Assembly (NCBI GenBank): GCA_031375105.1
Contig: JANMHJ010000040.1
Coordinates: forward strand, 37,798 to 101,797
DNA from: Variovorax sp.
GTDB lineage: Bacteria > Pseudomonadota > Gammaproteobacteria > Burkholderiales > Burkholderiaceae_C
DNA: 64,000 nt
Direction: 5' to 3'
Part shown: positions 1 to 64,000 of the stretch, in pieces
How positions within the stretch are numbered: position 1 is the stretch's first letter
Layout of the letters: each line of letters begins with the position of its first letter
Notes under the pieces: generated by a model
Databases searched by the model: none
What the model saw: the letters and a program-made list of their open reading frames with translations, nothing else
What the model was told of the DNA's origin: nothing
Translations under genes and position numbers: made by a program

Positions 1-454
1 CTAGAAAGCCCACCGTGGGCGCAATGGCGATGCGCAGCGCTTGCGGCAAGATCACATGGCGCAGCTTTTCTGTGAACGAGAGCGAGAGCGAATCGCAGGC
101 TTCCCATTGGCCTTTCGGGATGGCCTCCACGCAGCCGCGCCAGATTTCCACAAGAAAGGCGCTGGTGTAGAGCGTGAGCGCCACAAAAGCGGCTGTCCAC
201 GCGCTGGTTTTGATGCCGAAGAGCGCGATGCCGAAATAGATGAGAAACAGCTGCATCAGCAAAGGCGTGCCTTGGAAGAGCTGCACATAGGCATTGACAA
301 ATCGCTTGAGCCACACGGAAGGCGACAGTCGAGTAAACAGCAAACCCAAGCCCACCAAACCGCCGCCCACGAAGGCCATGATGGAGAGCAAGACCGTCCA
401 CCTTGCAGCGAGCAGCAAATTGCGATTGATATCCCAAAGCGTGAATTCGACCAT
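1..454 (-). CDS. Polar amino-acid ABC transporter permease (partial; 3' end lies beyond window start)
   Basis: Minus-strand frame starting with ATG at 452-454 reads MVEFTLWDINRNLLLAA..., a typical HisQ/HisM-type permease N-terminus. No in-frame stop before position 1. Sits directly downstream of a second permease and the binding protein. Confidence 0.55.
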   Translation of the reverse strand, partial: MVEFTLWDINRNLLLAARWTVLLSIMAFVGGGLVGLGLLFTRLSPSVWLKRFVNAYVQLFQGTPLLMQLFLIYFGIALFGIKTSAWTAAFVALTLYTSAFLVEIWRGCVEAIPKGQWEACDSLSLSFTEKLRHVILPQALRIAIAPTVGFL

Positions 455-464
455 GACTCGCTTC

Positions 465-1184
465 TCAGAAAATGAAGCGCTGCCCAAGCCATTGCAGGAG
501 CTTGCGCAGCGCAATAGACAAGGCCAGATAAATCGCCGTGGCAATCAAGAAGGCTTCAAAGGCGCGGAAATTGCGACTTTGAATCAGGTTGGCGGCGTAG
601 CTCAATTCCTGCGTAGAAATTTGCCCGCAAACCGCTGAGCCCAGCATCACGATGATGATTTGGCTCACCAAGGCTGGCCAGACTTTGCGCAGTGCCGGTG
701 GCAACACCACGCGAAGAAAAATCTGCGCAGGGTTCAATGCCAAACTCTGTGCCGCCTCCAATTGCCCACGCGGCGTGACTTCAATCCCAGCGCGGATGAT
801 CTCGGTGGCATACGCGCCGAGATTGATCACCATCGCGATGATGGACGCCAGCTCCGGGCTGAGCTTGATGCCTGCTGCTGGCAAGCCAAAAAACACAAAG
901 AAAAGCTGCACGATAAAAGGCGTGTTGCGGATCAGCTCCACATAGGTGCCCGCAGCCAAGCGCATCCACGCTCTGCCATGCACCCGCGCCCACGCGCAAG
1001 CGATGCCCAACAACACGCCAATGACGGTAGAAACAGCGGTCAATCCCAAAGTCCAAGCCACGCCCTTGGCCAGCAACGGCCATTGCGAAAGCACAGCGCT
1101 GAAATCAAATTCGATCATGGGAGAACCGAGGTGGAAGGAGAGAGATATCTGCCCCAGCAGACACCGTGAATCTGGCTTTGCCAA
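465..1184 (-). CDS. Polar amino-acid ABC transporter permease (His/Glu/Gln/Arg/opine family)
   Basis: 239 aa multi-TM ORF with the binding-protein-dependent permease signature region (…ATEIIRAGIEVTPRGQLEAAQSLAL…). Adjacent to a family-3 binding protein. Confidence 0.8.
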   Translation of the reverse strand: MAKPDSRCLLGQISLSFHLGSPMIEFDFSAVLSQWPLLAKGVAWTLGLTAVSTVIGVLLGIACAWARVHGRAWMRLAAGTYVELIRNTPFIVQLFFVFFGLPAAGIKLSPELASIIAMVINLGAYATEIIRAGIEVTPRGQLEAAQSLALNPAQIFLRVVLPPALRKVWPALVSQIIIVMLGSAVCGQISTQELSYAANLIQSRNFRAFEAFLIATAIYLALSIALRKLLQWLGQRFIF

Positions 1185-1238
1185 TCCACGGATGGCACCC
1201 TCTGGGGGGCGACGGCCACTGGGCCGTCATGGGGGGAT

Positions 1239-2039
1239 TCAATTAGGCAGATCGCCCGCAGGACGGCCGAGCCACTTATTCGCCATCTTGTCGATGTCAC
1301 CATTCTTCTTGGCCTCAGCCAAAATTTCGTTGACTTTCAGGCGCAGTTTGTCCTCACCTTTGCCCACGCCAATGAAATTGGGGCTGTCTTTGAGCAAGAG
1401 CTTGTATTCGGTGTTGAGCTGGGGATTCTTGCCCATCATGTTGCCGGCCACGGATGCGCCCGTAGCAATCGCCTGCACTTGGCCAGCGACGAAAGCAGAT
1501 ACAGTTGCGTTGTTGTCTTCAAAGCGCTTAATGTCCGCCGTGGCTGGCGCAACCTTGGTGAGTTCTTGGTCTTCAATCGCGCCGCGCGTCACAGACACGG
1601 ATTTACCGGCCAAATCAGCAAAGCTTTTGACATTCAGGTTTTTCGCGGCAAACACAGCCTGGAAGAAAGGCGAATAAGCAGCGGTGAAATCAATCACCTT
1701 CTCGCGGTCTGGATTTTTACCGAGCGTGGAGATCACGAGATCAGCTTTTTTGGTTTGAAGATAAGGAATGCGGTTGGCGCTGGTGACGGCCACCAGCTCA
1801 ATGCCCACACCCATTTTTTGGGCGATGTAATTGGCCATGTCGATGTCCAGGCCTTGGGGCTTCAAATCGGTGCCGACGAAGCCGTAGGGCGGAAAGTCCG
1901 TCGGAATAGCAATCGTGATTTTCTTGGCTTTCATCACGTCATCAAGCGCGGTTTGCGCTTGGGCTGCGGTAATAGAAAGCAGGCTGGCTGCGGCCACGGA
2001 GGCCAACATCAGGGCTTTGAAAGAAATGCGTTTGTTCAT
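1239..2039 (-). CDS. Periplasmic polar amino-acid-binding protein (SBP family 3)
   Basis: Signal peptide MNKRISFKALMLASVAAASLLSITAAQA followed by an SBP_bac_3-like body. Start set at the ATG at 2037-2039, which has GGAG 5 nt upstream; the ORF-track start at 2075 is probably too long. Confidence 0.8.
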   Translation of the reverse strand: MNKRISFKALMLASVAAASLLSITAAQAQTALDDVMKAKKITIAIPTDFPPYGFVGTDLKPQGLDIDMANYIAQKMGVGIELVAVTSANRIPYLQTKKADLVISTLGKNPDREKVIDFTAAYSPFFQAVFAAKNLNVKSFADLAGKSVSVTRGAIEDQELTKVAPATADIKRFEDNNATVSAFVAGQVQAIATGASVAGNMMGKNPQLNTEYKLLLKDSPNFIGVGKGEDKLRLKVNEILAEAKKNGDIDKMANKWLGRPAGDLPN

Positions 2040-2148
2040 AGGTGCTCCAAAAAAGTGTATACAGTTTAGAAGCAAACTCCGTGCCAGAGCACCCTGATCG
2101 CGGGTGCAAACCTAGAGCATTCCCTAGCCTAAAGTTTCAAGAGAAAAC

Positions 2149-3135
2149 TCAATCGAGCTTGGCTCCCGATTTCTGCACTGCCGTAGCCCACTTTGGTAAT
2201 TCGGCGGCGATAAACTTGGCGAAGTCTTCTGAGCCCATGAAGGCCGGATCTGCACCTTGGCTGACCATGCGGTTGCGCACATCGGGCATGGCCAGCACTT
2301 GCTTGAAGGCGTCCGACAATTTGTCCACAATCGGCTTGGGTGTGCCCGCAGGCGCGAGAAAGCCATAGAAGCCGACCACCTCAAAATTCTTGGCCAGCTT
2401 GGTTTCCATCACGGTAGGCACATCGGGCAGGGCGGGGTTGCGCTCGCGGCTCGTGACAGCCAAGGCTTTGACCTTGCCTTGCTTGTGATACTGCGCCGCC
2501 TGCGGAATGCTCTCGGCCATGAATTGCACTTGGCCGCCGATCAAATCTTGAAACGCTGGCGCACTGCCGCGATAGGGAATGTGCACCATGAAGAGCCCCG
2601 TCTCGGTTTTGAACATCTCCGGCACCAGATGGCTGATGCCGCCATTGCCGGCTGAGCCATAGTTCACCTTGCCGGGATTGCTCTTGGCGTAGCTGACGAA
2701 TTCTTGAAGCGTGTTGGCTTTTACGCTGGGATTCACCAGCAGGGCGAGCGGCTGCATGGCGGTGCGCGCAATCGGCACGAAATCTTTCAAAGTGCCATAG
2801 GGCAGCTTGGAATACAGGCCGGGGTTGATCACCATCACGCCCGTGTTGGCCAGCATGATGCTGTAGCCATCCGGCGCAGACTTTTGTACATCTTGCGCAC
2901 CCACAATGCCGCCCGCGCCGGCTTTGTAATCCACGATGATGGGCTGGCCGAGCACGCTTTGCAATTTGTCTGTGAGCAAGCGTGCATGTTGATCGAGCGG
3001 GCCGCCGGCGGGGAAGCCGATCACCAAGCGGATGGGTTTGTTGGGATAGGCCGTCTGGGAATAGGCTGTTGGTAGCAGGCCAACAGTCGCCAAGGTGGCA
3101 GCAAGAAGAGTTTTCACAGAGGTGCGGGTTTTCAT
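2149..3135 (-). CDS. Bug-family (TctC-like) tripartite tricarboxylate transporter substrate-binding protein
   Basis: Signal peptide MKTRTSVKTLLAATLATVGLLPTAYSQ, then the PNKPIRLVIGFPAGG…DQHARLL…SAPDGYSIMLAN motifs typical of Bordetella/Comamonadaceae Bug proteins. Confidence 0.8.
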   Translation of the reverse strand: MKTRTSVKTLLAATLATVGLLPTAYSQTAYPNKPIRLVIGFPAGGPLDQHARLLTDKLQSVLGQPIIVDYKAGAGGIVGAQDVQKSAPDGYSIMLANTGVMVINPGLYSKLPYGTLKDFVPIARTAMQPLALLVNPSVKANTLQEFVSYAKSNPGKVNYGSAGNGGISHLVPEMFKTETGLFMVHIPYRGSAPAFQDLIGGQVQFMAESIPQAAQYHKQGKVKALAVTSRERNPALPDVPTVMETKLAKNFEVVGFYGFLAPAGTPKPIVDKLSDAFKQVLAMPDVRNRMVSQGADPAFMGSEDFAKFIAAELPKWATAVQKSGAKLD

Positions 3136-3158
3136 GGCGGTCAATAAGAGCAGATAAC

Positions 3159-4910
3159 ATGCATGATAGCCAGAACACACTATCCGAGACATTGGAGTTT
3201 TCCTTGGAATCCCACAAAAGCGCCGCACACTTTGCGCATTGGCCTGCTCGCCTGCCTCACAGCCTCACACCGCCTGCGGGCTCGCTGTGGAACAACCTGG
3301 CTGTCAACGCACTGCGCTACCCCGATAAAGCAGCGCTGCGTTTCTTTGATAGCTCGGTGAGTTATGCTCAGATGCTACAAAAAGCAGAGCAACTTGCGCA
3401 GGTTCTATGCCGGCTAGAGGCCAAAAAGGGCGAAAGAATCGTGGTCTGCATGCAGAATTGTCCGCAGTTGGTGCTCTCGCACTTTGCGATTCTTCGGCTG
3501 GATGCGGTGGTCGTTCCCGTGAACCCGATGAACAAGGCCGAGGAGCTCAAACACTACATCCTTGACCCCGATACGCGCATCGTGATCACCTCGGCAGATT
3601 TGGCGGCGGAGTGGGCGAGCGCATCCAATGCTTTGCCGCCAGAGCAGCGCTTGAAGCACTTGATCGTCACGCACATGAGTGATGGCTTTGGCGCAGAAGC
3701 AGAGAAAGACATGCCGCCCGCTTGGCGCGATTGGCTGCTCACAAAGCACGCAATGCCTATCATCGAAGGCGCGCAAACCTATACATGGGCTGATGTGATG
3801 TCAGCCCCATCCACGCAAGCTCTGCCGCCCGTGACAGCCACCAGCGAAGATCTCGCCATGCTGTCCTACACCAGCGGCACCACAGGCTTGCCCAAGGGTT
3901 GCATGCACACGCATGGTTCGCTCATGCACAACGCCGTGGCCAGCATTTTGTGGGGCAATGGCACTGCGCAAAACGTCACGCTGGCTGCCGTGCCGATGTT
4001 TCATATCACCGGTATGGTCAGCCTCATGCACGCTTCGCTGTATGCGGGCGCGACGCTGGTGATCATGCCGCGCTGGGATCGTGATTTGGCAGGGCGCTTG
4101 ATTTCGCGCTACAAAGTCACGCACTGGACGAACATTCCTACGATGGTGATTGATCTGCTCGCCTCGCCCAGCTTTGATCAATACGATCTGAGTAGCTTGG
4201 TGTATATCGGCGGCGGCGGCGCGGCCATGCCCCAAGCTGTGGCGCAGCGATTGTTGGAGCAATTTGGCTTGCGCTATGTGGAAGGCTATGGCCTCACTGA
4301 GACGGCCGCACCCAGCCACAGCAACCCCACAGATCGCCCCAAGCAGCAATGCCTAGGCGTGCCCTTCATGAGCTGCGATTCGCGCGTAGTCAATCCTGAA
4401 ACTTTGGAAGAAATGCCTGTGGGCGAGCAAGGTGAGATCGTGATGAACGGGCCGATGAATTTCAAAGGCTATTGGAAAAACGCTGAGGCGACCGCTAAAG
4501 CCTTTTTCGAGCGCGATGGCAAAGTGTTTTTCAGGAGCGGCGATTTGGGAAGAGTCGATGAAGAAGGCTACTTCTTCATCACGGATCGCTTGAAACGTAT
4601 GATCAACGCCAGCGGCTTTAAGGTCTGGCCAGCGGAGGTGGAGTCATTGATGTTCAAACACCCTGCGATTGCCGAAGCCTGCGTGATCGCTACCCGTGAT
4701 GCCTATCGCGGCGAAAGCGTCAAAGCCGTCGTCGTGCTGCGCAGCTCGCATGCAGGGCAGGTGAGCGAGCAAGATATCTTGCAATGGTGCCGAGACAATA
4801 TGGCGATTTACAAAGTGCCGCGTGTGGTGGAATTTGCTCAAGTCTTGCCTAAGAGCGGCAGCGGGAAGGTGATGTGGCGGCTGTTGCAGGAGAAAGAAAA
4901 GACTGCTTAA
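3159..4910 (+). CDS. Long-chain acyl-CoA synthetase / AMP-dependent ligase (FadD-like)
   Basis: AMP-binding motif YTSGTTGLPKGCMHTHGSL and a C-terminal ligase domain. Start placed at MHDSQ (3159), only 23 bp from the divergent TctC start, so the true start may be a few codons downstream. Confidence 0.75.
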   Translation: MHDSQNTLSETLEFSLESHKSAAHFAHWPARLPHSLTPPAGSLWNNLAVNALRYPDKAALRFFDSSVSYAQMLQKAEQLAQVLCRLEAKKGERIVVCMQNCPQLVLSHFAILRLDAVVVPVNPMNKAEELKHYILDPDTRIVITSADLAAEWASASNALPPEQRLKHLIVTHMSDGFGAEAEKDMPPAWRDWLLTKHAMPIIEGAQTYTWADVMSAPSTQALPPVTATSEDLAMLSYTSGTTGLPKGCMHTHGSLMHNAVASILWGNGTAQNVTLAAVPMFHITGMVSLMHASLYAGATLVIMPRWDRDLAGRLISRYKVTHWTNIPTMVIDLLASPSFDQYDLSSLVYIGGGGAAMPQAVAQRLLEQFGLRYVEGYGLTETAAPSHSNPTDRPKQQCLGVPFMSCDSRVVNPETLEEMPVGEQGEIVMNGPMNFKGYWKNAEATAKAFFERDGKVFFRSGDLGRVDEEGYFFITDRLKRMINASGFKVWPAEVESLMFKHPAIAEACVIATRDAYRGESVKAVVVLRSSHAGQVSEQDILQWCRDNMAIYKVPRVVEFAQVLPKSGSGKVMWRLLQEKEKTA

Positions 4911-4932
4911 ACTCCTGTTTTGATAGCACTCC

Positions 4933-4969
4933 GCGCAGGTTCTATGACGGCTAACCTGCGATTTTCTTT
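4933..4969 (+). terminator. Rho-independent terminator after the acyl-CoA ligase gene
   Basis: GCGCAGGTT…AACCTGCG hairpin (8-9 bp stem) followed by ATTTTCTTT. Confidence 0.5.
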
Positions 4970-5196
4970 AAATATTCGATAGTTTGTTCTGTCGCGCCAC
5001 CCGCTCATGTTGGCACGAGGTGTGCGATGTGCTGCGTGGCAATTCACCTCGCGCAGTGATTCTTGTAGCGTGCGAGTATGGTTTGCATCACCACCTAGAT
5101 TGGCGCACAACCTCTGTAGCGAGCGCGAATGGAACAGCCCCGCATCCCATCACCCACCTCGCACCATGTGGCTTGGTGGGTGTTTTGAGATTTAAC

Positions 5197-6087
5197 TCAC
5201 TGTAAGGCATCATTAATTTGCATAGACAAGTTGCTTTTGCCAATATTGCAGACCTCGCAAAGTGGTTGAAGATTTTCGAGCACAGTTTCTCCGCCCCTAC
5301 TCCAAGGCGTGATGTGATCAACATTAAGGACAACTCCTAGATGAGTTGCTGGAGATCTTCCACACGCACAGCATGCAAACCGGTCTCTGCGGTTTACAAG
5401 AAAACGAAGTCTCCAAGATGGATCGCGCTGAGTTTTGCGTTTTGATGGTTGTGGCGTTTGCTCGGCTTGCGTGGGGACGTATTCGTACCCATTGCTGCTT
5501 GTTGCAGGTTGCTCCATTGATAGCACAAAATTTTCGAGCGCACTTCGCCAAGAGCCAAAGCGTCGCACGTAAGAATGTGCAGATGCTTCAGACAAGAGCG
5601 CTGTCATGTCAGTTTTCTTTGGTTGCCGACCAAGCGACTCCCAAACTTTTGCTAGGTTGCTGAGTAATTCTTCATTAGATGCTCTTGGATGCCAGTTTTC
5701 AGATACTTTCAATCCAGCAGCTTCAAGTGCGATAGGCCATGACCCGAAAGCGCGTTGAATCGTAGCGACTGAGAACTTCCCAATAGGTGAATATTCGGTT
5801 CCAGAAAGAGTTTCTGTTTGAAGGCAGCTTGCAACGGAAATTAAGTCTGCCAGAAGCTCATGCTTTGGAATCGTCATCCGCTTCCCAACCAGCAGTCCGC
5901 TCAGTGCAAGAGCTTTGTTCCAAGAGTCAAAACGGTTCTGAATGGTAGCGGTTGAGAATCTGCCGTTTTCGTTGTATTCCGATTTTGTAAGCGTGTGCTT
6001 GCCAAGACGAGTTGCAGTTGCACGCATATCTTCTAGCAGAACCTCATTGGCACAGTCTCGATTGTCTGGTTCAAGTATGTAGTGCAT
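5197..6087 (-). CDS. Free-standing HNH endonuclease with N-terminal homing-endonuclease-associated repeats
   Basis: C-terminal HNH motif (CCACGRS…HLGVVLNVDHITPWSRGGETVLENLQPLCEVCN). Three N-terminal repeats of about 35 aa (…YNENGRFSTATIQNRFDSWNKALALSGL / …YSPIGKFSVATIQRAFGSWPIALEAAGL / …HSYVRRFGSWRSALENF). The gene lies in a roughly 47% GC pocket. Confidence 0.7.
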   Translation of the reverse strand: MHYILEPDNRDCANEVLLEDMRATATRLGKHTLTKSEYNENGRFSTATIQNRFDSWNKALALSGLLVGKRMTIPKHELLADLISVASCLQTETLSGTEYSPIGKFSVATIQRAFGSWPIALEAAGLKVSENWHPRASNEELLSNLAKVWESLGRQPKKTDMTALLSEASAHSYVRRFGSWRSALENFVLSMEQPATSSNGYEYVPTQAEQTPQPSKRKTQRDPSWRLRFLVNRRDRFACCACGRSPATHLGVVLNVDHITPWSRGGETVLENLQPLCEVCNIGKSNLSMQINDALQ

Positions 6088-6425
6088 GATGTTTACTGGT
6101 GCTTAACGAACTTGGATTTGATCTTATCAGTCGCTTGCCAACTAAACCGCAGGGCGTGATAGGCGTGGTCTGGATGGGCGGTGCGGCCATTCGCGCTCGC
6201 TACAGAGTTGGTGTGCAAACAAAGGTGGTGATGCCAATCCATTCAACGCGCTACAAAAGCATCTGCGCGCGGTGCAAACCGACCAGTCAGATCGCGCTCG
6301 CCATGCCAGCGGAATCGGGTCGCGTCAAACCGCCAAGAGTGCAAACAATGCAAAAAATCAGAACGGCAATTTAGGCCTATCACCATCTATTCGGGCAAGT
6401 CTTCTATGCCATCGAGCCCTAAAGC

Positions 6426-6614
6426 CTAACGCTTATCGCTGTTGTCAAACTTGTCTCGCGGCATTAAAAACATCGCCACGCCCAGCACGATCAATACCAC
6501 GGGCCACCACACGCGCAAGACTTCCAACATACTAAAGTTCAGCCAGCCTAGGTTGCTCACTAAAAACGCTGCGCCTACTAGGATCAGCACCAGCGCTGCA
6601 AAGTTGCCTCTCAT
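6426..6614 (-). CDS. Small two-TM membrane protein (62 aa), function unknown
   Basis: MRGNFAALVLILVGAAFLVSNLGWLNFSMLEVLRVWWPVVLIVLGVAMFLMPRDKF. ATG at 6612-6614 with GGAAGG RBS. The ORF-track start at 6695 is likely too long. Confidence 0.4.
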   Translation of the reverse strand: MRGNFAALVLILVGAAFLVSNLGWLNFSMLEVLRVWWPVVLIVLGVAMFLMPRDKFDNSDKR

Positions 6615-6693
6615 ATCTGTAGCCCTTCCGGTGTTGTCAGTAAAAATTATATTATTACTCAGTCTGCTCAAATTGTGCCAAGACCGCCAGAGC

Positions 6694-6810
6694 ACTCGGG
6701 GTGGATGGCGTAAGTAAAGGGGGAGGCGGCGTGATCACTTCACGGAAGACAAATCAAACCTTGATGCCGCCGGAGGACATGGAGCCATCCGCCCCGGGTG
6801 CTCTGGCGGG
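6694..6810. repeat. Long imperfect inverted repeat (about 24 bp arms, about 70 nt spacer) between ffh and the small membrane-protein gene
   Basis: CCGCCAGAGCACTCGGGGTGGATGG (6694-6718) is the near-perfect reverse complement of CATCCGCCCCGGGTGCTCTGGCGG (6787-6810). The interior holds a GTGATCAC palindrome. Confidence 0.5.
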
Positions 6811-6860
6811 CGTTTGAGCCAAGCAAAGGCCATGCACACACGGTTATTTTTACAAGCGTT

Positions 6861-8279
6861 TCAAAAAGGCAATTTAGGTATTCCACCGCCCATACCCGGC
6901 AGGCCTTTCATGCCTCCCATGCCTCCCATGCCTCCGAGTTTTTTCATCATCTTCATCATGCCGCCACCCTTCATTTTTTTCATCATGTCGCGCATTTGAT
7001 CGAATTCGTTGAGCAAGCGGTTGACTTCCTGAATTTGCACACCTGCACCTTGGGCAATGCGGCGCTTGCGGCTGGCTTTGGTTTTGCCATCAAACAAGAG
7101 GCTGGGATTGCGCCGTTCTTTACCACTCATGCTGTTGATGATGCCTTCCTTGCGGATGATGTCTTTCTCCGCGCGGTTCAAATCGGCCTCGGAGGCTTTG
7201 CCAGCGAGTTGGCTGGGGAGTTTGTCCATCAGGCTCGACAAACCGCCCATGTTTTTCATTTGCTGTATTTGCTCTAAAAAATCTTGCAAGGTGAAGCCGT
7301 CGCCGCTTTTGATCTTCTCGGCCATCTTCTGGGCAGCCGCCATGTCGACGTTGGCCGTGACTTGCTCGACCAAGGCGAGGATGTCGCCCATGCCCAGAAT
7401 TCGGCCTGCAAAGCGCTCGGCATCAAAAACTTCCAAACCGTCAATTTTTTCGCTCGTGCCGGCGAATTTGATCGGTACGCCAGTGATCTGTTTCACTGAC
7501 AATGCTGCGCCGCCGCGTGAATCGCCGTCGGTTTTGGTCAGGATGATGCCGGTCAGTGGCAGTGCATCTTTAAAAGCTTTGGCGGTGTTGATAGCGTCTT
7601 GGCCTTGCATGGCATCGACGACGAAGAGTGTCTCGATTGGATTCAAGATGCTGTGGAGCTCTTGAATTTCTTGCATGAGTTGCGCGTCAATCGCCAAGCG
7701 GCCAGCGGTGTCCACCAACAGCACGTCGAAATAATGATTCTTCGCATACAGAAGCGCGGCGCGGGCGATGTCGGCGGGTTTTTGATCAGGAGAGGATGGA
7801 AACCACTCCGCACCCGCCTGTGCCGTCACGGTTTTGAGCTGCTCAATTGCAGCGGGGCGATACACGTCGCCAGACACAGTGAGCACTTTCTTTTTGCGCT
7901 TGGTGATCAGGTGCTTGGCCAGTTTTGCGGTGGTGGTGGTTTTGCCCACACCTTGCAAGCCTGCCATCAGAATCACGGCAGGCGGCTGGGCGGCGAGATT
8001 GATGTCGCTCACGCCTTCGCCAATTGTTGTTACCAGCTCGCGGTTGACGATGCCCACCACCGCCTCGCCCGGCTTGAGCGAGCCCACCACCTCTTGGCCA
8101 AGCGATTTTTCTTTCACCCGTGCAATGAAATCGCGCACCACAGGCAGCGCCACATCGGCCTCCAGCAGCGCCATGCGCACCTCGCGCAGCATGTCGGCCA
8201 CGTTGGATTCGGTGATGCGGGCCTGCCCGCTCATCGTTTTGACGAGTTTTGACAGGCGTTCGGAAAGGGCTGAGGCCAT
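6861..8279 (-). CDS. ffh: Signal recognition particle protein Ffh
   Basis: NG-domain GTPase motifs (GLQGVGKTTT, DTAGR, TKTD) and a Met-rich M-domain with GGMGG repeats at the C-terminus. Confidence 0.95.
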   Translation of the reverse strand: MASALSERLSKLVKTMSGQARITESNVADMLREVRMALLEADVALPVVRDFIARVKEKSLGQEVVGSLKPGEAVVGIVNRELVTTIGEGVSDINLAAQPPAVILMAGLQGVGKTTTTAKLAKHLITKRKKKVLTVSGDVYRPAAIEQLKTVTAQAGAEWFPSSPDQKPADIARAALLYAKNHYFDVLLVDTAGRLAIDAQLMQEIQELHSILNPIETLFVVDAMQGQDAINTAKAFKDALPLTGIILTKTDGDSRGGAALSVKQITGVPIKFAGTSEKIDGLEVFDAERFAGRILGMGDILALVEQVTANVDMAAAQKMAEKIKSGDGFTLQDFLEQIQQMKNMGGLSSLMDKLPSQLAGKASEADLNRAEKDIIRKEGIINSMSGKERRNPSLLFDGKTKASRKRRIAQGAGVQIQEVNRLLNEFDQMRDMMKKMKGGGMMKMMKKLGGMGGMGGMKGLPGMGGGIPKLPF

Positions 8280-8365
8280 GATGGATATTGCTGGTTGGCA
8301 GGCCGCTTGCGCAGCGCTTGCAGAGGTAAACTAGAAGCCATGATTTTATCCAGTAGTTCCTCAAC

Positions 8366-9160
8366 GTGAATTCAGCCGCTTGGTTTTGGGTGCTAGCCGC
8401 CGTGGCCTTGGTGGCGTATGCCCTGCCTGCGCTGATGAAAGCGCCTAAGCCGCAGGCTGTGGCCAGTAGCTTGGCTGTGGCTTGGGGTGCGCACGGCTTG
8501 GTGCTGGGGGTGGCTTTGTTTTCCGGGCGTTTTGGCTTTGGGCCAGCGCTCTCGGTGATGGCCTGGCTGGTGCTCACGGTGTATGCCGTGGAAAGCCGCC
8601 TCTATCCGCAAATGCAAAGCCGCCGGGCTTTGGCAGCGCTGGGCGGCTTGGCTTTGCTGATCGGGCTTGTGTTTCCAGGCGCTTCTCTTGATGCAAAGAC
8701 TTCGATCTGGCTGCCTTTGCATGGTGCGTTTGGCGTGGCAGCGTATGGTTTGCTGGCTGTGGCCACGGTGCATGCTTGGCTGATGCGTCGCGCGGAGGAG
8801 CACATGCGTTCAGCGCAAGGCGCGGCGGATGCCGGCGTGGGCTTGCCCTTGATGACACTGGAGCGCTTGATGCTTGGCTTTGTTTTTGCAGCATTTGTGT
8901 TGCTCACGGGCACGCTGCTTGCGGGGTGGCTGTTTGGCGAGGATTTGTATGGCCCGGGCAAAGCTTGGTCGTGGAATCACAAAACGATTTTTTCTGTACT
9001 GGCTTGGGGCGTGATGGCAGCGCTGCTTGTGGGGCGCTGGCAATGGGGCTGGCGCGGCAAGCGGGCGGCACGCTTTGTTTATGGAAGCGCCTTGCTTTTG
9101 TTGCTGGCTTATGTGGGCTCACGCTTCGTGCTAGAAGTTTTCCTCCAACGCACGGTTTGA
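8366..9160 (+). CDS. Cytochrome c assembly family inner-membrane protein (CcsA/YpjD-like)
   Basis: 8-TM protein with a Trp-rich C-terminal region. The arrangement divergent from ffh is conserved for ypjD-like genes. Confidence 0.75.
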   Translation: MNSAAWFWVLAAVALVAYALPALMKAPKPQAVASSLAVAWGAHGLVLGVALFSGRFGFGPALSVMAWLVLTVYAVESRLYPQMQSRRALAALGGLALLIGLVFPGASLDAKTSIWLPLHGAFGVAAYGLLAVATVHAWLMRRAEEHMRSAQGAADAGVGLPLMTLERLMLGFVFAAFVLLTGTLLAGWLFGEDLYGPGKAWSWNHKTIFSVLAWGVMAALLVGRWQWGWRGKRAARFVYGSALLLLLAYVGSRFVLEVFLQRTV

Positions 9161-9184
9161 TACCTCGTTTTTGAAAGATTCCGT

Positions 9185-9427
9185 TTGAAATACGCTGTTG
9201 TTATTTTGGTTGTGCTGCTGGGCGTATGGTTGTGGCGCAAGAATCGCGCGGATGACCGGCGAGAAGCTGTCAAACCGCCCGCGCGCAAGGATTCGGTGCA
9301 GCCCAGTCAACCGCAGATCATGCTCAGTTGCGCAGTCTGTGGTGTGCATTTCCCAGAGAGCGACGCTATTGTGGGCAAGAAGAATCATTACTGTAGCCTT
9401 GCGCATCGCAAGCAGCGAGAGCCTTGA
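9185..9427 (+). CDS. PP0621-family small protein (TM helix plus C-terminal zinc ribbon)
   Basis: MKYAVVILVVLLGVWLWRKN…CAVCGVHFPESDAIVGKKNHYCSLAHR. Sits immediately upstream of PilS/PilR-like genes, as is typical for this family. Confidence 0.65.
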   Translation: MKYAVVILVVLLGVWLWRKNRADDRREAVKPPARKDSVQPSQPQIMLSCAVCGVHFPESDAIVGKKNHYCSLAHRKQREP

Positions 9428-11190
9428 TGCAAGAAGGTCAAAGTCGCTTCAGTGCGCTGATGGATGTCAATGCCGTAGCCTCGCGTGAATTGGATTTAAC
9501 CGACCGCGAGAGTGGCTTGCCTCGCTTGTGGCGCGGTTTCATGGCCGCGCGTATTTTGGTGGCGGGTGTGTTGTTGCTGCTGCTTTTGTATCTGCGTGCG
9601 ATGGGTCAACCACCTCAGAGCTTGGCGTTGGTGGTTTGTTTGGCCTATCTGGCGTTGACGGTATGGGTACGCGTGTTGGGACGGCCTACGTTGCCAGGTG
9701 CTCGCTTTGATCCTCAATGGCTGGTGACGGTGGGTGTGGATGTGTTGGTGTTTGGTTTGCTGCTGTATTTACAAGTGGGCACGATCAATTACACACCTTT
9801 GTTTGCTTTGCCGGTGCTGCTGGCCGCAGTGCTTGGCCCCTTGCTGCTGGCGCTGGGCACGGCGGCAGCAGTCACAGTGGCTTTGCTGCTAGATGCGCTT
9901 CAATACACCTTGGCAGGCACGCCGGATGCGTCAGGCCGTTATGTGCAGGCAGCCATCACAGGGATGGGGCTTTTTGTCGTGGCCTATCTGACCAACCAAC
10001 TGGCCACACGGCTCGTGCGCCAAGAGCGTGTGGCGCGCGGCAGTGAGATGGCGGCGCGTGCGCAAATTCAGGTGAATCAATTGGTGATTGACAATTTGGG
10101 CGATGGTGTGCTTGTGATCGATGCCAATGGCGTGGTGCATGCGGCCAATCCGGCAGCGCGAGAGATGCTGGGCGCAGGCCCGGTGCCCGATGTGAGTTTG
10201 GCCAAGCCTCCCTTCGTGTTGGCGGGGCGCAGTGCGTGGCAGGGCTTGGCTGATTTGGCTGCGCGCAGCTTGAGTGAGCAACAAGCGCTGAGTCGCGATG
10301 TGGCTGTGAACGATGGGCACAACAGTCAGCGCCAGTTGCATGTGAAGACCTATTTATCGATCTTGCCAGATGCGCCAACGCAGGGCAATCTGTGCGTGAT
10401 GTTCATGGAGGATCTGCGCGAGATGGAGGCGCGTGTGCGCACCGAGAAACTGGCGGCTATGGGGCGCATGTCGGCTGCGGTGGCGCATGAAATCCGCAAT
10501 CCGCTGTCTGCCATCGCTCAGGCCAATGCCTTGCTGGCTGAAGAAATCACACAGCCCCAGCAGCAAAGCTTGGTGCGCATGGTGGCGCAGAATGTGCAGC
10601 GTTTGAATCGCGTTGTGGAAGATGTGCTGGATGTTGCGCGCGCTCAAAGTGGTGCGCGGCACGCCGTTGTGCTGCATGATGCCTCACGTTTTATCAGCCA
10701 GGTGTGCACTGATTGGGCGGGGCAGAATAATGCACAAAAAGTGCTTCTTCCCCCTATAGAATATGCGCAGAGTGCTATCGAATTCGAAGCAGATCATTTG
10801 CGCCGTGTGCTCGTCAATCTCCTAGACAACGCGCTGCGGCATGCAAGCAGGCATGCCAGTGCAATTCAAGTGACTTTCCAGCCAGACCGTACGACCCCAG
10901 GCGGTTGGAAGCTGAGTGTTTGGAGCGATGGCGCACCGATTGAGCAGAGTGTGCAGAGGCATTTGTTTGAGCCCTTCTTTAGTTCGCAAAGTAGATCCAG
11001 CGGCTTGGGCTTGTATATCTGCCGCGAGTTGTGCATGCGCCATGGTGCCACCATAGGCTACCAGCGCAGTCTGCGGCAGCAGCCGGGACGCTCTGCTGCG
11101 CAAGAGGGCAATGATTTTCAGGTGCAGATGCGCCAGAGCCTAGAGGTCACCCAACCGATGCCTTTGATGCCCATGGCATCGCGCGGCTGA
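9424..11190 (+). CDS. PAS-domain sensor histidine kinase (PilS-like)
   Basis: N-terminal polytopic membrane region, then HisKA (AAVAHEIRNPL) and HATPase_c (N box NLLDNALRHA, G boxes SDGAPI…GLGLYIC) motifs. Its stop overlaps the PP0621 gene. Confidence 0.8.
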   Translation: MMQEGQSRFSALMDVNAVASRELDLTDRESGLPRLWRGFMAARILVAGVLLLLLLYLRAMGQPPQSLALVVCLAYLALTVWVRVLGRPTLPGARFDPQWLVTVGVDVLVFGLLLYLQVGTINYTPLFALPVLLAAVLGPLLLALGTAAAVTVALLLDALQYTLAGTPDASGRYVQAAITGMGLFVVAYLTNQLATRLVRQERVARGSEMAARAQIQVNQLVIDNLGDGVLVIDANGVVHAANPAAREMLGAGPVPDVSLAKPPFVLAGRSAWQGLADLAARSLSEQQALSRDVAVNDGHNSQRQLHVKTYLSILPDAPTQGNLCVMFMEDLREMEARVRTEKLAAMGRMSAAVAHEIRNPLSAIAQANALLAEEITQPQQQSLVRMVAQNVQRLNRVVEDVLDVARAQSGARHAVVLHDASRFISQVCTDWAGQNNAQKVLLPPIEYAQSAIEFEADHLRRVLVNLLDNALRHASRHASAIQVTFQPDRTTPGGWKLSVWSDGAPIEQSVQRHLFEPFFSSQSRSSGLGLYICRELCMRHGATIGYQRSLRQQPGRSAAQEGNDFQVQMRQSLEVTQPMPLMPMASRG

Positions 11191-11217
11191 TCACTTCGCT
11201 CAGCCTACAATCTGCGC

Positions 11218-12723
11218 ATGCTTTCTCCTCTTGATCCTTCAGCTTCTTTTCGCGGTACGCCGAGCGTGCTGGTGATTGACGACGAGCCGGATCTGCGCAC
11301 CTTATATGAGCTGAGTCTGACGCGCGAGGGCTACGAGGTGGTCACAGCCGGCAGTGTGGCGCAATCGCTGGCTGCGCTTCATCAGCGGCAGTTCCATGCG
11401 GTTGTCTCGGATATGCAATTGCCCGATGGCTTAGGTTTAGAGGTCTTAAAGTTTTTAGCGCAAACGCAACGCAATGAACGTTGCGTGGTTATCACGGCGC
11501 ACGGCTCGGCAGAAAATGCGGTGGAAGCACTGAAAGCGGGTGCGTTTGATTACTTGAGCAAGCCCGTGGATTTGAAGCAGTTTCGCTCGGTGGTGGCGCA
11601 AGCTGTGCGCCTGAGCCAAAGTTTGCCTCGTGAGCCTGTAGGTGCTTCGACCAGCTCAATCAGTGTGCCCAACGCGCCTCAGACCGAAGCCGTTGAGCGT
11701 CCCGGGGCAGCCGAGCAAGCGCTGGCGGCGATTGTGGGTATCTCAGAAGTCATGAGCCATTTGCGCGCTCGCATCACCAAGGTGGCGCGTAGCATGGCAC
11801 CTGTGTTGGTGCATGGCGAATCAGGCACAGGCAAAGAGCTGGTGGCTCGTGCGATCCATGCATGTAGTCACCGCAGCGAAGGCCCTTTCGTGGCGGTCAA
11901 TTGCAGCGCCATTCCAGAGAACTTGCTGGAAGCGGAATTTTTTGGCGTACGCAAGGGCGCTTTCACTGGCGCTAGCGCAGACCGTGAGGGCTTTTTTCAG
12001 GCTGCACATGGCGGCACTTTGTTTTTGGATGAGATGGGCGATCTTCCGCAAGCCATGCAGGCCAAATTGCTGCGTGCGATTCAGGAGCGCAGCATACGAT
12101 TGCTGGGTGATACCCAGGAGCAGTCGGTCAATGTGCGTATCGTGAGTGCAACGCACCGCGATTTAGCTGCTGCTGTGGCTGCAGGGCAGTTTCGCCAAGA
12201 TTTGTATTACCGCATCAATGTGATTGACATGGCCTTGCCACCCCTGCGTCAGCGCTTGGAAGATTTGCCAGTGCTGGTCGATTGCCTGTTGCGGCGAATT
12301 GCCAGCGAGTCGGGGCAAGCCGTGCCAGCAGTCTCGCCACAATTACTTGCGCATTTGAGCGGGCTGGCATTGCCTGGCAATGTGCGCGAGCTCGAAAATT
12401 TGCTGCACCGAGCGGTGGCACTCTCGGACGGTCAGCATCTGACTTTGGACGATACGCAGCATCCGCTGACCGCTGTGGCAACGACACTAGCACCCGCACC
12501 AGCATCGCGTGAAATGTCAACCAAAGAAGCAGAGGCAGAAAGCGTTTTGCCACGCGATCTTCAGGCTCATTTGGACGAACAAGAGCGGCAAATCCTGATC
12601 AAAGCCTTGAAAGACACAGGCTTCAACCGAACTGCCACTGCCGCCAGACTGAGCATGAGCTTGCGGCAAATCCGCTACCGCATGGCGCGCTTGGGGATTG
12701 AAGCCGATGATGACAAGGCCTGA
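11218..12723 (+). CDS. Sigma-54-dependent Fis-family response regulator (PilR/NtrC-like)
   Basis: Receiver domain (VLVIDDEPDLR…D54-like), AAA+ sigma54-interaction domain (GESGTGKE, GAFTGA, ESELFGH-like) and a C-terminal Fis-type HTH. Confidence 0.85.
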   Translation: MLSPLDPSASFRGTPSVLVIDDEPDLRTLYELSLTREGYEVVTAGSVAQSLAALHQRQFHAVVSDMQLPDGLGLEVLKFLAQTQRNERCVVITAHGSAENAVEALKAGAFDYLSKPVDLKQFRSVVAQAVRLSQSLPREPVGASTSSISVPNAPQTEAVERPGAAEQALAAIVGISEVMSHLRARITKVARSMAPVLVHGESGTGKELVARAIHACSHRSEGPFVAVNCSAIPENLLEAEFFGVRKGAFTGASADREGFFQAAHGGTLFLDEMGDLPQAMQAKLLRAIQERSIRLLGDTQEQSVNVRIVSATHRDLAAAVAAGQFRQDLYYRINVIDMALPPLRQRLEDLPVLVDCLLRRIASESGQAVPAVSPQLLAHLSGLALPGNVRELENLLHRAVALSDGQHLTLDDTQHPLTAVATTLAPAPASREMSTKEAEAESVLPRDLQAHLDEQERQILIKALKDTGFNRTATAARLSMSLRQIRYRMARLGIEADDDKA

Positions 12724-13303
12724 ACACGCAAAGCTTTGGCATGCGGGCTGGTGCAGTGCAGCCAAACGGTTGGATTCTCCCAATTTTGGCCCTAGGCCCG
12801 TGGGCGGGCCGATTGATTTGATTGTTTTGCATTCCATCAGCTTGCCACCTGGGCGTTATGGTGGTCAAGAAGTGCAGGCTTTGTTTACCAATCAGCTGGA
12901 CTGGGATGCCCACCCCTATTTTCAAAGCATCCGTGGCGCGACGGTCTCCTCGCACTTTTACATTCGACGCGATGGCCAGCTCTGGCAATTCGTCAGTGTT
13001 CAGGATCGCGCTTGGCACGCGGGCCGCTCAAGTTTTCGAGGGCGCGAGAACTGCAACGACTTCTCTATTGGCATCGAATTAGAAGGGCTGGAAGGCCAGC
13101 TGTTTGAGTCGGCTCAGTATTTTCAGTTGGCTGCGCTATGCCAAACCCTGCGCTCTGAGTATCCGATCACGCATATCGCGGGGCATGAGCACATCGCGCC
13201 AGGTCGCAAATTCGATCCAGGCGTGGGCTTTGACTGGCCGCGTTTGATTCAAGATGTGGGGTGGTCGCCTCAGTGTTTTCCCGTGCTATCTTTTTTGAAG
13301 TAA
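12698..13303 (+). CDS. ampD: 1,6-anhydro-N-acetylmuramyl-L-alanine amidase AmpD
   Basis: Amidase_2 motifs (HSISLPPG…, AWHAGRSSFRGRENCNDFSIGIELEG, GHEHIAPGRKFDPG). The start may be one of the internal Met codons at 12707/12710, just past the overlap with pilR. Confidence 0.85.
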   Translation: MKPMMTRPEHAKLWHAGWCSAAKRLDSPNFGPRPVGGPIDLIVLHSISLPPGRYGGQEVQALFTNQLDWDAHPYFQSIRGATVSSHFYIRRDGQLWQFVSVQDRAWHAGRSSFRGRENCNDFSIGIELEGLEGQLFESAQYFQLAALCQTLRSEYPITHIAGHEHIAPGRKFDPGVGFDWPRLIQDVGWSPQCFPVLSFLK

Positions 13304-13631
13304 CGAACCACTTACTTCTTTCATGTGCCTGCGTCGCACACAGCGCGCAATGAGGCAGACCCAGCATTGACGCGGGCCGCGCTTGAAAAAGCGTCTGTAA
13401 GCCCCATCTGGATTGGGTTTGGCGCGGCAGCAGCAGATGCTGCTTGGGTCGCTGGCCCGATGTGCCTGAAAACTGTGCATTCATGCCCAGCAAAAGCGAG
13501 CCAAAACTGTGCAGGAGCTGCTTTCTGCATACATCAAAAGTACACATGGATGCCCCCGTTGATCAGGGTTTTTGTAGTGTTTTTTTACGTGTTTGTGAGC
13601 CAAGCACACGCACTCGGTCAAAGAGCCCGAT

Positions 13632-13679
13632 ACACTACCTATAGTGTCTTGCCAAACCAAAAAACACTAGATATAGTGT
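13632..13679 (+). promoter_or_regulatory. Tandem NrdR boxes upstream of nrdAB
   Basis: ACACTACCTATAGTGT (13632-13647) and ACACTAGATATAGTGT (13664-13679) are two 16-bp palindromes matching the NrdR box consensus (acaCwAtATaTwGtgt). They are 32 bp centre-to-centre and about 110 bp upstream of the nrdA start. Confidence 0.7.
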
Positions 13680-13787
13680 CTGACTGTTGCACCCTAGCTT
13701 CAAATTTGATAGCATGTCACATAGTTCAGATACCGAAAAACACTCACTTCGCGACAACATTAATCGAGATCAACTCAAGAGGACGCA

Positions 13788-16754
13788 ATGCAGACGACCA
13801 CCCTTCAATCCGGCTCCAGTGTTTCTTACCTTGCAGGCGACGTGCCTGCCGCTCAGGCTGCGACCTCGCAGGCCGCCAGCAACCCTTACAGCAGCTACCA
13901 AATCATCCGCCGTAATGGTTCGGTAGTGCCATTCGAGCCCAGCAAAATTGCTGTGGCCATGATGAAAGCTTTCTTGGCAGTGCATGGCACACAAGGCGCA
14001 GCTTCGGCCAGCGTGCGCGAGGCGGTTGATTCGCTGACCAGCAATGTGGTGCGCGCTCTGATGCGCTCGCGCCCAGGTGGAGGCACCTTCCATATCGAAG
14101 ATGTGCAAGATCAAGTTGAATTGGGCTTGATGCGCGGTGAGCACCTAGAAGTGGCTCGCTCCTATGTGCTTTATCGTGAGCGTCGCGCACAAGAGCGCGC
14201 CAAAGCACCTGCAACAGCCGTTGTGACCACGCCCACCTTGCACGTTGTCGATGGAGGCAAACGCGTGCCTTTGGATATGGCTCAACTGCAAGGTTTGATT
14301 GAATCGTCGTGTGCCAACCTGAGCAAAGATGTCAGCCCTGCACCTATTCTTGCGGAAACTCTGCGCAATCTGTATGACGGTGTTCCAGTGGATGAGGTCT
14401 ACAAAGCCTCGATCCTCGCCGCTCGCACGATGATCGAGAAAGAGCCCGACTACACCTATGCCACATCGCGCCTTCTCCTGCACACGATCCGCAAGGAAAT
14501 CTTGGGCAAGGAAACCACACAAGCTGAAATGGCCGTGGAATATTTGGAATATTTCCCTCACTTCATTCACAAGGGTGTGAAGAACGAATTGCTCGATGAA
14601 AAGCTGGAGCAGTTTGATCTCAAGCGCTTGGCCGCAGCCTTGAAGCCCGAGCGTGATTTGCAATTTGATTACCTCGGCCTGCAAACCTTGTATGACCGCT
14701 ACTTCCTGCACGTGCGCAAAACCCGCATCGAAATGCCTCAGGCCTTCTTCATGCGCGTGGCTATGGGCTTGTCGCTCAATGAGATTGACCGCGAAGCCCG
14801 TGCAATAGAGTTTTATGAAGTCCTCTCATCATTTGACTTCATGAGCAGCACGCCCACCTTGTTCAACAGCGGCACACTTCGCTCGCAGCTGTCTTCGTGC
14901 TATCTCACCACCGTGCCAGATCACTTAGATGGCATCTACGAATCCATCAAAGAAAACGCGCTGCTCTCCAAATTTGCAGGCGGCTTGGGCAACGACTGGA
15001 CGCGCGTACGTGCCATGGGTTCTCATATCAAAGGCACCAATGGCGAATCACAGGGTGTGGTGCCTTTCCTCAAGGTGGTCAACGACACGGCCGTGGCTGT
15101 GAACCAAGGCGGCAAACGTAAGGGCGCGGTTTGCGCTTATCTAGAAACCTGGCACTTGGATATAGAAGAGTTCTTGGAACTGCGCAAAAACACCGGTGAT
15201 GATCGCCGCCGCACGCACGACATGAACAGCGCCAACTGGATCCCCGATCTCTTCATGCGTCGCGTCATGGAAAAGGGCACCTGGACGCTTTTCTCGCCCC
15301 ATGATGCGCCTGATCTGCATGATCTGTTTGGTTCGGCGTTCGAGAAAGCCTATGTGGCTTATGAGAAAAAAGCGGCAGAAGGCAGCCTCAAGCTGCATAA
15401 AACTGTGTCTGCCCCTGATCTGTGGCGCAAGATGCTCACCATGCTCTTTGAAACTGGCCACCCTTGGATCACCTACAAAGATGCTTGTAATGTGCGTTCA
15501 CCTCAGCAGCATGTGGGTGTGGTTCACTCCTCTAACCTGTGCACCGAGATCACACTTAACACGTCAGATACCGAAACAGCTGTGTGTAACCTCGGCTCAG
15601 TCAATCTCGTGCAGCATTTGAAAGACGGCGCGAACGGCAAAGAGCTGGATCGCGTCAAGCTGCAAAAAACTATCACGACCGCGATGCGCATGCTAGACAA
15701 CGTGATCGATATCAATTACTACGCCGTGAAAAAAGCGCGTGACTCCAATATGCGTCACCGTCCTGTGGGCTTGGGGCTGATGTCGTTTCAAGACTGCCTC
15801 TATGAGCTGCGTACACCCTATGGCTCGGATGCGGCGGTGAAATTTGCCGATGAATCCATGGAAGCGATTTGCTACTACGCCTACTGGGCCTCCTCCGAGT
15901 TGGCCAAAGAGCGCGGCAAGTACACCAGCTACAAAGGCTCGCTCTGGGATCGCGGCATTCTGCCTTTAGACACACTGGACATGCTCGCTAAAGAGCGCGG
16001 TGGTTATGTGGAAGTTGATCGCTCTAGCACGATGGACTGGGATGCTCTTCGCAAAAAGATCGCGCAAGATGGCATGAGAAATTCCAACTGCGTGGCGATT
16101 GCGCCAACTGCCACGATCTCCAACATCATCGGTGTGGACGCTTGCATTGAGCCTTGCTTTGGCAACCTCTCCGTGAAGTCCAACCTGTCGGGCGAGTTCA
16201 CCATCATCAACCACTACCTCGTGCGTGATTTGAAGCGCTTAGGCTTGTGGGACGATGTGATGGTGGTGGATTTGAAGCATTACGATGGTTCGCTGCGCCC
16301 GATTGATCGCGTGCCGCAAGATATCAAAGCTTTGTATGCCACGGCTTTTGAAGTCGACACCACTTGGGTAATCGAGGCAGCAGCCCGTCGCCAGAAATGG
16401 ATTGATCAGGCGCAGTCGCTCAACATCTATATGGCAGGCGCTTCCGGTAAAAAGCTCGATGACACCTACAAGCTGGCTTGGTTGCGTGGCCTCAAGACCA
16501 CCTACTATTTGCGCACGGTTGGCGCTACACATGCAGAGAAATCGACCGTCACATCAAGCACGCTCAACTCGGTGGCCTCGGGCGGTGGAGTGGGTGGCTC
16601 GGGTGTGAGGAGTGCTTCCGTGCAAGCGGCCAAGCCGGCAATGAGTGCTTTAGATGCAGCTGCTGCTGCAGCGCAAATGCAGCTGTCTTCTTCGCCAGCA
16701 ACCGACATCAAGTTCTGCGGTGTGGATGACCCCACCTGCGAATCTTGCCAATAA
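13788..16754 (+). CDS. nrdA: Class Ia ribonucleoside-diphosphate reductase alpha subunit
   Basis: ATP-cone N-terminus (VVPFEPSKIAVAMMKAF), catalytic-site NLCTEI motif and C-terminal Cys pair. 988 aa. Confidence 0.95.
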   Translation: MQTTTLQSGSSVSYLAGDVPAAQAATSQAASNPYSSYQIIRRNGSVVPFEPSKIAVAMMKAFLAVHGTQGAASASVREAVDSLTSNVVRALMRSRPGGGTFHIEDVQDQVELGLMRGEHLEVARSYVLYRERRAQERAKAPATAVVTTPTLHVVDGGKRVPLDMAQLQGLIESSCANLSKDVSPAPILAETLRNLYDGVPVDEVYKASILAARTMIEKEPDYTYATSRLLLHTIRKEILGKETTQAEMAVEYLEYFPHFIHKGVKNELLDEKLEQFDLKRLAAALKPERDLQFDYLGLQTLYDRYFLHVRKTRIEMPQAFFMRVAMGLSLNEIDREARAIEFYEVLSSFDFMSSTPTLFNSGTLRSQLSSCYLTTVPDHLDGIYESIKENALLSKFAGGLGNDWTRVRAMGSHIKGTNGESQGVVPFLKVVNDTAVAVNQGGKRKGAVCAYLETWHLDIEEFLELRKNTGDDRRRTHDMNSANWIPDLFMRRVMEKGTWTLFSPHDAPDLHDLFGSAFEKAYVAYEKKAAEGSLKLHKTVSAPDLWRKMLTMLFETGHPWITYKDACNVRSPQQHVGVVHSSNLCTEITLNTSDTETAVCNLGSVNLVQHLKDGANGKELDRVKLQKTITTAMRMLDNVIDINYYAVKKARDSNMRHRPVGLGLMSFQDCLYELRTPYGSDAAVKFADESMEAICYYAYWASSELAKERGKYTSYKGSLWDRGILPLDTLDMLAKERGGYVEVDRSSTMDWDALRKKIAQDGMRNSNCVAIAPTATISNIIGVDACIEPCFGNLSVKSNLSGEFTIINHYLVRDLKRLGLWDDVMVVDLKHYDGSLRPIDRVPQDIKALYATAFEVDTTWVIEAAARRQKWIDQAQSLNIYMAGASGKKLDDTYKLAWLRGLKTTYYLRTVGATHAEKSTVTSSTLNSVASGGGVGGSGVRSASVQAAKPAMSALDAAAAAAQMQLSSSPATDIKFCGVDDPTCESCQ

Positions 16755-16942
16755 AAACAGATGTCGCTTTGTGCTTTGTTTTCCGTGAGCTACTGATTTC
16801 ATAGCAATCGGTGGTGCGCGAAAGCAAAGCTGTGATTTCAAAGCGATGTAATTCAGCAACACAAAATCGAGTTCAGATGTCGCAAGACTTGCAAGAAATT
16901 TGCATTTGCATTCATCTGCTCTCATAATCGGAGCATTCACTT

Positions 16943-18157
16943 ATGTTGACCTGGGACGAAGAAGTCAAACCCGCACTGCAAACTATTCCTACAAGTGGCT
17001 CCTCGATGAGTCACTTGGATGCAGTGCCTTCCCCGATCGCAGTTGCTGATCGCAAAACATTGGACGATGGCGCACCGATGCCTGCCAATTTTGCTGCCAC
17101 TGCGCAAGCCGCTGAACACTCCAACCAAGCCAACACGCATCGCCGCGTGACCGCTGCAGACAAACGCATCATCAACGGCGCGACGGATGTGAATCAGCTC
17201 GTGCCCTTCAAATACAAATGGGCTTGGGAAAAGTATCTCGCCACCTGCGCCAACCACTGGATGCCGCAAGAAATCAACATGACGCGCGACATCGCCTTGT
17301 GGAAAGATCCCAACGGCCTGACGGATGATGAGCGCCGCCTGATCAAACGCAATCTCGGCTTTTTCGTGACGGCGGATTCTTTGGCTGCCAACAATATCGT
17401 GTTGGGCAGCTATCGCCACATCACTGCACCTGAGTGCCGCCAGTTCTTACTGCGTCAAGCCTTTGAAGAAGCCATTCACACCCATGCCTACCAGTACATC
17501 GTGGAATCGCTGGGCTTGGATGAGGGTGAAATCTTTAATGCCTACCATGAGGTGGCCAGTATTCGCAACAAGGATGAGTTTCTCATTCCGTTCATTGACA
17601 CATTGACCAATCCGCATTTCAAGACTGGCACGCCCGAAAACGATCAGAAGCTTTTAAGAAGCCTGATTGTCTTTGCCTGCCTAATGGAGGGTTTGTTTTT
17701 CTACGTCGGCTTCACGCAGATTTTGGCGCTTGGCCGCCAAAATAAAATGATGGGCGCGGCAGAGCAGTATCAATACATCCTGCGCGATGAATCCATGCAT
17801 TGCAATTTTGGCATTGACCTGATCAATCAGATCAAGCTGGAAAATCCGCATCTGTGGACGGCGGAGTTCAAAACTGAGATCAATGCTTTGTTCATGAAGG
17901 CCGTGGAGCTGGAATACGCTTACGCCGAAGACACCATGCCACGCGGTGTACTTGGCTTGAATGCATCGATGTTCAAAGGTTATCTGCGCTACATCGCCAA
18001 TCGCCGTGCGGTGCAGATCGGCTTAGAAGAATTGTTCCCCGGTGAGGAAAACCCCTTCCCGTGGATGAGTGAAATGATCGACTTGAAGAAAGAGCGCAAT
18101 TTCTTCGAGACGAGAGTGATTGAGTACCAATCAGGAGGTGCGCTGTCCTGGGATTGA
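16943..18157 (+). CDS. nrdB: Class Ia ribonucleotide reductase beta subunit
   Basis: Ferritin-like di-iron/tyrosyl-radical fold (…[11 protein letters not shown]…, …ESMHCNFG…) with the N-terminal extension typical of beta/gammaproteobacterial NrdB. It follows nrdA. Confidence 0.9.
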
Positions 18158-18379
18158 TCCATTGGGTCGATCTGGGTAGGCATACCAAGCGATTGGTCAA
18201 GGAAGGCGGTGGCTGAAAAGCCGCTGTCTTCAGGTTTGCTAAAGCTCAACATAGAGCTGGCAAGCTAACCCTATTCAGGCTGTTGGGCTTTTAGTCCAGC
18301 GGTTTGAATCGCTTGGCGTGCATCTGTACGCGAAGTGTTTTATCTGTTGATCCGTAAACTAGATCTAGGAGAAACAATC

Positions 18380-18784
18380 ATGGCAACTGCGAAAAAAGCA
18401 CCGGCAAAAAAAGCCGCTGTAAAGAAACCCGCTGCGAAAAAAGCAGCAGCTAAGAAGCCCGCCGCCAAAAAGGTAGCAGCTAAAAAAGCACCGGCAAAAA
18501 AAGCCGCTGCTAAAAAGCCAGCCGCCAAGAAGGTAGCGAAGAAAGTTGCGGCCAAAAAGCCAGCAGCGAAAAAAGTAGCGAAAAAAGCGCCTGCTAAAAA
18601 AGCAGCAGCGAAAAAAGTAGCGAAAAAAGCAGCAGCTAAAAAACCTGCCGCTAAAAAGCCTGCTGCCAAGAAAGCCGCGAAAAAGCCCGCTGCGAAAGCT
18701 GCGAAAGCACCCGCTGCCCCTGCGGCTCAGACGACTCTGAACCCGCAGGCTGCTTGGCCGTTTCCAACGGCCAGCAAGCCCTGA
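18380..18784 (+). CDS. Histone H1-like nucleoid protein (Ala/Lys-rich AAKKPAAKK repeats)
   Basis: MATAKKAPAKKAAVKKPAAKKAAAKKPAAKK… is low-complexity and lysine-rich throughout. Start set at ATG 18380; the ORF-track start at 18335 is a TTG-type extension. Confidence 0.75.
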   Translation: MATAKKAPAKKAAVKKPAAKKAAAKKPAAKKVAAKKAPAKKAAAKKPAAKKVAKKVAAKKPAAKKVAKKAPAKKAAAKKVAKKAAAKKPAAKKPAAKKAAKKPAAKAAKAPAAPAAQTTLNPQAAWPFPTASKP

Positions 18785-18805
18785 TAGGGTTTGAGCAACT
18801 GAAAA

Positions 18806-18832
18806 CCCGCCATGCAAATGGCGGGTTTTTTT
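18806..18832. terminator. Rho-independent terminator (likely bidirectional) between the H1-like gene and yqaA-like gene
   Basis: CCCGCCAT-GCAA-ATGGCGGG hairpin with TTTTTTT on the + strand and TTTT on the - strand. Confidence 0.7.
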
Positions 18833-18856
18833 GGCTGTGAGTTTGCTAAAAACTGC

Positions 18857-19341
18857 TCAGCTCGAAGAAGGAAACACCCAAAGCAGCAGTGAGGTCATCA
18901 CCAAATACCGTAGAAACTTCCCAATCAGCATATAGCCCACACAAGGCCAAAACGGTAATCGCAGCCAGCCTGCTACCGCGCACAGCGGATCACCCACAAC
19001 GGGCAACCAAGAGAGCAAACAAGCCTTGGGCCCAAGTTTCTCCAACCATTGCAAAGCCTTGAGCTGGACGGAATGGCCTTTGTATTTATCTACCGCACCG
19101 TGTGCACCATAGCCGATCCACCAATCAATGGCGCCGCCAATCGTGTTGCCAGCCGTCGCTACCAAAATCGCGGGCCAAAACAAATCGGGATTGAGCTTGA
19201 TCAGGCCAAATACGGCGGGCTCTGAGCCCAAGGGCAGCAAGGTCGCAGAGATGATGGAGATGAAGAAGACCGTGGTCAAGCCGAACTGAGGCAGCGCGAG
19301 CCATGCCATGATTTCCAAGAGCCAAGAGGGTAAATTTTCCA
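18857..19341 (-). CDS. YqaA/DedA-family (VTT domain) inner-membrane protein
   Basis: MENLPSWLLEIMAWLALPQFGLTTVFFISIISATLLPLGSEP… with 4 TM helices. Start set at the ATG at 19339-19341; the ORF-track start at 19627 is probably too long. Confidence 0.65.
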
Positions 19342-19410
19342 TAGGGTGACAGTGCTGAGGGAGTATACTCGTGCCTCTTTTTTCATCAATTTCTCTCCCG
19401 CCAAATACCC

Positions 19411-20478
19411 ATGAACACCGAGCTTTTCGGTCCACGCATTGGCCCCTACCAGTTGCCCAGCCCGGTGTTTGCTGCGCCGATGGCGGGCGTGACGGATTTG
19501 CCGTTTCGCAAGCTGTGCAAATTTTTTGGTGCGGGTTATGCGGTGAGTGAGATGGTGACTTCGCGCAAGGAGTTGTGGGCGAGCTTGAAGACATCGCGCC
19601 GCGCCAACCATGAAGGTGAGTCTGCACCCATTGCCGTGCAGATCGCGGGCACGGATGCTTTGATGATGGCCGAGGCTGCGGCCTACAACATTGACCGAGG
19701 TGCGCAGATCATCGACATCAACATGGGTTGCCCTGCCAAGAAGGTTTGCAACAAATGGGCGGGCTCGGCCTTGATGCAAGACGAAAAACTGGCGCTGCAG
19801 ATCATCGAAGCTGTGGTGCTAGCCGCGCAGCCGCATGGCGTGCCGGTGACGCTCAAGATGCGTACTGGCTGGTGTGCCACCCATAAGAATGCGCTGAGCA
19901 TCGCACTGGCTGCGCAAGCGGCGGGCATTCAGATGCTCACGATCCATGGCCGCACCCGCGAGCAGGGCTACAAAGGCGTTGCCGAATACGAAACGATGGC
20001 GGAGATCAAAAGCCGCCTGCATATTCCGATGGTGGCCAATGGCGATGTGGATTCACCGGAAAAAGCCAAAGCAGTGTTAGCGTTTACTCAGGCCGATGCC
20101 GTGATGGTGGGTCGCGCAGCGCAGGGCAGGCCGTGGATTTTTCGTGAGATCACGCATTATTTGCAATCTGGCGAGCATCTTGCGTCGCCCTTGGTGGCCG
20201 AGGTGCGCCGCGCGATGCTGGCACATTTGCTGGAGCACTATGCGCTGTATGGCGAGTTCACGGGTGTGCGCAGCGCTCGCAAACACATTGGCTGGTATGT
20301 GCGTAGTTTGCCCGGTGGCGAAGCGTTTCGCCAGCAGATGAATGCAGTGGAAGATGTGCAGGAGCAACACCAAGCGGTTGCCGATTATTTTGATGATCTG
20401 GCTACGCAGATGGATCGCTTACCCGTGCAACAGACGAGCTTGAATGAAGAAGAAACCGAAGAATTGAGTTTGACATGA
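19411..20478 (+). CDS. dusB: tRNA-dihydrouridine synthase B
   Basis: Dus family TIM-barrel motifs (LAPMAGVTD, DINMGCP). Followed by fis with a 4-nt overlap, the conserved dusB-fis operon. Confidence 0.9.
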   Translation: MNTELFGPRIGPYQLPSPVFAAPMAGVTDLPFRKLCKFFGAGYAVSEMVTSRKELWASLKTSRRANHEGESAPIAVQIAGTDALMMAEAAAYNIDRGAQIIDINMGCPAKKVCNKWAGSALMQDEKLALQIIEAVVLAAQPHGVPVTLKMRTGWCATHKNALSIALAAQAAGIQMLTIHGRTREQGYKGVAEYETMAEIKSRLHIPMVANGDVDSPEKAKAVLAFTQADAVMVGRAAQGRPWIFREITHYLQSGEHLASPLVAEVRRAMLAHLLEHYALYGEFTGVRSARKHIGWYVRSLPGGEAFRQQMNAVEDVQEQHQAVADYFDDLATQMDRLPVQQTSLNEEETEELSLT

Positions 20479-20708
20479 GCAAGAAAAATATTGAAGACTG
20501 TGTGCGCCAAAGCTTAGATGTGTATTTCAAAGATTTGGGCAATGAAACGCCGCACGATCTCTACAACATGATGCTGGAGATTTTTGAGAAACCCATGCTG
20601 GAAGTGGTCATGCGCCAAGCAAGTAACAACCAATCCAAAGCCGCCGAATGGCTGGGCTTGAATCGCAACACGCTGCGAAAAAAACTCACCGAGCATCAGA
20701 TGCTTTGA
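20475..20708 (+). CDS. fis: DNA-binding protein Fis
   Basis: 77 aa, with C-terminal HTH …QSKAAEWLGLNRNTLRKKL…. Confidence 0.9.
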   Translation: MSKKNIEDCVRQSLDVYFKDLGNETPHDLYNMMLEIFEKPMLEVVMRQASNNQSKAAEWLGLNRNTLRKKLTEHQML

Positions 20709-20781
20709 GGCTGTCTTGCAGCAAACATCTCTTGTGACTGATCCATACAACGCATTTTCATAAAACGACAGGGAGCCGCTC

Positions 20782-22371
20782 ATGCGTGCATTGATATCTG
20801 TATCTGATAAAACTGGCGTGCTCGAATTAGCTCGCCAACTGCATGCCTTGAAGGTGGATTTGATCTCCACCGGCGGCACGGCCAAGCTACTGGCCGACAA
20901 CGGCCTGCCTGTCACGGAGATTGCGCAAGTCACCGGTTTTCCGGAAATGCTCGATGGCCGTGTGAAAACCTTGCATCCCAAAGTGCATGGCGGCTTGCTC
21001 GCGCGGCGCGACTTGCCAGCGCACATGGCCGCTTTGAACGAGCATGCGATTGAACCCATCGATCTGCTGATCGTGAATCTTTATCCGTTTGAAGCAACGG
21101 TGGCAAAAGCTGGCTGCACGCTGGAAGATGCGATTGAAAACATTGACATCGGCGGCCCAGCGATGGTGCGCAGCGCGGCGAAGAATTGGAAGGATGTGGC
21201 GGTGCTTACCGATGCGTCGCAGTATGCGGGCGTGATTGCTGAATTGAAAGCGGGGGGCATCAGCCAGATGACCAAATTCGCGCTGAGCGTGGCAGCGTTC
21301 AACCGCATCAGCAACTACGATGGCGCGATCAGCGATTACCTCTCTACTATCGATTTCGAAGCATCTCACGCAGAAAATACGCTGACTAGAAGCCAATTTC
21401 CCTCTCAAACCAATGGCCGGTTTGTGAAATTGCAAGATTTGCGCTACGGCGAAAATCCTCATCAAGCCGCAGCGTTTTACCGTGATTTGTATCCCGCGCC
21501 GGGCTCGCTGGTGATGGCCAAGCAATTACAGGGCAAGGAGCTGAGCTATAACAACATCGCCGATGCAGATGCCGCTTGGGAGTGTGTGAAGAGCTTTTCT
21601 GAGCCTGCATGCGTGATCGTCAAGCATGCCAATCCATGTGGCGTGGCTGTGGGCATGGATGGCTTGGCGGCTTACAGCAAAGCCTTTCAAACCGATCCTA
21701 CCTCTGCGTTTGGCGGCATCATTGCCCTGAACTGCGCGTTGGATGAGCAAGCTGCATTGCAAATTTCAAAACAGTTTGTGGAGGTCTTGATTGCCCCGAG
21801 CTATTCACCCGAGGCGCTGGCGGTGTTCAAGGCGAAAGCGAATGTTCGAGTGTTGGAGATCGCTCTGCCACCGGGCGGAATCACTGCTTGGGACAAAGGC
21901 CAAAACTTGATGGATGTCAAGCGCATTGGCTCTGGGCTGTTGATGCAGACGGCGGATAACCATGAACTGCAACTGACTGATTTGAAAGTTGTGACGAAAC
22001 TACAGCCCACGCCTGCTCAGTTGCAAGACTTGCTGTTTGCTTGGAAAGTGGCGAAGTTTGTGAAATCCAACGCGATCGTGTTTTGCAAAGATGGCATGAC
22101 GATGGGTGTGGGGGCAGGGCAGATGAGCCGCTTGGATTCAGCGCGGATTGCGAGTATCAAAGCCGGGCATGCTCAGCTGAGTTTGCAGGGCACCGTTGTG
22201 GCCTCTGATGCGTTTTTCCCGTTTCGCGATGGCTTGGATGTGGTGGTCGATGCAGGCGCGACCTGCGTGATTCAACCCGGCGGCAGCATGCGCGACAAGG
22301 AAGTGATTGATGCTGCCGACGAACGGGGTGTTGCGATGGTGTTCTCTGGAGTTCGTCATTTCCGCCATTGA
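20782..22371 (+). CDS. purH: Bifunctional AICAR transformylase / IMP cyclohydrolase
   Basis: MGS-like N-terminus ([10 protein letters not shown]…LISTGGTAK) and AICARFT C-terminal domain. 529 aa. Confidence 0.95.
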
Positions 22372-22448
22372 TGACAAACGATTTGCTACTAAATATATAG
22401 CAAATTGTTCAAATCATAAAAGGGCGAGAGCACACTTTTATCATTGAA

Positions 22449-22943
22449 ATGCAAGAATTTCCGCGCACATTGAAAATCCTCACGGTCTATGGCCTGATCT
22501 TCGTGGTGTTGTTCCTCGGATTGCAATGGTGGATGGCTGAGCAGCGCAAGCCTCGCTTGATTGTCGACGCTGCCGGGCAGACGCAGATCGTGTTGCCACG
22601 GGACCGCAGTGGCCATTATTTCTGGATTGCGCAGATCAACGGCAAAGAGGTGGAATTTTTGGTGGACACTGGCGCTAGTCAGACCTCGATCTCAAAGGCC
22701 TTGGCACAAGAGCTGGGTTTGCAGGAGCAGGGCAGTGCGAATTTCAGCACGGCCAATGGCATGGTGCGAGGCGGCTTGTCCCAAGCCACGATTTTCTTGG
22801 AAGGTGGCCTAAAATTTGAGCGCCAGCGCATTGCTGTCTTGCCGCAGATGGAGCGGGTGGGTTTGCTTGGAATGGACGTTTTGGGCAAACTCAAGCTTGA
22901 GCAGCAGGGTAAGGAGCTGCGGATCACCGTGGTTCGCCATTGA
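22449..22943 (+). CDS. Retropepsin-like (clan AA) aspartic protease, membrane-anchored
   Basis: N-terminal TM helix followed by an FLVDTGAS active-site motif. Matches the TIGR02281-type family. Confidence 0.7.
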   Translation: MQEFPRTLKILTVYGLIFVVLFLGLQWWMAEQRKPRLIVDAAGQTQIVLPRDRSGHYFWIAQINGKEVEFLVDTGASQTSISKALAQELGLQEQGSANFSTANGMVRGGLSQATIFLEGGLKFERQRIAVLPQMERVGLLGMDVLGKLKLEQQGKELRITVVRH

Positions 22944-22964
22944 CGGAGCAAAACGAGAAGCACC

Positions 22965-23771
22965 ATGATGACATTAATCGACTATGCGGCCTACCAAACC
23001 TTGAATATCACCCGTTGTGGCGAAGGCGGTTTCGTGCTCGACATTCAAATGAAGGCACTCAACGGAAAACTCCCTACGGCAGGCCATGCCGGTCACAGCG
23101 AGCTCACGGAAATTTGGCGCGATGTGAGCCGAGACGATTCAGTCAAAGTTGCTGTGCTGCGCGGAGAAGGCTTGGGTTTTTCGGGCGGCGGAGATTTAGC
23201 CTTGGTCCAAGACATGGCGCAGGATTTTGAGGTGCGCAGCCGGGTCTGGAAAGAAGCAAGGGATTTGGTTTACAACGTGATCAATTGCGATAAGCCCATC
23301 GTGAGCGCGATGCATGGCCCCGCTGTGGGCGCAGGCTTGGTCGCCGGGCTACTTGCTGATATTTCGATTGCAGCAGACACTGCCAAAATCGTCGATGGCC
23401 ACACGCGCCTTGGCGTGGCCGCAGGCGATCATGCTGCCATCATTTGGCCGCTACTTTGCGGCATGGCCAAGGCCAAGTATTACCTGTTGCTTTGCGAATC
23501 TGTGAGCGGTGCGGAGGCCGAGCGCATTGGCTTGGTGTCGCTTTGCGTACCGCAAGATCAGCTGCTACAGAAGGCTTATGAAGTGGCCGACAGGCTGGCT
23601 GCGGGCAGCCAAAGCGCGATCCGCTGGACGAAATATGCGCTGAATAACTGGTTGCGCCAAGCCGGCCCGAGCTTTGATGCCTCGCTCGCGCTGGAATTCA
23701 TGGGTTTTGGCGGGCCGGACGTGCGCGAAGGTGTGGCCAGCTTGCGCGAGAGGCGTAGCCCGAAGTATTGA
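22965..23771 (+). CDS. Enoyl-CoA hydratase/isomerase (crotonase) family protein
   Basis: Crotonase fold motifs ([27 protein letters not shown]). Confidence 0.8.
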
Positions 23772-23838
23772 GCTTTCCCGCTATGCAATGTGTAGCTTGC
23801 GTGCTAAGCTCGTTGACATCTTCTAGGAGACTTACCTT

Positions 23839-24576
23839 ATGAGCGACAGCAATAACCCCATAAACAGCACCTTTGGCAAGTTTGTCCCAGGCTTTGATTT
23901 CTTGCAAGGCTTGGCCAGCTCGGCGGTGAAGGGTGCGGCCCAAGGTATTCCGCAGCTACCCAATCCGGCGAACTGGGTCGCGCCTACGCTGAGTGTGGAA
24001 GAGCTGGATAAGCGCATTCAAGAGCTGAAAACGGTGCAATTTTGGCTCGATCAAAACGCCAAAGCACTGCAAGCCACTGTGACGGCGCTTGAAGTGCAGA
24101 AAATGACGCTGGCTACCCTCAAAGGCATGAACTTCAATATGGGCGATGTCGCCAATGCCTTCAAGCTCAAAGCCACGGAGACGATGGCGGGCGCGGTGAA
24201 CACTGCCCTAGGTAAACCGACTGCAAAAAAATCTCCTAAGAAGAAGGTCGGCGCGACTTCTGCCAAGAGTGCTGGCTTGGTTGATCCGATGCAATGGTGG
24301 GGTTCTCTCACACAACAGTTTGGCAATATTGCTGCTGAAGCGATGAAAGATGCCGGCAAGAAAACTGCGATGGACACCACGAAAAACATGGCCAAAGCGA
24401 TGACACAAAGCGCCGTGAACACCGCGATGAATACCGCCAAATCTGCTGCACAAGCCGCTTCCACTACGGCGCAGAATGCTAGTAAATCCATAGCAGCTCG
24501 CGCAGCAAAATCAACGGCCAATGCCCAAAAAGCTGCAAAAACAGCCACTAAAAAAGTAGCTGCAAAACGCAGATGA
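23839..24576 (+). CDS. Phasin/PhaM-like protein with Lys/Ala-rich histone-like C-terminal tail
   Basis: Coiled-coil N-terminal half, then KSPKKKVGATSAKSAG… and a C-terminal KAAKTATKKVAAKRR. This resembles PHA-granule/nucleoid tethering proteins; the assignment is tentative. Confidence 0.35.
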   Translation: MSDSNNPINSTFGKFVPGFDFLQGLASSAVKGAAQGIPQLPNPANWVAPTLSVEELDKRIQELKTVQFWLDQNAKALQATVTALEVQKMTLATLKGMNFNMGDVANAFKLKATETMAGAVNTALGKPTAKKSPKKKVGATSAKSAGLVDPMQWWGSLTQQFGNIAAEAMKDAGKKTAMDTTKNMAKAMTQSAVNTAMNTAKSAAQAASTTAQNASKSIAARAAKSTANAQKAAKTATKKVAAKRR

Positions 24577-25922
24577 AATCTTTTTCCTTCGCGCATGCCA
24601 CGCATCCGCAATGGCGCATGTGCGCAGGGCTGGTGATCGCGCAACTTCGCGCCCAGATGGCGCTGCCCGAGCATGCCGCTGCTCCGCCGCTAGGCATCCT
24701 CTATTTCACCGATCATTACGCGGCTGAGGCGCAAGCGCTGCTGGAGTTGCTGCGCCAAGAGCTGCCGCAGGTGAGCGATTGGGTAGGTACGGTGGGCGTG
24801 GGTATTGCGTCGAACAATGTGGAGTATTTTGATGAGCCTGCGATGGCTGTCATGCTCTGCGATCTGCCGCGCGAGCAGTATCGGGTGTTCAGCGGCATCG
24901 CGCCTTTGGTGGCGAGCAAAGCATTCGTGCCACACAGCGCTTTGGTGCATGCGGATGGGCGAACGCCTGATTTGGCAGAACTGCTGGGCGAGCTTGCCGG
25001 GCGCACATCATCCAACTATCTCTTCGGTGGGTTGGCTGCGAGCCGCCATACCGCACCGCAATTGGCGCTGCATCAGGACAGTCAGAACACAGGTGTGTTT
25101 CAAGGCGGTTTGAGTGGCGTGGCTTTCAGCGAAGGCGTGGCGTTGATCTCGCGGGTGACGCAAGGCTGTGAGCCGATTCGATTGCCAGACGGCAAAAAAA
25201 CCAAAGCGCATCGCATCACCAAGAGTGATCAGCATGTGGTGCTGGAGCTGGATGGTGAGCCCGCGCTAGATGTGCTGCTGGATGAATTGGGCGTATCTTT
25301 AAGCGATCCGCAACGTGCGGTGATCAGTTTGCGACAAACTTTTGTGGGGCTGACCAGTGGAGCGCCTGAGCAGAGCTTGGCGCGCAGCCAAGGCAGAGCT
25401 GTGGAAAACCGCCAAGGCAGTGGAATTGAGCGCGGCCAAGGCCGCTTTGGCGCAGACACGCGGGTGCGCCATCTCGTGGGGCTTGATCCGCTGCGGCGCG
25501 GTATTGCTGTGGCTGATCTGGTGCCTGAGGGCAGTGAGTTGACGTTTTGTGAACGCAACAAAGAGGCGGCGCGGCGTGATTTGATGCGCATTTGCGCAGA
25601 GATTCGGGAAGAATTAGAGCCTGAAGAGGAACTTCTAGAGGCGGCTTCTGATTCGCAGAATACTACTGATTTGATAGCATCTAACGAACGCTCTATAACG
25701 GGAAGTGGCCAATTTGGCTCTAAAAACATCATGGGTGCGATCTACGTGAGCTGCGCAGGCCGTGGCGGCCCGCATTTTGGTGGTGATAGTGCTGAGCTAC
25801 AAATTGTGCGCCATGCTTTAGGCGATGTGCCGCTGGTGGGTTTCTTCGCAGGCGGCGAGATTGCGCATCAGCATGTCTATGGCTACACCGGTGTGCTCAC
25901 GGTGTTTACCGCCCCTGCTTGA
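24573..25922 (+). CDS. FIST N/C-domain sensory protein
   Basis: N-terminus (…AGLVIAQLRAQM…LGILYFTDHYAAEAQALL…) is typical of FIST_N. Low-complexity insert in the middle. 4-nt overlap with the upstream gene. Confidence 0.6.
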   Translation: MKSFSFAHATHPQWRMCAGLVIAQLRAQMALPEHAAAPPLGILYFTDHYAAEAQALLELLRQELPQVSDWVGTVGVGIASNNVEYFDEPAMAVMLCDLPREQYRVFSGIAPLVASKAFVPHSALVHADGRTPDLAELLGELAGRTSSNYLFGGLAASRHTAPQLALHQDSQNTGVFQGGLSGVAFSEGVALISRVTQGCEPIRLPDGKKTKAHRITKSDQHVVLELDGEPALDVLLDELGVSLSDPQRAVISLRQTFVGLTSGAPEQSLARSQGRAVENRQGSGIERGQGRFGADTRVRHLVGLDPLRRGIAVADLVPEGSELTFCERNKEAARRDLMRICAEIREELEPEEELLEAASDSQNTTDLIASNERSITGSGQFGSKNIMGAIYVSCAGRGGPHFGGDSAELQIVRHALGDVPLVGFFAGGEIAHQHVYGYTGVLTVFTAPA

Positions 25923-26038
25923 TTGTCTGATTGCTAAACGACCCTAGCGCGGTATCAAATTCTGATACCCATCGCTCTGCGCCATGCGGCTGCACAAGCT
26001 TTTGAGAGCAAACGTGCATTCCCTCAGATGATCCGTTC

Positions 26039-26851
26039 ATGTTCAACCCTTCAGGCCTTCACATGAATCCTTCTCATCTCAACAGCGTTTCTCAGCAGCG
26101 CTTTCATACCGCTTTGATGGCTATGGCCTTCGCTGCGATCAGCTTTGCCGTCTTCTTTCCGCTTCTCGCGCCCCTGCTGCCGCATATTCCTACCAGCGGC
26201 CACAGCCATGTGCATGCGCATGGCCATGCTTTCATTGATGCACGCAGCCTACTAGGCATTCCCAACTGTATCGATGTGCTCTCCAACATTCCTTTCCTCT
26301 TCGCGGGCCTTTGGGGCTTGATTGCACTGCGTCGCCGCAGCTTGCCAAACGCCAGCCGCCGTGCCGCGCAAATCTTCTTCATTGGCCTGATCCTTACCTG
26401 CTTCGGATCGAGCTTCTATCACTGGGCACCCAGTGATTTCGGTTTGATGATTGATCGCTTGGGCATGGCAATAGCCTTCGCAGGTGTGATCTCGTTGGCA
26501 GCGGGTAGCCGTTTGGGTGAATCAGTGGCCAAGCAGGCCATGCCTGTGCTGCTGGTTCTCGCGCCGCTGGCCGCAGTGGCTGCGCATAGCCTGCACAACG
26601 TCTTGCCATGGGCTGTGGTGCAGTTTGGCGGCATCGCGCTGATTTTCTGGCTGGCAACATTGCCGCGCCGCGCAGGCCAAGCTCTGAACCTGTGGGCATT
26701 GATCGCTTGGTATGCATTGGCCAAACTGCTCGAAGCGCAAGACGAAGCCGTATTTCAACTCACACAAGGCATTGTTTCTGGCCATAGCTTGAAGCACATC
26801 GCAGCCAGCCTTGCCGCTGTGCCCGTGATTGCGGCTTTGAAGAAGTCATAA
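26039..26851 (+). CDS. Alkaline-ceramidase-like polytopic membrane hydrolase (tentative)
   Basis: 7-TM protein with conserved His/Asp/Ser/Tyr positions (DARSLLGIPNCIDVLSNIPF, SSFYHW, HSLKH) reminiscent of the ceramidase/PAQR-type fold. The TAATG overlap couples it to the next gene. Confidence 0.4.
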   Translation: MFNPSGLHMNPSHLNSVSQQRFHTALMAMAFAAISFAVFFPLLAPLLPHIPTSGHSHVHAHGHAFIDARSLLGIPNCIDVLSNIPFLFAGLWGLIALRRRSLPNASRRAAQIFFIGLILTCFGSSFYHWAPSDFGLMIDRLGMAIAFAGVISLAAGSRLGESVAKQAMPVLLVLAPLAAVAAHSLHNVLPWAVVQFGGIALIFWLATLPRRAGQALNLWALIAWYALAKLLEAQDEAVFQLTQGIVSGHSLKHIAASLAAVPVIAALKKS

Positions 26852-28806
26852 TGCTCGCAGAACGACCCAACAACATCGAGGAGCCCGCCTTGAGCGAAGC
26901 AAATAAACACAACGACCATCCCAATCAATTCGCCCTGCTCGGCCAACGCCGCTTCGCTCCGTTTTTCTGGACGCAGTTTGCAGGCGCGGCGAATGACAAT
27001 GTTTTTAAATTTGCCTTCACCGTGATGGTCACGTATCAGCTCTCCATCAGCTGGATGCAGCCTGCGATGGCGGGGTTGGTGATTGGGGCGTTGTTTATTT
27101 TGCCATTTTTGTTGTTTTCCGCCACCAGTGGGCAGCTGACTGACAAGTATGAAAAAAGCAAAATCATCCGCTTCGTGAAGAATTTAGAAATTGCGATCAT
27201 GCTGATTGCAGCTTACGGCTTCTTCAATGCCAATGTGCCTGTGTTGCTGGGTTGTACTTTTCTCATGGGCTTGCATTCCACGCTATTTGGCCCAGTGAAG
27301 TTTGCCTACATGCCGCAGGTGCTCAACGAGCGTGAGCTTACAGGCGGCAACGGCATGGTGGAGATGGGCACGTTTGTGGCGATTCTTGCAGGCAATATCG
27401 TTGGCGGTGTTTTGATTGCTCTACCCGGCATCGGTGCTACGTATGTTGCTATCACTTGTATAGCAGCTGCTGTTTTGGGAAGAATCGTTGCGCAGTATAT
27501 TCCGGCCACACCTGCGACCGACCCCACGCTTCAAATCAACTGGAATCCTTTCACCGAGACTTGGAAGAACTTGAAATTAGCGCACGGCAATATCGTCGTC
27601 TTCCGCTCTTTGCTGGGCATCAGTTGGATGTGGTTTTTTGGTGCGGTTTTCTTGAGTCAATTCCCCAGCTTTGCCAAAGACGTGTTGCATGGCAGCTCCA
27701 ATGTGGCTTCGCTCTTGCTCGTCGTTTTCTCGATCGGCATTGCCACGGGCTCGTTGCTGTGCGAGGTATTTTCTCGCAGACATGTGGAGATTGGCCTCGT
27801 ACCGCTGGGCGCGATTGGCATGAGTGTATTTGCGCTGGATTTGTATTTTGCTTCTCGCAGTTTGCCTCAGGCTGAGCTGCTCACCGTGATGCAGTTCATC
27901 AGCATCAGCGCACATTGGCGCGTGATGGCGGATTTGTTTTTGCTCAGCTTGTTTGCGGGGCTCTACAGCGTGCCTATGTATGCGTTGATCCAGCTGCGCA
28001 GCCAGCCCACGCACCGCGCCCGCATCATCGCTGCCAACAATATTTTGAACGCGCTCTTCATGATTGCCAGCAGCCTGATCGTTGGCGCATTGCTCGGCAG
28101 CGGTTTTACGATTCCGCAGGTTTTCTTGTTCACCGCGCTGGCCAATGCGATGGTGGCTATCTACATCTTCCTGCTCGTGCCCGAATACTTCCTGCGCTTC
28201 GTTGCTTGGGTGGCTTCACGCTGCATCTATCGATTCAAAGTCACTGGCGATGAAAACATTCCTACCAGCGGCGCAGCCATCCTCGCTTGCAACCATGTGA
28301 GCTTTGTGGATGCCATTTTGCTCATGGCCGCCAGCCCGCGCCCCATCGTCTTCGTGATGGATCACCGCATCTTCAAAATGCCCGTGCTCGGTTGGTTCTT
28401 CAAACTCGCCAAAGCTATTCCCATTGCTTCTAAAGCTGAAGACCCCGCTGCCTACGAAGCTGCGTTCACAGCCGCTGGTAAAGTGCTCAAAGCAGGCGAT
28501 ATGCTCGCCATCTTCCCCGAAGGCGGTATCACCCGCGACGGTACGTTGCAAGAATTCAAAGGCGGCATCATGAAAATCTTGGAACAAGCCAAGCTACAGG
28601 GTATCGAGCCACCCGTGATTCCCATGGCGCTCACCAATCTCTGGGGCAGCTACTTCAGCCGTATTGAGAAAGACGGCGCGATGATCAGACCGTTTCGTCG
28701 GGGGTTGTTTAATCGGGTGGGGTTGAATGTGGGTATCGCAATTGAGGCACAAGATGTCCAGCCTCAGGCATTGCGCACTAGCGTTCATGCTCTGTTGTCG
28801 CGCTGA
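26851..28806 (+). CDS. Lysophospholipid transporter LplT (MFS) fused to 1-acyl-glycerol-3-phosphate-type acyltransferase (Aas/PlsC-like)
   Basis: N-terminal 12-TM MFS domain. C-terminal acyltransferase with HX4D motif (CNHVSFVDAILL) and FPEGG motif. 651 aa. Confidence 0.8.
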   Translation: MLAERPNNIEEPALSEANKHNDHPNQFALLGQRRFAPFFWTQFAGAANDNVFKFAFTVMVTYQLSISWMQPAMAGLVIGALFILPFLLFSATSGQLTDKYEKSKIIRFVKNLEIAIMLIAAYGFFNANVPVLLGCTFLMGLHSTLFGPVKFAYMPQVLNERELTGGNGMVEMGTFVAILAGNIVGGVLIALPGIGATYVAITCIAAAVLGRIVAQYIPATPATDPTLQINWNPFTETWKNLKLAHGNIVVFRSLLGISWMWFFGAVFLSQFPSFAKDVLHGSSNVASLLLVVFSIGIATGSLLCEVFSRRHVEIGLVPLGAIGMSVFALDLYFASRSLPQAELLTVMQFISISAHWRVMADLFLLSLFAGLYSVPMYALIQLRSQPTHRARIIAANNILNALFMIASSLIVGALLGSGFTIPQVFLFTALANAMVAIYIFLLVPEYFLRFVAWVASRCIYRFKVTGDENIPTSGAAILACNHVSFVDAILLMAASPRPIVFVMDHRIFKMPVLGWFFKLAKAIPIASKAEDPAAYEAAFTAAGKVLKAGDMLAIFPEGGITRDGTLQEFKGGIMKILEQAKLQGIEPPVIPMALTNLWGSYFSRIEKDGAMIRPFRRGLFNRVGLNVGIAIEAQDVQPQALRTSVHALLSR

Positions 28807-28874
28807 ACAACAAACTCAACCAAAGCATGAGTGGGGGTTGGTTTCTCGGAAAAGAATCTCAGCAAGAATGAGGT

Positions 28875-31118
28875 TTATTCAAGCACAGCACGCAATTGGC
28901 GGGTGGTCAGAGCCAAGCGTCGATTGCTCACTTGAGCCAAGCTAGACATGAAGGCCAGCGCATCTGCTGGATGGTTCATCGCCCAAGTGTCAAAGTCTGT
29001 TTTGGCCAACACCAACAGGCGTGCGGCCTGTTCTCGCGTTAGGGAATGTGCGGTGCGCGGCGTGCCGTTGAGAAACGCCATTTCTCCGAAAGCTTGGCCA
29101 CGCCCCACAGTTGCCAAGCGCAGTCCACCGGTGAGTGCGGTTTCCATGGAAATGCGGCCTTGATGAACAAAATACAAATCTGTGCTTTGATCGCCAGCAG
29201 CAAAAACACTTTGATCTGTTTCCAGTTCTAAGATACGCATGCGATTCATCAGAGCAGTGCGCGCTTCATCGCTCAGCGATTGCCCCAGTTCACCCAGTGG
29301 ATCTAACTCATTGGTGGCAACTGAAGGTCGCTCTGCCAATAAACCCTCCTCCGCCCATTCGAGGGCGCGATCCACATCAGCAAACAATTGCAGCCCAGGC
29401 ATGGGGGGAAGGCGTTCGAGGTCTGTCACCGCCAAAGCCAGTGGGATACCTTTGCTATCGAGCTCACGCGCTAAGCTGCGCAAATGCGCCAATCCTGTCT
29501 CGTCCCAAGCGGGAACGCGCGTCGCATCCAAAATCACCCAGCGGTGCTGGGACATCAATCGGGCACGCACCTGTTTAGCGACAAAGGCTGCAACACCAAA
29601 GGACACAATACCTTGCAGCTCAAATACCGCAACTTGATGCATGCGCTCGGCGACCCACTGATCGGCCTCTTTGCGACGTAGTCGGCGGGAACGCATTTGT
29701 CCATTCAGATGCTCGCGGCGCAGTGCACTGGATGCCGATACCTTGAGCAAGGCCACAGTCGCAACCACCAGACCCGTGACCAAGGCGATCACGCCACCTG
29801 CAAATGCAAACACCAAAGCCACCAACCAGCTCTGTAAAAGCGTGTCTTTGGCGCGTTGCCAAATGCTTCGAAGATACATCTCTTTTGGAATTTGACGCAA
29901 TCCTGCTGTGATCAAAGCACCTGCAAAGCAAGCCATGGGCAGCCAAGACAACCACCAATGCCCGGTCAAGGTGATGCCAAGGATCAAGCCTGCATGCCAA
30001 AGGCCGGCATTCGTTGCGAAGATCCCATTTTGACTGGCCATGCGGCTGCGCGAAGCACTGGTTGAGGCTGGAATCCAGCCCATCAATGCACAAGCGGCGC
30101 CTGCCAAGCTTTCCGTCTGCAAGACATTGTTGCCATGGTCAGGCTGAGTCTGTTCAGCAGCCAGTTCTTGCCTGAACACCACTATCTCTAAGCTGTTGAC
30201 CAGCGCAGCGAGAGCAGACAGTGAGAACAAGGTGGGACCCAATTGCCGCACAACATCGAGCCATGGTAAATTTTGCCATGTCGGTATCACAATAAATGAC
30301 AGTGAGTAGGGTTCGGCGGCACGGGCTAAGGTTGGCAGCAAGTCGCCCAGAGTCCATTGCAAGGCTAAGGCAACCAGCGCTACGAGTGCGGTGGCAGCAA
30401 ACAGCCAAGGAAACTGTGGCCACCGAGCTGTCACAAAGCGCTGAAATAACCAGGCCAGCAACACCACGGCACCGGCGACGCTGGCATGCCAAGCCAGAAC
30501 CAAATCCCATACCCACAGATCGGCACCGAAGGCGATTTTCAGTTGGGATAAGACCATGGCCAAACCCACGCCAGCTGCAAAGCCCTGCATCACTGGAACG
30601 GGCATAAAGCGCGCCAAATCAGCCAATCGGAGCACCCCAAAAAGCCATTGCAGCATAAAGGTAAAAGCGATCACCAACGAGGTCACGGCCAAGGCATGTC
30701 CGGGAGACAAGCCCAGTGCATCGGCCTGTCGTACAACCAACCCCAAAACCGTGCCGTAAAGCAAAGCGATTACGGTGCTCGGTGCATAGATGACGCCGCT
30801 ATGGCGAAACAGCACAGCCATCAACACGCAGGGCAATGCAACGGCCCACATGACCATCGCCCCAATCGGAAAATCAGAACTCACCGGCGAGAGCGCCAAC
30901 AAACCCAAACCGAGCGCATGAGGTAGCGTGACAGAAGCTGCCGAAGCGCCGCCCGTAAATCCGGGCCACCGGACTAACGATGCTGGCAAGCTGGGGGCAA
31001 GGGTGGCTTCGGAGTCGATGGACGACATGTTTGAAGCGCTCAGGGACAGGCGCGGGTGCAGGCAACATCCGCGTAAAGATCTAGAGCGACGAACGAGGCG
31101 ATGGCATCCAAAGGCCAA
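28875..31118 (-). CDS. SulP-family anion transporter fused to STAS and cyclic-nucleotide-binding (CAP-effector) domains
   Basis: SulP signature region (…LAGAACALMGWIPASTSASRSRMASQNG…), a STAS domain (VAVFELQGIVSFG…ILDATRVPAWDETG) and a C-terminal cNMP-binding domain (…FGEMAFLNGTPRTAHS…). N-terminal start uncertain (31118 or internal Met at about 31028). Confidence 0.7.
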   Translation of the reverse strand: MAFGCHRLVRRSRSLRGCCLHPRLSLSASNMSSIDSEATLAPSLPASLVRWPGFTGGASAASVTLPHALGLGLLALSPVSSDFPIGAMVMWAVALPCVLMAVLFRHSGVIYAPSTVIALLYGTVLGLVVRQADALGLSPGHALAVTSLVIAFTFMLQWLFGVLRLADLARFMPVPVMQGFAAGVGLAMVLSQLKIAFGADLWVWDLVLAWHASVAGAVVLLAWLFQRFVTARWPQFPWLFAATALVALVALALQWTLGDLLPTLARAAEPYSLSFIVIPTWQNLPWLDVVRQLGPTLFSLSALAALVNSLEIVVFRQELAAEQTQPDHGNNVLQTESLAGAACALMGWIPASTSASRSRMASQNGIFATNAGLWHAGLILGITLTGHWWLSWLPMACFAGALITAGLRQIPKEMYLRSIWQRAKDTLLQSWLVALVFAFAGGVIALVTGLVVATVALLKVSASSALRREHLNGQMRSRRLRRKEADQWVAERMHQVAVFELQGIVSFGVAAFVAKQVRARLMSQHRWVILDATRVPAWDETGLAHLRSLARELDSKGIPLALAVTDLERLPPMPGLQLFADVDRALEWAEEGLLAERPSVATNELDPLGELGQSLSDEARTALMNRMRILELETDQSVFAAGDQSTDLYFVHQGRISMETALTGGLRLATVGRGQAFGEMAFLNGTPRTAHSLTREQAARLLVLAKTDFDTWAMNHPADALAFMSSLAQVSNRRLALTTRQLRAVLE

Positions 31119-31264
31119 TGCAAGGTGGATTTCATGGCGCGAAGCATAACACCGCCTTTACACCAAAACGCTCTCACATAGGCAAGCAGGAACACAGTGC
31201 GTACAGCAGCGTTGATCAACTGATTTCATGGGTGATGAGCTTGATCGCAGATGCCAAAAAGTGT

Positions 31265-32671
31265 TTAACTTTTGTTTTCGAAATAGGGTTGAGATTCGGG
31301 TTGATGCCAGCCCCGCGTCTTGCCCGGATTCATCAAACCATGCGGGTCGGCGATTTTTTTGAAGTCGATTTGAGCAGGGTCAATTTCTTTCATGCCGCCG
31401 TCTTCTATGGTGACAACGTGGTTGTCGAAAACCATACAACCGTCTTGCTCGAATTCTTTGATGATTTCGTAAAGGCGAGCTTTGTCGAAATAGCTCACCA
31501 GCGGTAAGCCGAAGGCGACACAACCGCCGTATTGGCGGCCGAATTCGTGGTGTTGCAAAACTTCATCGCCCCAGCGCGCCATTTGCTTTTCTACCAAGGC
31601 GATGTCGATGCCAATGCCTTGTGTCCATGGTGCGACGGTTTGTAGATTCGTCCAGCTTTTGTCTTGCTTAAGTGCGATGAGGGTGGTGTGGTTGTAGGCG
31701 CATTCAAAAGCGGGGGAGAGCTTTTCGACTTTGAGTTGCTCTTCGGTGAAGGCCATGGATTCGTAGCCAGCGTGTTTGGCGACGAGGGCACGCCAAGCCT
31801 CTAAGCTTGTGGGGTTGACCATAGAGAACACGGCATCTTTGTTGGCCGGAAAACGTGCGCCAAACTCAGCTTCGTAATACGGAGCAATGCGCCGCTCCAC
31901 TGCGGTGATGAGGAAGGCATCGACCGAGCTACCAATCGCTTCCGTGGCCTCACAGCCAAAGCGTAGGGCGGCACTGTAACTGTCAAACAGGGCGATGTGG
32001 TGCACCCAATCGACAGCGGGCTTGAGGCTTAAAGTGAGCGCGGTGATGATGCCGTTGGTGCCGTAAGCATGATGCACTTTTTGAATGTCGGCATCTTTCA
32101 ATTCAATGATGCGCGGAGTTTCTTCCAGCGTGACGACGCGAATCATCGTGACATTGCCTGCGTCTTTCAAAATCCCATTGCGCACACTGCCCGCGCCAGC
32201 ATAGCCGCCTGCGATGAACCCGCCGATGGTGGCGATGTCGCGCGTACTGGGGTACATGAGAATTTCTTGGCCGCCTTCTACGCAGCCGTCAGCTCGCACG
32301 GTTTTCTCTAAATCAGCGATCAAGATGCCCGCTTCGCAGGTCACCTTTCCAGGCGCAATACTGATCACGCGATTGAGCTGCGTGACATCCAAAATCACGC
32401 CACCTTCGAGCGGCACGCATTGGCCGTAATTGCCTGTGCCGCCGCCTCTTATCGTGATGTTGAGGCGGTGCTTGGCGCAGGCGGCAGCGACTTGGATGAC
32501 TTCCTGTTCATCGCGCGGGCTGACCATGATGTCGCCCATCTTGTCATCGAGCTCGGCTTTGAGAATGGGGCTGTACCAGTAGTAGTCTTTCGATTTCACA
32601 GCGAGCGTGTGTGCATCGCGGGTCAGCTGGATACCTTGGATGTCTTGGAGGAAGGCTTCGAAGTTTTTCAT
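31265..32671 (-). CDS. FAD-linked oxidase (PCMH-type FAD-binding domain)
   Basis: FAD_binding_4 motifs (RGGGTGNYGQ…) plus a C-terminal oxidase domain. Confidence 0.7.
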   Translation of the reverse strand: MKNFEAFLQDIQGIQLTRDAHTLAVKSKDYYWYSPILKAELDDKMGDIMVSPRDEQEVIQVAAACAKHRLNITIRGGGTGNYGQCVPLEGGVILDVTQLNRVISIAPGKVTCEAGILIADLEKTVRADGCVEGGQEILMYPSTRDIATIGGFIAGGYAGAGSVRNGILKDAGNVTMIRVVTLEETPRIIELKDADIQKVHHAYGTNGIITALTLSLKPAVDWVHHIALFDSYSAALRFGCEATEAIGSSVDAFLITAVERRIAPYYEAEFGARFPANKDAVFSMVNPTSLEAWRALVAKHAGYESMAFTEEQLKVEKLSPAFECAYNHTTLIALKQDKSWTNLQTVAPWTQGIGIDIALVEKQMARWGDEVLQHHEFGRQYGGCVAFGLPLVSYFDKARLYEIIKEFEQDGCMVFDNHVVTIEDGGMKEIDPAQIDFKKIADPHGLMNPGKTRGWHQPESQPYFENKS

Positions 32672-32763
32672 GAGGTTAGGGGTGTGAAGTCAAGTTGCCG
32701 GGCGCGAAGGGTGCGTAACTTTCGCGCCCTTCGCGTCCGGTATTGGTATTCGGTTGTTAAATC

Positions 32764-34005
32764 TCAAATCGTTGACAGTCTCTGCACAAGAGGCGCATTC
32801 ATCAAATCGCGTGCATCACTCGCATGCACGAGTAGTAAATCATTCACAGCGCAGCCTTCGCGGATCAAACCATCCCAAGGCAGACGCATGGCTTTGGAGG
32901 GCGCGCTGGTGATGCTGCTGAGCCAATCGATGGGCTGCGATAAATGGCCCATTTGAACGGCTAGCGCATAACTGGCCAAAGGGTTGTAGCTGCCGTAGGG
33001 ATAGAAGCCATCTGCGACGTTGTCTGTGGCAATGGAGCAGTTCACGCCCAGCTCGCGCGCTTCACGCAGGCGGGTGAGGCCGCGCTCTAGGGGCGTGCGG
33101 TTCCACGCGCCTTGTAAGTAGAGATTGGTGGCGGGCAGTGCGACTATATGGATGCCTGCTTGGGCGCAGAGCTTGAGCGTAGCCATGGCTTCCGCGTCGC
33201 TTTGTACGGCGAGTGAGCAGGCGTGGCCGCAGGTGACGCGGCCATGCCAGTTGTTTTTGATCGTGAGCTCGGCAATGGCTTTCAAGCCGCGTGCATCAGC
33301 GTCTAGGCCTTCGTCGGCATGGAAATCTAGATCGAGTTGGTTTTTGATGGCCAGATCAAAGACGCGCTGGAGTTTGTCGTAGATGCGTTCGTTGCGGTAA
33401 ACGAACGCGCCGAGCAGGGCAGCTTCGCCTTGGCTTTGATCACAAGTGAGGTTTGCAGTGGCGACTTCGAGCGCGAGCTCTTCGCCGTTGAAGGCAGCAT
33501 CAAAACCTTCGCCAAAAAAATCCAATGGCGTGAGGCTCACGCATTGCAGTGTGAGTCTGCCGCGCCACTGAGTGCGCAGCTTTTCAAACACGGCGAGAGA
33601 TTTCGGCGCATCTTTGTTCATCCAATCCAGATGCGTGCGCAGGGCTCGGCAGCCGTTGGTATAGGCTTCCGTCAAGGCGCGTTGCATGCGAGATTCAATT
33701 TGCGCAGCGCTCCAGCCGTCGCGGTGTTGGGCCATGCGCTCAATCGCTGCATACAAATCGCCTTCTGCTGCGCCCACTTCATCCACGACGAAAGTTTTGT
33801 CAATGTGCAGATGCAAATCGACGAAAGCAGGCAGCAGCATCTGCGCCTCATTCACTATTGAATTAATAGCATGCTGTGCAGGTTTTATAACGGCTAGAAG
33901 CCCTTTTTCTATATAAATATCGAACGCAGTTGCCTCAACAGAGAAGCCACGCACGCTGTGCGGAATCTGCACACCCGTGATAACACGTGAGCTTGCATCC
34001 ATCAA
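32764..34005 (-). CDS. Cytosine-deaminase-family amidohydrolase (CodA/creatinine-deaminase-like)
   Basis: Metal-binding HxH (PAFVDLHLHIDKTF), aligning with CodA PPFVEPHIHLDTT, and a downstream HADE… motif. Its stop overlaps the ABC permease start. Confidence 0.7.
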   Translation of the reverse strand: MMDASSRVITGVQIPHSVRGFSVEATAFDIYIEKGLLAVIKPAQHAINSIVNEAQMLLPAFVDLHLHIDKTFVVDEVGAAEGDLYAAIERMAQHRDGWSAAQIESRMQRALTEAYTNGCRALRTHLDWMNKDAPKSLAVFEKLRTQWRGRLTLQCVSLTPLDFFGEGFDAAFNGEELALEVATANLTCDQSQGEAALLGAFVYRNERIYDKLQRVFDLAIKNQLDLDFHADEGLDADARGLKAIAELTIKNNWHGRVTCGHACSLAVQSDAEAMATLKLCAQAGIHIVALPATNLYLQGAWNRTPLERGLTRLREARELGVNCSIATDNVADGFYPYGSYNPLASYALAVQMGHLSQPIDWLSSITSAPSKAMRLPWDGLIREGCAVNDLLLVHASDARDLMNAPLVQRLSTI

Positions 34006-34847
34006 CGACTTGCCTTGACTTCGCTCTCATGCCATTTGCCGAGAACGAGTTTGGAGATGAAGTTAAACAACACAAAAATCATCACACCTGTGAGCGAAAC
34101 GAGCACCAGCGCCGCAAACATTTTCGGAATTTCGGTGCGAAAGCTCGCTTCCAAGATGCGTGATGCCAAACCCGTTTGCTTACCAGCCGCGCCTGCGGTG
34201 AATTCTGCCACCACAGCGCCAATCAAGCTCAGGCCGCCGGCGATTTTCAAGCCGGCGATGAAGTAAGGCATGGCCGAGGGAATGAGCAAATGGCGCAGTG
34301 TTTGCCAAGGCGAGGCGCGATACAGCGTGAAGAGATCGCGCAAATTATGATCTGCGCTGCGCAGGCCGATCACGGTGTTGGAAAGAATGGGGAAGAAAGC
34401 CACGATCCAAGCGCAGAGTAAGAGCGCGGCCATGGTGCTGTCGATGAAAATCAAAATCAAAGGCGCAATCGCCACAATCGGCGTGACTTGCAAAACGATG
34501 GCAAACGGGAAGAGGCTGGCTTCAACCCATTTGTTGAGCGCAAATAGCGTGGCCAGAATCACGCCGCCAGTGACGGCTAAAAACAGCGCGCCAAAAGTCA
34601 CTTTCATCGTGAACCACCAGCTCTCCATCAGCGAGCCGAGATTCTCCCAAAGCGTTTGCAAAACGAGCGTGGGCGCGGGAAGGATGTAGTGCGGAATGTT
34701 GTTGATTCGCACTAAGGCTTCCCAGCCTACCAAGGCAGCAGCGAACACCACGAAAGGCAGAATTTTTAAGAGAAAAGTGCTTCCACCCGTTATATTCTGT
34801 GCGCTAGGTGCTATTAAATTCATAGTATTTTGCGAATCTTCAGACAT
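34002..34847 (-). CDS. ABC transporter permease (NitT/TauT aliphatic sulfonate/nitrate/pyrimidine-type)
   Basis: 6-TM BPD_transp_1 permease with the EAA-like loop. Overlaps the ATPase gene by 8 nt. Confidence 0.8.
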   Translation of the reverse strand: MSEDSQNTMNLIAPSAQNITGGSTFLLKILPFVVFAAALVGWEALVRINNIPHYILPAPTLVLQTLWENLGSLMESWWFTMKVTFGALFLAVTGGVILATLFALNKWVEASLFPFAIVLQVTPIVAIAPLILIFIDSTMAALLLCAWIVAFFPILSNTVIGLRSADHNLRDLFTLYRASPWQTLRHLLIPSAMPYFIAGLKIAGGLSLIGAVVAEFTAGAAGKQTGLASRILEASFRTEIPKMFAALVLVSLTGVMIFVLFNFISKLVLGKWHESEVKASR

Positions 34848-35601
34848 GATGCTCTCCCGCTTTTTGTAGTTCTTGCGAGACTTTCACGCAAAGTTGCGCA
34901 TAGCGCTCGGTGCTCCTAAAAGCGTCCGTGCGCGGATACGGTTCGTCAATGGCAATATCTGCGATCACGCGGCCTGGCCTTGCGGCCATGATGATGATGC
35001 GATTGCTCAAATACACGCTCTCGTAAACGCTGTGGGTGACGAAAACTGTGGTGAATTGCTTCGCATGCCAGAGGGACAACGTGTCGTTATTGAGCTTGAA
35101 GCGCGTCATCTCATCGAGCGCGGCGAAAGGCTCATCCATCAACAAGAGACGCGGCTCGGTGACCATGGCTCGCGCTATCGAGACGCGCATTTTCATGCCG
35201 CCGGAAAGCTCGCGCGGATAGACATGTGCAAACTGCGCCAAGCCTACTTTCTTTAATGCGTCTTCTACCTGCGAACGCGCTTGCTCGCGGTTTTTCCCTT
35301 TGAGGCGAAGCGGCAACCACACATTGTCAAACACCACCGACCAAGGCATGAGCGTAGGCTCTTGGAAGACGAAAGAAATGTCTTTGGAATGATCCTTCGA
35401 TGGATCGCTCCAAGCGATCTGACCTGAAGTCATGGGCAGCAGGCCTGCCATCATCTTGAGAGCTGTGCTCTTGCCACAGCCTGAAGGGCCGAGCAGGCTG
35501 ACGAATTGATGTTCACCAATGGCCAGATCGACATCTTGCAGAGCAAGTGTGCCGTTGTCATAGCGTTTCACGACGCGCTGGAGTTCAAGGAGTGTGCTCA
35601 T
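34840..35601 (-). CDS. ABC transporter ATP-binding protein (NitT/TauT family)
   Basis: Walker A GPSGCGKST, signature LSGGMKMR, Walker B LLLMDEPF. Confidence 0.85.
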   Translation of the reverse strand: MSTLLELQRVVKRYDNGTLALQDVDLAIGEHQFVSLLGPSGCGKSTALKMMAGLLPMTSGQIAWSDPSKDHSKDISFVFQEPTLMPWSVVFDNVWLPLRLKGKNREQARSQVEDALKKVGLAQFAHVYPRELSGGMKMRVSIARAMVTEPRLLLMDEPFAALDEMTRFKLNNDTLSLWHAKQFTTVFVTHSVYESVYLSNRIIIMAARPGRVIADIAIDEPYPRTDAFRSTERYAQLCVKVSQELQKAGEHHV

Positions 35602-35614
35602 GCTTGGGGAGAAT

Positions 35615-36445
35615 TCAAACAGGGATTTCAGGATGCTGCCGCAACGTGCTCATCGGCAAGCTGCTGATCTCTTGCAAGACTTGCGCCAGTTTTTGCGCAG
35701 AAGCGTTGATCACCGCATGGCCTTTCTCTGCTGTGGCAATAGATGCATTGCCGCAAGCACCCAACGGGTTGTAATCCTGCGTTTGCCAGCCCATTTTGGC
35801 GCTGCTTCCGTTACCTAAGATCGGGTATTTTTCATGCCGCGCTTGCGAGCTGCTTTTGAAATCACGCGCTTGAGACATGTCCACTGTCTGCGGCGCGAGA
35901 GCCAGCATCATGGAAGTTTCCATGTCGCCGCCATGTATGCCGAAGCGGTGCTCGTCTGCGCTGAAGAGACCATTGACTTCGTCGCCCAAAGGCAACGTGA
36001 ACCAGTTGACGCTGAAAACCAGCATGTCGAGTCGCACGCGTAGATCTCGCGCCACGATATCCATCACGCTGATTTGCCCGCCATGCGAATTGAGCAGCAC
36101 GAGTTTTTTGATACCTGCGCGATGCACACATTCGCCTAGCTCTGTCCACAGCGCAATCACCGTCTCAGCCTTCAAAGTGAGCGTGCCTGGAAAGCGCTGG
36201 TGCTCATTGCTTTTGCCCACTTGTTGTGTGGGTAAAAACAAAGCGCGGGTGTTGCCGAGCAAGGGCAGGGTGGCTGATACCACGCCGTTGACCAAGGTCG
36301 TGTCCACCGAGGTTGGCAAATGTGGTCCATGTTGTTCAATGGCTGCAACAGGAAGCACGGCGACGATGTCGTCTGCGCCACTGGCAGCGAGTTGGGCAAA
36401 GTTGCGGGTGGAGAGATCCGCCCAAGAGTGAGAAGGAAGTTTCAT
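35615..36445 (-). CDS. Creatininase (creatinine amidohydrolase) family protein
   Basis: LPVAAIEQHGPHLP…, a creatininase-fold metal-binding motif. First gene of the minus-strand operon. Confidence 0.75.
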   Translation of the reverse strand: MKLPSHSWADLSTRNFAQLAASGADDIVAVLPVAAIEQHGPHLPTSVDTTLVNGVVSATLPLLGNTRALFLPTQQVGKSNEHQRFPGTLTLKAETVIALWTELGECVHRAGIKKLVLLNSHGGQISVMDIVARDLRVRLDMLVFSVNWFTLPLGDEVNGLFSADEHRFGIHGGDMETSMMLALAPQTVDMSQARDFKSSSQARHEKYPILGNGSSAKMGWQTQDYNPLGACGNASIATAEKGHAVINASAQKLAQVLQEISSLPMSTLRQHPEIPV

Positions 36446-36606
36446 TTCCAGATGTTAAACGGGAAAGACGATGTCGCAGCACAGGGGGGCGGACAAACCC
36501 TGTTGGCATATTGGCCTGACTATTGCTAGTATCTTTGCTGAAACTTGACCAAACGGTCAGTTTTAAGCCATTGCACTGTTGATGCATAGCCCAAGGAGTT
36601 GCCAGC

Positions 36607-37956
36607 GTGTCTGCCCATATTTCCCCCGATATCCGCCCCGCCCGCCTGAGTGCGCAAGAATATGCCGCTCGCTTTGGTGATGCCACGCCGCGCCTCACGC
36701 CTTCTCAAGCGCTGCTAGAAGCCGAGCGCTGCTTGTATTGCTTTGATGCACCCTGCGCCAAAGCCTGCCCCACCAGCATTGATGTGCCATCGTTCATCAA
36801 ACGCATCGCAGATGGCAACCTGCGCGGTTCGGCGCGCACCATTTTGGAATCCAACCCGCTGGGCGGCATGTGTGCCCGCGTTTGCCCGACGGAAAATTTG
36901 TGTGAGGCTGTGTGCGTGCGCACCACGCAGGAAGACAAGCCTGTGGCGATTGGCCGCTTGCAGCGCTATGCGGTGGATGCGCTGATGGAAAGCAAGCAGC
37001 CCCAGATATTTACTCGCGCAGCAGTGACGGGTAAAAAAATCGCGGTGGTGGGCGCAGGCCCAGCAGGCCTCTCATGCGCTTACACGCTCGCTCGCGAAGG
37101 CCATGGCGTGGTTATTTTTGACGCTCGCCCCAAAGCGGGTGGACTCAACGAATATGGCTTGGCAAGCTACAAAACACCGAATGATTTTGCGCAGCGGGAG
37201 ATCAAATGGCTGCTAGATATTGGTGGCATTGAAATTCGCCACGATTGGAAACTAGAAACCGCGCAGCAATTGGCTACATTGCGCCAAGATTTTGATGCGC
37301 TGTTTTTGGGCATGGGCTTGTCCAGCACGCACCAGCTTGGCGTGCCCGGCGAAGATTTACAGGGCGTGCAAGATGCGGTGGATTTCATTGCTACTTTGCG
37401 GCAAACGGTTGATCTGGCCACCTTGCCTGTAGGCAGGCGCGTGGTGGTGATTGGCGGCGGGATGACGGCTGTGGATGCTTCTGTGCAGTCTAAATTACTG
37501 GGTGCAGAAAGCGTGCACATGGTGTACCGGCGTGGCGCAACAACGATGACGGCTTCTAAAGACGAGCAAGAGTGGGCACAGACGAATGGCGTGGTGATCT
37601 CTCACTGGCTTTCGCCGGTGGAAGTGATCGGAGCAAACGACCATGCAACAGGGGTGAAATTCGCGCAGCAAGCTCTTGTTGGCGGCAAGCTCGTGCGCAC
37701 CGGGCAAACGCAAGTGATCGAAGCCGATATGGTGCTCAAAGCCATTGGCCAGCAATTGGGCAACCCTGTGCTCTCGCAAGCAGGTTTCCAGCTGGAAGGT
37801 GGGCGCATAGTGACGAATACTGCTGGTTTGACCAATTTGCGCGGAGTTTGGGCAGGCGGCGACTGCCGCGCAGGCGGGCTGGATTTAACAGTGGAAGCCG
37901 TGGAGCATGGCAAGCAGTCTGCCTATGCGATCCACGCCCATCTTGGTAACGCTTGA
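36607..37956 (+). CDS. preT: NAD-dependent dihydropyrimidine dehydrogenase subunit PreT (GltD-like)
   Basis: N-terminal 4Fe-4S cysteine cluster (CLYCFDAPCAKACP…CARVCPTENLCEAVC) followed by FAD/NAD(P) Rossmann motifs (VVGAGPAGL, VIGGGMTAVD). Confidence 0.85.
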   Translation: MSAHISPDIRPARLSAQEYAARFGDATPRLTPSQALLEAERCLYCFDAPCAKACPTSIDVPSFIKRIADGNLRGSARTILESNPLGGMCARVCPTENLCEAVCVRTTQEDKPVAIGRLQRYAVDALMESKQPQIFTRAAVTGKKIAVVGAGPAGLSCAYTLAREGHGVVIFDARPKAGGLNEYGLASYKTPNDFAQREIKWLLDIGGIEIRHDWKLETAQQLATLRQDFDALFLGMGLSSTHQLGVPGEDLQGVQDAVDFIATLRQTVDLATLPVGRRVVVIGGGMTAVDASVQSKLLGAESVHMVYRRGATTMTASKDEQEWAQTNGVVISHWLSPVEVIGANDHATGVKFAQQALVGGKLVRTGQTQVIEADMVLKAIGQQLGNPVLSQAGFQLEGGRIVTNTAGLTNLRGVWAGGDCRAGGLDLTVEAVEHGKQSAYAIHAHLGNA

Positions 37957-39287
37957 ATCACGGAGTGAAAACGATGGCAAATCTCAACACCACTTTCGCT
38001 GGCATCCAAAGCCCCAATCCCTTTTGGCTTGCCTCTGCACCACCCACAGACAAAGCCTACAACGTCAACCGCGCTTTTGAGGCGGGCTGGGGTGGGGTGG
38101 TCTGGAAAACACTGGGCGAAGCGGGGCCGCCTGTGGTCAACGTGAACGGCCCGCGCTATGGCGCTTTGCTCACACCCGATCGCCGCATGATGGGCTTCAA
38201 CAACATTGAACTCATCACCGATCGCGATCTGGAGATCAACCTGAAAGAAATTACCGAGGTCAAACGCAATTGGGCAGATCGAGCCATGATCGTCTCGCTG
38301 ATGGTGCCTTGCGAAGAGCAAGCTTGGAAGGCGATTTTGCCGCGCGTGGAAGATACAGGTGCAGATGGCATTGAGCTCAATTTTGGTTGCCCGCATGGCA
38401 TGAGCGAACGCGGCATGGGCGCGGCTGTGGGGCAAGTGCCTGAATACATTGAGATGCTCACGGCTTGGTGCAAGCAGTATTCCAAGTTGCCAGTGATCGT
38501 CAAGCTCACGCCAAACATCACCGACATTCGCCTGCCCGCACGTGCGGCGAAGCGCGGCGGCGCGGATGCTGTCTCACTCATCAACACGATTAACTCCATC
38601 ATGGGTGTTGATCCCGCCACGCTCACCATGTCGCCATCCACCGGTGGCAAAGGCTCGCATGGCGGCTATTGCGGCCCTGCTGTCAAACCGATTTCACTCA
38701 ACATGGTGGCTGAGATTGCGCGTGACTCAGAGACGGCGGGCATTCCCATCTCTGGCATCGGCGGCATAGGCAACTGGCGAGATGCGCTGGACTACATCGC
38801 CCTCGGCTCAAGCAATGTGCAAGTTTGTACCGCTGCAATGGTCTATGGTTTCAAAATCGTCCAAGAGATGAAGGATGGCTTGTCGAACTACATGGACGAG
38901 ATGGGTTTTAAGAGCGTGCAAGAGATCGTCGGCAAGGCATTGCCTACAGTGTCTCCTTGGCAATATTTGAATCTCAATACCATTTCGAAGGCCGTGATCA
39001 ATCAAGACACTTGCATTCAATGTGGCCGCTGCCATATCGCCTGCGAAGACACATCGCACCAAGCAATCACATTTGTCAAAAATGGCAAACGGCATTTTGA
39101 GGTGATGGAAGACGAATGCGTGGGCTGCAATCTCTGCGTCACGGTTTGCCCTGTGCCTGAATGCATCACGCTGCGCGATTTATCCGTAGGAGAGACCGAT
39201 CTGCGGACTGGCAAGAAAGTCAGCGATGCACATGCGGATTGGACGATGCATCCGAATAATCCCATGCGTGCAAGCGTGCCTGCCTAG
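37953..39287 (+). CDS. preA: NAD-dependent dihydropyrimidine dehydrogenase subunit PreA (DHOD-like plus 2x4Fe-4S)
   Basis: Dihydroorotate-dehydrogenase-like TIM barrel and two C-terminal ferredoxin CxxCxxCxxxCP motifs. 4-nt overlap with preT. Confidence 0.9.
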   Translation: MNHGVKTMANLNTTFAGIQSPNPFWLASAPPTDKAYNVNRAFEAGWGGVVWKTLGEAGPPVVNVNGPRYGALLTPDRRMMGFNNIELITDRDLEINLKEITEVKRNWADRAMIVSLMVPCEEQAWKAILPRVEDTGADGIELNFGCPHGMSERGMGAAVGQVPEYIEMLTAWCKQYSKLPVIVKLTPNITDIRLPARAAKRGGADAVSLINTINSIMGVDPATLTMSPSTGGKGSHGGYCGPAVKPISLNMVAEIARDSETAGIPISGIGGIGNWRDALDYIALGSSNVQVCTAAMVYGFKIVQEMKDGLSNYMDEMGFKSVQEIVGKALPTVSPWQYLNLNTISKAVINQDTCIQCGRCHIACEDTSHQAITFVKNGKRHFEVMEDECVGCNLCVTVCPVPECITLRDLSVGETDLRTGKKVSDAHADWTMHPNNPMRASVPA

Positions 39288-39330
39288 GTTCACAATACCG
39301 CATAGTTCGTCTTTTTTATCCGCTTATTGA

Positions 39331-40797
<1,467 letters not shown>

Positions 40798-40823
40798 TCG
40801 TTTAATCTTTTGGAGTCAAGATC

Positions 40824-42098
40824 ATGAGCACTGCAACACTTGAAGCCAAGGTCGACGTGAACAGCCTGCGCATCAATGGTGATCGCCTCTGGGCATCGCT
40901 GATGGAGTTGGCGCAGATTGGCGCGACACCGAAGGGTGGTGTGTGCCGCCTCACATTGACCGATCTGGACAAGCAAGGCCGAGATTTGGTGACGCGCTGG
41001 GCAAGGGAAGCTGGCATGAGCGTGACCATCGACAAGATTGGCAATGGCTTCATGCGCCGCCCCGGGCGCAACAACAGCCTGCCTCCGATCATGACCGGCA
41101 GCCATATTGACACCCAGCCCACAGGCGGCAAGTTCGATGGCAACTATGGCGTGCTCGCGGGCATCGAGGTGGCGCGCACTTTGAATGATTTGGGCATTGA
41201 AACCGAAGCGCCAATTGAAGTGGCGTTTTGGACGAATGAAGAAGGCTCTCGCTTTGTGCCGGTGATGATGGGCTCAGGCGTGTTTGCCAAGGCGTTCACG
41301 CTGGAGCATGCCTATGCAGCGAAAGATACAGAAGGCAAATCTGTGAAAGATGAGCTGGCTCGGATTGGCTATGTGGGCGATCAAGAGCCGGGCGATCATC
41401 CGATTGGCGCGTATTTTGAAACGCATATCGAGCAAGGCCCGGTGCTGGAAGACCACGACGTCACGATTGGCGTGGTGCAAGGCGTGCTGGGCATTCGCTG
41501 GTTTGACTGCACCGTGACTGGCATGGAAGCGCATGCAGGCCCTACACCGATGGCGTTGCGCAAAGATGCGCTGCAAGTGGCTACGCATTTGATGCAAGAG
41601 GTGGTGGCATCTGCGCTGCGGCATGCGCCGCACGGGCGCGGCACGGTGGGCATGGTGCAGGTGCATCCGAACAGCCGCAATGTGATACCTGGACGGGTGA
41701 AATTTTCGATGGATTTGCGTAACAGCACCGATGCGCTGGTGGATCAAATGGTCACCGAAGTCAAAGCCTATGCCGACAAGCTGAGCAAAGAGTCTGGCCT
41801 GCCGATTCAAATTGAGATGGTGTCAAGCTATTCGGCGATTGGCTTTCATGCCGATTGCATTGATGCGGTGGCGCGCGCTGCTAAGAAGCTGGGTTACTCC
41901 AACATGCCTGTGGTCTCTGGCGCTGGCCATGATGCGGTGTACATGGCCAAGCTGGCTTCCAGTGGCATGATTTTCATTCCCTGCAAAGACGGCATCAGTC
42001 ACAACGAGATTGAAGATGCCAAGCCGGAGCACATCACGGCGGGTTGCAATGTGCTCTTGCATGCGATGCTTGAGCGAGCTGGCGTGGTGGGCTCTTAA
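40824..42098 (+). CDS. M20-family N-carbamoyl amino-acid amidohydrolase (beta-ureidopropionase / allantoate-amidohydrolase type)
   Basis: Amidase, hydantoinase/carbamoylase family (…GSHIDTQPTGGKFDG…, …HAGP…). Follows the dihydropyrimidinase gene. Confidence 0.8.
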   Translation: MSTATLEAKVDVNSLRINGDRLWASLMELAQIGATPKGGVCRLTLTDLDKQGRDLVTRWAREAGMSVTIDKIGNGFMRRPGRNNSLPPIMTGSHIDTQPTGGKFDGNYGVLAGIEVARTLNDLGIETEAPIEVAFWTNEEGSRFVPVMMGSGVFAKAFTLEHAYAAKDTEGKSVKDELARIGYVGDQEPGDHPIGAYFETHIEQGPVLEDHDVTIGVVQGVLGIRWFDCTVTGMEAHAGPTPMALRKDALQVATHLMQEVVASALRHAPHGRGTVGMVQVHPNSRNVIPGRVKFSMDLRNSTDALVDQMVTEVKAYADKLSKESGLPIQIEMVSSYSAIGFHADCIDAVARAAKKLGYSNMPVVSGAGHDAVYMAKLASSGMIFIPCKDGISHNEIEDAKPEHITAGCNVLLHAMLERAGVVGS

Positions 42099-42739
42099 AG
42101 GGCTAAATCGCTCAAGCCGCAGCCACGCAAAATCAGCGACACCACATGCTCTGTGGCGCGGCTGTGCGCCTTGGTGCTCAGATTGTTATGCCCCAGCACC
42201 GCGCTGACCTGCACATCAAAATCAGCATAGGTTTGCGTGGCCGCCCAGATCGTGAAAAAGAGATGCGTGCCATCGACCTTGGCCATGCGGCCTTGATCCA
42301 TCCAAGTTTGCAGCACTGCGGCTTTGGTTTTGACGAGCTTGCGTAGCTCGGTAGCCAGCAACTCTTGCACCACAGGCGCACCATGCAAAAGTTCGTTGGC
42401 AAATACTTTTGACGCATCAGGGCGTTGGATCGACAATGCCATCTTGGCGCGGATGTATTGCTCAATGGCCGTGCGTGGATCAGCATCAAAAACAATCGCA
42501 TCTGCGGGCGCGAGCCAATCGCTCAAAATACGCGCCAACACAGCGCGATAAATCGCCTCTTTGCTGCCAAAGTAGTAATGCAGATTGGCTTTGGGCAAAC
42601 CACTGGCCTGCGCAATCGCAGCCATGGTAGTGCCCGAAAAACCGGCGCGTGCAAACATGGCTTCCGCTGCTGCCAAAATCACGCGTTCATTGGTTTGACG
42701 AATCTGGCTTTGGCCAGCTTCGTCGTTGGGTTTTGTCAT
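42095..42739 (-). CDS. TetR-family regulator, RutR-like (pyrimidine utilisation)
   Basis: N-terminal TetR HTH (RVILAAAEAMFARAGFSGTTMAAIAQASGLPKANLHYYFGSKEAIY) with RutR-like C-terminus. Start set at the ATG at 42737-42739. Confidence 0.7.
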   Translation of the reverse strand: MTKPNDEAGQSQIRQTNERVILAAAEAMFARAGFSGTTMAAIAQASGLPKANLHYYFGSKEAIYRAVLARILSDWLAPADAIVFDADPRTAIEQYIRAKMALSIQRPDASKVFANELLHGAPVVQELLATELRKLVKTKAAVLQTWMDQGRMAKVDGTHLFFTIWAATQTYADFDVQVSAVLGHNNLSTKAHSRATEHVVSLILRGCGLSDLAL

Positions 42740-42851
42740 TGTTGATTGTGATTTACAAGATAGAAGGGCTTGCTGCATTTCAACAGCAAGCCCTGCTATT
42801 TTCATCTGCCTAACCCTCACCAGAAGCAGGGTATTCAGATGTGTTCAGAAT

Positions 42852-43868
42852 TTACTTCTGAGCAGCTTCCCACACAGCATGCGAGTAAGCAGCTTTGCCT
42901 GGATCTTTCTTTATCACAGGTGAGCTGCCAGCGGCCATCAAAACTTTGACGGTACGCTCAAAAGCTGCTGGCTCAAGATAACCCACTTTGGGTGTGCCGG
43001 CATTGGTGATCAGTTTGGCCACGTTTTGCATCTGGCGCAATTGCACTTTTTCAGAAGCGCTGCCCGATGTGTCAGCTGCAACCACGATCTTCGCAGCAGC
43101 TGCTGGATTTTTCACGGCCTCATTCCAGCCCTTGAGTGTGGCTTTGACAAACTTGCCCATGCGAGCCACAAAAGCAGGATCTTTCAGCTTGGATTCGAGC
43201 ACATACAGGCCGTCTTCCAAAGATGCTACGCCTTCTTTTTCATAGAAGAAAGTGACCAGATCGCTTTCTTTCACGCCCGCATCAATCACTTGCCAATATT
43301 CGTTGTAAATCATGGTGGAAATACAAGCGGCTTGGTTTTGCAACAGCGGATCGACGTTGAAGCCTTGCTTCATGATCTTGATGTCGGTATCGGGCTTGTA
43401 GCCGAGCTTGGCCATCCAGTTGAGAAACGGATACTCATTGCCGCCATACCAAACACCCAAGGTTTTGCCCTTCAGATCTTTCGGGCTGGCAACGCCGCTG
43501 CTCTTTTTGCAGGTCAGCATCAGGCCAGATTGGTTGAATACTTGAGCGATATTGACCAACGGCACACCGGCTTCGCGTGCGGCGAGTGCATCTGGCATCC
43601 AGTTCACCACGACATCGGCTTGGTTGCCAGCAATGACTTGTACAGGCGAAATATCGGGGCCGCCGGGCTTGATGGTGACATCCAATCCTGCTTCTTTGTA
43701 ATAGCCTTTGGCTTGCGCCACATAGTAGCCTGCAAACTGCGCTTGGGGCAGCCATTTCAGCTGCACCGTCACTTTTTCAGCTGCCACTGCAACGCCACCC
43801 AAGGTGAGGCTGCAAGCGGCAACTACTGTCGCCAACAGGCGAGAAGTGAGTCGAGAAGAACGCATCAT
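42852..43868 (-). CDS. ABC transporter substrate-binding protein (NMT1/THI5-like, NitT/TauT family)
   Basis: Signal peptide MMRSSRLTSRLLATVVAACSLTLGGVAVAA, followed by a periplasmic binding fold. Confidence 0.75.
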   Translation of the reverse strand: MMRSSRLTSRLLATVVAACSLTLGGVAVAAEKVTVQLKWLPQAQFAGYYVAQAKGYYKEAGLDVTIKPGGPDISPVQVIAGNQADVVVNWMPDALAAREAGVPLVNIAQVFNQSGLMLTCKKSSGVASPKDLKGKTLGVWYGGNEYPFLNWMAKLGYKPDTDIKIMKQGFNVDPLLQNQAACISTMIYNEYWQVIDAGVKESDLVTFFYEKEGVASLEDGLYVLESKLKDPAFVARMGKFVKATLKGWNEAVKNPAAAAKIVVAADTSGSASEKVQLRQMQNVAKLITNAGTPKVGYLEPAAFERTVKVLMAAGSSPVIKKDPGKAAYSHAVWEAAQK

Positions 43869-43940
43869 GAAAACTCCTTTAAGTTAAAAACACAAGCACA
43901 AAACAAATCAACCACTAGGTACATCTATGCATCCATCGCT

Positions 43941-44909
43941 TCAGGTTTCCCTGACTGATGGATGCCAAAAAATCGCACGCCGCTCCAACTGAACTAGCAA
44001 GGCGTATGCCACCGAGCCCGTGATTGCCGCCACCACAATCGCGCCCCACACCAAAGCCATATTCATCTTGGCAGATTCTGTGGAAATACGAAACCCCAGC
44101 CCTTGTGTGGGTGAACCAAAAAACTCCGCCACGATAGCCCCGATCAGCGCCAGAGTGGCATTGATTTTGAGCGCACCAAAGATAAAAGGCAATGCCGCTG
44201 GCAAGCGCAGCGCTAGCAATGTGCGCGGATAACTGGCGGCATAGCCATGCATCAATTCACGCTCTAGCTTACCTGCCGCTTGCAACCCGGCAATGGTGGA
44301 AACCAGCATGGGAAAGAAGGTCATGAGCACCACCACCGCTGCTTTGGAAGGCCATTCAAAGCCAAACCACATCACCGCAATCGGCGCTACACCCACCAAG
44401 GGAATCGCGCTGGTCAGCGAAGCCACGGGCATCAAGCCGCGCTGCAAGAAAGGCATTTTGTCAATCGCCAGCGCCACCGCAAAACCCAAGGCGCAGCCCA
44501 GCGCCCAGCCCACCAACACGGCCTTGCCCACGGTTTGCACAAAGTCGCCCCACAAAGTGGCGCTGTGCTCCAGCATGGAGCGCACGATCAACCAAGGTGC
44601 TGGCAACAAAACGCGGGGCACTTCAAACGCTGTCACCAACAGTTGCCAAAAATACACCACCCAAATGCCAAACAAACCCGCTGTGAGCAAACCCACCGTG
44701 CGCGATGCGCCCGGCAGAGAAGCGGTGCGCTGAATGCTCCAGATGGCGGCACAAGCCAAGGCGAGAGTCGCTAACCAGAAAGCAAAAGGCAAGCCGCCTT
44801 CGCCGCTCTCGGGCGGCGTGGCGAATGGAAGCAGCAGCGCCGCGCTAGATGCGCAGGTGGCTATTAGTACAAGCGTCAGCATGGAGGTTGATTTTGGCGC
44901 TGTGCTCAT
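43941..44909 (-). CDS. ABC transporter permease (NitT/TauT family)
   Basis: BPD_transp_1 permease. Start set at MSTAPKS… (44909), overlapping the upstream permease stop by 4 nt; the ORF-track start at 45005 is too long. Confidence 0.7.
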   Translation of the reverse strand: MSTAPKSTSMLTLVLIATCASSAALLLPFATPPESGEGGLPFAFWLATLALACAAIWSIQRTASLPGASRTVGLLTAGLFGIWVVYFWQLLVTAFEVPRVLLPAPWLIVRSMLEHSATLWGDFVQTVGKAVLVGWALGCALGFAVALAIDKMPFLQRGLMPVASLTSAIPLVGVAPIAVMWFGFEWPSKAAVVVLMTFFPMLVSTIAGLQAAGKLERELMHGYAASYPRTLLALRLPAALPFIFGALKINATLALIGAIVAEFFGSPTQGLGFRISTESAKMNMALVWGAIVVAAITGSVAYALLVQLERRAIFWHPSVRET

Positions 44910-45814
44910 ACACGCCCCCGGTTGCGCAAAAAGTAACGTTCTGACAAAGCCACTAGCGAGGTGAGTGCCAATCCCAGCAGCGCAGACATCACCAAGGCCG
45001 ACCAAATCTGCACCGTGTTGCCGTAGTACGAACCGGTGAGCAACCGCGCCCCCAAGCCCGCTTGCGCCCCCGTGGGTAATTCAGCCACCATCGCGCCCAC
45101 CAATCCCGCAGCCACGCCTACCCGCAAAGCAGGAAACAAAAATGGCAACGAAGCTGGCAAACGCAAAAACCACAGTGCTTGCCAAGGGCTGGCGGCATAG
45201 GTGTGCATCATCTCGGTTTCAATGCGCTGGGGCGAACGCAGGCCTTGCACCATCGCCACCGTCACAGGGAAAAAGCACAAATACATCGCAATCACCGCTT
45301 TCGGCGCAATGCCTGAAAAACCCATGCTGCCTAAGATCACCAGCACGATGGGCGCAATCGCCAACACTGGTACAGTTTGCGAGGCCACGATCCAAGGCAG
45401 CAAGGCACGATCTAGCGTGCGCGAATGCACAATGGCAATCGACAAGATCAAGCCCAGCGCCGTACCCATCACAAAGCCGAGCAGGGTTGATTGCCCAGTC
45501 ACGGCCACATGAAACAGCAAATTGCGTGGCGAATCGAGCGGCCAATCGGTCAGGCTTGACCACATGTCCAGCGCCACCTGATGCGGTGCAGGCATCAAAG
45601 GGCGCTCCATCGACATCGTGGCTTGCAGCAAGTCTTGCCAGCCCCAACCCTCTTGATCGTTCAACACGCGCTCAATCGCACCTGGGGAATTCAGCACCCA
45701 AGCCGCCACATACCAAACCAAGAACAGCACCGCCAAGACCACCGCCACAGGCAAGCCTTGATGCAGCAGCCGCGATGTGGAAGAAGGGGGCAAGGTTTTA
45801 CTCATGGTGGCCAT
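44906..45814 (-). CDS. ABC transporter permease (NitT/TauT family), second subunit
   Basis: BPD_transp_1 permease. Likely start MATMSKTLPP (about 45814). Confidence 0.7.
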   Translation of the reverse strand: MATMSKTLPPSSTSRLLHQGLPVAVVLAVLFLVWYVAAWVLNSPGAIERVLNDQEGWGWQDLLQATMSMERPLMPAPHQVALDMWSSLTDWPLDSPRNLLFHVAVTGQSTLLGFVMGTALGLILSIAIVHSRTLDRALLPWIVASQTVPVLAIAPIVLVILGSMGFSGIAPKAVIAMYLCFFPVTVAMVQGLRSPQRIETEMMHTYAASPWQALWFLRLPASLPFLFPALRVGVAAGLVGAMVAELPTGAQAGLGARLLTGSYYGNTVQIWSALVMSALLGLALTSLVALSERYFLRNRGRV

Positions 45815-46628
45815 CTGCCAAAGCCTCGCGCACCTCATGCGCCAGCGCGATGAACTCTGGGCTATCGCGCAGCCCCAAATACCGCTCATTCGGTAAGGTG
45901 GAATCGATCACTTTCACAATGCGCCCTGGGCGCGGCGACATCACCACAATGCGGGTGGACAAATACACCGCCTCGGCAATCGAGTGCGTCACAAACACCA
46001 CCGTGCGCTTTTCGCGCTGCCAGAGCTGCTGAAGCTGCTCATTGAGCCGATCGCGGGTGATTTCATCGAGCGCTCCAAAGGGCTCGTCCATCATCAAGAG
46101 CTTGGGCTCAAACGAAAGCGCCCGCGCAATCGAGACGCGCTGCTGCATGCCGCCCGAGAGCTGCCAAGGGTATTTGTTTTCAAAACCTGTGAGGCTCACC
46201 CGCGCCAAATGCTCCATCGCAGTAGCGCGCGCCTTCTCGCGCGAATGCCCCTGAATCTGCAAAGGCAGCGTCACGTTAGCCAACACGGTGCGCCAAGGAA
46301 ACAAGGCGGGCGACTGAAACACATAGCCATAAGCGCGAGCCAGCCGCGCATCTTGCGGCGACACGCCGTTGACCAACACTTCGCCACTGCTGATTTGCTC
46401 TAAATCTGCAATCACGCGCATCAGGGTGGTTTTGCCGCAACCCGAAGGGCCAATCAGAGAGACGAATTCGCCTTGCGCAATATCCAAATCAATGTCGCTC
46501 AGCGCGTGAACGGGTTGATCGGCCGTTTGATAAATCACGCTGGCATGGCGCACCTGAACAGCACGGGCTTGCTCTTTGGTGGCGGGTGCTGCTTGATGTT
46601 GTGCAGGAGGAAGGTCAGATAGGGTCAT
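45798..46628 (-). CDS. ABC transporter ATP-binding protein (NitT/TauT family)
   Basis: Walker A GPSGCGKTT, signature LSGGMQQR, Walker B LLMMDEPF. Confidence 0.85.
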   Translation of the reverse strand: MTLSDLPPAQHQAAPATKEQARAVQVRHASVIYQTADQPVHALSDIDLDIAQGEFVSLIGPSGCGKTTLMRVIADLEQISSGEVLVNGVSPQDARLARAYGYVFQSPALFPWRTVLANVTLPLQIQGHSREKARATAMEHLARVSLTGFENKYPWQLSGGMQQRVSIARALSFEPKLLMMDEPFGALDEITRDRLNEQLQQLWQREKRTVVFVTHSIAEAVYLSTRIVVMSPRPGRIVKVIDSTLPNERYLGLRDSPEFIALAHEVREALADGHHE

Positions 46629-46852
46629 TGGCGAAAATGGTGGAAATCAAAGGCAAACCGCCATCAAGGCAGCTTGCAAGCGCAGCTCGTGATCGAAAAG
46701 TTAACCATTTGGTCAACTATTTCAAAAGAATGTAAGCGATTTTCGTGCCAGACAGCACAGCAAAAACCCCCATTCAAAAGGATGAGTCAGTGCAGCGGCG
46801 GGGCGATTGGCTGCACAGCTGACGCTGCGAAGTGGCCATCAGCGCGTTTGTT

Positions 46853-49481
46853 TTAGGCTGCCGCTGCCACAATGCTAGCAGCGTCCACATGGAAGAATTT
46901 TCGTAAGGCTGCTCGCGTATCGCTGCGGCCAAAGCCATCGGTGCCGAGGGTTTTGTAGCTGCGGCCTGCGGGAATACAAAAGCGCACCTGCTCCGGAACA
47001 GAGCGCACATAGTCGGTGGCGGCGATGATGGGGCCTTCAGTCTGCGACAAGATGTGTGCGAGCCAAGGCGTTTGCTGGCTTACTTCGCAGGCTTGCGCAT
47101 CGCGTGCGAGCTCGCTCCAACTGGTGACGCTGATGACGTGAACGCAACAGCCGCCGCGCTGCAATTGCTGGGCTGCTTGGATCACTTCGGTGAGAATCGC
47201 ACCAGAGCCGAGTAGGGTGATATTTTTTATCTCATTTTTAAGGCTTGTAGGCGCTTGGCCGACATCATCATTGCGTAACTTGCTATCAAATAAATAGCAT
47301 CCACGAATCACACCTTCATGCGCTGCTTCAGGCAAATCAGGCTGCGCATAGTTTTCGTTCATCAAGGTGACGTAGTAGAAAACGTCTTGTTGCTCGATCA
47401 GCATCTCGCGTGCGCCGTGATCGATGATGACGGCCATCTCGCCTGCGAAAGCAGGATCGTAGGCTTTGCAGTTGGGGATGGTGGCGGCCACCAAATGGCT
47501 GGAGCCATCTTGGTGCTGCAAGCCTTCGCCGCCCAAAGTGGTGCGCCCCGAGGTTGCGCCGAGCAGGAAGCCGCGAGCGCGTTGGTCTGCCGCAGCCCAG
47601 ATGGCATCGCCCACCCGCTGGAAGCCAAACATGCTGTAGTAAATGTAGAAAGGCAGCATGGACAAGCCGTGCACACTGTAGCTGGTGGCCGCAGCCGTCC
47701 AGCTGGCAATCGCGCCAGCTTCGCTGATGCCTTCTTCCAAAATTTGACCGTTGAGTGCTTCGCGATACGAGAGCACCGAGCCGATGTCTTCAGGGGCGTA
47801 TTTCTGGCCAACGCTGCTGTAAATGCCGACTTGCTTGAACAAATTGGCCATACCAAAAGTGCGCGCTTCGTCTGCCACGATGGGCACGACACGCGGCCCG
47901 AGCTCGGCATCTTTGAGCAAATTGCCCAGCAGGCGCACGAAGGCCATGGTGGTGCTCATTTCTTTGCCGTTGGTTTGCAGCGCAAATTGCGCATAGCTGG
48001 GCAGCGCGGGCATGGGTAAGGCCTGCGCATGGGTTTGCCTTTTGGGCAGATACCCGCCGAGTTGTGCGCGCTTCTGATGCAGGTAATGCATCTCGGCGCT
48101 GTCTGCTGCGGGTTTGTAGTACTCAAGATTTTTTGCTTGCTCGTCTGTGAGTGGCAGATTGAAGCGATTGCGGTAGTCGATCAAATCGGTGTCGTCGAGT
48201 TTCTTTTGGCTGTGGGTCGTCATCTTGCCTTGGCCGGCTGTGCCCATACCGTAGCCTTTTTTGGTGTGCGCGAGGATGACAGTGGGCTGGCCGCTGTGGG
48301 CAGCGGCAGCAGCGTAGGCGGCGTGGATTTTCACGATGTCGTGGCCGCCGCGCTTTAAGCGGTCTATTTGCTCATCGGTCATGCCTTGGGCGAGGGCGGC
48401 AAGCTCTGGGTTTTGACCAAAGAAATGTTCGCGGTTGTAGCGGCCATCTTTGGCAGCGAAGGTTTGCATTTGGCCATCCACCGTGTGGCTGAAGGCTCGC
48501 GTGAGTGCGCCTGCATGATCGCGGGCGAAGAGGCCATCCCAATCGCTGCCCCAGATGAGCTTGATCACATGCCAACCTGCGCCTGTGAAGAGTTGCTCCA
48601 GCTCGTCAATGATGCGACCGTTGCCGCGCACCGGGCCGTCCAACCGCTGCAAATTGCAGTTGACTACCCACACGAGATTGTCTAAGCCTTCGCGCGCAGC
48701 AAGTGTGAGTGCACTCATGGACTCAGGCTCATCCATCTCACCATCGCCAAACACGCCCCATACTTTTCTTGCGCTGCAATTGAGCAATTGGCGATGCGTG
48801 AGGTAGCGCATGAAGCGGGCATGGTAAATGCTACTGATCGGGCCGATGCCCATGGAGCCCGTAGGGAACTGCCAAAAATCGGGCATGAGCCAAGGATGCG
48901 GATAGCTGGATAAGCCGCGTGCACCATGTTGCGGCGCTTCGATTTCGCGGCGATAAAAGTTCAGATCGTTCTCCGTCAAACGGCCTTCGAGAAAAGCGCG
49001 TGCATACACGCCGGGTGCGCTATGCGGTTGGAAAAACACCAAATCGCCGCCATGGTGCGCATCTCGCGCATGGAAAAAATGGTTGAAGCCCACTTCAAAC
49101 AAATCTGCCGCACTGGCATAGCTGGCGATATGGCCGCCGAGTTCGCCATAGGCTTTGTTGGCCCGCGCCACCATCGCCAGCGCGTTCCAGCGCATGAGTG
49201 AGCCGAGCTTTTCTTCGATGGCCAAATCGCCTGGAAAAGCGCCCTGCTGGCTCACATGAATTGTGTTCACATAAGGCGTGGCCAGCTCAGGCTTCCATTG
49301 CACTTGCGCGGCATGCGCTGCGCGCACCAGCTCATCGAGCACGAAGCGCGCGCGCTGGGCGCCTTGCGTGGCCACCAGCGCTGCAAAGGCATCGCGCCAT
49401 TCAGCAGTTTCTTGAGGGTCGGCATCCAAGTTTGTTTCGGTGCTGGCGAGCAAATGATGGTGTGAGGTAGGTGCATTCATA
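46853..49481 (-). CDS. aceE: Pyruvate dehydrogenase E1 component, homodimeric type (AceE paralogue; no adjacent E2/E3)
   Basis: About 876 aa with transketolase-like ThDP fold (…GDGEMDEPES…). Start set at MNAPTSHHH (ATG at 49479-49481). Confidence 0.85.
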
Positions 49482-49567
49482 CAGCTGAATTGTGGATAAA
49501 TCACTGAAAAATGTGCTGCCGAATTCAGCTTCTTGATGGGATAAATTGAGCATAAAATGCCGTTTAT

Positions 49568-50032
49568 ATGCATTTAGACAGCATTGATTTCAAGATTTTG
49601 AGTGAATTGCAGCGTGAAGGTGACATTTCCAATGTGGAGCTGGCGCGTCGCGTGCATCTCTCGCCATCGCCCTGTCTCGCGCGTGTGAAGGCGCTTGAGG
49701 CTACAGGCGTGATCAGCCGATATGTGGCCTTGGTCAATGCATCAGCGATGGGTTTGGGTTTGAACGTGTTCATCAACATCAGCCTCAAAACCCAAAGCAA
49801 ACAAGCGCTGGCTGATTTTGAGCAGCGCATCGCTGAGCATGACGAGGTGATGGAATGCTATTTGATGACGGGCGACAGCGATTACCTCATCCGTGTGGCG
49901 GTTGCAGATATGGCGGCGCTGGAGCGCTTTATTTTGGATCAACTCACACCGATACCCGGCTTAGAAAAAATTCGCACCAGTTTCACACTCAAGCAAGTGC
50001 GCTATAAAACGGCATTGCCGCTGCCGCGCTGA
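49568..50032 (+). CDS. lrp: Lrp/AsnC-family transcriptional regulator
   Basis: IDFKILSELQREGDISNVELARRVHLSPSPCLARVKALE HTH plus a RAM domain. Divergent from aceE. Confidence 0.85.
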   Translation: MHLDSIDFKILSELQREGDISNVELARRVHLSPSPCLARVKALEATGVISRYVALVNASAMGLGLNVFINISLKTQSKQALADFEQRIAEHDEVMECYLMTGDSDYLIRVAVADMAALERFILDQLTPIPGLEKIRTSFTLKQVRYKTALPLPR

Positions 50033-50051
50033 TCTAACTCGAGAAGATGCT

Positions 50052-50816
50052 ATGACCCAAGATTTGTTTCGCCAAGATGCCTATTTGAGCGAATGCAGCG
50101 CCACTGTGCTGGCCGTCACTGAGCAGGGGGTGATTCTGGATCGCACCGTGTTTTATCCGCTTGGCGGCGGGCAGGCGGGAGATGCGGGCTGGCTGGTGTT
50201 GCCCGATGGCCACGAGCTGGTGGTGAGCGATACGCGCAAAGCCAAGGATGCTACGGGGTTGCCCACAACAGATATTTTGCATGTTTTGGCTCCTGAGCAT
50301 CTACAAATCCTACATAGTTTGCTATTAAATTCAGAGCAGACAGGCGCTGCGATACAACTCACCGCTCGCATCGACTGGCCGCGCCGCTATTCGCTGATGC
50401 GCTTTCACACCACTACACATCTGCTGTGTCATCTCGTGCCCCAGCTTGTCAACGGCTGCTCGATCACGGCTGATTACGCACGGCTGGATTTCAACATGAC
50501 CGAGCCGTTAGACAAAGAGCTGCTGAGCGCCGGCATCGCCCAGCTCGTGCAAGCCGCGCATCCCGTCACTTTGAGCAGCATCACTGATGAAGAGCTCGAT
50601 GCCAACCCCGCCCTCGTCAAAAGCATGAGCGTTAGCCCCCCGCGCGGTAGCGGCGTGATCCGCACGATTCGCGTGGGATCCAAGCAACTGATTGACCTGC
50701 AACCCTGCGGCGGCACACATGTGGCCAACACGTCTGAGATTGGCGATGTGCGCGTGATCAAAATTGAGAAAAAATCCGCCACGACGCGGCGAGTGGTGTT
50801 AGGATTTTGCCCATGA
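50052..50816 (+). CDS. alaX: Alanyl-tRNA editing protein AlaX-M (Ser-tRNA(Ala) deacylase)
   Basis: tRNA_SAD-type editing domain with HxxxH (FHTTTHLLCHLV) and CxxxH (CGGTHV) zinc motifs. Confidence 0.8.
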   Translation: MTQDLFRQDAYLSECSATVLAVTEQGVILDRTVFYPLGGGQAGDAGWLVLPDGHELVVSDTRKAKDATGLPTTDILHVLAPEHLQILHSLLLNSEQTGAAIQLTARIDWPRRYSLMRFHTTTHLLCHLVPQLVNGCSITADYARLDFNMTEPLDKELLSAGIAQLVQAAHPVTLSSITDEELDANPALVKSMSVSPPRGSGVIRTIRVGSKQLIDLQPCGGTHVANTSEIGDVRVIKIEKKSATTRRVVLGFCP

Positions 50817-50836
50817 ATCTACAAAGAAAACGCAGC

Positions 50837-51868
50837 ATGCAACCAGATCGTAGGCTGTTGTGCTGGCTGGCTTTGCTGCTTTGCTTTAGTTGGGGTCAGG
50901 CCTCAGCGCAAAGTCCTCAGAGCTTGGTATGGTTGACAGCCGTTCGCTTGTCGGCAGGGATGGTGATGGATCCGATGATGCCTTTGGCCGGCTGCGAGGT
51001 GGCCGCACGTCAGGCGATTGCACAGCGACAAGAGGCGATGGGTGAGCGTCTCAGATCGGAAGCCGGACAATGGTCGCTGCATCCTTTGTCGATGCCCGCT
51101 TCTGCAACGCACTCTGCCGCATTGACAGCCTTGATGCAAGCACCGTTGTGGGTTGTGGATGAAAAAGGCAGCAGACCCGTACAACTGACGCAATTGGTGG
51201 GCGCGCTGGTGCTGTCGAATGGCCCATGCTTGCATCTGAGCAATTTTGAATTGCCGCAGATGCGGCGCTTCAATTTGGCTGACGATGCAGATTTGCTGAT
51301 CTCGACACGGCCCTTGTCCAGCAGCACGCGGCTGGTACGCGCTAGGCAGCCGACGCATCAAGCCTTTGCAAACAATGAATTCAACCCTCGCCTCGAGCGT
51401 CCTTTGGCAGCTTGGTTTTCCTCTCAAGCTGAATTGATGCAGGCGTTTGCCAAAGATCTGCCCAAGCCGAACGATGCTGCTGATCGAGAGATCTGCATTG
51501 CCTCGCATCAAGCCTTCAATGCCACGCTGGACGGCGCATTGAGACCATTGATCAGCCTTCGGGTTCAGTGGTGTGAATGTGCGCAACGTGAAGCGGGCGT
51601 TTGCCGCAGACTGAACGATCCGCGCGGCAAACTAGCGCAGTGGCTCGCCGTGGTCGAGCGGCGAACGGGCGCGATCTGGCACAGCACCGTGGGCGGTGCG
51701 GATGATCTGCAGTTTATGAGCGTGATAGCTTTGGCTACCGGGGGTGATCTGAAAGAAGACGTGATTTGGCTGCTCGAAGAGCGTGCGCAAGGCGTGCAAA
51801 GCTCAGTCTTGATGCGCGAAGACAGGCAGCTCAAGCGGCAAATGATTTCCAGCTACTCGGGCCTGTGA
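50837..51868 (+). CDS. Secreted protein of unknown function, paralogue A (tandem pair)
   Basis: Signal peptide RLLCWLALLLCFSWGQASAQS. Shares conserved blocks with the next ORF (HQAFNATLDGALRPLISLRVQWCECAQ, WLAVVERR, C-terminal ISSYSGL). No recognisable domain. Confidence 0.5.
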   Translation: MQPDRRLLCWLALLLCFSWGQASAQSPQSLVWLTAVRLSAGMVMDPMMPLAGCEVAARQAIAQRQEAMGERLRSEAGQWSLHPLSMPASATHSAALTALMQAPLWVVDEKGSRPVQLTQLVGALVLSNGPCLHLSNFELPQMRRFNLADDADLLISTRPLSSSTRLVRARQPTHQAFANNEFNPRLERPLAAWFSSQAELMQAFAKDLPKPNDAADREICIASHQAFNATLDGALRPLISLRVQWCECAQREAGVCRRLNDPRGKLAQWLAVVERRTGAIWHSTVGGADDLQFMSVIALATGGDLKEDVIWLLEERAQGVQSSVLMREDRQLKRQMISSYSGL

Positions 51869-51902
51869 GTCTGTGTTACTCCACTGATCTGATGGAGCAG
51901 CG

Positions 51903-53045
51903 ATGAGCAGCCGACCCGAACCGACAAAATTACATCTGCTGGTAATCATTTTTCTTCTGATTTCATACGTTATGGCGTGGCAAAGCGCTGTCGCGCAAGA
52001 CACTTCATCCGCACCGATCAACGCGCGTTCGACTGCTTATATAAAACCGGCTTTGGTAGCTCCCGAGTGGTTCGTTGCATATCGGACTGACGCGGGTTAT
52101 ATGCTTGATCCAATCGATGAAATGACAACTTGCCCTCAGGCTTTGGAGGCGGAGATATCTCAAAGGCATTTCACATCCAATGGTGCATTGCAAGATGGTT
52201 TGCGGCATTTCTGGGTGCATCCCGTCTCCATCCGGTTACCTGCACAGCAGCAAGCAGATTTAGCGAGGTTTCAAAAAAAGCCTTTGTGGCTCATTGAGGA
52301 AACGGGTGTTCGCCCAATTCGTTTGCCTAATTTGTTGGCCAGATCGTTCGAGACCTACGGGCCATGCATGCATCTGTCTAGTTTTCCAGTAACTGAACCC
52401 AAGCGCGTCAATACGGCTGATTTTTCTGAAGTGATAGTGTCTGTTAAAGCGCAACCTGCTGGAACGCGAATAATTCGCGCGATAAATCCTGCGCACAATG
52501 CATTTAATCAATTGCCAGAAACGAATAGCGGCACAACACCTGAGGAGCGAGCCATAGCGGCTTGGGTATTGAAGCAGCCGAGTGTGCTCAAAGCGTTTGA
52601 AAAAGACTTGCCTAAGCCAGAACCAAAAGAACGTCATCACCTGTGCGTGCCTTCATTTCAGCCCTTCAACGCCACGCTTGATGGCCAATTGCGCAGCATG
52701 CTCAGCTTGCGTTTGCAATGGTGCAATTGCGAGCAAGCCTCGTCCGATGTGCCGAATGCACCATGTGCGAAGTTTGAGTTTCCTTACAACAATAAAGTGC
52801 ATTGGCTGGCAATTGTGGAACGTCGCGGCCAGTCTGCGGGCATAGTTTGGGCAAGCAGCTTGCAATCTGGTGATGCTTTGCAGTTCATGCACTTGAAGGG
52901 CATAGTCACTCGGCCGAGTATTGGAGACGACATACTTTGGATCGGCGACATTCATTACGAAGGTTACTCAACCAGCTTGATGCAACGAGTGCCCCGAGCT
53001 ACCAAGCTGCGCTCCATCAAGATTTCCAGCTACTCGGGACTGTGA
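51903..53045 (+). CDS. Secreted protein of unknown function, paralogue B (tandem pair)
   Basis: Signal peptide LHLLVIIFLLISYVMAWQSAVAQD. Blocks FQPFNATLDGQLRSMLSLRLQWCNCEQ, WLAIVERRGQ and C-terminal ISSYSGL are shared with paralogue A. Confidence 0.5.
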   Translation: MSSRPEPTKLHLLVIIFLLISYVMAWQSAVAQDTSSAPINARSTAYIKPALVAPEWFVAYRTDAGYMLDPIDEMTTCPQALEAEISQRHFTSNGALQDGLRHFWVHPVSIRLPAQQQADLARFQKKPLWLIEETGVRPIRLPNLLARSFETYGPCMHLSSFPVTEPKRVNTADFSEVIVSVKAQPAGTRIIRAINPAHNAFNQLPETNSGTTPEERAIAAWVLKQPSVLKAFEKDLPKPEPKERHHLCVPSFQPFNATLDGQLRSMLSLRLQWCNCEQASSDVPNAPCAKFEFPYNNKVHWLAIVERRGQSAGIVWASSLQSGDALQFMHLKGIVTRPSIGDDILWIGDIHYEGYSTSLMQRVPRATKLRSIKISSYSGL

Positions 53046-53116
53046 TGGAGTAGTTTGACCAGAAGCTAGACTTTGCCCTACAATTTGGGGATCAATTCTA
53101 GTTGAGGAGCCCCACC

Positions 53117-53443
53117 ATGCAAACTTTCAGCATCCGCGATCTGCGCGACCGCTCGGGTGAGCTTACGCATGAGGCCGAAGCGGGGCGCATGTCTTTGGTG
53201 ACCAAGCATGGGCAGCCGTTGTTTGTGACTTTGCCTTTTACCGAGGATTTGTTGCAGCATGGGGTGCGCAAAGCGCTGGCGATGTCATTGCTGCGTGCGG
53301 GTGATATTTCTATTGGCAAAGCTGCTGAAATTGCAGGCATGCCGTATTTGGATTTTTTGCCACTGGTGAAGGCCATGGGGATGTATGTGGTGGATTGCGA
53401 TCCTGCCGAATTGGCAAATGAGCTGAAATTATTGGGCGGCTGA
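53117..53443 (+). CDS. Type II antitoxin: Phd/YefM-like N-domain fused to UPF0175-family domain
   Basis: MQTFSIRDLRDRSGELTHEAEAGRMSLVTKHGQPLFVTLPF is Phd-like; …LLRAGDISIGKAAEIAGMPYLDFLPLVKAMG is UPF0175. ATG with GAGGAG RBS, and an ATGA overlap with the next gene. Confidence 0.65.
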   Translation: MQTFSIRDLRDRSGELTHEAEAGRMSLVTKHGQPLFVTLPFTEDLLQHGVRKALAMSLLRAGDISIGKAAEIAGMPYLDFLPLVKAMGMYVVDCDPAELANELKLLGG

Positions 53444-53949
53444 TGCAGACGCGCTTGGATATTTTGGTCTCAGACACGGGGCCATTGGTTGCGTTGGCAA
53501 AGTTGCATTTGCTGCTGCAATTGCATCGCGTTATTTCGCGTTTGTATTTGCCTAGGGCGGTGTTCGTTGAGGCCACGCAAGCTGGTAAACCGTGTGCCCA
53601 AGAATTGGCTCAGTTTGTTCAAGCGAACCCAGATTGGGTCATTTGCCAAACGGAGATTGAGCATGTGTTGATTGATGCGCTGTCTGGGCGCTTTGGCGCA
53701 GGCGAAGTGCAGGCGATGTATTGGGCAGGGGAGCTGAAAGTTGCGTTGTTGCTCGATGAGCGCAGAGCGCGAGCTGCTGCCAAAGAGCTGGGCTTGCAAG
53801 TGGTAGGCTTAGGAGCGGTTTTGCTCAGATGCAAACAGCTTGGCATCTTGCCGTTTGTGCTGCCCGCACTGAAGGAGCTGGAAAAAATGGAATATTTTCT
53901 ATCTCCTCAAGTGATCAAAGCAATCGCAGCGATGGCTGATGAACAATGA
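53443..53949 (+). CDS. DUF3368-family (PIN-like) toxin
   Basis: LVSDTGPLVALAKLHLLLQL… is PIN-like. Cognate partner of UPF0175 antitoxins. Confidence 0.65.
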   Translation: MQTRLDILVSDTGPLVALAKLHLLLQLHRVISRLYLPRAVFVEATQAGKPCAQELAQFVQANPDWVICQTEIEHVLIDALSGRFGAGEVQAMYWAGELKVALLLDERRARAAAKELGLQVVGLGAVLLRCKQLGILPFVLPALKELEKMEYFLSPQVIKAIAAMADEQ

Positions 53950-56191
53950 ACTATCGCCGCGGATGCGTACTCCACACATGATGTATTTTTCTTCTCACTT
54001 TATCAGGCATTTTGCTACTTTTTTAATAGCATTCTTCGCAGTATTCACGTCGGCTATCGCCCAAAATAGCTCAAAAAACTTAGTATCAACCGCTGCGAGC
54101 GCCGTGGTGACTACGCCGCAGGTGCGCGCTGAGTTGCTGGCTTACGCGCCTGATGGCGTGGGCTCGGGTAAGCAGGTCTGGGTGGGTTTGCAAATCGCGC
54201 ATCAACCCGAGTGGCACACCTATTGGAAGAATTCTGGCGATTCGGGGCAGCCGACGGAGATGCAGTGGCAGCTTCCTGCCGGCGTGCAGGCGGGGGAGAC
54301 GCGCTGGCCTGTACCTAAGAAGATTTGGATTGGCTCGCTGGCCAATTACGGTTATGAAAACACCGTGCTGCTGCCTGTGCCTTTGGAAATTTCCTCCATG
54401 TACAAGGCGGACTTTTTGAAGCCTGATTTGGATGTGAAGCTCAAGGCGGTGTGGCTGGTATGCAAGCAAGAGTGCATTCCGGAGGAGGGCGAGTTTGCTT
54501 TGAAAATTCCGGCGACCAGTTCCACGGCTTTAAGCAAGGCGGCTTTTGATGCGGCGTTTGCCGCGTATCCGAAGGATGTGGCCTCAGATGCGAAAGCGAA
54601 GATTGCGGGCAAGGAGCTACAGTTCAGCGTGCTGAATTTGCCTGCTGCTTTGCGCGGCAAGAGTTTGCAGATGTTTCCTGAGACACCGGAAGTGCTGGAA
54701 AACGGCGCGAAGCTCGCTTCTGAATCGCAGGGTAAAGCGGGGGCAAGCTGGCAACAGGCTTGGGCAGGCGATGTGTGGACGGCATCGTATCCGCTCTCAG
54801 CGCAGCGCAGCGCCAGCCCCGAGCAGATGGCTTTGGTGTTCACAGCTGATGGCAAAACCGCCTACCGCGTGCAGGCCAAGGTGGAGGGCGAGTGGCCCAA
54901 GCTGGCTGCCAAAGCGCAAATGAGCCCTGAGCTGGCGGCGGCTTTGCAGGCGAATGCGAATGCTTCCAAAGCACCTGTGAATCTAGATGGCGATGTCACC
55001 GGGCTGCTTGCTGCGCTGCTGTTGGCGATGCTCGGCGGCTTGATTTTGAATTTGATGCCTTGTGTGTTGCCCGTCTTGGCGATCAAGGTGCTGGGTTTTG
55101 CAAATGCGTCCAACCAGAAGGCGCGGGTAGCAGGCGGTGTGGCTTACACGGCGGGTGTGGTGCTGAGTTTCTTGGCGCTGGGTGGCTTGATGCTGGCGCT
55201 GCGTGCGGGCGGGCAGGCATTGGGCTGGGGTTTTCAGTTGCAGTCGCCAGCGGTGGTGGCGGCTCTGGCCGTGCTGTTTACCTTGATTGCGTTGAATTTG
55301 CTGGGTGTGTTTGAGCTGGCGAATGTGTTGCCTTCTTCGGTGGCCACGTTGCAGGCGAAGAATCCTCAGGCCGATGCTTTTCTCTCGGGCGTTTTGGCGG
55401 TGGCCATTGCCTCGCCTTGCACTGCGCCTTTCATGGGCGCATCTCTGGGCTTTGCGCTGGGTTTACCGGCTTGGCAGGCTTTGGCGGTCTTTGCGGCGTT
55501 GGGCATGGGTATGGCGCTGCCTTACCTTGCCGCCAGCATCGTGCCCGCTGTTGCTCGCCTGCTGCCGCGCCCCGGTGTGTGGATGGATGTCTTTAAGAAA
55601 TTCATGGCCTTTCCGATGCTGGCCACCGTGGTCTGGCTGCTGTGGGTGATCGGCCAGCAAAGCGGGATTGACGGCGCTGCGGCCTTGCTGGTGCTGTTGC
55701 TGTGCGTGACTATGATTGCTTGGGCGCTTTCCTTGCAAGGCCGTACTCGCACTTGGATTACTATCATTTCTATAGCACTCTTTGCAGGTTCTATAGCGGC
55801 GATTGGCTCAAATGTCTTAAAAATCCAAGATGCAGCAGTAGCTCAGCAAAGCGCTGGCTGGCAAGCCTGGGAGCCCGGAAAAACCGAGCAACTGCTGGCG
55901 CAAAACAAACCCGTCTTCGTCGATTTCACCGCCGCTTGGTGCGTCACCTGCCAATACAACAAAAAAACCACGCTCTCAGACAGCGCCGTGTTAGAAGATT
56001 TTGCAAACAAAAAAGTGCAGTTGCTCAGAGCTGATTGGACGCGGCGCGACCCCGCCATCTCCCAAGCGCTCACTAGCTTAGGCCGCAGCGGCGTGCCCGT
56101 GTATGTGCTCTACAAACCGGGCAGTGCCCCTGTTGTCTTGTCGGAAATTTTGACAGTCACACAGTTGCAAGCGGAACTTGCGAAACTCTAA
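53939..56191 (+). CDS. dsbD: Thiol:disulfide interchange protein DsbD (c-type cytochrome/periplasmic disulfide reductase)
   Basis: N-terminal periplasmic domain, central 8-TM domain with CxxC, C-terminal thioredoxin domain (WCVTC). The true start may be one of the internal Met codons at about 53963-53978, avoiding the overlap with the toxin gene. Confidence 0.85.
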   Translation: MNNELSPRMRTPHMMYFSSHFIRHFATFLIAFFAVFTSAIAQNSSKNLVSTAASAVVTTPQVRAELLAYAPDGVGSGKQVWVGLQIAHQPEWHTYWKNSGDSGQPTEMQWQLPAGVQAGETRWPVPKKIWIGSLANYGYENTVLLPVPLEISSMYKADFLKPDLDVKLKAVWLVCKQECIPEEGEFALKIPATSSTALSKAAFDAAFAAYPKDVASDAKAKIAGKELQFSVLNLPAALRGKSLQMFPETPEVLENGAKLASESQGKAGASWQQAWAGDVWTASYPLSAQRSASPEQMALVFTADGKTAYRVQAKVEGEWPKLAAKAQMSPELAAALQANANASKAPVNLDGDVTGLLAALLLAMLGGLILNLMPCVLPVLAIKVLGFANASNQKARVAGGVAYTAGVVLSFLALGGLMLALRAGGQALGWGFQLQSPAVVAALAVLFTLIALNLLGVFELANVLPSSVATLQAKNPQADAFLSGVLAVAIASPCTAPFMGASLGFALGLPAWQALAVFAALGMGMALPYLAASIVPAVARLLPRPGVWMDVFKKFMAFPMLATVVWLLWVIGQQSGIDGAAALLVLLLCVTMIAWALSLQGRTRTWITIISIALFAGSIAAIGSNVLKIQDAAVAQQSAGWQAWEPGKTEQLLAQNKPVFVDFTAAWCVTCQYNKKTTLSDSAVLEDFANKKVQLLRADWTRRDPAISQALTSLGRSGVPVYVLYKPGSAPVVLSEILTVTQLQAELAKL

Positions 56192-56222
56192 GCCCTCAGA
56201 AACGAAGTTTTAGGAGTCTCGC

Positions 56223-56849
56223 ATGCAACGCCGCCAATTCGCCACATCCACACTCACTGCAGCTGCCCTGCTGGCCACCACCTCAGCATCTTGGGCGCAA
56301 GCTAGCGCCACCGTCGGCCAAGCCGCCCCGAATTTCAGCGCGAAAGATGTGAACGGCAAAACCGTCTCGCTGGCTGATTTCAAAGGAAAAACCGTGGTGC
56401 TCGAATGGGTCAACCCCGGTTGCCCTTATGTTCGTAAGCATTACGACGGCGGCAACATGCAAGGCACGCAACAAGAGGCTGCAACCAAGAATGTGGTCTG
56501 GCTTGCCGTCAACTCCACGGCCACCGATCATCCCGATTACCTCAAACCCGCTGATCTAGCTAGATGGATGAAAGAGAAAAAGGCGCCCGCCACACACACC
56601 CTGATGGACGAAGACGGCAAGATCGGCAAAGCCTATGGCGCTCGCACCACACCGCATCTTTACATCGTTGATGGCAAAGGCATGTTGGTTTACGCTGGCG
56701 GCATTGACAGCATTCCCTCGGCCAGCGCGGCAGATATTCCCAAGGCCACGAATTACGTGAAAGTCTCTTTGACAGAAATCGCTGGTGGAAAGCCTGTGAG
56801 CAACAGCGTCACACGTGCTTACGGCTGTTCGGTGAAATACAAATCTTGA
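56223..56849 (+). CDS. Periplasmic thioredoxin-fold (redoxin/TlpA-like) protein
   Basis: Signal peptide plus AhpC/TSA-like fold (…KTVVLEWVNPGCPYV…). Located downstream of dsbD. Confidence 0.65.
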   Translation: MQRRQFATSTLTAAALLATTSASWAQASATVGQAAPNFSAKDVNGKTVSLADFKGKTVVLEWVNPGCPYVRKHYDGGNMQGTQQEAATKNVVWLAVNSTATDHPDYLKPADLARWMKEKKAPATHTLMDEDGKIGKAYGARTTPHLYIVDGKGMLVYAGGIDSIPSASAADIPKATNYVKVSLTEIAGGKPVSNSVTRAYGCSVKYKS

Positions 56850-56852
56850 TCA

Positions 56853-57620
56853 TCATCGCGTAAAGCCTGTCGCCGCGCGGCCACTGCCCTTGGTCACCAT
56901 TGGGGGCACTTCGATCATGCCCATCTCGTCTAAAAACACGCTGGAGCGCGCCTCTTCTGTGGGCCAAGCCTGATCCCAACGATCTGGTTTTGCTGTACTT
57001 GATTTTTTCTTGGGCACATTGGCTTCGCGCAACTCCAACCGTGTGGCCTGCCATTCCGATTCGGGATGCTGCATCGACATCATTTGAGAATGCTGCTCGG
57101 CGGCTTGCAATTCAGGCATCACCATCGCGCGGATGGTTTTCGTGTCAGGCAAATCGTCACTGGTGATTTGCCAAATAGGAATTTGCGCCATCTCCAGTGC
57201 TTTGAGCTTGCGTTGCGTGCCCTCGGATGCCTGTCGTCCCGGCTTACCCGATTGCAACTGAATCACGCCCAGCACATCCCCCTGCTCAGAGCAGATCAAG
57301 AAATCCACGCAGCGTCGCCCCACGCTGCCAAACCATTGGTTGTAGGAGCGGTTTTGCGTCACGCTCAAGAATCGCGCGAGTGCAATCTGCGGCATCAAAA
57401 GGCATTCTGGCAATGCACGGCGCAGCAACACCAACACGCGCAGCTCGGCAGGTGTGAGTGGGCGCATCGTGCGCGGCTGCCAGTCGTCTAAGCGAAATGG
57501 CCGAACCTTGCCGCTGTGCACCACAGGCGCAGAGCGCTGCCACAAAACCCAAGTGATTGCAGCCAACCCAAGCACCACCAAAGCCGCCAGGGGCCAAACC
57601 CAAGTTGAGAGCATATTCAT
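56853..57620 (-). CDS. DUF2726 (NERD/restriction-endonuclease-like fold) membrane-anchored protein
   Basis: N-terminal TM helix, then …LRVLVLLRRALPECLLMPQIALARFL…WFGSVGRRCVDFLICSEQGDVLGVIQL… matching the DUF2726 pattern. Start set at the ATG at 57618-57620. Confidence 0.6.
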   Translation of the reverse strand: MNMLSTWVWPLAALVVLGLAAITWVLWQRSAPVVHSGKVRPFRLDDWQPRTMRPLTPAELRVLVLLRRALPECLLMPQIALARFLSVTQNRSYNQWFGSVGRRCVDFLICSEQGDVLGVIQLQSGKPGRQASEGTQRKLKALEMAQIPIWQITSDDLPDTKTIRAMVMPELQAAEQHSQMMSMQHPESEWQATRLELREANVPKKKSSTAKPDRWDQAWPTEEARSSVFLDEMGMIEVPPMVTKGSGRAATGFTR

Positions 57621-57749
57621 AACACCCCATATAAGAAAGTTATTGCCAAGATGCCGCGCAGACACAATTGCCAGCTCGGCAGCGTTTGTTGCATTATGTG
57701 GCCGAGAATGCAAGCGCAGGCAAGCACACGTATGGAGTGTGACGGAGTG

Positions 57750-58973
57750 TTAACCCTTCACGCACACTACTTGCTTGAGCGTGTGCACCACGTCGACCAG
57801 ATCGCTTTGCGCCGCCATCACTGCGTCAATGTCCTTGTAGGCAGCAGGTGTCTCGTCAATCACGTCTTTGTCTTTGCGGCATTCCACGCCTTCTGTCGCA
57901 TTGCGGTGATCTGCCAGCGTGAAGCGGCGCTTGGCTTCGCCTCGGCTCATGATGCGCCCCGCGCCGTGTGAACACGATTCAAACGACTCCGGATTGCCTG
58001 TGCCGCGCACGATGTAGCTGCGCGCGCCCATGCTGCCGGGGATGATGCCCAACTGGCCTTTTTTTGCGCTCACTGCACCTTTGCGTGTGACGAATACGTC
58101 TTCCCCAAAATGCGTTTCCTTTTGCACATAGTTGTGGTGACAGTTCACCGCTTCGATATGCGATTGAAAACTCTTGTGGATCACAGTTTTCGCAGCATCA
58201 ATCACGCGGCGCATCATTACCTCGCGATTGGTGGCTGCAAACTTCTGCGCCCAGCCCACAGCGCGCACATAGTCGCCAAAATAACGTGCGCCTTCCTCGA
58301 AATAAGCCAGATCACGATCCGGCAGATTCGCGTTGTTGCGCAGCGCATCTTGCTTGGCCAGCTCGATAAACATCGTGCCGATGAAGTTACCCACACCGCG
58401 CGAGCCCGAATGCAGCATGAACCACACAAAGCCCGCTTCGTCTAGGCACACTTCAATGAAGTGATTGCCTGAGCCTAGCGTGCCCAAATGGTTGCGATGA
58501 TTCGTCTTGCCGATCTTCGGATAGTCTTTGCATAGCTCGGTGAATTCAGGCTCAAGTTGAGCCCAAGCCGTGTCCACCGAGCCCGGCACTTTATGCCAAG
58601 CCCCCGGATCACGCGTACCCGGCACTCGCCCATGCGGCACAGCGCGCTCAATCGCCGAGCGCAGCGGCGCCAGGTTGTCTGGCAAATCCTCCGCGCGCAG
58701 CGTCGTCTTCGCCGCCATCATGCCGCAGCCAATGTCAACACCGACAGCGGCGGGAATGATGGCTTTGATCGTCGGAATCACCGAGCCAATCGTCGCGCCA
58801 ATGCCGAAATGCACATCCGGCATCACCGCCACATGCTTAAACACAATTGGCAGCCGAGCCGCATTCGTCAGTTGACGACGCGCCTCATCCTCCACCGGCA
58901 CACCGCGCGTCCACATCTTAATAGGCACACCGCCGGGGGTTTGTTCTTCAATATAGTTAGTTTCCATGTCCAT
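57750..58973 (-). CDS. rtcB: RtcB-family RNA 3'-phosphate ligase
   Basis: RtcB motifs throughout (…MPDVHFGIGATIGSV…, …GSGNHFIE…, …HGAGR…). Start MDMETNY with AAGGAG RBS. Confidence 0.9.
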   Translation of the reverse strand: MDMETNYIEEQTPGGVPIKMWTRGVPVEDEARRQLTNAARLPIVFKHVAVMPDVHFGIGATIGSVIPTIKAIIPAAVGVDIGCGMMAAKTTLRAEDLPDNLAPLRSAIERAVPHGRVPGTRDPGAWHKVPGSVDTAWAQLEPEFTELCKDYPKIGKTNHRNHLGTLGSGNHFIEVCLDEAGFVWFMLHSGSRGVGNFIGTMFIELAKQDALRNNANLPDRDLAYFEEGARYFGDYVRAVGWAQKFAATNREVMMRRVIDAAKTVIHKSFQSHIEAVNCHHNYVQKETHFGEDVFVTRKGAVSAKKGQLGIIPGSMGARSYIVRGTGNPESFESCSHGAGRIMSRGEAKRRFTLADHRNATEGVECRKDKDVIDETPAAYKDIDAVMAAQSDLVDVVHTLKQVVCVKG

Positions 58974-59034
58974 GATTTTCTCCTTGAAACTTGGGGTGTG
59001 CTTTGCAGCACGCCCCAAGCCCTAATGATTGTGC

Positions 59035-60178
59035 TTAACGAAGCTTTACCAGCCCATTCAGCACCTGATCCAAACCTCCGAACACGGAGATCTTGTCGAT
59101 ACGCTCAGCCACGCGCTCCAGTGTCTCCAGCTCTTTCAGGCGCAGTGCGATGGGGTTGTCCTCCATCACCTTGGCCGTGTTGAGCAGAGAGCGAGTAGCA
59201 GCTGTTTCTTCGCGGCGGCGGATCACGTTGGCTTCAGCGGATTTACTCGCTTCCACCACCTGAGCGAAGATGGTTTTCATCTCGCCAGGCAGCACGATAT
59301 CTTTCACGCCCACGCTTTGGAGCTGTAGGCCTTGCGCGGAAAGCTTAGCGCGAACATGCCCGAGAACGACCTCGTCGATGACGGTTTTGTTCTCCAGCAG
59401 CTCGTCGAGCGTGCGCGTGCCAACGGCAGCGCGCAGGCCGAGCTGCAGCTCGCGATACAGATGCTCTGCTGGCTTGGCCAGTTGGGCAAATGCCTCACGC
59501 ACATCGGTGTAGCGCCACGTTGCAGACAGGTTCAGACGCAGGCCGACTTTATCGCGCGTCAGAATATCTTGCCCTGAAACTTCCAACGTTTGCAGACGCA
59601 AATCCACCAGCTCCACGGCCACTTGGCGGCCAAACTTCCAGAAAGCGTAAGCACCGGGTACGAGCAGCTTGTCAATCTTGCTGTCCACCGTGAGCACGCC
59701 CACGTTGTGTTCAGGCACTTGGCTCATGAGCAGGCCGGTGAGCCCCTGCACCGCGCGTTGGCGCAGTTGGGTTTGCGTCAGGCGCTGCGCGAGAGCAGCA
59801 GTGAGTTCAAAAGTCTCAACGATCTCCAGCACCTCGATGCGGACATCCACCAAGCCTTTCCAATACAGGCGGCGAGTAGCAGGCGCGAGGATTTCGACGA
59901 GGACGCCGTTTTCCACGCGCAGACCCACTTGCGTCTCCGTCAGTTCGACGCGCACGAACTCTTCAGCTACCACTTCAGGCTCTTTGGCCATGAGGTAGTC
60001 TGCCAAGCTGTGCGCGAAGGCGGTTTGGTCGATAGCAAAAGTATCGATGCGCAGCTTGTCAAAGCCCTCAAACAGCCAGTAGCGGCCAGGCTTCATGATG
60101 CGCTCGAAATCGCCATTGCGTAGCAAGATGCCGCGCTCGTTTTTCTTGATGGTCACACGTTTGAACATGTTGTTCTCC
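59035..60178 (-). CDS. SPFH/band-7 domain protein (cytoplasmic, no TM)
   Basis: MFKRVTIKKNERGILLRNGDFERIMKPGRYWLFEGFDKLRIDTF is SPFH-like, followed by a long coiled-coil C-terminus. AAGGAGA RBS 7 nt upstream of ATG 60178; 13-nt gap to rtcB. Confidence 0.7.
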
Positions 60179-60474
60179 TTATGAAATGTGTAAGAGTGAA
60201 TAAAGGTGCCGTTACAGGAGCTGCAGTGGATGATGAATGCCTGCCTGAAGGTGATGCCGTGCGCTTTAAGCGTTTGCGAAGTGCAATCAAGACATTCGCG
60301 CTGGCTCAAGCTGGCGGCTCACGCCCAGGCCGCGTGCCCATCACACGGGCCGCAGTCGCTGACAGCGTTTGATTGGGCTCTTTGAATCAGCAAGCTGATT
60401 CGTTGAACTGCATCTCGCGCTGCGTTCGGCGGGTGGTCTTGCGACCGTTTGGTTAGCTTGGCTTTTCAGACCAA

Positions 60475-60548
60475 AGTTTGGAACAGGAGTCGAACCTGCG
60501 ACAGACGATTTATCAGATCGTTGCTCTTACCAACTGAGCTATCCAGTG
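60475..60548 (-). pseudogene. Degenerate tRNA-Ile(GAT)-like gene (acceptor stem disrupted; no CCA)
   Basis: Canonical D-arm (TAGCTCAGTTGGTAAGAGC), anticodon arm (ACGAT-CTGATAA-ATCGT) and T-arm (GCAGG-TTCGACT-CCTGT). Only 4 of 7 acceptor pairs form (5' CACTGGA vs 3' TCCAAAC). The 5' end overlaps the CCA of the upstream minihelix by 2 nt. Confidence 0.4.
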
Positions 60549-60600
60549 GTGGTCATGGCGGGACTCGAACCCGCGCCTTACGGCACACCATGTCATGACC
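60547..60600 (-). other. tRNA-like minihelix (acceptor stem, T-arm and GNRA hairpin; no D or anticodon arm), CCA encoded
   Basis: GGTCATG-ACATGGTGT-GCC GTAA GGC-GCGGG TTCGAGT CCCGC-CATGACC-A-CCA. Perfect 7-bp acceptor stem, canonical T-arm, and a GTAA tetraloop hairpin in place of the anticodon arm. Confidence 0.3.
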
Positions 60601-60730
60601 CTATCTGAGCTTGAAACTGTGCGGCATACGTAGCACCGATCTTTCAAAAGAGATGCTGCGCACCGGCGGAGCGCGCTTTCGCGCCAACCCCTGACCTGTT
60701 AGCGTTCAGTTCTTCACAACAGATTCTTGT

Positions 60731-60759
60731 GCGGTTGAACTAGTGCTTAGTTCAACCGC
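60731..60759. terminator. Perfect 12-bp-stem hairpin at the 3' end of the array-embedded HNH gene (terminator or processing site)
   Basis: GCGGTTGAACTA-gtgct-TAGTTCAACCGC. The HNH stop codon lies in the loop. Followed on the + strand by GATCCTTTT. Confidence 0.4.
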
Positions 60760-61319
60760 GATCCTTTTGGCAGGCGAGCTGCCAGCCATTCATGCACGTC
60801 GGCGCGAATGTGTCGACCTGCGAGTAGGAAGTCTTCGAAGCGGTTGGGCACATAGGGTGCGTAGAGCAGCGGCATACCGGCTTCTTCCGGTGTGCGCGCT
60901 GCTTTGCGTCCGTTGCATGCGCCGCAAGCTGTGACCAGATTCATCCAGCTCCATGCGCCGCCGCGTGATGCGGGCAGGATGTGCTCGCACTGCAGATCAC
61001 GCTCATGAAACTGGTCGCCGCAGTAAGCGCAGGTGAATCGGTCACGCCGAAACAGCTTGTGTTTACTGAAGCCGGGTACGATGTCAAACAAATTGACCCG
61101 TGCCGAGCCATGTAGCGCGATGATGGGATAGACCTCCAGTACCGAGGGCTTGCCGCGCGGCACATTGAAGCCGCCACGCAGCACAGCAAGCGGGCTCGCG
61201 CCCTCGCACCAAGCCACAGAATCTGCAGCCACATGCGTTGCCGCTTGTTCAAGAGAAATCCAAGCCTGCGGCGTGCCTTGAATATCGAGTTGCAGCACAT
61301 GGCTGCGATGGGTTTGCAT
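60747..61319 (-). CDS. HNH endonuclease embedded in the tRNA array
   Basis: CAYCGDQFHERDLQCEHILPASRGGAWSWMNLVTACGACNGRK HNH motif. AAGGAG RBS. Located between the tRNA-His gene and the minihelix. Confidence 0.75.
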   Translation of the reverse strand: MQTHRSHVLQLDIQGTPQAWISLEQAATHVAADSVAWCEGASPLAVLRGGFNVPRGKPSVLEVYPIIALHGSARVNLFDIVPGFSKHKLFRRDRFTCAYCGDQFHERDLQCEHILPASRGGAWSWMNLVTACGACNGRKAARTPEEAGMPLLYAPYVPNRFEDFLLAGRHIRADVHEWLAARLPKGSRLN

Positions 61320-61351
61320 GGCTGACTCCTTTCTGGCATGCGGTTTTGATA

Positions 61352-61426
61352 TGGGTTGTTCAACCAGATTCGAACTGGTGTCTTCAGGGTCACATCCTGA
61401 AATGCTGCCGCTGCACCATGAACAAC
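61352..61426 (-). tRNA. tRNA-His (GTG), with G-1 and encoded CCA; non-host-like sequence
   Basis: G(-1)-TTGTTCA-TG-GTGC…; anticodon arm TCAGG-ATGTGAC-CCTGA; T-arm ACCAG-TTCGAAT-CTGGT; acceptor TGAACAA; C73; CCA. G-1:C73 is diagnostic for His. Confidence 0.65.
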
Positions 61427-61431
61427 ATATT

Positions 61432-61509
61432 TGGTATCTCGTGAAGGATTCGAACCCTCAACCCCCGACTTCGTAAGACGGTGCTCTGATTCCGTTGAGC
61501 TAACGAGAT
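61432..61509 (-). tRNA. tRNA-Arg (ACG), CCA encoded; A1-U72, AT-rich acceptor
   Basis: ATCTCGT-TA-GCTC…GAGC-A-CCGTC-TTACGAA-GTCGG-GGGTT-GAGGG-TTCGAAT-CCTTC-ACGAGAT-A-CCA. One T·T mismatch in the anticodon stem. Confidence 0.7.
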
Positions 61510-61518
61510 AAAAACTGA

Positions 61519-61591
61519 CGCCCCGAGAAAGTCTCGAACTTCCAACCTGCGGATTTCGAGGCCGCTGCTCTGCCAATTGAGCAATCGGGAC
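61519..61591 (-). tRNA. Class-I (short variable loop) tRNA with CGA (Ser-type) anticodon; no encoded CCA; identity uncertain
   Basis: GTCCCGA-TT-GCTC-AATTGGCA-GAGC-A-GCGGC-CTCGAAA-TCCGC-AGGTT-GGAAG-TTCGAGA-CTTTC-TCGGGGC-G. Full cloverleaf but a 5-nt variable loop, which is incompatible with canonical tRNA-Ser. Confidence 0.45.
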
Positions 61592-61595
61592 ATAT

Positions 61596-61671
61596 TGGCG
61601 TCTCTTATCGGAGTCGAACCGATGGCTTTCTCCTAGACAGGGAGACACTCTGGCCACTGAGTTAACGAGAC
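61596..61671 (-). tRNA. tRNA-Asp (GTC), CCA encoded; pyrimidine at position 37
   Basis: GTCTCGT-TA-ACTC-AGTGGCCA-GAGT-G-TCTCC-CTGTCTA-GGAGA-AAGCC-ATCGG-TTCGACT-CCGAT-AAGAGAC-G-CCA. One G·A acceptor mismatch. Confidence 0.6.
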
Positions 61672-61677
61672 GAAAAT

Positions 61678-61752
61678 TGGCAAACCGCAGGGGTATCGAT
61701 CCCCTCTCTACAGATTGAAAGTCTGCTGGCCACACCTGCTGCCTCGCGGTTC
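61678..61752 (-). tRNA. tRNA-Glu (TTC)-like, CCA encoded; unusual A54 T-loop (ATCGATA)
   Basis: GAACCGC…GCAGA-CTTTCAA-TCTGT-AGAG-AGGGG-ATCGATA-CCCCT-GCGGTTT-G-CCA. The acceptor pairs include a G1·U72 wobble. Confidence 0.5.
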
Positions 61753-61757
61753 ATAAA

Positions 61758-61835
61758 TGGTCTGGGTGGCTGGCTTCGATCCAGCGGCCTCCTGCTTCCA
61801 AAGCAGGCCGTCTACCTGACTGACATTACACCCAG
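61758..61835 (-). tRNA. tRNA-Pro (TGG)-like, CCA encoded; C1-G72, extra nucleotide at 8-9, A54 T-loop
   Basis: CTGGGTG-TAA-TGTC-AGTCAGGTA-GACG-G-CCTGC-TTTGGAA-GCAGG-AGGCC-GCTGG-ATCGAAG-CCAGC-CACCCAG-A-CCA. Confidence 0.5.
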
Positions 61836-61841
61836 AAAAAT

Positions 61842-61918
61842 TGGTGCCCCAGGGGAGATTCGAACTCCCAGAATCCTGTGTCTGAGACAGGCATGTATGC
61901 CGGTTCCATCACCGGGGC
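61842..61918 (-). tRNA. Class-I (short variable loop) tRNA with CAG (Leu-type) anticodon, A73, CCA encoded; identity uncertain
   Basis: GCCCCGG-TG-ATGG…ACAT-G-CCTGT-CTCAGAC-ACAGG-ATTCT-GGGAG-TTCGAAT-CTCCC-CTGGGGC-A-CCA. First gene of the array (promoter-proximal). Confidence 0.45.
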
Positions 61919-61936
61919 GTGAAGTGTTGTGATTTC

Positions 61937-62076
61937 ACTTCGGCTGTGTCCACACGCGAAGACCCGCACATGCGGATCAAACTGTTCGCTGCACAGGCAA
62001 GAGCGACTTGCATGCACATGCGCTGCATCGCAGTTTGCGAGAATTCGAGCAGCGTGGTGTGTGGGCACACCCGAAG
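61937..62076. ncRNA. Structured leader or putative ncRNA upstream of the tRNA array: about 22-bp inverted repeat arms flanking about 100 nt rich in internal palindromes
   Basis: CACTTCGGCTGTGTCCACAC (61937-61956) matches the reverse complement of GTGTGTGGGCACACCCGAAGTG (62055-62076). The interior holds GCGAAGACCCGCACATGCGG…, TGCATGCA and related palindromes. Confidence 0.3.
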
Positions 62077-62195
62077 TGAAACGGCGTTTGATCTAACGAT
62101 CAAAACAGCCGAACTTCTTTTCAACAAATTGTTAAAGAACAGTGACGCATTTGCACAATGCAAAGCTGCGCCCTCATGGCACGATGACCACGATG

Positions 62196-62239
62196 AAAAA
62201 AGACAACAAAAAAGCCCGATCTCGTTTCCAAGACCGGGC
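62196..62239 (-). terminator. Orphan Rho-independent terminator on the minus strand, upstream of the tRNA-array promoter region
   Basis: Minus strand reads GCCCGGTCTTGGAAACGAGATCGGGC followed by TTTTTTGTTGTCTTTTTT. No convincing minus-strand ORF lies upstream of it. Confidence 0.5.
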
Positions 62240-62537
62240 CTACAGAGGTAGGTGAAGACGGTACGTGAGTTACACGTGACCCTCGCCCGGTGGGGCTGAA
62301 TAATCCAATGCCTTCGGCTCAAAGCCTAGGCGCGAGCTATGCATGACATTCAGCCGCGCACAGCCACACCAAGCCTGAGCGGCTAAGCGTGTGGGGGATG
62401 CGATACGGTTAAACATATGAAGCTCTTGAAAAAATTAAAATGCAGAAAACTGCGATAGAACGTAATGTAAAGACTCTTTACTGGATCGTCAACATCTGCG
62501 ACAATTATTTTTTGATTTCGTTGCGAATTTTCAACAC

Positions 62538-62933
62538 ATGCAAGACTTTTCCGTCAACGCCACAGTTGTGCGCCGCACCAATCTCAATATGCTTTTGCAT
62601 GAGTTTGTGAAAACCCGCATCGCGCAAGGTGCAGCGCCCAAAGGCTTGGAGCAGGAGTTTGCGCAGCAAATACAAATCTCCCCCAGTATGCTCAGCCAAA
62701 TCAAAAGCTCACGCCCGATTGGTGACAAGCTCGCGCGGCAAATTGAGGTGCTCTGCGGCTTGGCGGCACATTGGCTGGATGAGACGCAAGCTGTGGCAGA
62801 AGATTTGCCCAATGAGGCGGAAGATCACATCGCGGATTTGGCGCGCCAAGCTTGGCGGCAATGCAATGCCGAACAGAAACGCGAGCTGCGCTTGCATTTG
62901 CGTGCCTTGGCGCAGCCAGAAAAGAAAGCCTAA
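62538..62933 (+). CDS. XRE/Cro-type helix-turn-helix DNA-binding protein
   Basis: …EFAQQIQISPSMLSQIKSSRPIGDKLARQIEVLCGLAAHWLDE… is an HTH_XRE-like motif. Preceded by an AT-rich promoter region. Confidence 0.55.
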   Translation: MQDFSVNATVVRRTNLNMLLHEFVKTRIAQGAAPKGLEQEFAQQIQISPSMLSQIKSSRPIGDKLARQIEVLCGLAAHWLDETQAVAEDLPNEAEDHIADLARQAWRQCNAEQKRELRLHLRALAQPEKKA

Positions 62934-63592
62934 GCCATCAACGCTGGCAAATCTGCCATGCTGGTAAACACATGGGTTGCACCCACATCGCGCATGGCTT
63001 GCGCGCTCGAATGGCCGATTTCATCAGGGCAGTACGCGAAGACGGTGCAGCCAGCGGCCACGCCTGCTGTAGCGCCCGTGGTGCTGTCTTCAATCACGGC
63101 GCAGCGTTTGGAATCCACGCCCAGCGCTGCCGCCGCAGCTAAATACACATCGGGTGCAGGTTTGCTTTTGGGCATCTCTACGCCGCTGAAAATACGGCCT
63201 TCAAAGAAATGCAAGAGTCCGGTCTTGGTCAACTGCAACACGACCTTACCGCGATCAGCGCCGCTGGCGCAAGCCATTTTAGTGCCGTACACAACTTGCA
63301 GTTTGTTGAGTGCAGACTCAATATGTGGGATGGCTACTAGAGAGGCATGCAGCGCAGCATTGCGTCGTTTGCGGAAGGCTTCGATCCAAGCGTCATCCAC
63401 CTTCTGGCCTGTCTTGGCTTCGATCAATGGGCCTTGGTCTTGCACGAGTTTGCCGATGAACAGGCGCATGCATTCAGCCGATGTGAGCTGCCAGCCCATC
63501 TCGCCTAGCATCTGGCGCAGCACGCCATTGGAGATGTGTTCGCTGTCTACCAACACCCCATCGCAATCAAACAAAATCGCGTCAAACTTCAT
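62930..63592 (-). CDS. HAD-superfamily hydrolase (subfamily IA, beta-phosphoglucomutase-like)
   Basis: MKFDAILFDCDGVLVDSE (motif I DxDG), …S/T motif II, and K…DD motif (AVIEDSTTG). Confidence 0.8.
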   Translation of the reverse strand: MKFDAILFDCDGVLVDSEHISNGVLRQMLGEMGWQLTSAECMRLFIGKLVQDQGPLIEAKTGQKVDDAWIEAFRKRRNAALHASLVAIPHIESALNKLQVVYGTKMACASGADRGKVVLQLTKTGLLHFFEGRIFSGVEMPKSKPAPDVYLAAAAALGVDSKRCAVIEDSTTGATAGVAAGCTVFAYCPDEIGHSSAQAMRDVGATHVFTSMADLPALMA

Positions 63593-63674
63593 ATCTGCTT
63601 CCGATAAAACTGTATTCTAATTGCTATCAATAAATGAGCAATCCGCGCTTATTCTATAACGGCGTGTGGCTGAT

Positions 63675-63887
63675 TTAGATCGAAACATCCGGCTTGAGCG
63701 GTAGATTGCTCTCGATGGCTTGCATCACGCCTGTGCTGTGGGGTGCGATGCCGTATTCGCGTAGATTTTTACGCAGCTCATAAGCATCCACTTCATTCCA
63801 AGTCAGCCCGCATTCGAGGCAGGCATGCGAATGCGCGTTGTCTAGAAACACGGGTTTGCCTATTGCTCCGGCCCGATGAAGTATCAA
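63675..63887 (-). CDS. Hypothetical small protein (70 aa; TTG start in ORF track)
   Basis: MILHRAGAIGKPVFLDNAHSHACLECGL… with no recognisable motif. May be the 3' part of a frameshifted or longer gene running into the window edge. Confidence 0.2.
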   Translation of the reverse strand: MILHRAGAIGKPVFLDNAHSHACLECGLTWNEVDAYELRKNLREYGIAPHSTGVMQAIESNLPLKPDVSI

Positions 63888-64000
63888 GCCGCATACTGAA
63901 CTCGCTTGTCTTGAAAGTAGCGCATCACACGCTCAGGGTTTTGCTCCAACATCGTCATATGCTCGACTGTTGCAGCGCGTAACTTGGCTTTTGTGCGCAC

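Follow-up and report, generated by a model that had tools for sequence, protein, structure and literature searches.

One island or two modules? A pyrimidine utilisation unit and an uncharacterised cassette side by side in a Variovorax genome

In the 64,000 nucleotides of Variovorax DNA analysed here (the window), the genes of reductive pyrimidine breakdown lie back to back with an operon for a creatininase-family protein, an ABC transporter, a CodA-like amidohydrolase and an FAD oxidase. Do these genes form one pathway, or do they merely stand next to each other? The sequence-only reading had favoured a single composite island, in which cytosine or a related heterocycle such as creatinine would be imported, deaminated and fed into the reductive route. 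All 14 of the genes which it listed were found by ORF and domain analysis to be present and intact, at the positions and in the families it had assigned (Table 1).

We consider it likely that the region consists of two modules juxtaposed by a lineage-specific insertion and not of one pathway, the first module being a self-contained reductive pyrimidine utilisation unit. Module A (36446-46852) is an ordinary uracil-breakdown unit of a known type, with its own repressor and its own importer, while module B (31265-36445) is a separate, widespread and uncharacterised cassette; the two have separate histories and there is no sign of a joint pathway. The island had been closed at position 46628: the gene coordinates hold, but of the two RutR boxes, one on the PreT side and one on the importer side, the second lies outside this limit, which means that the unit extends to about 46852. 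Compared with their relatives, all the genes show dN/dS values of 0.02-0.19, that is, purifying selection, and this is true of the module B genes even in relatives without module A.

Table 1. Features of the two modules, in window coordinates (strand "." where none applies).
Feature	Position	Strand	Evidence and remarks
FAD_binding_4 (VAO/PCMH-type) oxidoreductase, 468 aa	31265-32671	-	PF01565, 80 bits
Hairpin, 20-bp stem, between CodA-like and FAD oxidase genes	32696-32742	.	terminator-like scan
CodA-like amidohydrolase, 413 aa	32764-34005	-	PF07969 + PF01979
Single ABC permease, NitT/TauT type	34002-34847	-	PF00528; SsuC, TauC, NtrB matches weak
ABC ATPase (module B)	34840-35601	-	PF00005
Creatininase-family metallo-amidohydrolase, 276 aa	35615-36445	-	PF02633, 233 bits
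Conserved palindrome TTCCAGATGTTAAACGGGAA abutting creatininase-family start codon	36446-36465	.	
Candidate sigma-70-like promoter, PreT operon	36503-36532	+	TTGGCA, 18-nt spacer, TAGTAT with TG; 9/12 positions, consensus match only
Candidate RutR/PydR operator 1, TTGACCAAACGGTCAG	36545-36560	.	two mismatches to TTGACCAnnTGGTCAA; 47 bp upstream of PreT start
PreT, NAD(P)H/FAD/Fe-S subunit of dihydropyrimidine dehydrogenase	36607-37956	+	Fer4_20 + Pyr_redox_2
PreA, FMN/Fe-S subunit	37953-39287	+	NF006183, 705 bits vs cut-off 335
Dihydropyrimidinase	39355-40797	+	TIGR02033, 584 bits vs cut-off 393
M20-type N-carbamoyl-beta-alanine amidohydrolase (beta-ureidopropionase)	40824-42098	+	TIGR01879, 422 bits vs cut-off 204
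RutR/PydR-type TetR repressor, 214 aa	42095-42739	-	TetR_N + TetR_C_3; longest ORF 42095-42820, likely start ATG 42739
Terminator-like hairpin (inverted repeat I8) between binding-protein and regulator genes	42765-42794	-	
NMT1/THI5-type periplasmic binding protein	42852-43868	-	PF09084, 146 bits
ABC permease	43941-45005	-	PF00528; true start probably shorter than longest ORF
ABC permease	44906-45889	-	PF00528; true start probably shorter than longest ORF
ABC ATPase, first gene of importer operon (module A)	45798-46628	-	PF00005
Candidate RutR/PydR operator 2, TTAACCATTTGGTCAA	46701-46716	.	one mismatch to TTGACCAnnTGGTCAA; 73 bp upstream of ATPase start

The pyrimidine unit, its repressor and its importer

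The canonical reductive pathway recognised in the sequence-only reading is borne out: PreA, the dihydropyrimidinase and the M20 enzyme all exceed their family cut-offs, and PreT, whose gene overlaps that of PreA by 4 nt, matches residues 69-507 of mammalian DPD as well as PDB 4ylf ("dihydropyrimidine dehydrogenase subunit A"). The M20 enzyme further aligns with PDB 8c46 ("N-carbamoyl-beta-alanine amidohydrolase", E=7e-126) and with the beta-alanine synthase 1r3n (E=3e-82). PreT and PreA would reduce uracil to dihydrouracil, the dihydropyrimidinase would open the ring, and the M20 amidohydrolase would yield beta-alanine, ammonia and CO2.

The assignment of the regulator to the RutR type also stood up. 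Its C-terminal domain (PF08362, TetR_C_3, YcdC-like) scores 177 bits, it matches E. coli RutR (PDB 3loc) with E=3e-44, its relatives are 211 aa long, and the four residues of the RutR uracil pocket, L74, W77, L78 and W167 (PMC4325133), are identical in the two proteins (4/4). As it remains under both NCBIfam equivalog cut-offs for RutR (TIGR03613, 193 vs 368; NF011584, 180 vs 230), we call it RutR/PydR-like and not a RutR orthologue; PydR is cited as the repressor of the reductive pathway (PMC4325133).

The operators were searched with the consensus TTGACCAnnTGGTCAA, a 16-mer which comes from the sequence-only reading and from the E. coli RutR site; PMC4325133 confirms no more than a semi-palindromic site of 15 bp. 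With at most two mismatches there are three matches in the window, where 0.14 are expected, and the two best, operator 2 being the best of all, coincide with the module A promoter regions, of which there are two. A search for boxes had been proposed in two intergenic regions taken as divergent promoters. The one at 36446-36606 indeed carries operator 1. The other, at 42740-42851, carries no box and is not a divergent promoter, since the binding-protein and regulator genes on either side of it lie on the same strand with a hairpin between them. The repressor would bind the two palindromic operators, one downstream of the PreT promoter and the other upstream of the importer operon, and uracil presumably frees it from the DNA.

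The suggestion that the second ABC system had been turned to a pyrimidine substrate gains support from its neighbours: the importer adjoins Pyd genes in Klebsiella, Sinorhizobium, Thalassospira and Qingshengfaniella. The binding protein is 74% identical to a Klebsiella plasmid protein and 60% identical to an S. meliloti protein, both encoded beside Pyd genes (hydA, M20), and the permeases and the ATPase are respectively 59-68% and 73% identical to their Klebsiella plasmid counterparts. The S. meliloti system, SMc01823-27, has been described as a uracil/uridine transporter (PMC3484140, PMC2848018), on indirect evidence of transport, namely sensitivity to 5-fluorouracil (PMC3484140); gene order suggests that our locus L091 is SMc01819-27. 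The module A importer resembles the SMc01823-27 system and is linked to pyrimidines, and, once the repressor is released, it would take up uracil or a close relative.

Module A also occurs elsewhere as a whole. On a Klebsiella IncFII plasmid all nine of its genes lie between IS1 and IS26, and the boxes are placed alike, one of them 20 bp in front of the ATPase gene and one before PreT. With the Pyd clusters regulated by PydR or RutR (P. putida PydR with pydAX; S. meliloti SMc01819-SMc01827) it shares the enzyme set, a TetR_C_3 repressor with a uracil pocket and palindromic operators of the RutR type (PMC4325133), and with S. meliloti also the same NMT1-type ABC importer (PMC3484140). It differs from S. 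meliloti in gene order, PreTA being located elsewhere in that genome and cupin and GNAT genes being interspersed, and from the known clusters in the sub-cut-off scores of its regulator and in its location, a variable slot in the chromosome of a Comamonadaceae-like genome.

Distribution of the cassette and the slot beside it

The survey covered the neighbourhoods of creatininase-family genes in 106 loci whose flanks measured 8 kb or more; 52 of these hold the cassette. It is found repeatedly in Alpha- and Betaproteobacteria, where a dedicated binding protein usually belongs to it and RidA or a RutR-like regulator often accompanies it; in the full forms RidA is joined by an NAD(P)H oxidoreductase, a 2Fe-2S ferredoxin and a RutR/PydR-like regulator. 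Its five core genes are 71-94% identical in close relatives and 33-68% identical across gene-order rearrangements in Alphaproteobacteria.

Pyd genes were found beside the creatininase-family gene in two loci of the 106, both from the nearest relatives (at least 90% identity). The surrounding backbone is conserved and reads AhpC-DsbD-tRNA_SAD-AsnC-PDH E1-[slot]-creatininase-like-[cassette]-MFS acyltransferase-FIST. In more distant relatives nothing occupies the slot (L088) or other genes do (L001, L085); the Pyd block is confined to L093, L094 and the window. This shows that the Pyd block occupies a variable slot of a conserved backbone. The motif TTCCAGATGTTAAACGGGAA also precedes the creatininase-family gene in L085, L088 and L093, whatever the content upstream; the palindrome delimits the insertion junction on its backbone side.

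The single composite pathway, in which module B would bring in cytosine, creatinine or some related heterocycle for the CodA-like enzyme to deaminate to uracil or a hydantoin, and module A would degrade the product under common RutR control, could not be upheld against an autonomous cassette, so rare an adjacency and a Pyd block confined to a variable slot. We regard it as unlikely. The two operons are divergent and a RutR box lies in the intergenic region which they share, their adjacency is conserved in L093 and L094, the cassette is accompanied by RutR-like regulators in Alphaproteobacteria, and the operon of L094 has an additional gene of the isochorismatase family, a family which includes N-carbamoylsarcosine amidase and RutB. 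However, in the 104 other loci Pyd genes are absent within 10 kb of the cassette, which is under purifying selection in relatives having no module A nearby, and the RutR box segregates with PreT and not with the cassette: in L094 it stays beside PreT and not beside the creatininase-family gene.

Against the two-module reading stand the shared 161-bp divergent intergenic region with its RutR box and the adjacency kept in the two nearest relatives, by which modules A and B may be co-regulated. The alphaproteobacterial regulators described below, and the lack of a module B binding protein in the window, weigh on the same side. Any coupling between them would be confined to the common use of this region.

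One can also ask whether the creatininase-family gene belongs to the cassette at all. It is a conserved backbone gene of Comamonadaceae, found also in relatives without the rest of the cassette, and it keeps the same backbone position in many of them (L088, L009, L014 and most loci at 55-70% identity). It could then be a housekeeping gene standing by chance before the ABC and enzyme genes, for example a formamidase of the BrbF/ArfB kind acting on a formylaminopyrimidine, as the creatininase family includes the AFRPP formamidases of riboflavin synthesis (PMC9478397). This we hold to be quite improbable, because its linkage to the cassette survives rearrangements in Alpha- and Betaproteobacteria, where the gene is first in the operon, divergent, last or paired with RidA, because in relatives its stop codon overlaps the ATPase start by 4 nt, and because the ArfB model NF033501 gives it 21 bits against a cut-off of 180. 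The family members known to hydrolyse a formamide on an aminopyrimidine are BrbF of S. meliloti and Brucella and the archaeal ArfB (PMC9478397); the BrbF neighbourhood (MarR, CobW; PMC9478397), by which alone BrbF was compared, is absent here.

Residues and likely chemistry of the cassette proteins

Does the cassette act on cytosine or creatinine? The CodA-like protein shares with E. coli CodA (PDB 1k6w) and with the creatinine and 5-methylcytosine deaminases the amidohydrolase fold, the metal ligands, Glu217, His246 and Asp313, and its metal and catalytic residues H61, H63, H214, E217, H246 and D313 are invariant in the 23 cassette proteins aligned (23/23). It differs from CodA in that Gln156 is absent, replaced by Pro, Gly or others, Asp314 is changed to Asn and Trp319 to Phe, each in 23 members of 23, which leaves the cytosine-binding Q156 and D314 conserved in none of the subfamily (0/23). 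The protein lies below every NCBIfam cytosine-deaminase cut-off, with PRK07583 the closest (318 vs 403), then PRK09230 (130 vs 483) and PRK07572 (121 vs 438). We therefore rejected it as a bona fide cytosine deaminase, and the lost residues together with these scores lead one to expect a different substrate.

The creatininase-family protein has in common with P. putida creatininase (1j2t) the PF02633 fold, the full binuclear metal site and the catalytic His, with equivalents of E34, H36, D45, H120, H178 and E183. Glu122 is replaced by Gly, so that the H-Y-E motif reads H-G-G, and the score is far under the creatininase cut-off (TIGR04448, 97 vs 235). On both the equivalog score and Glu122, identification as creatininase (EC 3.5.2.10) failed. 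Taken together, the losses in the two proteins make cytosine and creatinine, the substrates first envisaged, unlikely. This speaks again against one integrated island, the more so as a creatininase-like hydrolase and a flavoprotein oxidase would be superfluous for a plain conversion of cytosine to uracil.

The FAD oxidase is far under every GlcD-type cut-off. It aligns end to end (E=4.6e-107) with PDB 6v42/6v43, an "FAD/FMN-containing dehydrogenase". Of the oxidases in the fetched loci, the closest to this PDB protein belong to the cassette B of Pseudaminobacter and Mesorhizobium, with 74-75% identity, which makes it a cassette-B orthologue; a literature search on these two entries returned no paper or function, and they thus supply a structure for the oxidase but no chemistry. 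The gene is separated from that of the CodA-like protein by a gap, and close relatives, too, have one of 120-200 bp there.

Two NitT/TauT ABC systems had been announced, and both are present, but for the left-hand operon a dedicated binding protein is nowhere to be found in the 64-kb window. The sole NMT1 protein there is that of module A, only 24-28% identical to cassette-B binding proteins, and a cassette-B binding protein is missing also in the clade relatives L085, L087 and L092. The module B permease is 29% identical to each of the module A permeases, and the ATPases of the two modules are 45% identical. Module B would encode an SBP-dependent ABC importer, the gene for the SBP presumably lying elsewhere in the genome. 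Its three enzymes would be a metal-dependent deaminase or hydrolase of the CodA-like type, a binuclear hydrolase of cyclic amides or formamides from the creatininase family, and a VAO-type flavoprotein. Importer and enzymes together would take up a substituted amino-heterocycle and degrade it by deamination, oxidation and amide hydrolysis.

Our best guess for the substrate is such a substituted amino-heterocycle, most likely pyrimidine-like. A substituted pyrimidine is possible because the copies of the cassette in Alphaproteobacteria carry a RutR/PydR-like regulator of their own. These regulators have V74, W77, K/R78 and W167, and the creatininase-family gene is preceded by an operator that contains a TTGACC half-site; residues and operator point to a uracil-like effector, hence to some link with pyrimidines.

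In composition, though in composition only, the full cassette resembles the Rut system of E. coli (rutABCDEFG-rutR): it has a flavoprotein, an NAD(P)H-dependent flavin/quinone reductase, an amidohydrolase, a RidA-family protein, a transporter and a RutR-like regulator. Unlike in Rut, none of its enzymes is homologous to RutA, RutB, RutD, RutE or RutF, and the copy in the window holds only five of the full set of genes. The analogy may serve as a lead. Tentatively, then, the cassette might be an undescribed route for the import and degradation of a substituted pyrimidine or related amino-heterocycle, functionally analogous to Rut and sensed by a repressor with a uracil pocket; in the lineage of the window this cassette, here lacking its binding protein, has possibly come under the RutR-controlled intergenic region of the Pyd genes.

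Genes and operators of the Pyd module

The 14 open reading frames listed in the sequence-only reading are all present where it placed them, and Pfam and NCBIfam scans assign them to the same families as it had named. In module A, the stretch carrying the reductive pyrimidine (Pyd) genes with their regulator and ABC importer, the features from the gene identities to the operator placement are observed directly. PreA and the dihydropyrimidinase score above their curated NCBIfam equivalog cut-offs (705 versus 335 and 584 versus 393), while the M20 enzyme is above the NCBIfam hydantoinase/carbamoylase cut-off and matches PDB 8c46, a solved N-carbamoyl-beta-alanine amidohydrolase (E=7e-126). PreT joins a Fer4_20 to a Pyr_redox_2 domain, and its match in mammalian dihydropyrimidine dehydrogenase is to the N-terminal half of that protein. 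The regulator, made of a TetR_N domain and a YcdC-type C-terminal domain, matches E. coli RutR (E=3e-44); it most likely starts at the ATG at 42739, which gives a product of 214 aa (211 aa in relatives).

The proposed RutR operator sequence TTGACCAnnTGGTCAA, allowed up to two mismatches, has three matches in the 64-kb window against 0.14 expected from shuffles. The two best of them precede the importer operon and PreT (see the table), the latter lying immediately downstream of a sigma-70-like promoter candidate. A search for RutR boxes had been suggested in two supposedly divergent promoters: the one at 36446-36606 does contain a box, while 42740-42851 is actually a gap between genes of the same strand, with a hairpin in it. 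RutR-like boxes also fall within coding regions, in the window and in the homologous locus L088; these could be either coincidental matches or RutR sites inside genes. In the regulator L74, W77, L78 and W167 are retained; they are the uracil-binding residues of RutR, and PydR, which represses the reductive pathway, conserves them too (PMC4325133).

Positions of the features discussed, in the window unless another locus is named
Feature	Position	Sequence	Mismatches	Context
Best RutR-type box	46701-46716	TTAACCATTTGGTCAA	1	73 bp upstream of the importer operon's first gene
RutR-type box	36545-36560	TTGACCAAACGGTCAG	2	47 bp upstream of PreT
RutR-like box	59474-59489	TTGGCCAGTTGGGCAA		within coding region
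RutR-like box, L088	19406-19421	TTGACCAGATGGTCAA	perfect	within nadD-like gene
Palindrome	36446-36465	TTCCAGATGTTAAACGGGAA		abuts start codon of creatininase-family gene
Hairpin	42765-42794			same-strand gap
Very strong hairpin, 20-bp stem	32696-32742			92-bp gap between CodA-like and FAD oxidase genes
Pyd insertion, 10.4 kb	36466-46852			first variable slot
SulP-STAS transporter fused to cyclic-nucleotide-binding domain	28875-31118			second variable slot
Backbone block: 245-aa protein, FIST-domain protein, ceramidase-like membrane protein, MFS-acyltransferase fusion	23839-28806			flanks the cassette in all close relatives
Extended creatininase-family operon, L094	8677-11520			isochorismatase-family and cupin genes upstream, LysE exporter gene after
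Fullest versions of cassette B, L180 and L181	7500-18000			Leisingera and 'Roseateles XES5' plasmids
Nine-gene module, Klebsiella pneumoniae plasmid NZ_CP056374.1 (L090)	9140-19437			between IS1 and IS26

The binding protein of module A is 74% identical to its counterpart on Klebsiella IncFII plasmids, one of which carries the same nine genes (ATPase, two permeases, binding protein, TetR, PreT, PreA, hydA and Zn hydrolase) with RutR-type boxes 5' of the ATPase and PreT genes, that is, at the same two positions as in the window. The importer also adjoins Pyd genes in S. meliloti, Thalassospira and Qingshengfaniella, and in Azospirillum thermophilum it adjoins genes annotated as aspartate-aminotransferase-family and methylmalonate-semialdehyde dehydrogenase, which we take to be downstream beta-alanine steps. 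The S. meliloti system SMc01823-27, which from its gene order is presumably this importer, has been described as a uracil/uridine transporter, and its over-production accompanies 5-fluorouracil hypersensitivity (PMC3484140, PMC2848018). From the placement of the boxes, the pocket residues and the presence of the same unit and importer elsewhere, we concluded that module A is a portable unit, under RutR/PydR control, which imports pyrimidines and breaks them down by the reductive route. Its repression, inducer, transported substrate and catalysis would be those expected from the named families and the literature; neither the reductive pathway nor its type of regulator nor its importer is new.

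The nine-gene Pyd/RutR/ABC module rides conjugative IncFII plasmids of clinical and wastewater Klebsiella. A plasmid search with the DNA returned nothing near-identical, only weak gene-level matches.

A variable slot and two probably separate modules

Close relatives share a backbone composed of AhpC, DsbD, tRNA_SAD, AsnC, PDH E1, a variable slot, the creatininase-family gene, the remainder of cassette B, MFS-acyltransferase, ceramidase-like and FIST genes, the slot lying between PDH E1 and the creatininase-family gene. It is empty in L088, where the remaining cassette genes are also absent; it holds a lactamase_B gene and a hydrolase gene in Ramlibacter (L001), molybdoenzyme, reductase and TetR genes in L085, and the Pyd block in the window, L093 and L094. 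L087 and L092 are without Pyd genes and have tRNA_SAD directly before the creatininase-family gene, no PDH E1 gene being seen within the stretch fetched. In L094, isochorismatase and cupin genes separate PreT from the creatininase-family gene, and the RutR box with its flanks remains beside PreT. Relatives have the palindrome motif TTCCCGTTTAACATGCGGGAA ahead of their creatininase-family gene whether or not they carry the cassette or the Pyd block; by this comparison of sequences the start-codon palindrome is a backbone element, which could act as an operator or as a translational hairpin. An apparent RutR box 5' of the same gene in L092 is part of this conserved palindrome and is no RutR site. 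Since the content of the slot varies, the box of L094 stays beside PreT and the palindrome goes with the backbone, we concluded that the 10.4-kb Pyd block is an insertion, which brought both its own operators. No meaningful terminal direct or inverted repeats that would mark mobile-element boundaries were found for this block. The second variable slot separates the FAD oxidase gene from the MFS-acyltransferase gene; in relatives it contains a DUF900 gene, a reverse transcriptase gene or nothing.

The comparison covered 80 loci of species-representative genomes and 80 metagenomic loci, which were fetched with flanks of 10 kb and scored by tblastn with all window proteins; the counts rest on the 106 whose flank reached 8 kb or more. 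Of these, 52 carry two or more further cassette genes, and only two carry any Pyd gene, both of them the window's nearest relatives (92-93% identity). This juxtaposition is lineage-specific. The single composite island originally proposed at 31265-46628, in which the cassette would feed the reductive route, we hold to be unlikely. Two separate modules standing side by side are the probable explanation. Burkholderiales have abundant homologues of the creatininase-family protein. By its homologues the window falls among Brachymonas-, Variovorax- and Ramlibacter-like Comamonadaceae. The creatininase-family gene could be a housekeeping gene unrelated to the cassette, as its persistence in L088 might suggest; we consider this very unlikely.

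Enzymes and distribution of cassette B

The metal and catalytic residues of E. coli CodA are all retained in the CodA-like protein, but Gln156 is missing, Asp314 is replaced by Asn and Trp319 by Phe, differences which are invariant among 23 cassette proteins; it falls under every NCBIfam cytosine-deaminase cut-off. In the creatininase-family protein the binuclear site and the catalytic His are intact, Gly stands in place of Glu122, and the score on the creatininase model is 97 versus 235. With both proteins below family cut-offs and key residues changed, cytosine and creatinine are improbable substrates. PDB 6v42/6v43 is an orthologue of the flavoprotein (E=4.6e-107), and the cassette oxidases closest to that entry, those of Pseudaminobacter and Mesorhizobium, share 74-75% identity with it; a literature search found no paper on this entry. 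Literature on creatininase-family genes and pyrimidines, and on the cassette gene combination, yielded nothing relevant besides the BrbF paper (PMC9478397), in which the O. anthropi homologue Oant_3869 did not complement a brbF mutant.

No binding protein for module B is encoded anywhere in the 64-kb window. The module B genes are under purifying selection (dN/dS 0.03-0.19), including in relatives without module A, which rules out a pseudogenised remnant, a reading prompted by the missing binding protein; we infer that the cassette is functional here and that its binding protein must be encoded elsewhere. L085 and L087 have an NMT1 gene close to their FIST genes, but we rejected it as the missing binding protein, since it has no similarity to either binding protein at E < 1e-3. 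The gap which holds the 20-bp-stem hairpin measures 120-200 bp in relatives of the window's clade, and the two genes overlap in Ramlibacter.

In Ramlibacter and one other genome the same five genes are present, genes for an NMT1 binding protein, RidA and a CBS protein come after them, and there are no Pyd genes near the cassette. In Alphaproteobacteria the cassette is kept through many rearrangements, often with a flavodoxin-fold NAD(P)H oxidoreductase, RidA, a 2Fe-2S ferredoxin and a RutR-like TetR_C_3 regulator. The cassette binding proteins are only 24-28% identical to that of module A. In L180 and L181, D-glycerate dehydrogenase-like and DAO-type FAD oxidoreductase genes diverge from the cassette, and an NAD(P)H oxidoreductase (L180 only), a TetR_C_3 regulator, RidA and a 2Fe-2S ferredoxin lie downstream. 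Homologues of the creatininase-family gene on R. leguminosarum plasmids are located in an unrelated cluster.

Possible substrate of cassette B and its significance

Cassette B would import and break down a substituted amino-heterocycle. In the regulators that accompany the cassette in Alphaproteobacteria, W77 and W167 are retained and residue 78 is Lys or Arg, which is also the case in P. putida PydR (PMC4325133); an operator with a TTGACC half-site precedes the cassette in several Alphaproteobacteria; and some creatininase-family members are able to deformylate aminopyrimidines (PMC9478397). Together these three clues suggest something pyrimidine-like as substrate, though a new pyrimidine-type catabolic route remains a tentative proposal. 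Thiamine-pyrimidine salvage, considered for the resemblance of the NMT1 binding protein to ThiY, is unsupported: the cassette has neither a TPP nor any other riboswitch close to it, whether in the window or in the seven loci examined from Alphaproteobacteria.

The adjacency seen here reflects a slot insertion and no shared pathway, and it would be a mistake to annotate both modules as one pathway. The nine genes of module A form a portable unit for pyrimidine utilisation, IS-flanked on Klebsiella plasmids. The remaining interest, and the part worth following, is the widespread uncharacterised cassette B, which occurs in many Alpha- and Betaproteobacteria, whose enzymes are routinely mis-named cytosine deaminase and creatininase, and for one member of which a structure has been solved but apparently not published (PDB 6v42). 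Its substrate, once identified, would correct a large number of database annotations.

Follow-up and report, generated by a model that had tools for sequence, protein, structure and literature searches.

A tRNA array–HNH module adjoining a Band-7 (SPFH)–tRNA mimic–RtcB module in a recurring Burkholderiales cassette: a candidate supply-and-repair unit for translation damage

In this study, we analysed a 64-kb window (the whole stretch of DNA under investigation) and describe in it an accessory island which, as read from its sequence, combines two systems proposed earlier as means of withstanding damage to the translation machinery and which recurs in dozens of Burkholderiales genomes. We consider it fairly probable that positions 57750-62933 form one divergently regulated unit, in which a tRNA-array–HNH module and a Band-7–b7a-tRNA–RtcB module are fused and serve supply and repair upon translation damage.

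Results

A first-pass annotation of this DNA had described a co-oriented cassette. The features that it named are present (ARAGORN, Rfam, Pfam), and the seven tRNA genes, the HNH gene, the tRNA-like RNA, the SPFH/Band-7 gene and rtcB indeed all lie on the minus strand; several gene starts and gaps, the status of a terminator and the membership of a DUF2726 gene had to be revised. The features are the following.

57750-62933, accessory island of ~5.2 kb between a HAD hydrolase gene and a DUF2726-AhpC-DsbD block
62538..62933, plus strand, HTH-like protein (131 aa), divergently transcribed, putative local repressor
62464..62492, minus strand, sigma-70-like promoter TTGACG-17-TACATT (promoter scan; conserved block in leader alignment A2)
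62467-62482, palindrome AGTAAAGAGTCTTTAC, putative operator overlapping the sigma-70-like promoter
62270..62416, minus strand, small leader ORF (48 aa; alignment A2)
62196..62241 (scan: 62241-62212), minus strand, strong, conserved intrinsic terminator 3' of the leader ORF (13-bp stem, then a T-run)
61932..62082, minus strand, conserved structured non-coding RNA of ~145 nt (long closing stem and three hairpins, four-way junction)
61352-61918, minus strand, array of seven tandem tRNA genes (ARAGORN)
60747-61319, minus strand, HNH protein (190 aa; Pfam HNH_5 and HNH, E 1e-15)
60605..60730 (approximate), minus strand, structured RNA domain A, directly 3' of the HNH stop codon
60547..60600, minus strand, mini tRNA-like element (7-bp acceptor stem, small hairpin, T-arm, 3' ACCA end)
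60476-60547, minus strand, b7a-type tRNA mimic, anticodon GAU (ARAGORN; Rfam tRNA 52.8 bits, model positions 4-67)
60185..60470 (approximate), minus strand, structured RNA domain D, 5' leader of the SPFH gene
59035..60168, minus strand, soluble SPFH/Band-7 (slipin) protein (377 aa; Pfam Band_7/SPFH, E 8e-30)
57750..58973, minus strand, RtcB RNA ligase (407 aa; Pfam RtcB, E 3e-127, profile positions 1-426 of 426)
56853..57620, minus strand, DUF2726 membrane protein (255 aa; Pfam, E 3e-10), chromosomal neighbour outside the cassette

The comparison set comprised 82 related Burkholderiales loci, 67 of them with at least 3 kb of upstream sequence and 70 with enough downstream sequence. The recurring order is (divergent HTH gene)–(tRNA array)–HNH–(tRNA-like RNA)–SPFH–RtcB. 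Of the 67 loci, 40 have an HNH gene between array and SPFH, 42 an array and 39 a divergent HTH gene upstream of it; 33 combine the three. RtcB follows SPFH in 56 of the 70. The expected co-occurrence of array, HNH, SPFH and RtcB is thus seen, in the same order, in many genomes; it does not extend to DUF2726, which is present in one of the 82 cassette loci and absent from 81.

The DUF2726 gene starts near 57620, which widens the reported 29-nt gap to rtcB to 129 nt, and it has its own upstream region, conserved with that of the cassette-free site. Its protein is identical to P0241, and the gene is syntenic with AhpC-DsbD, without RtcB or SPFH, in three loci (L084, L085 and L086). We therefore count it as a flank gene rather than, as first proposed, a cassette member. 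In one of these related chromosomes (L085) the HAD and DUF2726 genes are adjacent, the same flanks are present and the cassette is missing, while the closest relative (L081) is syntenic with the window and carries the cassette, and a further locus (L082) carries it in another chromosomal context. A conjugative Methylibium megaplasmid, with 27 tRNAs and neither SPFH nor RtcB, carries the array-HNH half as well, and so do predicted viral contigs. Given these varied contexts and the cassette-free relative, the earlier description of the module as mobile is reasonable.

The HTH homologues share 39-84% identity. Their family profile has a phage CI repressor as a weak match in the PDB (E 0.009) and matches Pfam HTH_3 at E about 0.02; as both matches are weak (E about 0.01), the family assignment is tentative. 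The palindrome AGTAAAGAGTCTTTAC occurs once in the window, with 0 occurrences expected by chance, and 27 related loci have exactly one copy in the interval from HTH gene to array. Alignment A2 shows conservation of the start and stop positions of the leader ORF, of an SD-like AAGGA and of a C-terminal ..PGxGxx* / CCGGGC nucleotide block; the peptide sequence itself shows no conservation beyond L081, where the equivalent is a called 48-aa gene. The terminator that follows (GAGGCCCGG...CCGGGCCTTTTT) is near-invariant in 12 leaders. It had been reported as an orphan; the terminator is real but ends this conserved small ORF, and it is possibly an attenuator. No sigma-70-like promoter was predicted between the terminator and the array. 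The leader ORF with its terminator is a conserved feature that has apparently not been described before.

Between this leader and the tRNA genes lies the ~145-nt RNA, with a minimum-free-energy fold at z = -5.2. RNAalifold of 42 sequences gave compensatory changes in 13 of 30 pairs, with 98.3% of cells paired, and the observed covariation was reached by 0 of 500 shuffles. A covariance model (R1) found the RNA in 49 sources, at 70-158 bits on the sense and 22-49 bits on the antisense strand; eight of these sources, including the Methylibium plasmid, lie outside the seed alignment. The RNA sits 6-17 nt 5' of a tRNA in most R1-matched loci and immediately 3' of tRNA-Gly in several. A search of Rfam gave no match at E <= 10, and a covarying RNA of this kind embedded in tRNA arrays has apparently not been described before.

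ARAGORN assigns the array genes to Leu-CAG, Pro-UGG, Glu-UUC, Asp-GUC, 'Ser'-CGA, Arg-ACG and His-GUG, with measured spacers of 3-7 nt instead of the 4-9 nt first given; six of the seven score 50-55 bits with the Rfam tRNA model. The array had been called non-canonical, which holds for three members: Leu-CAG (77 nt) lacks a long variable arm, Glu-UUC has the T-loop AUCGAUA and fails the Rfam model, and 'Ser-CGA', of class I, descends from tRNA-Trp (CCA to CGA) and no longer encodes a CCA end. The remaining four look canonical, with CCA encoded and, in tRNA-His, G-1. Since three of the seven are atypical or decayed, the supply capacity at the window locus is limited. The HNH protein consists of a family-specific N-terminal half and an intact CxxC...H...N...CxxC core, and its 1153 homologues include proteins on plasmids of Methylibium, Variovorax, Polaromonas, Mycobacterium and cyanobacteria.

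The ~580-nt spacer between the HNH and SPFH genes is conserved and structured over its whole length. Conservation of domain A was seen across 44 intergenic regions, with compensatory changes in many pairs. In Rfam, the mini tRNA-like element has sub-threshold matches with mascRNA (30.3 bits) and with the tRNA-like domain of tmRNA, and most of the 34 loci folded show its fold, in which the acceptor stems covary and the end is NCCA. The 'tRNA-Ile' beside SPFH has a short acceptor stem (4 bp) and no CCA. It is a b7a-type mimic with normal D, anticodon and T arms, located 239-323 nt upstream of SPFH in 39 loci; because its acceptor stem spans 4-5 bp and the CCA is missing, it is not aminoacylatable. 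Domain D contains a GNRA hairpin, an invariant CCGCCGAACG, two covarying hairpins and an invariant CUGUAA..CGGCACC before the Shine-Dalgarno sequence. The CCA-ended mini-tRNA, the structured spacer and the hypervariable anticodon arm of the mimic have apparently not been described before.

The SPFH gene starts at ATG 60168. Its product, a soluble protein of putative cage-forming type, is predicted to consist of three N-terminal beta modules, a 'shoulder' formed by the SPFH domain and a helix of great length. RtcB starts at ATG 58973, preceded by an AAGGAG Shine-Dalgarno sequence, and the gap between the two genes is therefore 61 nt and not 13 nt. The GSGNHF, HSGSRG, CHHNY and SHGAGR motifs of RtcB are all intact.

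Discussion

The second half of the cassette corresponds to the Band-7 / b7a-tRNA / RtcB RNA-repair system predicted by Burroughs & Aravind (NAR 2016), as given in a later summary (bioRxiv 10.1101/312249): RtcB adjoins a Band-7-domain protein with a tRNA-like gene just upstream, and protein and RNA are proposed as scaffold or cofactor for RNA ligation. An SPFH partner of this kind had thus been described in 2016, contrary to the first-pass view that it had no described role. Compared with what the summary conveys, the window adds a co-oriented, regulated tRNA array and an HNH gene in front, and its 'tRNA' is part of a ~580-nt structured RNA with a CCA-ended mini-tRNA and has a hypervariable anticodon.

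All four parts (tRNA array, HNH, slipin/SPFH and RtcB) are also found in Anabaena sp. PCC 7120. Its trn L-array is silent until translational stress induces it, aminoacylation is seen for 23 of the 26 tRNAs, and the array has a conserved HNH gene next to it (PMC8421152); the TrcR regulon takes in the array and rtcB together with a slipin gene and two HNH genes (PMC10272220). These genes form one repressor-controlled regulon, with stress induction shown for array, HNH and rtcB (PMC8421152, PMC10272220). Shared with the window are a repressor site over the -10 box (putative in the window), horizontal transfer of the array and some tRNAs that are atypical or pseudogenes. However, the Anabaena parts are split between plasmid and chromosome and linked by regulation alone, whereas they are contiguous here; the array there has 26 genes and not seven, and the HNH proteins share the HNH core alone (about 44% identity over 41% of the query). 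TrcR is a ribbon-helix-helix protein and not an HTH protein, so that the two loci are regulated by analogy and not by homology. In Mycobacterium, about 87% of G2 arrays have an XRE regulator and an HNH endonuclease alongside; the Mycobacterium arrays occur on plasmids, phages and chromosomes and contain an extra structured RNA (PMC5966550). That RNA is about 430 nt long as against about 145 nt in the window, HNH identity is 36-43%, and an SPFH-RtcB linkage is not reported there (PMC5966550).

Since the Anabaena parts, though dispersed, are co-induced by translational stress, the supply-and-repair idea of the first-pass annotation is plausible by analogy, and it had already been proposed. Its interpretation is upheld in this respect and for co-occurrence and mobility, and not for DUF2726 membership or the SPFH role.

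In the model that we favour, the first module, a short array unit of the kind known from Anabaena and Mycobacterium, comprises the putative HTH repressor gene, the promoter with its putative palindromic operator, the leader ORF and terminator, the ~145-nt RNA, the seven tRNAs and HNH, and the second the long structured RNA with the CCA-ended mini-tRNA and the acceptor-less mimic, the soluble cage-type SPFH protein and RtcB. The cassette would be repressed by default, and translation damage or stalling (by ribotoxins, anticodon nucleases or antibiotics) would relieve repression and/or leader termination. The array may then provide extra tRNA copies that replenish the pool or soak up a nuclease, while RtcB would reseal tRNA or rRNA breaks with 2',3'-cyclic-phosphate and 5'-OH ends, and an SPFH oligomer and the tRNA-like RNA would serve it as scaffold or cofactor. 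Spread and reshuffling of the array are most likely promoted by the HNH protein. Protection by the cassette against anticodon nucleases is what we infer from these parts; no nuclease of this kind was identified in the neighbourhood, and a PADLOC scan turned up nothing specific.

The two modules are also found apart: 19 of the 67 loci have SPFH without array, HNH or HTH gene upstream, most mapped Acidovorax loci combine an SPFH of this sort with RtcB, and the Methylibium plasmid carries array and HNH alone. The fusion may therefore be partly opportunistic. This separability would also suit a reading that we hold to be unlikely, namely that array, regulator and an HNH homing endonuclease form a self-spreading element, which landed beside the b7a tRNA-like gene since tRNA-like DNA is what such nucleases target, so that the linkage to SPFH-RtcB marks a homing site and no shared function. 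The array does turn over fast, as L081 has ten tRNAs, a set partly different from the seven of the window, at 94% SPFH identity. HNH relatives adjoin tRNAs on plasmids and predicted viral contigs, and SegB of phage T4, which cuts inside tRNA genes, mobilises the array next to it (PMC8421152). However, order and orientation are kept in at least 33 species-level genomes, with one promoter/operator upstream and none predicted between the array-HNH and SPFH-RtcB modules; the spacer is conserved and structured over its entire length, and the Anabaena gene set is co-regulated though dispersed.

The mimic raises another, even less likely possibility: that it is bait for a specific anticodon nuclease of a phage, a competitor or a resident toxin, with its cleavage, or its re-ligation by RtcB on the SPFH scaffold, acting as signal or sink and the array tRNAs being secondary. 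The 39 mimic bodies fall into one cluster (links at >=80% body identity) yet have 17 different anticodons (CAU in L081); variability is concentrated in the anticodon arm, and in 18 of 24 loci the anticodon is unrepresented in the locus's own array. A mimic that is not aminoacylatable would suit a bait, and Salmonella tRNA halves activate rtcBA via RtcR (PMC7790460). However, this basis is purely comparative, the anticodon-arm variation could be drift at unconstrained positions, no cognate nuclease was identified, and the PADLOC scan showed no known defence components apart from generic HNH similarity.

A last reading, that a normal housekeeping tRNA operon or the remains of a prophage happen to adjoin rtcB, is very improbable, and the comparative data largely refute it: phages often carry tRNA clusters and HNH genes and the GC content of the island (0.55-0.58) is like that of its surroundings, but the architecture recurs across genera, the island is without phage genes, SPFH relatives (none in 2.9 million viral contigs) and the ~145-nt motif were absent from viral contigs, phage DNA matches reflect generic tRNA similarity only, the array tRNAs are just 64-86% identical to the few housekeeping isoacceptors available, and an otherwise syntenic relative lacks the cassette.

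Two further systems resemble the second module. The Salmonella rsr-yrlBA-rtcBA locus (Ro60, Y RNAs with a tRNA-like domain, RtcB/RtcA, RtcR) likewise combines RtcB with a tRNA-mimicking non-coding RNA and a putative RNA-binding scaffold protein and is tied to tRNA damage; however, the window cassette is without Ro60/TROVE, RtcA and RtcR genes, and the YrlA model scores 30 bits at the window against a gathering score of 69. The eukaryotic vault, formed by the major vault protein (MVP) and vault RNA, is the other. The predicted SPFH protein has three repeats and MVP has nine, and assembly and RNA binding are putative here; nevertheless, beta-repeat modules, 'shoulder' and long helix are predicted in a protein encoded beside small structured RNAs, and in Foldseek its alignment with MVP extends over many more columns than those with other SPFH proteins.

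Composition and recurrence of the cassette

The cassette is a real entity that recurs across genomes and is transferable, and our confidence in its composition and boundaries is high. After gene starts had been re-set from the sequence and from homologues, the features of this part of the window were as follows.

56853-57620, minus strand: DUF2726 protein gene (Pfam E 3e-10)
57750-58973, minus strand: RtcB gene (Pfam E 3e-127, profile positions 1-426 of 426)
59035-60168, minus strand: SPFH/Band_7 protein gene (Pfam E 8e-30)
60476-60547, minus strand: b7a-type tRNA mimic (Rfam tRNA 52.8 bits at 60479-60545)
60547-60600, minus strand: mini-tRNA abutting the mimic; its 7-bp acceptor stem covaries, and it has a T-arm and ends in ACCA
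60747-61319, minus strand: HNH gene (Pfam HNH_5, E 1e-15)
61352-61918, minus strand: tRNA array, Leu-CAG, Pro-UGG, Glu-UUC, Asp-GUC, 'Ser'-CGA, Arg-ACG and His-GUG, with spacers of 3-7 nt
61932-62082, minus strand: ~145-nt structured RNA with a four-way junction, also among the related loci L001-L083 (e.g. L083:2276-2411)
62241-62212, minus strand: near-invariant intrinsic terminator, in the leader region 62196-62416
62270-62416, minus strand: 48-aa leader ORF, with conserved start, stop and 3' CCGGGC block
upstream of the array, minus strand: promoter TTGACG-17-TACATT, from a promoter scan
62538-62933, divergent: 131-aa ORF for a putative HTH repressor

The start of rtcB is the ATG at 58973, which is preceded by AAGGAG and lies 61 nt from the end of the SPFH gene, and the DUF2726 gene starts near 57620, 129 nt past rtcB. 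The adjacency of these three genes in the first-pass annotation stands, whereas its gaps of 13 and 29 nt do not.

The window's proteins and tRNAs were mapped onto 82 loci, namely 80 from species-representative genomes, all of them Burkholderiales, and two from metagenomic close relatives; 67 have at least 3 kb of upstream sequence and 70 enough downstream sequence to be counted. Close relatives of the SPFH protein number in the thousands, and the nearest named ones, from Comamonadaceae and Sphaerotilaceae, are ~80% identical to it. Array tRNAs lie upstream of the SPFH gene in 42 of the 67 loci (median 5, maximum 20 in L004), an HNH homologue with 67-94% identity lies between array and SPFH gene in 40, and a divergent homologue of the 131-aa ORF is present in 39; all three are found jointly in 33 loci and are all missing from 19, which represent an Acidovorax type. 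On the other side, RtcB is encoded downstream of SPFH in 56 of the 70 loci and immediately adjacent to it in 29. Because of these co-occurrence counts the linkage of array, HNH, SPFH and RtcB is not due to chance, and the comparative check bears out the earlier proposal that these four belong together. Cultured carriers include Caenimonas soli, Ramlibacter sp. WS9, Piscinibacter defluvii and Roseateles. Many other loci have an intervening gene between SPFH and rtcB, and the window has neither of the two kinds seen: in L002 (9135-10097) its product is a ClpP-like SDH-type serine protease, which recalls SPFH-NfeD pairs, and in Acidovorax (L047:9144-9953) a 269-aa protein of no assigned family.

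DUF2726 had been proposed as a further cassette member, which was not borne out. This subfamily of 106 proteins is represented in only one of the 82 cassette loci, L081, which has the window's chromosomal neighbourhood, and in three other loci (L084, L085 and L086) its gene adjoins AhpC/TSA-DsbD genes with no RtcB or SPFH gene nearby. By synteny DUF2726 is a flank gene, and the island therefore spans 57750-62933, ~5.2 kb.

Array tRNA genes

In the whole 64-kb window ARAGORN finds eight tRNA-type genes, all on the minus strand and all within the cassette region. The array resembles the long tRNA arrays known as L-arrays in its density (7 tRNA genes per 567 bp, against a threshold of at least 2 tRNA genes/kb), its HNH gene and its horizontal spread, but with 7 array tRNAs and 1 mimic it stays below the size of at least 20 tRNA genes in the definition of Tran et al. 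(2016; PMC4758250).

The description of the array tRNAs as non-canonical holds for three of the seven, Leu-CAG, Glu-UUC and 'Ser'-CGA, and fails for the others: the Pro, Asp, Arg and His tRNAs look canonical and have an encoded CCA, with G-1 on His. Six of the seven score 50-55 bits with the Rfam tRNA model, and the Glu gene reaches 33 bits at most, on the tRNA-Sec model. The Leu-CAG tRNA, of 77 nt, has no long variable arm and retains A73 and CCA. The Glu-UUC tRNA has an odd D-arm and the T-loop AUCGAUA, and it is under selection, since its anticodon stem covaries between relatives. 'Ser-CGA' (61517-61592) is a class-I tRNA whose nearest relative is the tRNA-Trp(CCA) of L081 (L081:8307-8382); it is a tRNA-Trp derivative, with the anticodon changed from CCA to CGA, and since it lacks a CCA end it is probably decaying.

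Identities of 64-86% between array tRNAs and the few housekeeping isoacceptors in the fetched loci lend weak support to the earlier view that the array is not host-like; in a look at anticodon switching across the array, single-linkage clustering at 80% fused several isoacceptor types. The window and L081 arrays have 7 and 10 genes, respectively, and differ in their sets although the SPFH proteins are 94% identical, and this indicates a rapid turnover of array content. Over all loci the commonest array species are His-GUG (33), Glu-UUC (29), Asp-GUC (28) and Arg-ACG (27), all four of which are present in the window array. The targets of colicin E5 include His and Asp tRNAs, and colicin D targets Arg tRNA. 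This fits, and does not prove, a role in replenishment or as a decoy.

Structured RNAs and the tRNA mimic

The spacer between the HNH and SPFH genes (60169-60746, minus strand, ~580 nt) is conserved, covarying and structured throughout and, on these alignments, holds far more than a single 'b7a-tRNA'. It starts with a ~120-nt multibranch domain, includes the mini-tRNA and the mimic, and continues 3' of the mimic with a GNRA hairpin and two covarying hairpins before the SPFH Shine-Dalgarno sequence is reached. In 39 loci a conserved mimic body precedes SPFH by 239-323 nt. The mimic cannot be charged, because its acceptor stem has only 4-5 bp and a CCA end is missing. The 39 copies form one cluster (links of at least 80% body identity) and yet carry 17 different anticodons, the variability being concentrated in a hypervariable anticodon arm in the window and the 38 related loci; even between the window and L081, with SPFH proteins 94% identical, the anticodon is GAU in one and CAU in the other. 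In 18 of 24 loci the mimic's anticodon is missing from the array of the same locus.

The ~145-nt RNA folds far more stably than shuffled sequence (z = -5.2), shows compensatory changes in 13 of 30 pairs and has 98% of cells paired; none of 500 shuffles and no slid control matched the observed pairing and covariation. R1, a covariance model built from it, gives strand-specific matches in 49 sources, 8 of which lie outside the building set, a Methylibium plasmid among them, and a search of Rfam 15 with this RNA returned no family. In most of these loci a tRNA follows it after 6-17 nt, and in several it comes directly after a tRNA-Gly, like a member of the array. A G-G opposition in its closing stem is invariant, and one position alternates between U-G and C-A.

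Promoter and leader region

Homology across loci extends over the 620 nt that separate the putative HTH gene from the array. The palindrome AGTAAAGAGTCTTTAC overlaps the promoter at the -10 box; the window contains it once only, and 27 loci have one copy each. The conserved divergent gene lies beside it; its HTH assignment has an E value of only about 0.01, and its product is weakly similar to phage CI and XRE repressors.

The terminator that had been noted upstream of the array is real, and no promoter was predicted between it and the array. As a conserved peptide the leader ORF was rejected, since tblastn matched it in L081 only; what is conserved is where it lies and the nucleotide block at its 3' end. 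This block, CCGGGC, is complementary to GCCCGG in the 5' arm of the terminator; the pairing columns are invariant and so give no covariation signal. The complementarity, together with the lack of a predicted downstream promoter, makes it an attractive hypothesis that the leader may act as a translation attenuator which senses ribosome stalling ahead of the tRNA array.

RtcB and the SPFH protein

The catalytic motifs of RtcB (GSGNHF, HSGSRG, CHHNY and SHGAGR) are intact. For the SPFH protein, an AlphaFold2 model with 57 diverse sequences as input (pLDDT 86) has three N-terminal five-stranded beta modules, an SPFH core and long helices. Its best fold matches are stomatin and HflK/C, and scores with the NCBIfam hflK and hflC models were far under the cut-offs. 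Membrane slipin and HflKC-type SPFH proteins are membrane-anchored, whereas the model contains no N-terminal membrane anchor: the first elements of the chain are beta strands, and a hydrophobic helix is missing from its N-terminal end. In Foldseek the major vault protein was aligned over 460-481 columns, compared with ~230-280 for other SPFH proteins. It is reasonable to infer from the model that the protein is a soluble oligomeric scaffold; the analogy with vaults is only suggestive.

Relation to known systems and proposed function

Most of the cassette's architecture is covered by three threads in the literature. A Band-7/b7a-tRNA/RtcB system was predicted by Burroughs & Aravind (2016), who regarded it as a functional analogue of Ro60/YrlA, as quoted in bioRxiv 10.1101/312249; that preprint describes the published system as experimentally unvalidated. 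The window shares with it an RtcB with intact motifs, an adjacent co-oriented SPFH gene and a neighbouring gene for a tRNA-like ncRNA. The Ro60/Y-RNA/RtcB system itself is not matched: no TROVE domain was detected in the cassette proteins scanned, and the YrlA model scores ~30 bits (30.2) on the tRNA-like region, below its gathering score of 69, in a match that arises from a T-arm followed by a D-arm, so that a YrlA/Y-RNA identity was rejected. The second thread is the array of Anabaena, a 26-gene L-array that is silent until induced by translational stress, upon which 23 of 26 tRNAs become aminoacylated, a behaviour shown for Anabaena alone; an HNH gene is conserved alongside cyanobacterial arrays, and rtcB is co-regulated with the Anabaena array (PMC8421152). 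The repressor TrcR controls this array, rtcB, two HNH genes and a slipin gene (PMC10272220). The third thread comes from Mycobacterium, where about 87% of G2 arrays have both an XRE regulator and an HNH gene with them (PMC5966550). Whereas regulation alone links array, HNH, slipin and RtcB in Anabaena, in the Burkholderiales cassette the same parts are physically contiguous behind one predicted promoter. The cassette is thus a short tRNA-array unit physically fused to a Band-7/b7a/RtcB system.

The proposal that the cassette supplies and repairs tRNAs is plausible and largely anticipated in the literature, and we consider this mechanism moderately probable; several RNA and regulatory features of the cassette are apparently new to description. 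A more elaborate reading, which we think improbable, is that the cassette encodes a bacterial vault-like RNP, in which an MVP-like soluble SPFH cage would hold the ~580-nt composite RNA and recruit RtcB under attenuator-coupled expression. The two tRNA-like parts of the composite RNA would then be a CCA-ended mini-tRNA and an acceptor-less mimic, whose diversifying anticodon arm could make it a programmable bait, or a sensor, for anticodon nucleases; a further component would be the hitherto undescribed ~145-nt four-way-junction RNA, processed from the tRNA array, and through the leader-peptide attenuator expression would respond directly to ribosome stalling. The cassette bears on what bacterial RtcB repairs and why bacteria keep silent tRNA arrays. 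As a compact 5-kb unit carried by dozens of Burkholderiales, including several in culture, it can be deleted, transplanted and induced, and it offers a test bed for the joint action of spare tRNAs and RNA ligation against translation damage, for the roles of the SPFH protein and the tRNA mimic, and for whether the conserved structured RNAs are new functional RNAs.

Mobility and genomic surroundings

Differing chromosomal contexts, a cassette-free relative with the same flanks and a copy of the array-HNH unit on a conjugative plasmid all point to horizontal transfer. In L082 the cassette lies in an unrelated chromosomal context. The order HAD-DUF2726-AhpC-DsbD in L085 equals the window flanks minus the cassette, and the region upstream of DUF2726 can be aligned between the two. 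Just upstream of DUF2726, at L085:6848-7000 (compared with window 57620-57800), a short stretch resembles the 3' end of rtcB, which suggests that the cassette was lost from L085 rather than that this is a pristine empty site. The conjugative megaplasmid of Methylibium petroleiphilum PM1 (L083, NC_008826.1 241163-255708) has a 27-tRNA array followed by an HNH gene, with HD-domain and AlkB genes embedded in the array and the same ~145-nt RNA after tRNA-Gly; the plasmid locus thus shares array, ~145-nt RNA and HNH with the cassette but lacks SPFH and RtcB. Variovorax and Polaromonas plasmids carry members of the window's HNH family as well. More distant relatives are encoded on Mycobacterium plasmids, with 36-43% identity, and on plasmids of cyanobacteria, where the similarity is confined to the HNH core. 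No GC deviation marks the island, whose GC content is that of the surrounding genome.

A phage origin was unsupported, as neither an SPFH relative nor the ~145-nt RNA motif turned up in viral contigs and blastn against phages gave only generic tRNA matches; some predicted viral contigs bear HNH relatives beside tRNAs. A PADLOC scan for known defence systems returned generic HNH similarity only. Just upstream of DsbD and ~3 kb from the cassette, the window contains a toxin-antitoxin-like UPF0175/DUF3368 pair (53102-53949, plus strand) with a 1-base overlap, and the same pair is found in the same place in L086.

Follow-up and report, generated by a model that had tools for sequence, protein, structure and literature searches.

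The window is the whole 64,000-nucleotide stretch of Variovorax sp. DNA that was analysed. Within it, a tRNA array, an HNH endonuclease gene, a slipin gene and rtcB form one cluster on a single strand. On the minus strand, there are seven tRNA genes (Leu, Pro, Glu, Asp, Ser, Arg and His; 61352–61918), several of which are atypical. The gene for a 190-residue HNH endonuclease (HNH_5 by Pfam; 60747–61319) lies between the array and the structured RNA described below. Downstream of the RNA and on the same strand are the genes for a 377-residue slipin/Band-7 (SPFH) protein (59035–60168; Pfam Band_7, 8e-30) with no evident membrane segment, for the RNA ligase RtcB (57750–59018; Pfam RtcB, 2.6e-127) and for a DUF2726 protein. 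No TROVE/Rsr protein was found by Pfam among these neighbours, that is, slipin, RtcB, HNH and DUF2726. An AlphaFold model of slipin, sought for an RNA-binding N-terminal domain, had a mean pLDDT of 52.5, which was too poor for searching. Elsewhere in the part of the window that was examined, the genes have ordinary chromosomal roles (AceE, DsbD, a peroxiredoxin, an ABC transporter and an AlaX-like protein), and no integrase was found among the ORFs checked, which cover 44–64 kb of the window.

Two tRNA-like modules stand in tandem upstream of slipin. The first is an acceptor/T-arm minihelix of 54 nt (60600–60547, minus strand) with the order GGUCAUG-ACAUGGUGU-GCC-GUAA-GGC-GCGGG-UUCGAGU-CCCGC-CAUGACC-A-CCA. 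Its acceptor stem, GGUCAUG/CAUGACC, is made of seven Watson-Crick pairs and is followed by a GG-containing linker, a GNRA hairpin, a T-arm with the loop UUCGAGU, a discriminator A and CCA. The minimum-free-energy fold is exactly this structure of acceptor stem, hairpin and T-arm (-23.8 kcal/mol, z = -2.4). The initial annotation had described the element as a minihelix with a perfect acceptor stem, a T-arm, A73-CCA and a GTAA hairpin, and all of these are present on the minus strand.

The second module (60476–60546, minus strand) is a tRNA-like cloverleaf, which matches the “b7a-tRNA” considered below and which ARAGORN calls as tRNA-Ile(GAT) at 60476–60547. It has canonical D and T arms and a variable anticodon loop. 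The Rfam tRNA model aligns to it with 52.8 bits over model positions 4–67 only, so the cloverleaf has just four acceptor pairs (the UGGA/UCCA closing helix) and no CCA after it. In canonical tRNA numbering, positions 1 and 2 of the cloverleaf are the CA that ends the CCA of the minihelix; by this numbering, the 2-nt overlap that had been proposed between the minihelix CCA and the 5' end of a tRNA-Ile-like gene holds.

Conservation of the tandem was assessed using slipin, for which there are thousands of close relatives; 18 of these were aligned, the alignment served to fetch 80 loci, one per species, and one Burkholderia locus was added to give 81. The fetched loci are all from Burkholderiales (Acidovorax, Ramlibacter, Rubrivivax, Aquabacterium, Roseateles, Ideonella, Ottowia, Delftia, Caldimonas and others), with slipin identities of 69–79%. 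The tandem is found at the syntenic site, 250–400 nt upstream of slipin, in 73 of the 81 loci, which represent 73 species and at least 15 genera of Burkholderiales. Nearly all loci with enough upstream sequence show an N-CCA minihelix followed, after one or a few bases, by the short-stem cloverleaf. Single modules are missing in a few places: L022 and L069 have no minihelix, and L079 has no cloverleaf. A covariance model of the tandem, built from 25 sequences with the structure taken from the window copy, scores the window at 135.8 bits and the syntenic sites at 65–145 bits (73 sources, namely the window and 72 other genomes). Using the same model, ordinary adjacent pairs of array tRNAs score 33–59 bits, with one at 72.5, and the tandem is well beyond a chance resemblance.

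The helices of both modules covary. In the alignment fitted to the covariance model, 95.8% of cells in paired columns are standard pairs, compared with 76% when shuffled and 40–47% when the partners are slid by one to three columns, and double-sided changes occur at 25 of the 33 pairs of the tandem. All seven acceptor pairs of the minihelix covary; at one of them, for example, AU is seen 16 times, UA 15, GC 14 and CG 10. In the cloverleaf, compensatory changes are present at five of five anticodon-stem pairs and three of five T-stem pairs, the D stem is invariant, and the closing helix consists of UGG/CCA, which hardly varies, and one further pair that covaries. Two procedures that do not use the covariance model gave a similar picture. 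MAFFT followed by RNAalifold recovered, with compensatory changes, the T arm of each module and the D arm and closing helix of the cloverleaf, and a naive search for complementarity found five to seven acceptor pairs, of differing sequence, at every locus, with six or seven in most.

Unpaired positions are also retained. N-CCA follows the minihelix in 56 of the 73 loci and N-CC in 65, with the discriminator being A in 42; CCA is absent in the other 17. The N-CCA is kept while the sequence of the adjoining stem changes freely. The linker of the minihelix contains GG in 70 of 73 loci, at the spot from which an analogue of the D loop would dock with the T loop, and the T loops of both modules are of the UUCGANU type. 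The anticodon loop of the cloverleaf behaves differently: it has 7 nt in 48 loci, with 21 different triplets, and is a GNRA tetraloop or another short loop in about 23 of 73. As the anticodon site is unconstrained in this way, the cloverleaf is not a decoding tRNA. It resembles an authentic tRNA in its ARAGORN call, its Rfam score, its covarying variable arms and its invariant D stem, and departs from a canonical, functional tRNA-Ile in its four acceptor pairs, its lack of CCA and its orthologues with many triplets or a tetraloop.

The initial annotation had placed the element at the distal end of the tRNA array and had read it as a decayed tRNA-Ile gene, a recombination scar or an attachment-site remnant. 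The array and the element are not contiguous, with the HNH gene (61319–60747) and a 124-nt structured segment lying between them. The short acceptor stem and the absence of CCA in the cloverleaf are indeed seen in the window, but they are traits of the family and not local damage. All helices are maintained by compensatory changes. Alignment with related genomes, which had been suggested for finding what was lost, revealed instead that the arrangement there is a conserved unit, and so it is not decay. A functionless scar, made of a decayed tRNA-Ile and the remnant of a neighbouring tRNA, is refuted by the conservation data and is highly improbable given 73 Burkholderiales species with compensatory changes in every variable helix, modules that also occur in loci without any array, a fixed position relative to slipin and the lack of an integrase among the ORFs checked (44–64 kb). 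What speaks for such an origin is that some tRNAs of the window array are themselves atypical and that the modules could plausibly derive from two closely packed tRNA genes, as suggested by the 0–1-nt spacers of phage arrays and by two full cloverleafs in Photobacterium. As judged from its sequence conservation, the element is almost certainly a structured RNA domain under selection within the slipin/RtcB system and not a decayed gene.

Phage sequences were considered as a source. When viral contigs were scanned for the exact pattern, the only hits were ordinary phage tRNA arrays, in which some tRNAs abut with spacers of 0–1 nt; such tightly abutting tRNAs may illustrate a possible ancestor of the tandem. 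A phage origin of the element itself was rejected, since the scan yielded ordinary arrays only and the flanks in the window are chromosomal housekeeping genes. An attachment site of a phage or island was likewise rejected, because no integrase is present among the checked ORFs (44–64 kb) and the distance to slipin is fixed in 73 species.

The tandem is embedded in a larger covarying RNA of about 520 nt, spanning approximately 60724–60205 and reaching the region of the slipin ribosome-binding site. Its 5' domain (60601–60724, minus strand; 124 nt) contains the motifs AACAGGUCAGGGG...CCGCCGGUGCGC...CGUAUGCCGC and is closed by an outer helix that ends just before the minihelix. MAFFT and RNAalifold on 43 loci predict 31 pairs in this domain, 24 of them with compensatory changes. 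Downstream of the cloverleaf there is an optional third module, a mimic of an anticodon stem-loop (60457–60475, minus strand; UUUGGU CUGAAAA GCCAAG). It occurs in about 19 of 73 loci as an isolated, covarying stem of 5–6 bp with a 7-nt loop, in which position 2 is U in 18 of 19 and position 6 is a purine in 16 of 19. This is followed by a conserved GNRA hairpin, GGUCGCAAGACC (60435–60446, minus strand), with GGUCGNAAGACC being near-invariant in 39 of 39 aligned loci, and by the 3' domain of about 230 nt (60205–60432, minus strand), which has a CCGCCGAACG hairpin and a long-range helix pairing UCAGCG to GCUGUAACGGCACC. Counting the near-invariant hairpin, RNAalifold on 39 loci assigns 40 pairs to the 3' domain, of which 33 have compensatory changes. 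The domain ends about 25–35 nt upstream of the slipin Shine-Dalgarno sequence, and the Shine-Dalgarno region is outside the conserved structure. No sigma-70 promoter or intrinsic terminator was found on the minus strand between the HNH gene and slipin. The 5' and 3' domains of the window and of four other loci matched no family in Rfam 15, and the composite architecture with its large scaffold is absent from Rfam and appears to go beyond the descriptions in the accessible literature.

The RNA occurs in two kinds of locus. In the kind seen in the window, it follows an HNH gene (41 of 81 loci), often preceded by an array of 3–14 tRNAs; arrays of at least three tRNAs are present upstream in 28 of 81 loci. 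The HNH gene is located about 1.05–1.25 kb upstream of slipin in most of its 41 loci and, with the exception of L015, is never found together with the second arrangement, the RtcR type. Here, a divergent rtcR gene precedes the RNA (27 loci), and in 24 of these a sigma-54 motif, TGGCAC-N5-TGCA, lies directly before the 5' domain, which begins some 10–25 nt past the promoter. RtcB is encoded 3' of slipin in 62 of 81 loci, with many of the remainder being truncated contigs, and rtcA is often found further downstream in loci of the RtcR type. The RtcR type is a classical Rtc operon in which the RNA and slipin occupy the site that rsr, yrlB and yrlA have in Salmonella. An RNA that guides the HNH protein, of the HEARO or IscB type, was considered and rejected, as Rfam returned no match and loci lacking HNH still have the RNA.

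More distant relatives were sought by tblastn with the slipin protein against plasmid and chromid records. In Photobacterium (41% slipin identity), a sigma-54 promoter and motifs of the 5' domain are followed by two tandem cloverleafs; of these, the first combines a 7-bp acceptor stem with a D arm and lacks CCA, and the second has a 4-bp closing helix. In Subdoligranulum, a member of the Firmicutes (34% identity), a 5'-domain motif precedes two bare T-arm hairpins. In Citrobacter and Escherichia coli (53% identity), rtcR and/or a sigma-54 promoter accompanies an RNA that has one T-arm hairpin, and slipin occurs with a nucleotidyltransferase but not with RtcB. The presence of RNA and slipin in the absence of RtcB implies that the RNA tracks slipin and not RtcB. 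Of 5426 complete E. coli genomes, 1629 (about 30%) carry that species' version, and there is no annotation over the RNA; this count was made with the E. coli copy, as a megablast of the Citrobacter RNA against E. coli gave no match.

In these sequence comparisons, the universal part of the RNA is T-loop hairpins on a 5'/3' scaffold. The CCA-tailed minihelix is most simply the form that the first tRNA-like module takes in Burkholderiales, that is, a reduced cloverleaf. As a CCA minihelix is not universal (Photobacterium, Subdoligranulum, E. coli, L022 and L069), the CCA end is not essential to the system as a whole.

A tRNA-like RNA in this position was predicted before. The abstract of Burroughs and Aravind (2016) reportedly speaks of SPFH/Band-7 modules with “a novel tRNA-like molecule”. 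According to the second-hand summary of that 2016 work in a preprint on the structure of YrlA (10.1101/312249), the b7a-tRNA is a tRNA-like RNA beside Band-7 and RtcB genes that strongly resembles authentic tRNA, was not validated and was proposed to be an RNA cofactor like YrlA. In the accessible literature, a single paper was found to use the term b7a-tRNA. As far as the summary describes it, the cloverleaf of the window agrees with the b7a-tRNA in position and form, with slipin adjacent and RtcB next. On the basis of sequence and of that summary, the window element is assigned to the same computationally predicted kind. The summary describes a single tRNA-like RNA, whereas the cloverleaf here has a truncated closing helix and no CCA and, in Burkholderiales, is preceded by a CCA minihelix and often followed by an anticodon stem-loop mimic, all within an RNA of about 520 nt.

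The closest characterised analogue of the RNA is YrlA. Both are tRNA-mimicking, non-coding RNAs with canonical T and D arms, in an RtcB operon that is controlled by RtcR and sigma-54 and beside the gene of a putative scaffold protein, and the position of the RNA is that of YrlA and YrlB in the Salmonella rsr-yrlBA-rtcBA operon. The Rfam YrlA model (RF02553) places the T-arm of the minihelix, a 16-nt spacer and the D-arm of the cloverleaf in the order found in YrlA, with a score of 30.2 bits against a gathering threshold of 69. The RNA is not, however, a YrlA. The latter folds as a single, circularly permuted tRNA-like unit on a stem that binds Ro60, whereas covariation here supports two unpermuted modules with acceptor-type helices of their own; in addition, the partner of YrlA is Ro60/Rsr and the protein here is slipin. 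A YrlA-like permuted fold that combines the minihelix T-arm with the cloverleaf D-arm was rejected, because it would be closed by only 3 bp (CCA/UGG) and covariation favours two helices. In Mycobacterium smegmatis, RNase P cuts YrlA in its 7-bp acceptor-like stem and the RNA gains CCA in vivo, for which the authors suggest protection from exonucleases (PMC4201824).

A cyanobacterial system shares the gene set. In Anabaena, a tRNA array and the HNH, rtcB and slipin genes are co-induced under translational stress (PMC8421152, PMC10272220). In these L-arrays, the tRNA array, HNH and rtcB are associated and slipin is in the TrcR regulon, and the window holds the same genes. The two systems differ in that no structured RNA or tRNA mimic upstream of slipin is described for the cyanobacteria (PMC8421152, PMC10272220) and in that regulation there is by TrcR, in contrast to RtcR and sigma-54 in the RtcR-type loci.

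Other tRNA-like RNAs are more remote. Minihelices composed of an acceptor stem and T-arm are model substrates of RNase P and of the CCA-adding enzyme. Like such minihelices and the tRNA-like domain of tmRNA, the first module has a 7-bp acceptor stem, a GG analogue of the D loop, a T-arm and ACCA, and the Rfam tmRNA model aligns both of its ends, with scores of 23–31.6 versus a gathering threshold of 47. It differs from tmRNA in lacking pseudoknots and an mRNA-like region, with 8 nt replacing 328 model positions. The G3-U70 pair that specifies alanine identity is not conserved in the minihelix, where that pair is CG in 26 loci, UA in 18 and GC in 13. A tmRNA or two-piece tmRNA (RF00023 or the permuted RF04321) was rejected on these grounds, that is, only the ends align, scores are below threshold, ARAGORN finds none and G3-U70 is unconserved. 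The mascRNA/MALAT1-type elements resemble the module in that both are small tRNA-like folds that lack a true anticodon arm and sit inside a longer transcript. Known elements of this type are excised by RNase P, after which CCA is added; they are a eukaryotic family, whereas here the CCA is encoded in the genome. The match to the Rfam mascRNA model is 30.3 bits against a gathering threshold of 42.5.

This match, although weak, is to a processed tRNA-like element and is in line with a reading in which the modules are processing punctuation only. As with tRNA-like elements that punctuate other polycistronic RNAs, they would be signals of the RNase P or RNase Z type that separate the array/HNH transcript, or the 5' end, from the slipin-RtcB mRNA. 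The minihelix does have the classical determinants of RNase P (a 7-bp acceptor stem, a T-arm and 3' RCCA) and, in loci of the window type, has a transcription unit on its 5' side and the coding genes on its 3' side. In loci of the RtcR type, however, there is nothing upstream to separate and the modules are still kept. Punctuation also has no need for a second module, a canonical D-arm or some 350 nt of additional covarying structure, and as the sole function it is quite improbable.

It seems likely that the tandem is the tRNA-mimicking core of the RNA of about 520 nt, that this RNA is the 5' part of the slipin-RtcB operon transcript and that it is a partner of slipin in RNA repair. The anatomy, conservation, covariation, synteny and promoter context of the RNA are observations, and we infer that it is transcribed as one RNA, processed, bound by slipin and used in repair. 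That the RNA is the partner of slipin is put forward with moderate confidence, by analogy to Ro60 and Y RNAs and from the 2016 prediction as summarised second-hand. The RNA would be made when the operon is switched on, by RtcR and sigma-54 in loci of the RtcR type and together with the tRNA array and HNH in those of the window type. Its T-loop/D-loop “elbows” and CCA-tailed acceptor helix would mimic tRNA to RNase P, the CCA-adding enzyme, modification enzymes and RtcB, and the RNA may form a particle with slipin, as its subunit or scaffold, and act alongside RtcB, much as YrlA works with Ro60/Rsr in Salmonella.

As the minihelix has every classical determinant of RNase P, cleavage on its 5' side is likely. 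RNase P would probably cut at the 5' side of one or both modules, giving a minihelix of about 54 nt with an exonuclease-resistant (N)CCA end. A cut at the canonical +1 of the cloverleaf would land inside the CCA, which could then be repaired by the CCA-adding enzyme. As an observation that runs against this step, the closing helix of the cloverleaf, at 3–5 bp, makes it a poor substrate for RNase P. The initial annotation had also entertained a purposeful tRNA-like fragment, such as a minihelix substrate or decoy, and this is compatible with the preferred reading and close to it.

The RNA is physically a 5' leader, so that a purely cis-acting role is conceivable. The leader, continuous with the coding region, could instead act in cis as a sentinel whose mimics of tRNA parts are substrates for tRNases, such as anticodon nucleases, CDI or colicin tRNases and VapC-type toxins. 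Cutting of the leader, followed by its resealing by RtcB, would adjust the stability or translation of the slipin-RtcB mRNA, and fragments with 2',3'-cyclic phosphates could feed back on RtcR, for which activation by tRNA fragments bearing cyclic-phosphate ends is reported (PMC7790460, PMC11090510). Three kinds of tRNase target site are displayed, and the triplets vary among close relatives while the U33- and R37-like positions are retained. The GNRA or other short loops of about 23 of 73 loci, however, are not targets of anticodon nucleases, and the third stem-loop occurs in only about a quarter of loci. In addition, the large, conserved 5' and 3' domains are left unexplained and the Shine-Dalgarno region is outside the conserved structure. 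A cis-acting sentinel is thus possible but doubtful. A combined version, which we regard as unlikely, holds that the RNA is an undescribed class of large structured bacterial RNA that serves as sentinel or bait. The tRNA parts presented on its conserved scaffold, namely a CCA-tailed acceptor/T minihelix, an acceptor-less cloverleaf and a free anticodon stem-loop, would be cut by toxins, and a slipin-RNA particle together with RtcB would sense and reseal them. Were the sentinel or bait idea true, tRNase attack would be coupled directly to the output of the repair operon, and the fast-changing “anticodons” would reflect an arms race with anticodon nucleases.

Returning to the RNA as a partner of slipin, many RtcB operons of Burkholderiales carry a large structured RNA in the place of the Salmonella Y RNAs. 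This favours the idea that RNAs which mimic tRNA are a general part of bacterial RNA repair, with the scaffold protein varying between Ro60 and slipin, and the organisms that carry them are concrete and tractable ones in which the function of such RNAs can be tested. The encoded CCA at the junction of the modules gives a precise prediction for processing by RNase P. There is also a consequence for genome annotation. Gene finders call the cloverleaf a tRNA, which is Ile here and Met, Thr, Val, Lys, Phe, Glu and others elsewhere, and these calls inflate and distort tRNA gene sets.

The tRNA-like tandem of the structured RNA that lies upstream of the slipin gene consists of a CCA-ended minihelix followed by a cloverleaf. 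The two elements meet at the junction sequence CCA-Y-UGG, and the cloverleaf is closed by a helix in which 5′-UGGN pairs with N′CCA-3′, a pairing that is almost invariant in the alignment of the tandem across loci (A5, columns 101–122 with 184–187; window 60541–60550 and 60476–60482, minus strand). The T-box discriminator bulge uses the UGGN/N′CCA scheme to pair with the 3′ end of tRNA, and the closing helix of the cloverleaf shows the same scheme. This likeness may be a coincidence. Among the close relatives L021, L024, L026 and L030, the cloverleafs are near-identical, yet the wobble position of the "anticodon" varies (UGU, AGU, UGU and CGU, respectively). The loop of the third module, which mimics an anticodon stem-loop, is also variable and reads ACG, ACC, GCG and ACC in the same loci.

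In comparison locus L041, a sigma-54 promoter consensus, TGGCAC-N5-TGCA, is positioned directly upstream of the 5′ domain of the RNA (3425–3445); here, a divergent RtcR gene is followed by slipin, RtcB, an unassigned 312-aa ORF and RtcA. The same promoter placement is found in nine more loci (L001, L015, L052, L062, L070, L071, L072, L075 and L080). The distant relatives include a reduced form of the RNA with one T-arm hairpin, present in E. coli (L082, 3690–4000) and Citrobacter (L083, 3680–4000). Both loci lack RtcB and have the order sigma-54 promoter, reduced RNA, slipin and nucleotidyltransferase. The E. coli region carries no annotation; of 5426 complete genomes of this species, 1629 contain 80% or more of it. 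Photobacterium has two full tRNA-like cloverleafs in tandem (L084, 3665–3806); the acceptor stem of the first spans 7 bp, and this first cloverleaf has no CCA. Subdoligranulum has two bare T-arm hairpins spaced by 7 nt (L085, 3639–3696), which sit behind the shared 5′-domain motif.

The HNH ORF of the window (60747–61319, minus strand) ends in a hairpin that spans its stop codon (60731–60759, minus strand) and covaries between loci, the arms being GCGGUUGAAC/GUUCAACCGC in the window and GCGCCUGAGC/GCUCAGGCGC in others. In NCBIfam, the HNH domain matches best the corresponding HNH domains of Cas9d and IscB, in both cases far under the cut-offs of these families.

Several members of the tRNA array (61352–61918, minus strand) are atypical. 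The tRNA-Leu(CAG) and tRNA-Ser(CGA) are 77 and 76 nt long, respectively, and both are without the class II long variable arm; array Leu genes in other loci span 84–87 nt. The Ser gene lacks CCA, the T loops of Glu (AUCGAUA) and Pro (AUCGAAG) are non-canonical, and the D stems of Leu and Glu have only 3 bp. Upstream of the array, a hairpin that resembles a terminator and leads into a run of T residues (62212–62241, minus strand) suggests that the array begins a new transcription unit. Divergent from the array is a 131-aa ORF (62538–62933, plus strand), for which searches of Pfam and NCBIfam returned no match. A free-standing AlaX-like tRNA editing protein, comprising tRNA_SAD and an alanyl-tRNA synthetase fragment, is encoded at 50052–50816 (plus strand), 10 kb from the repair locus.
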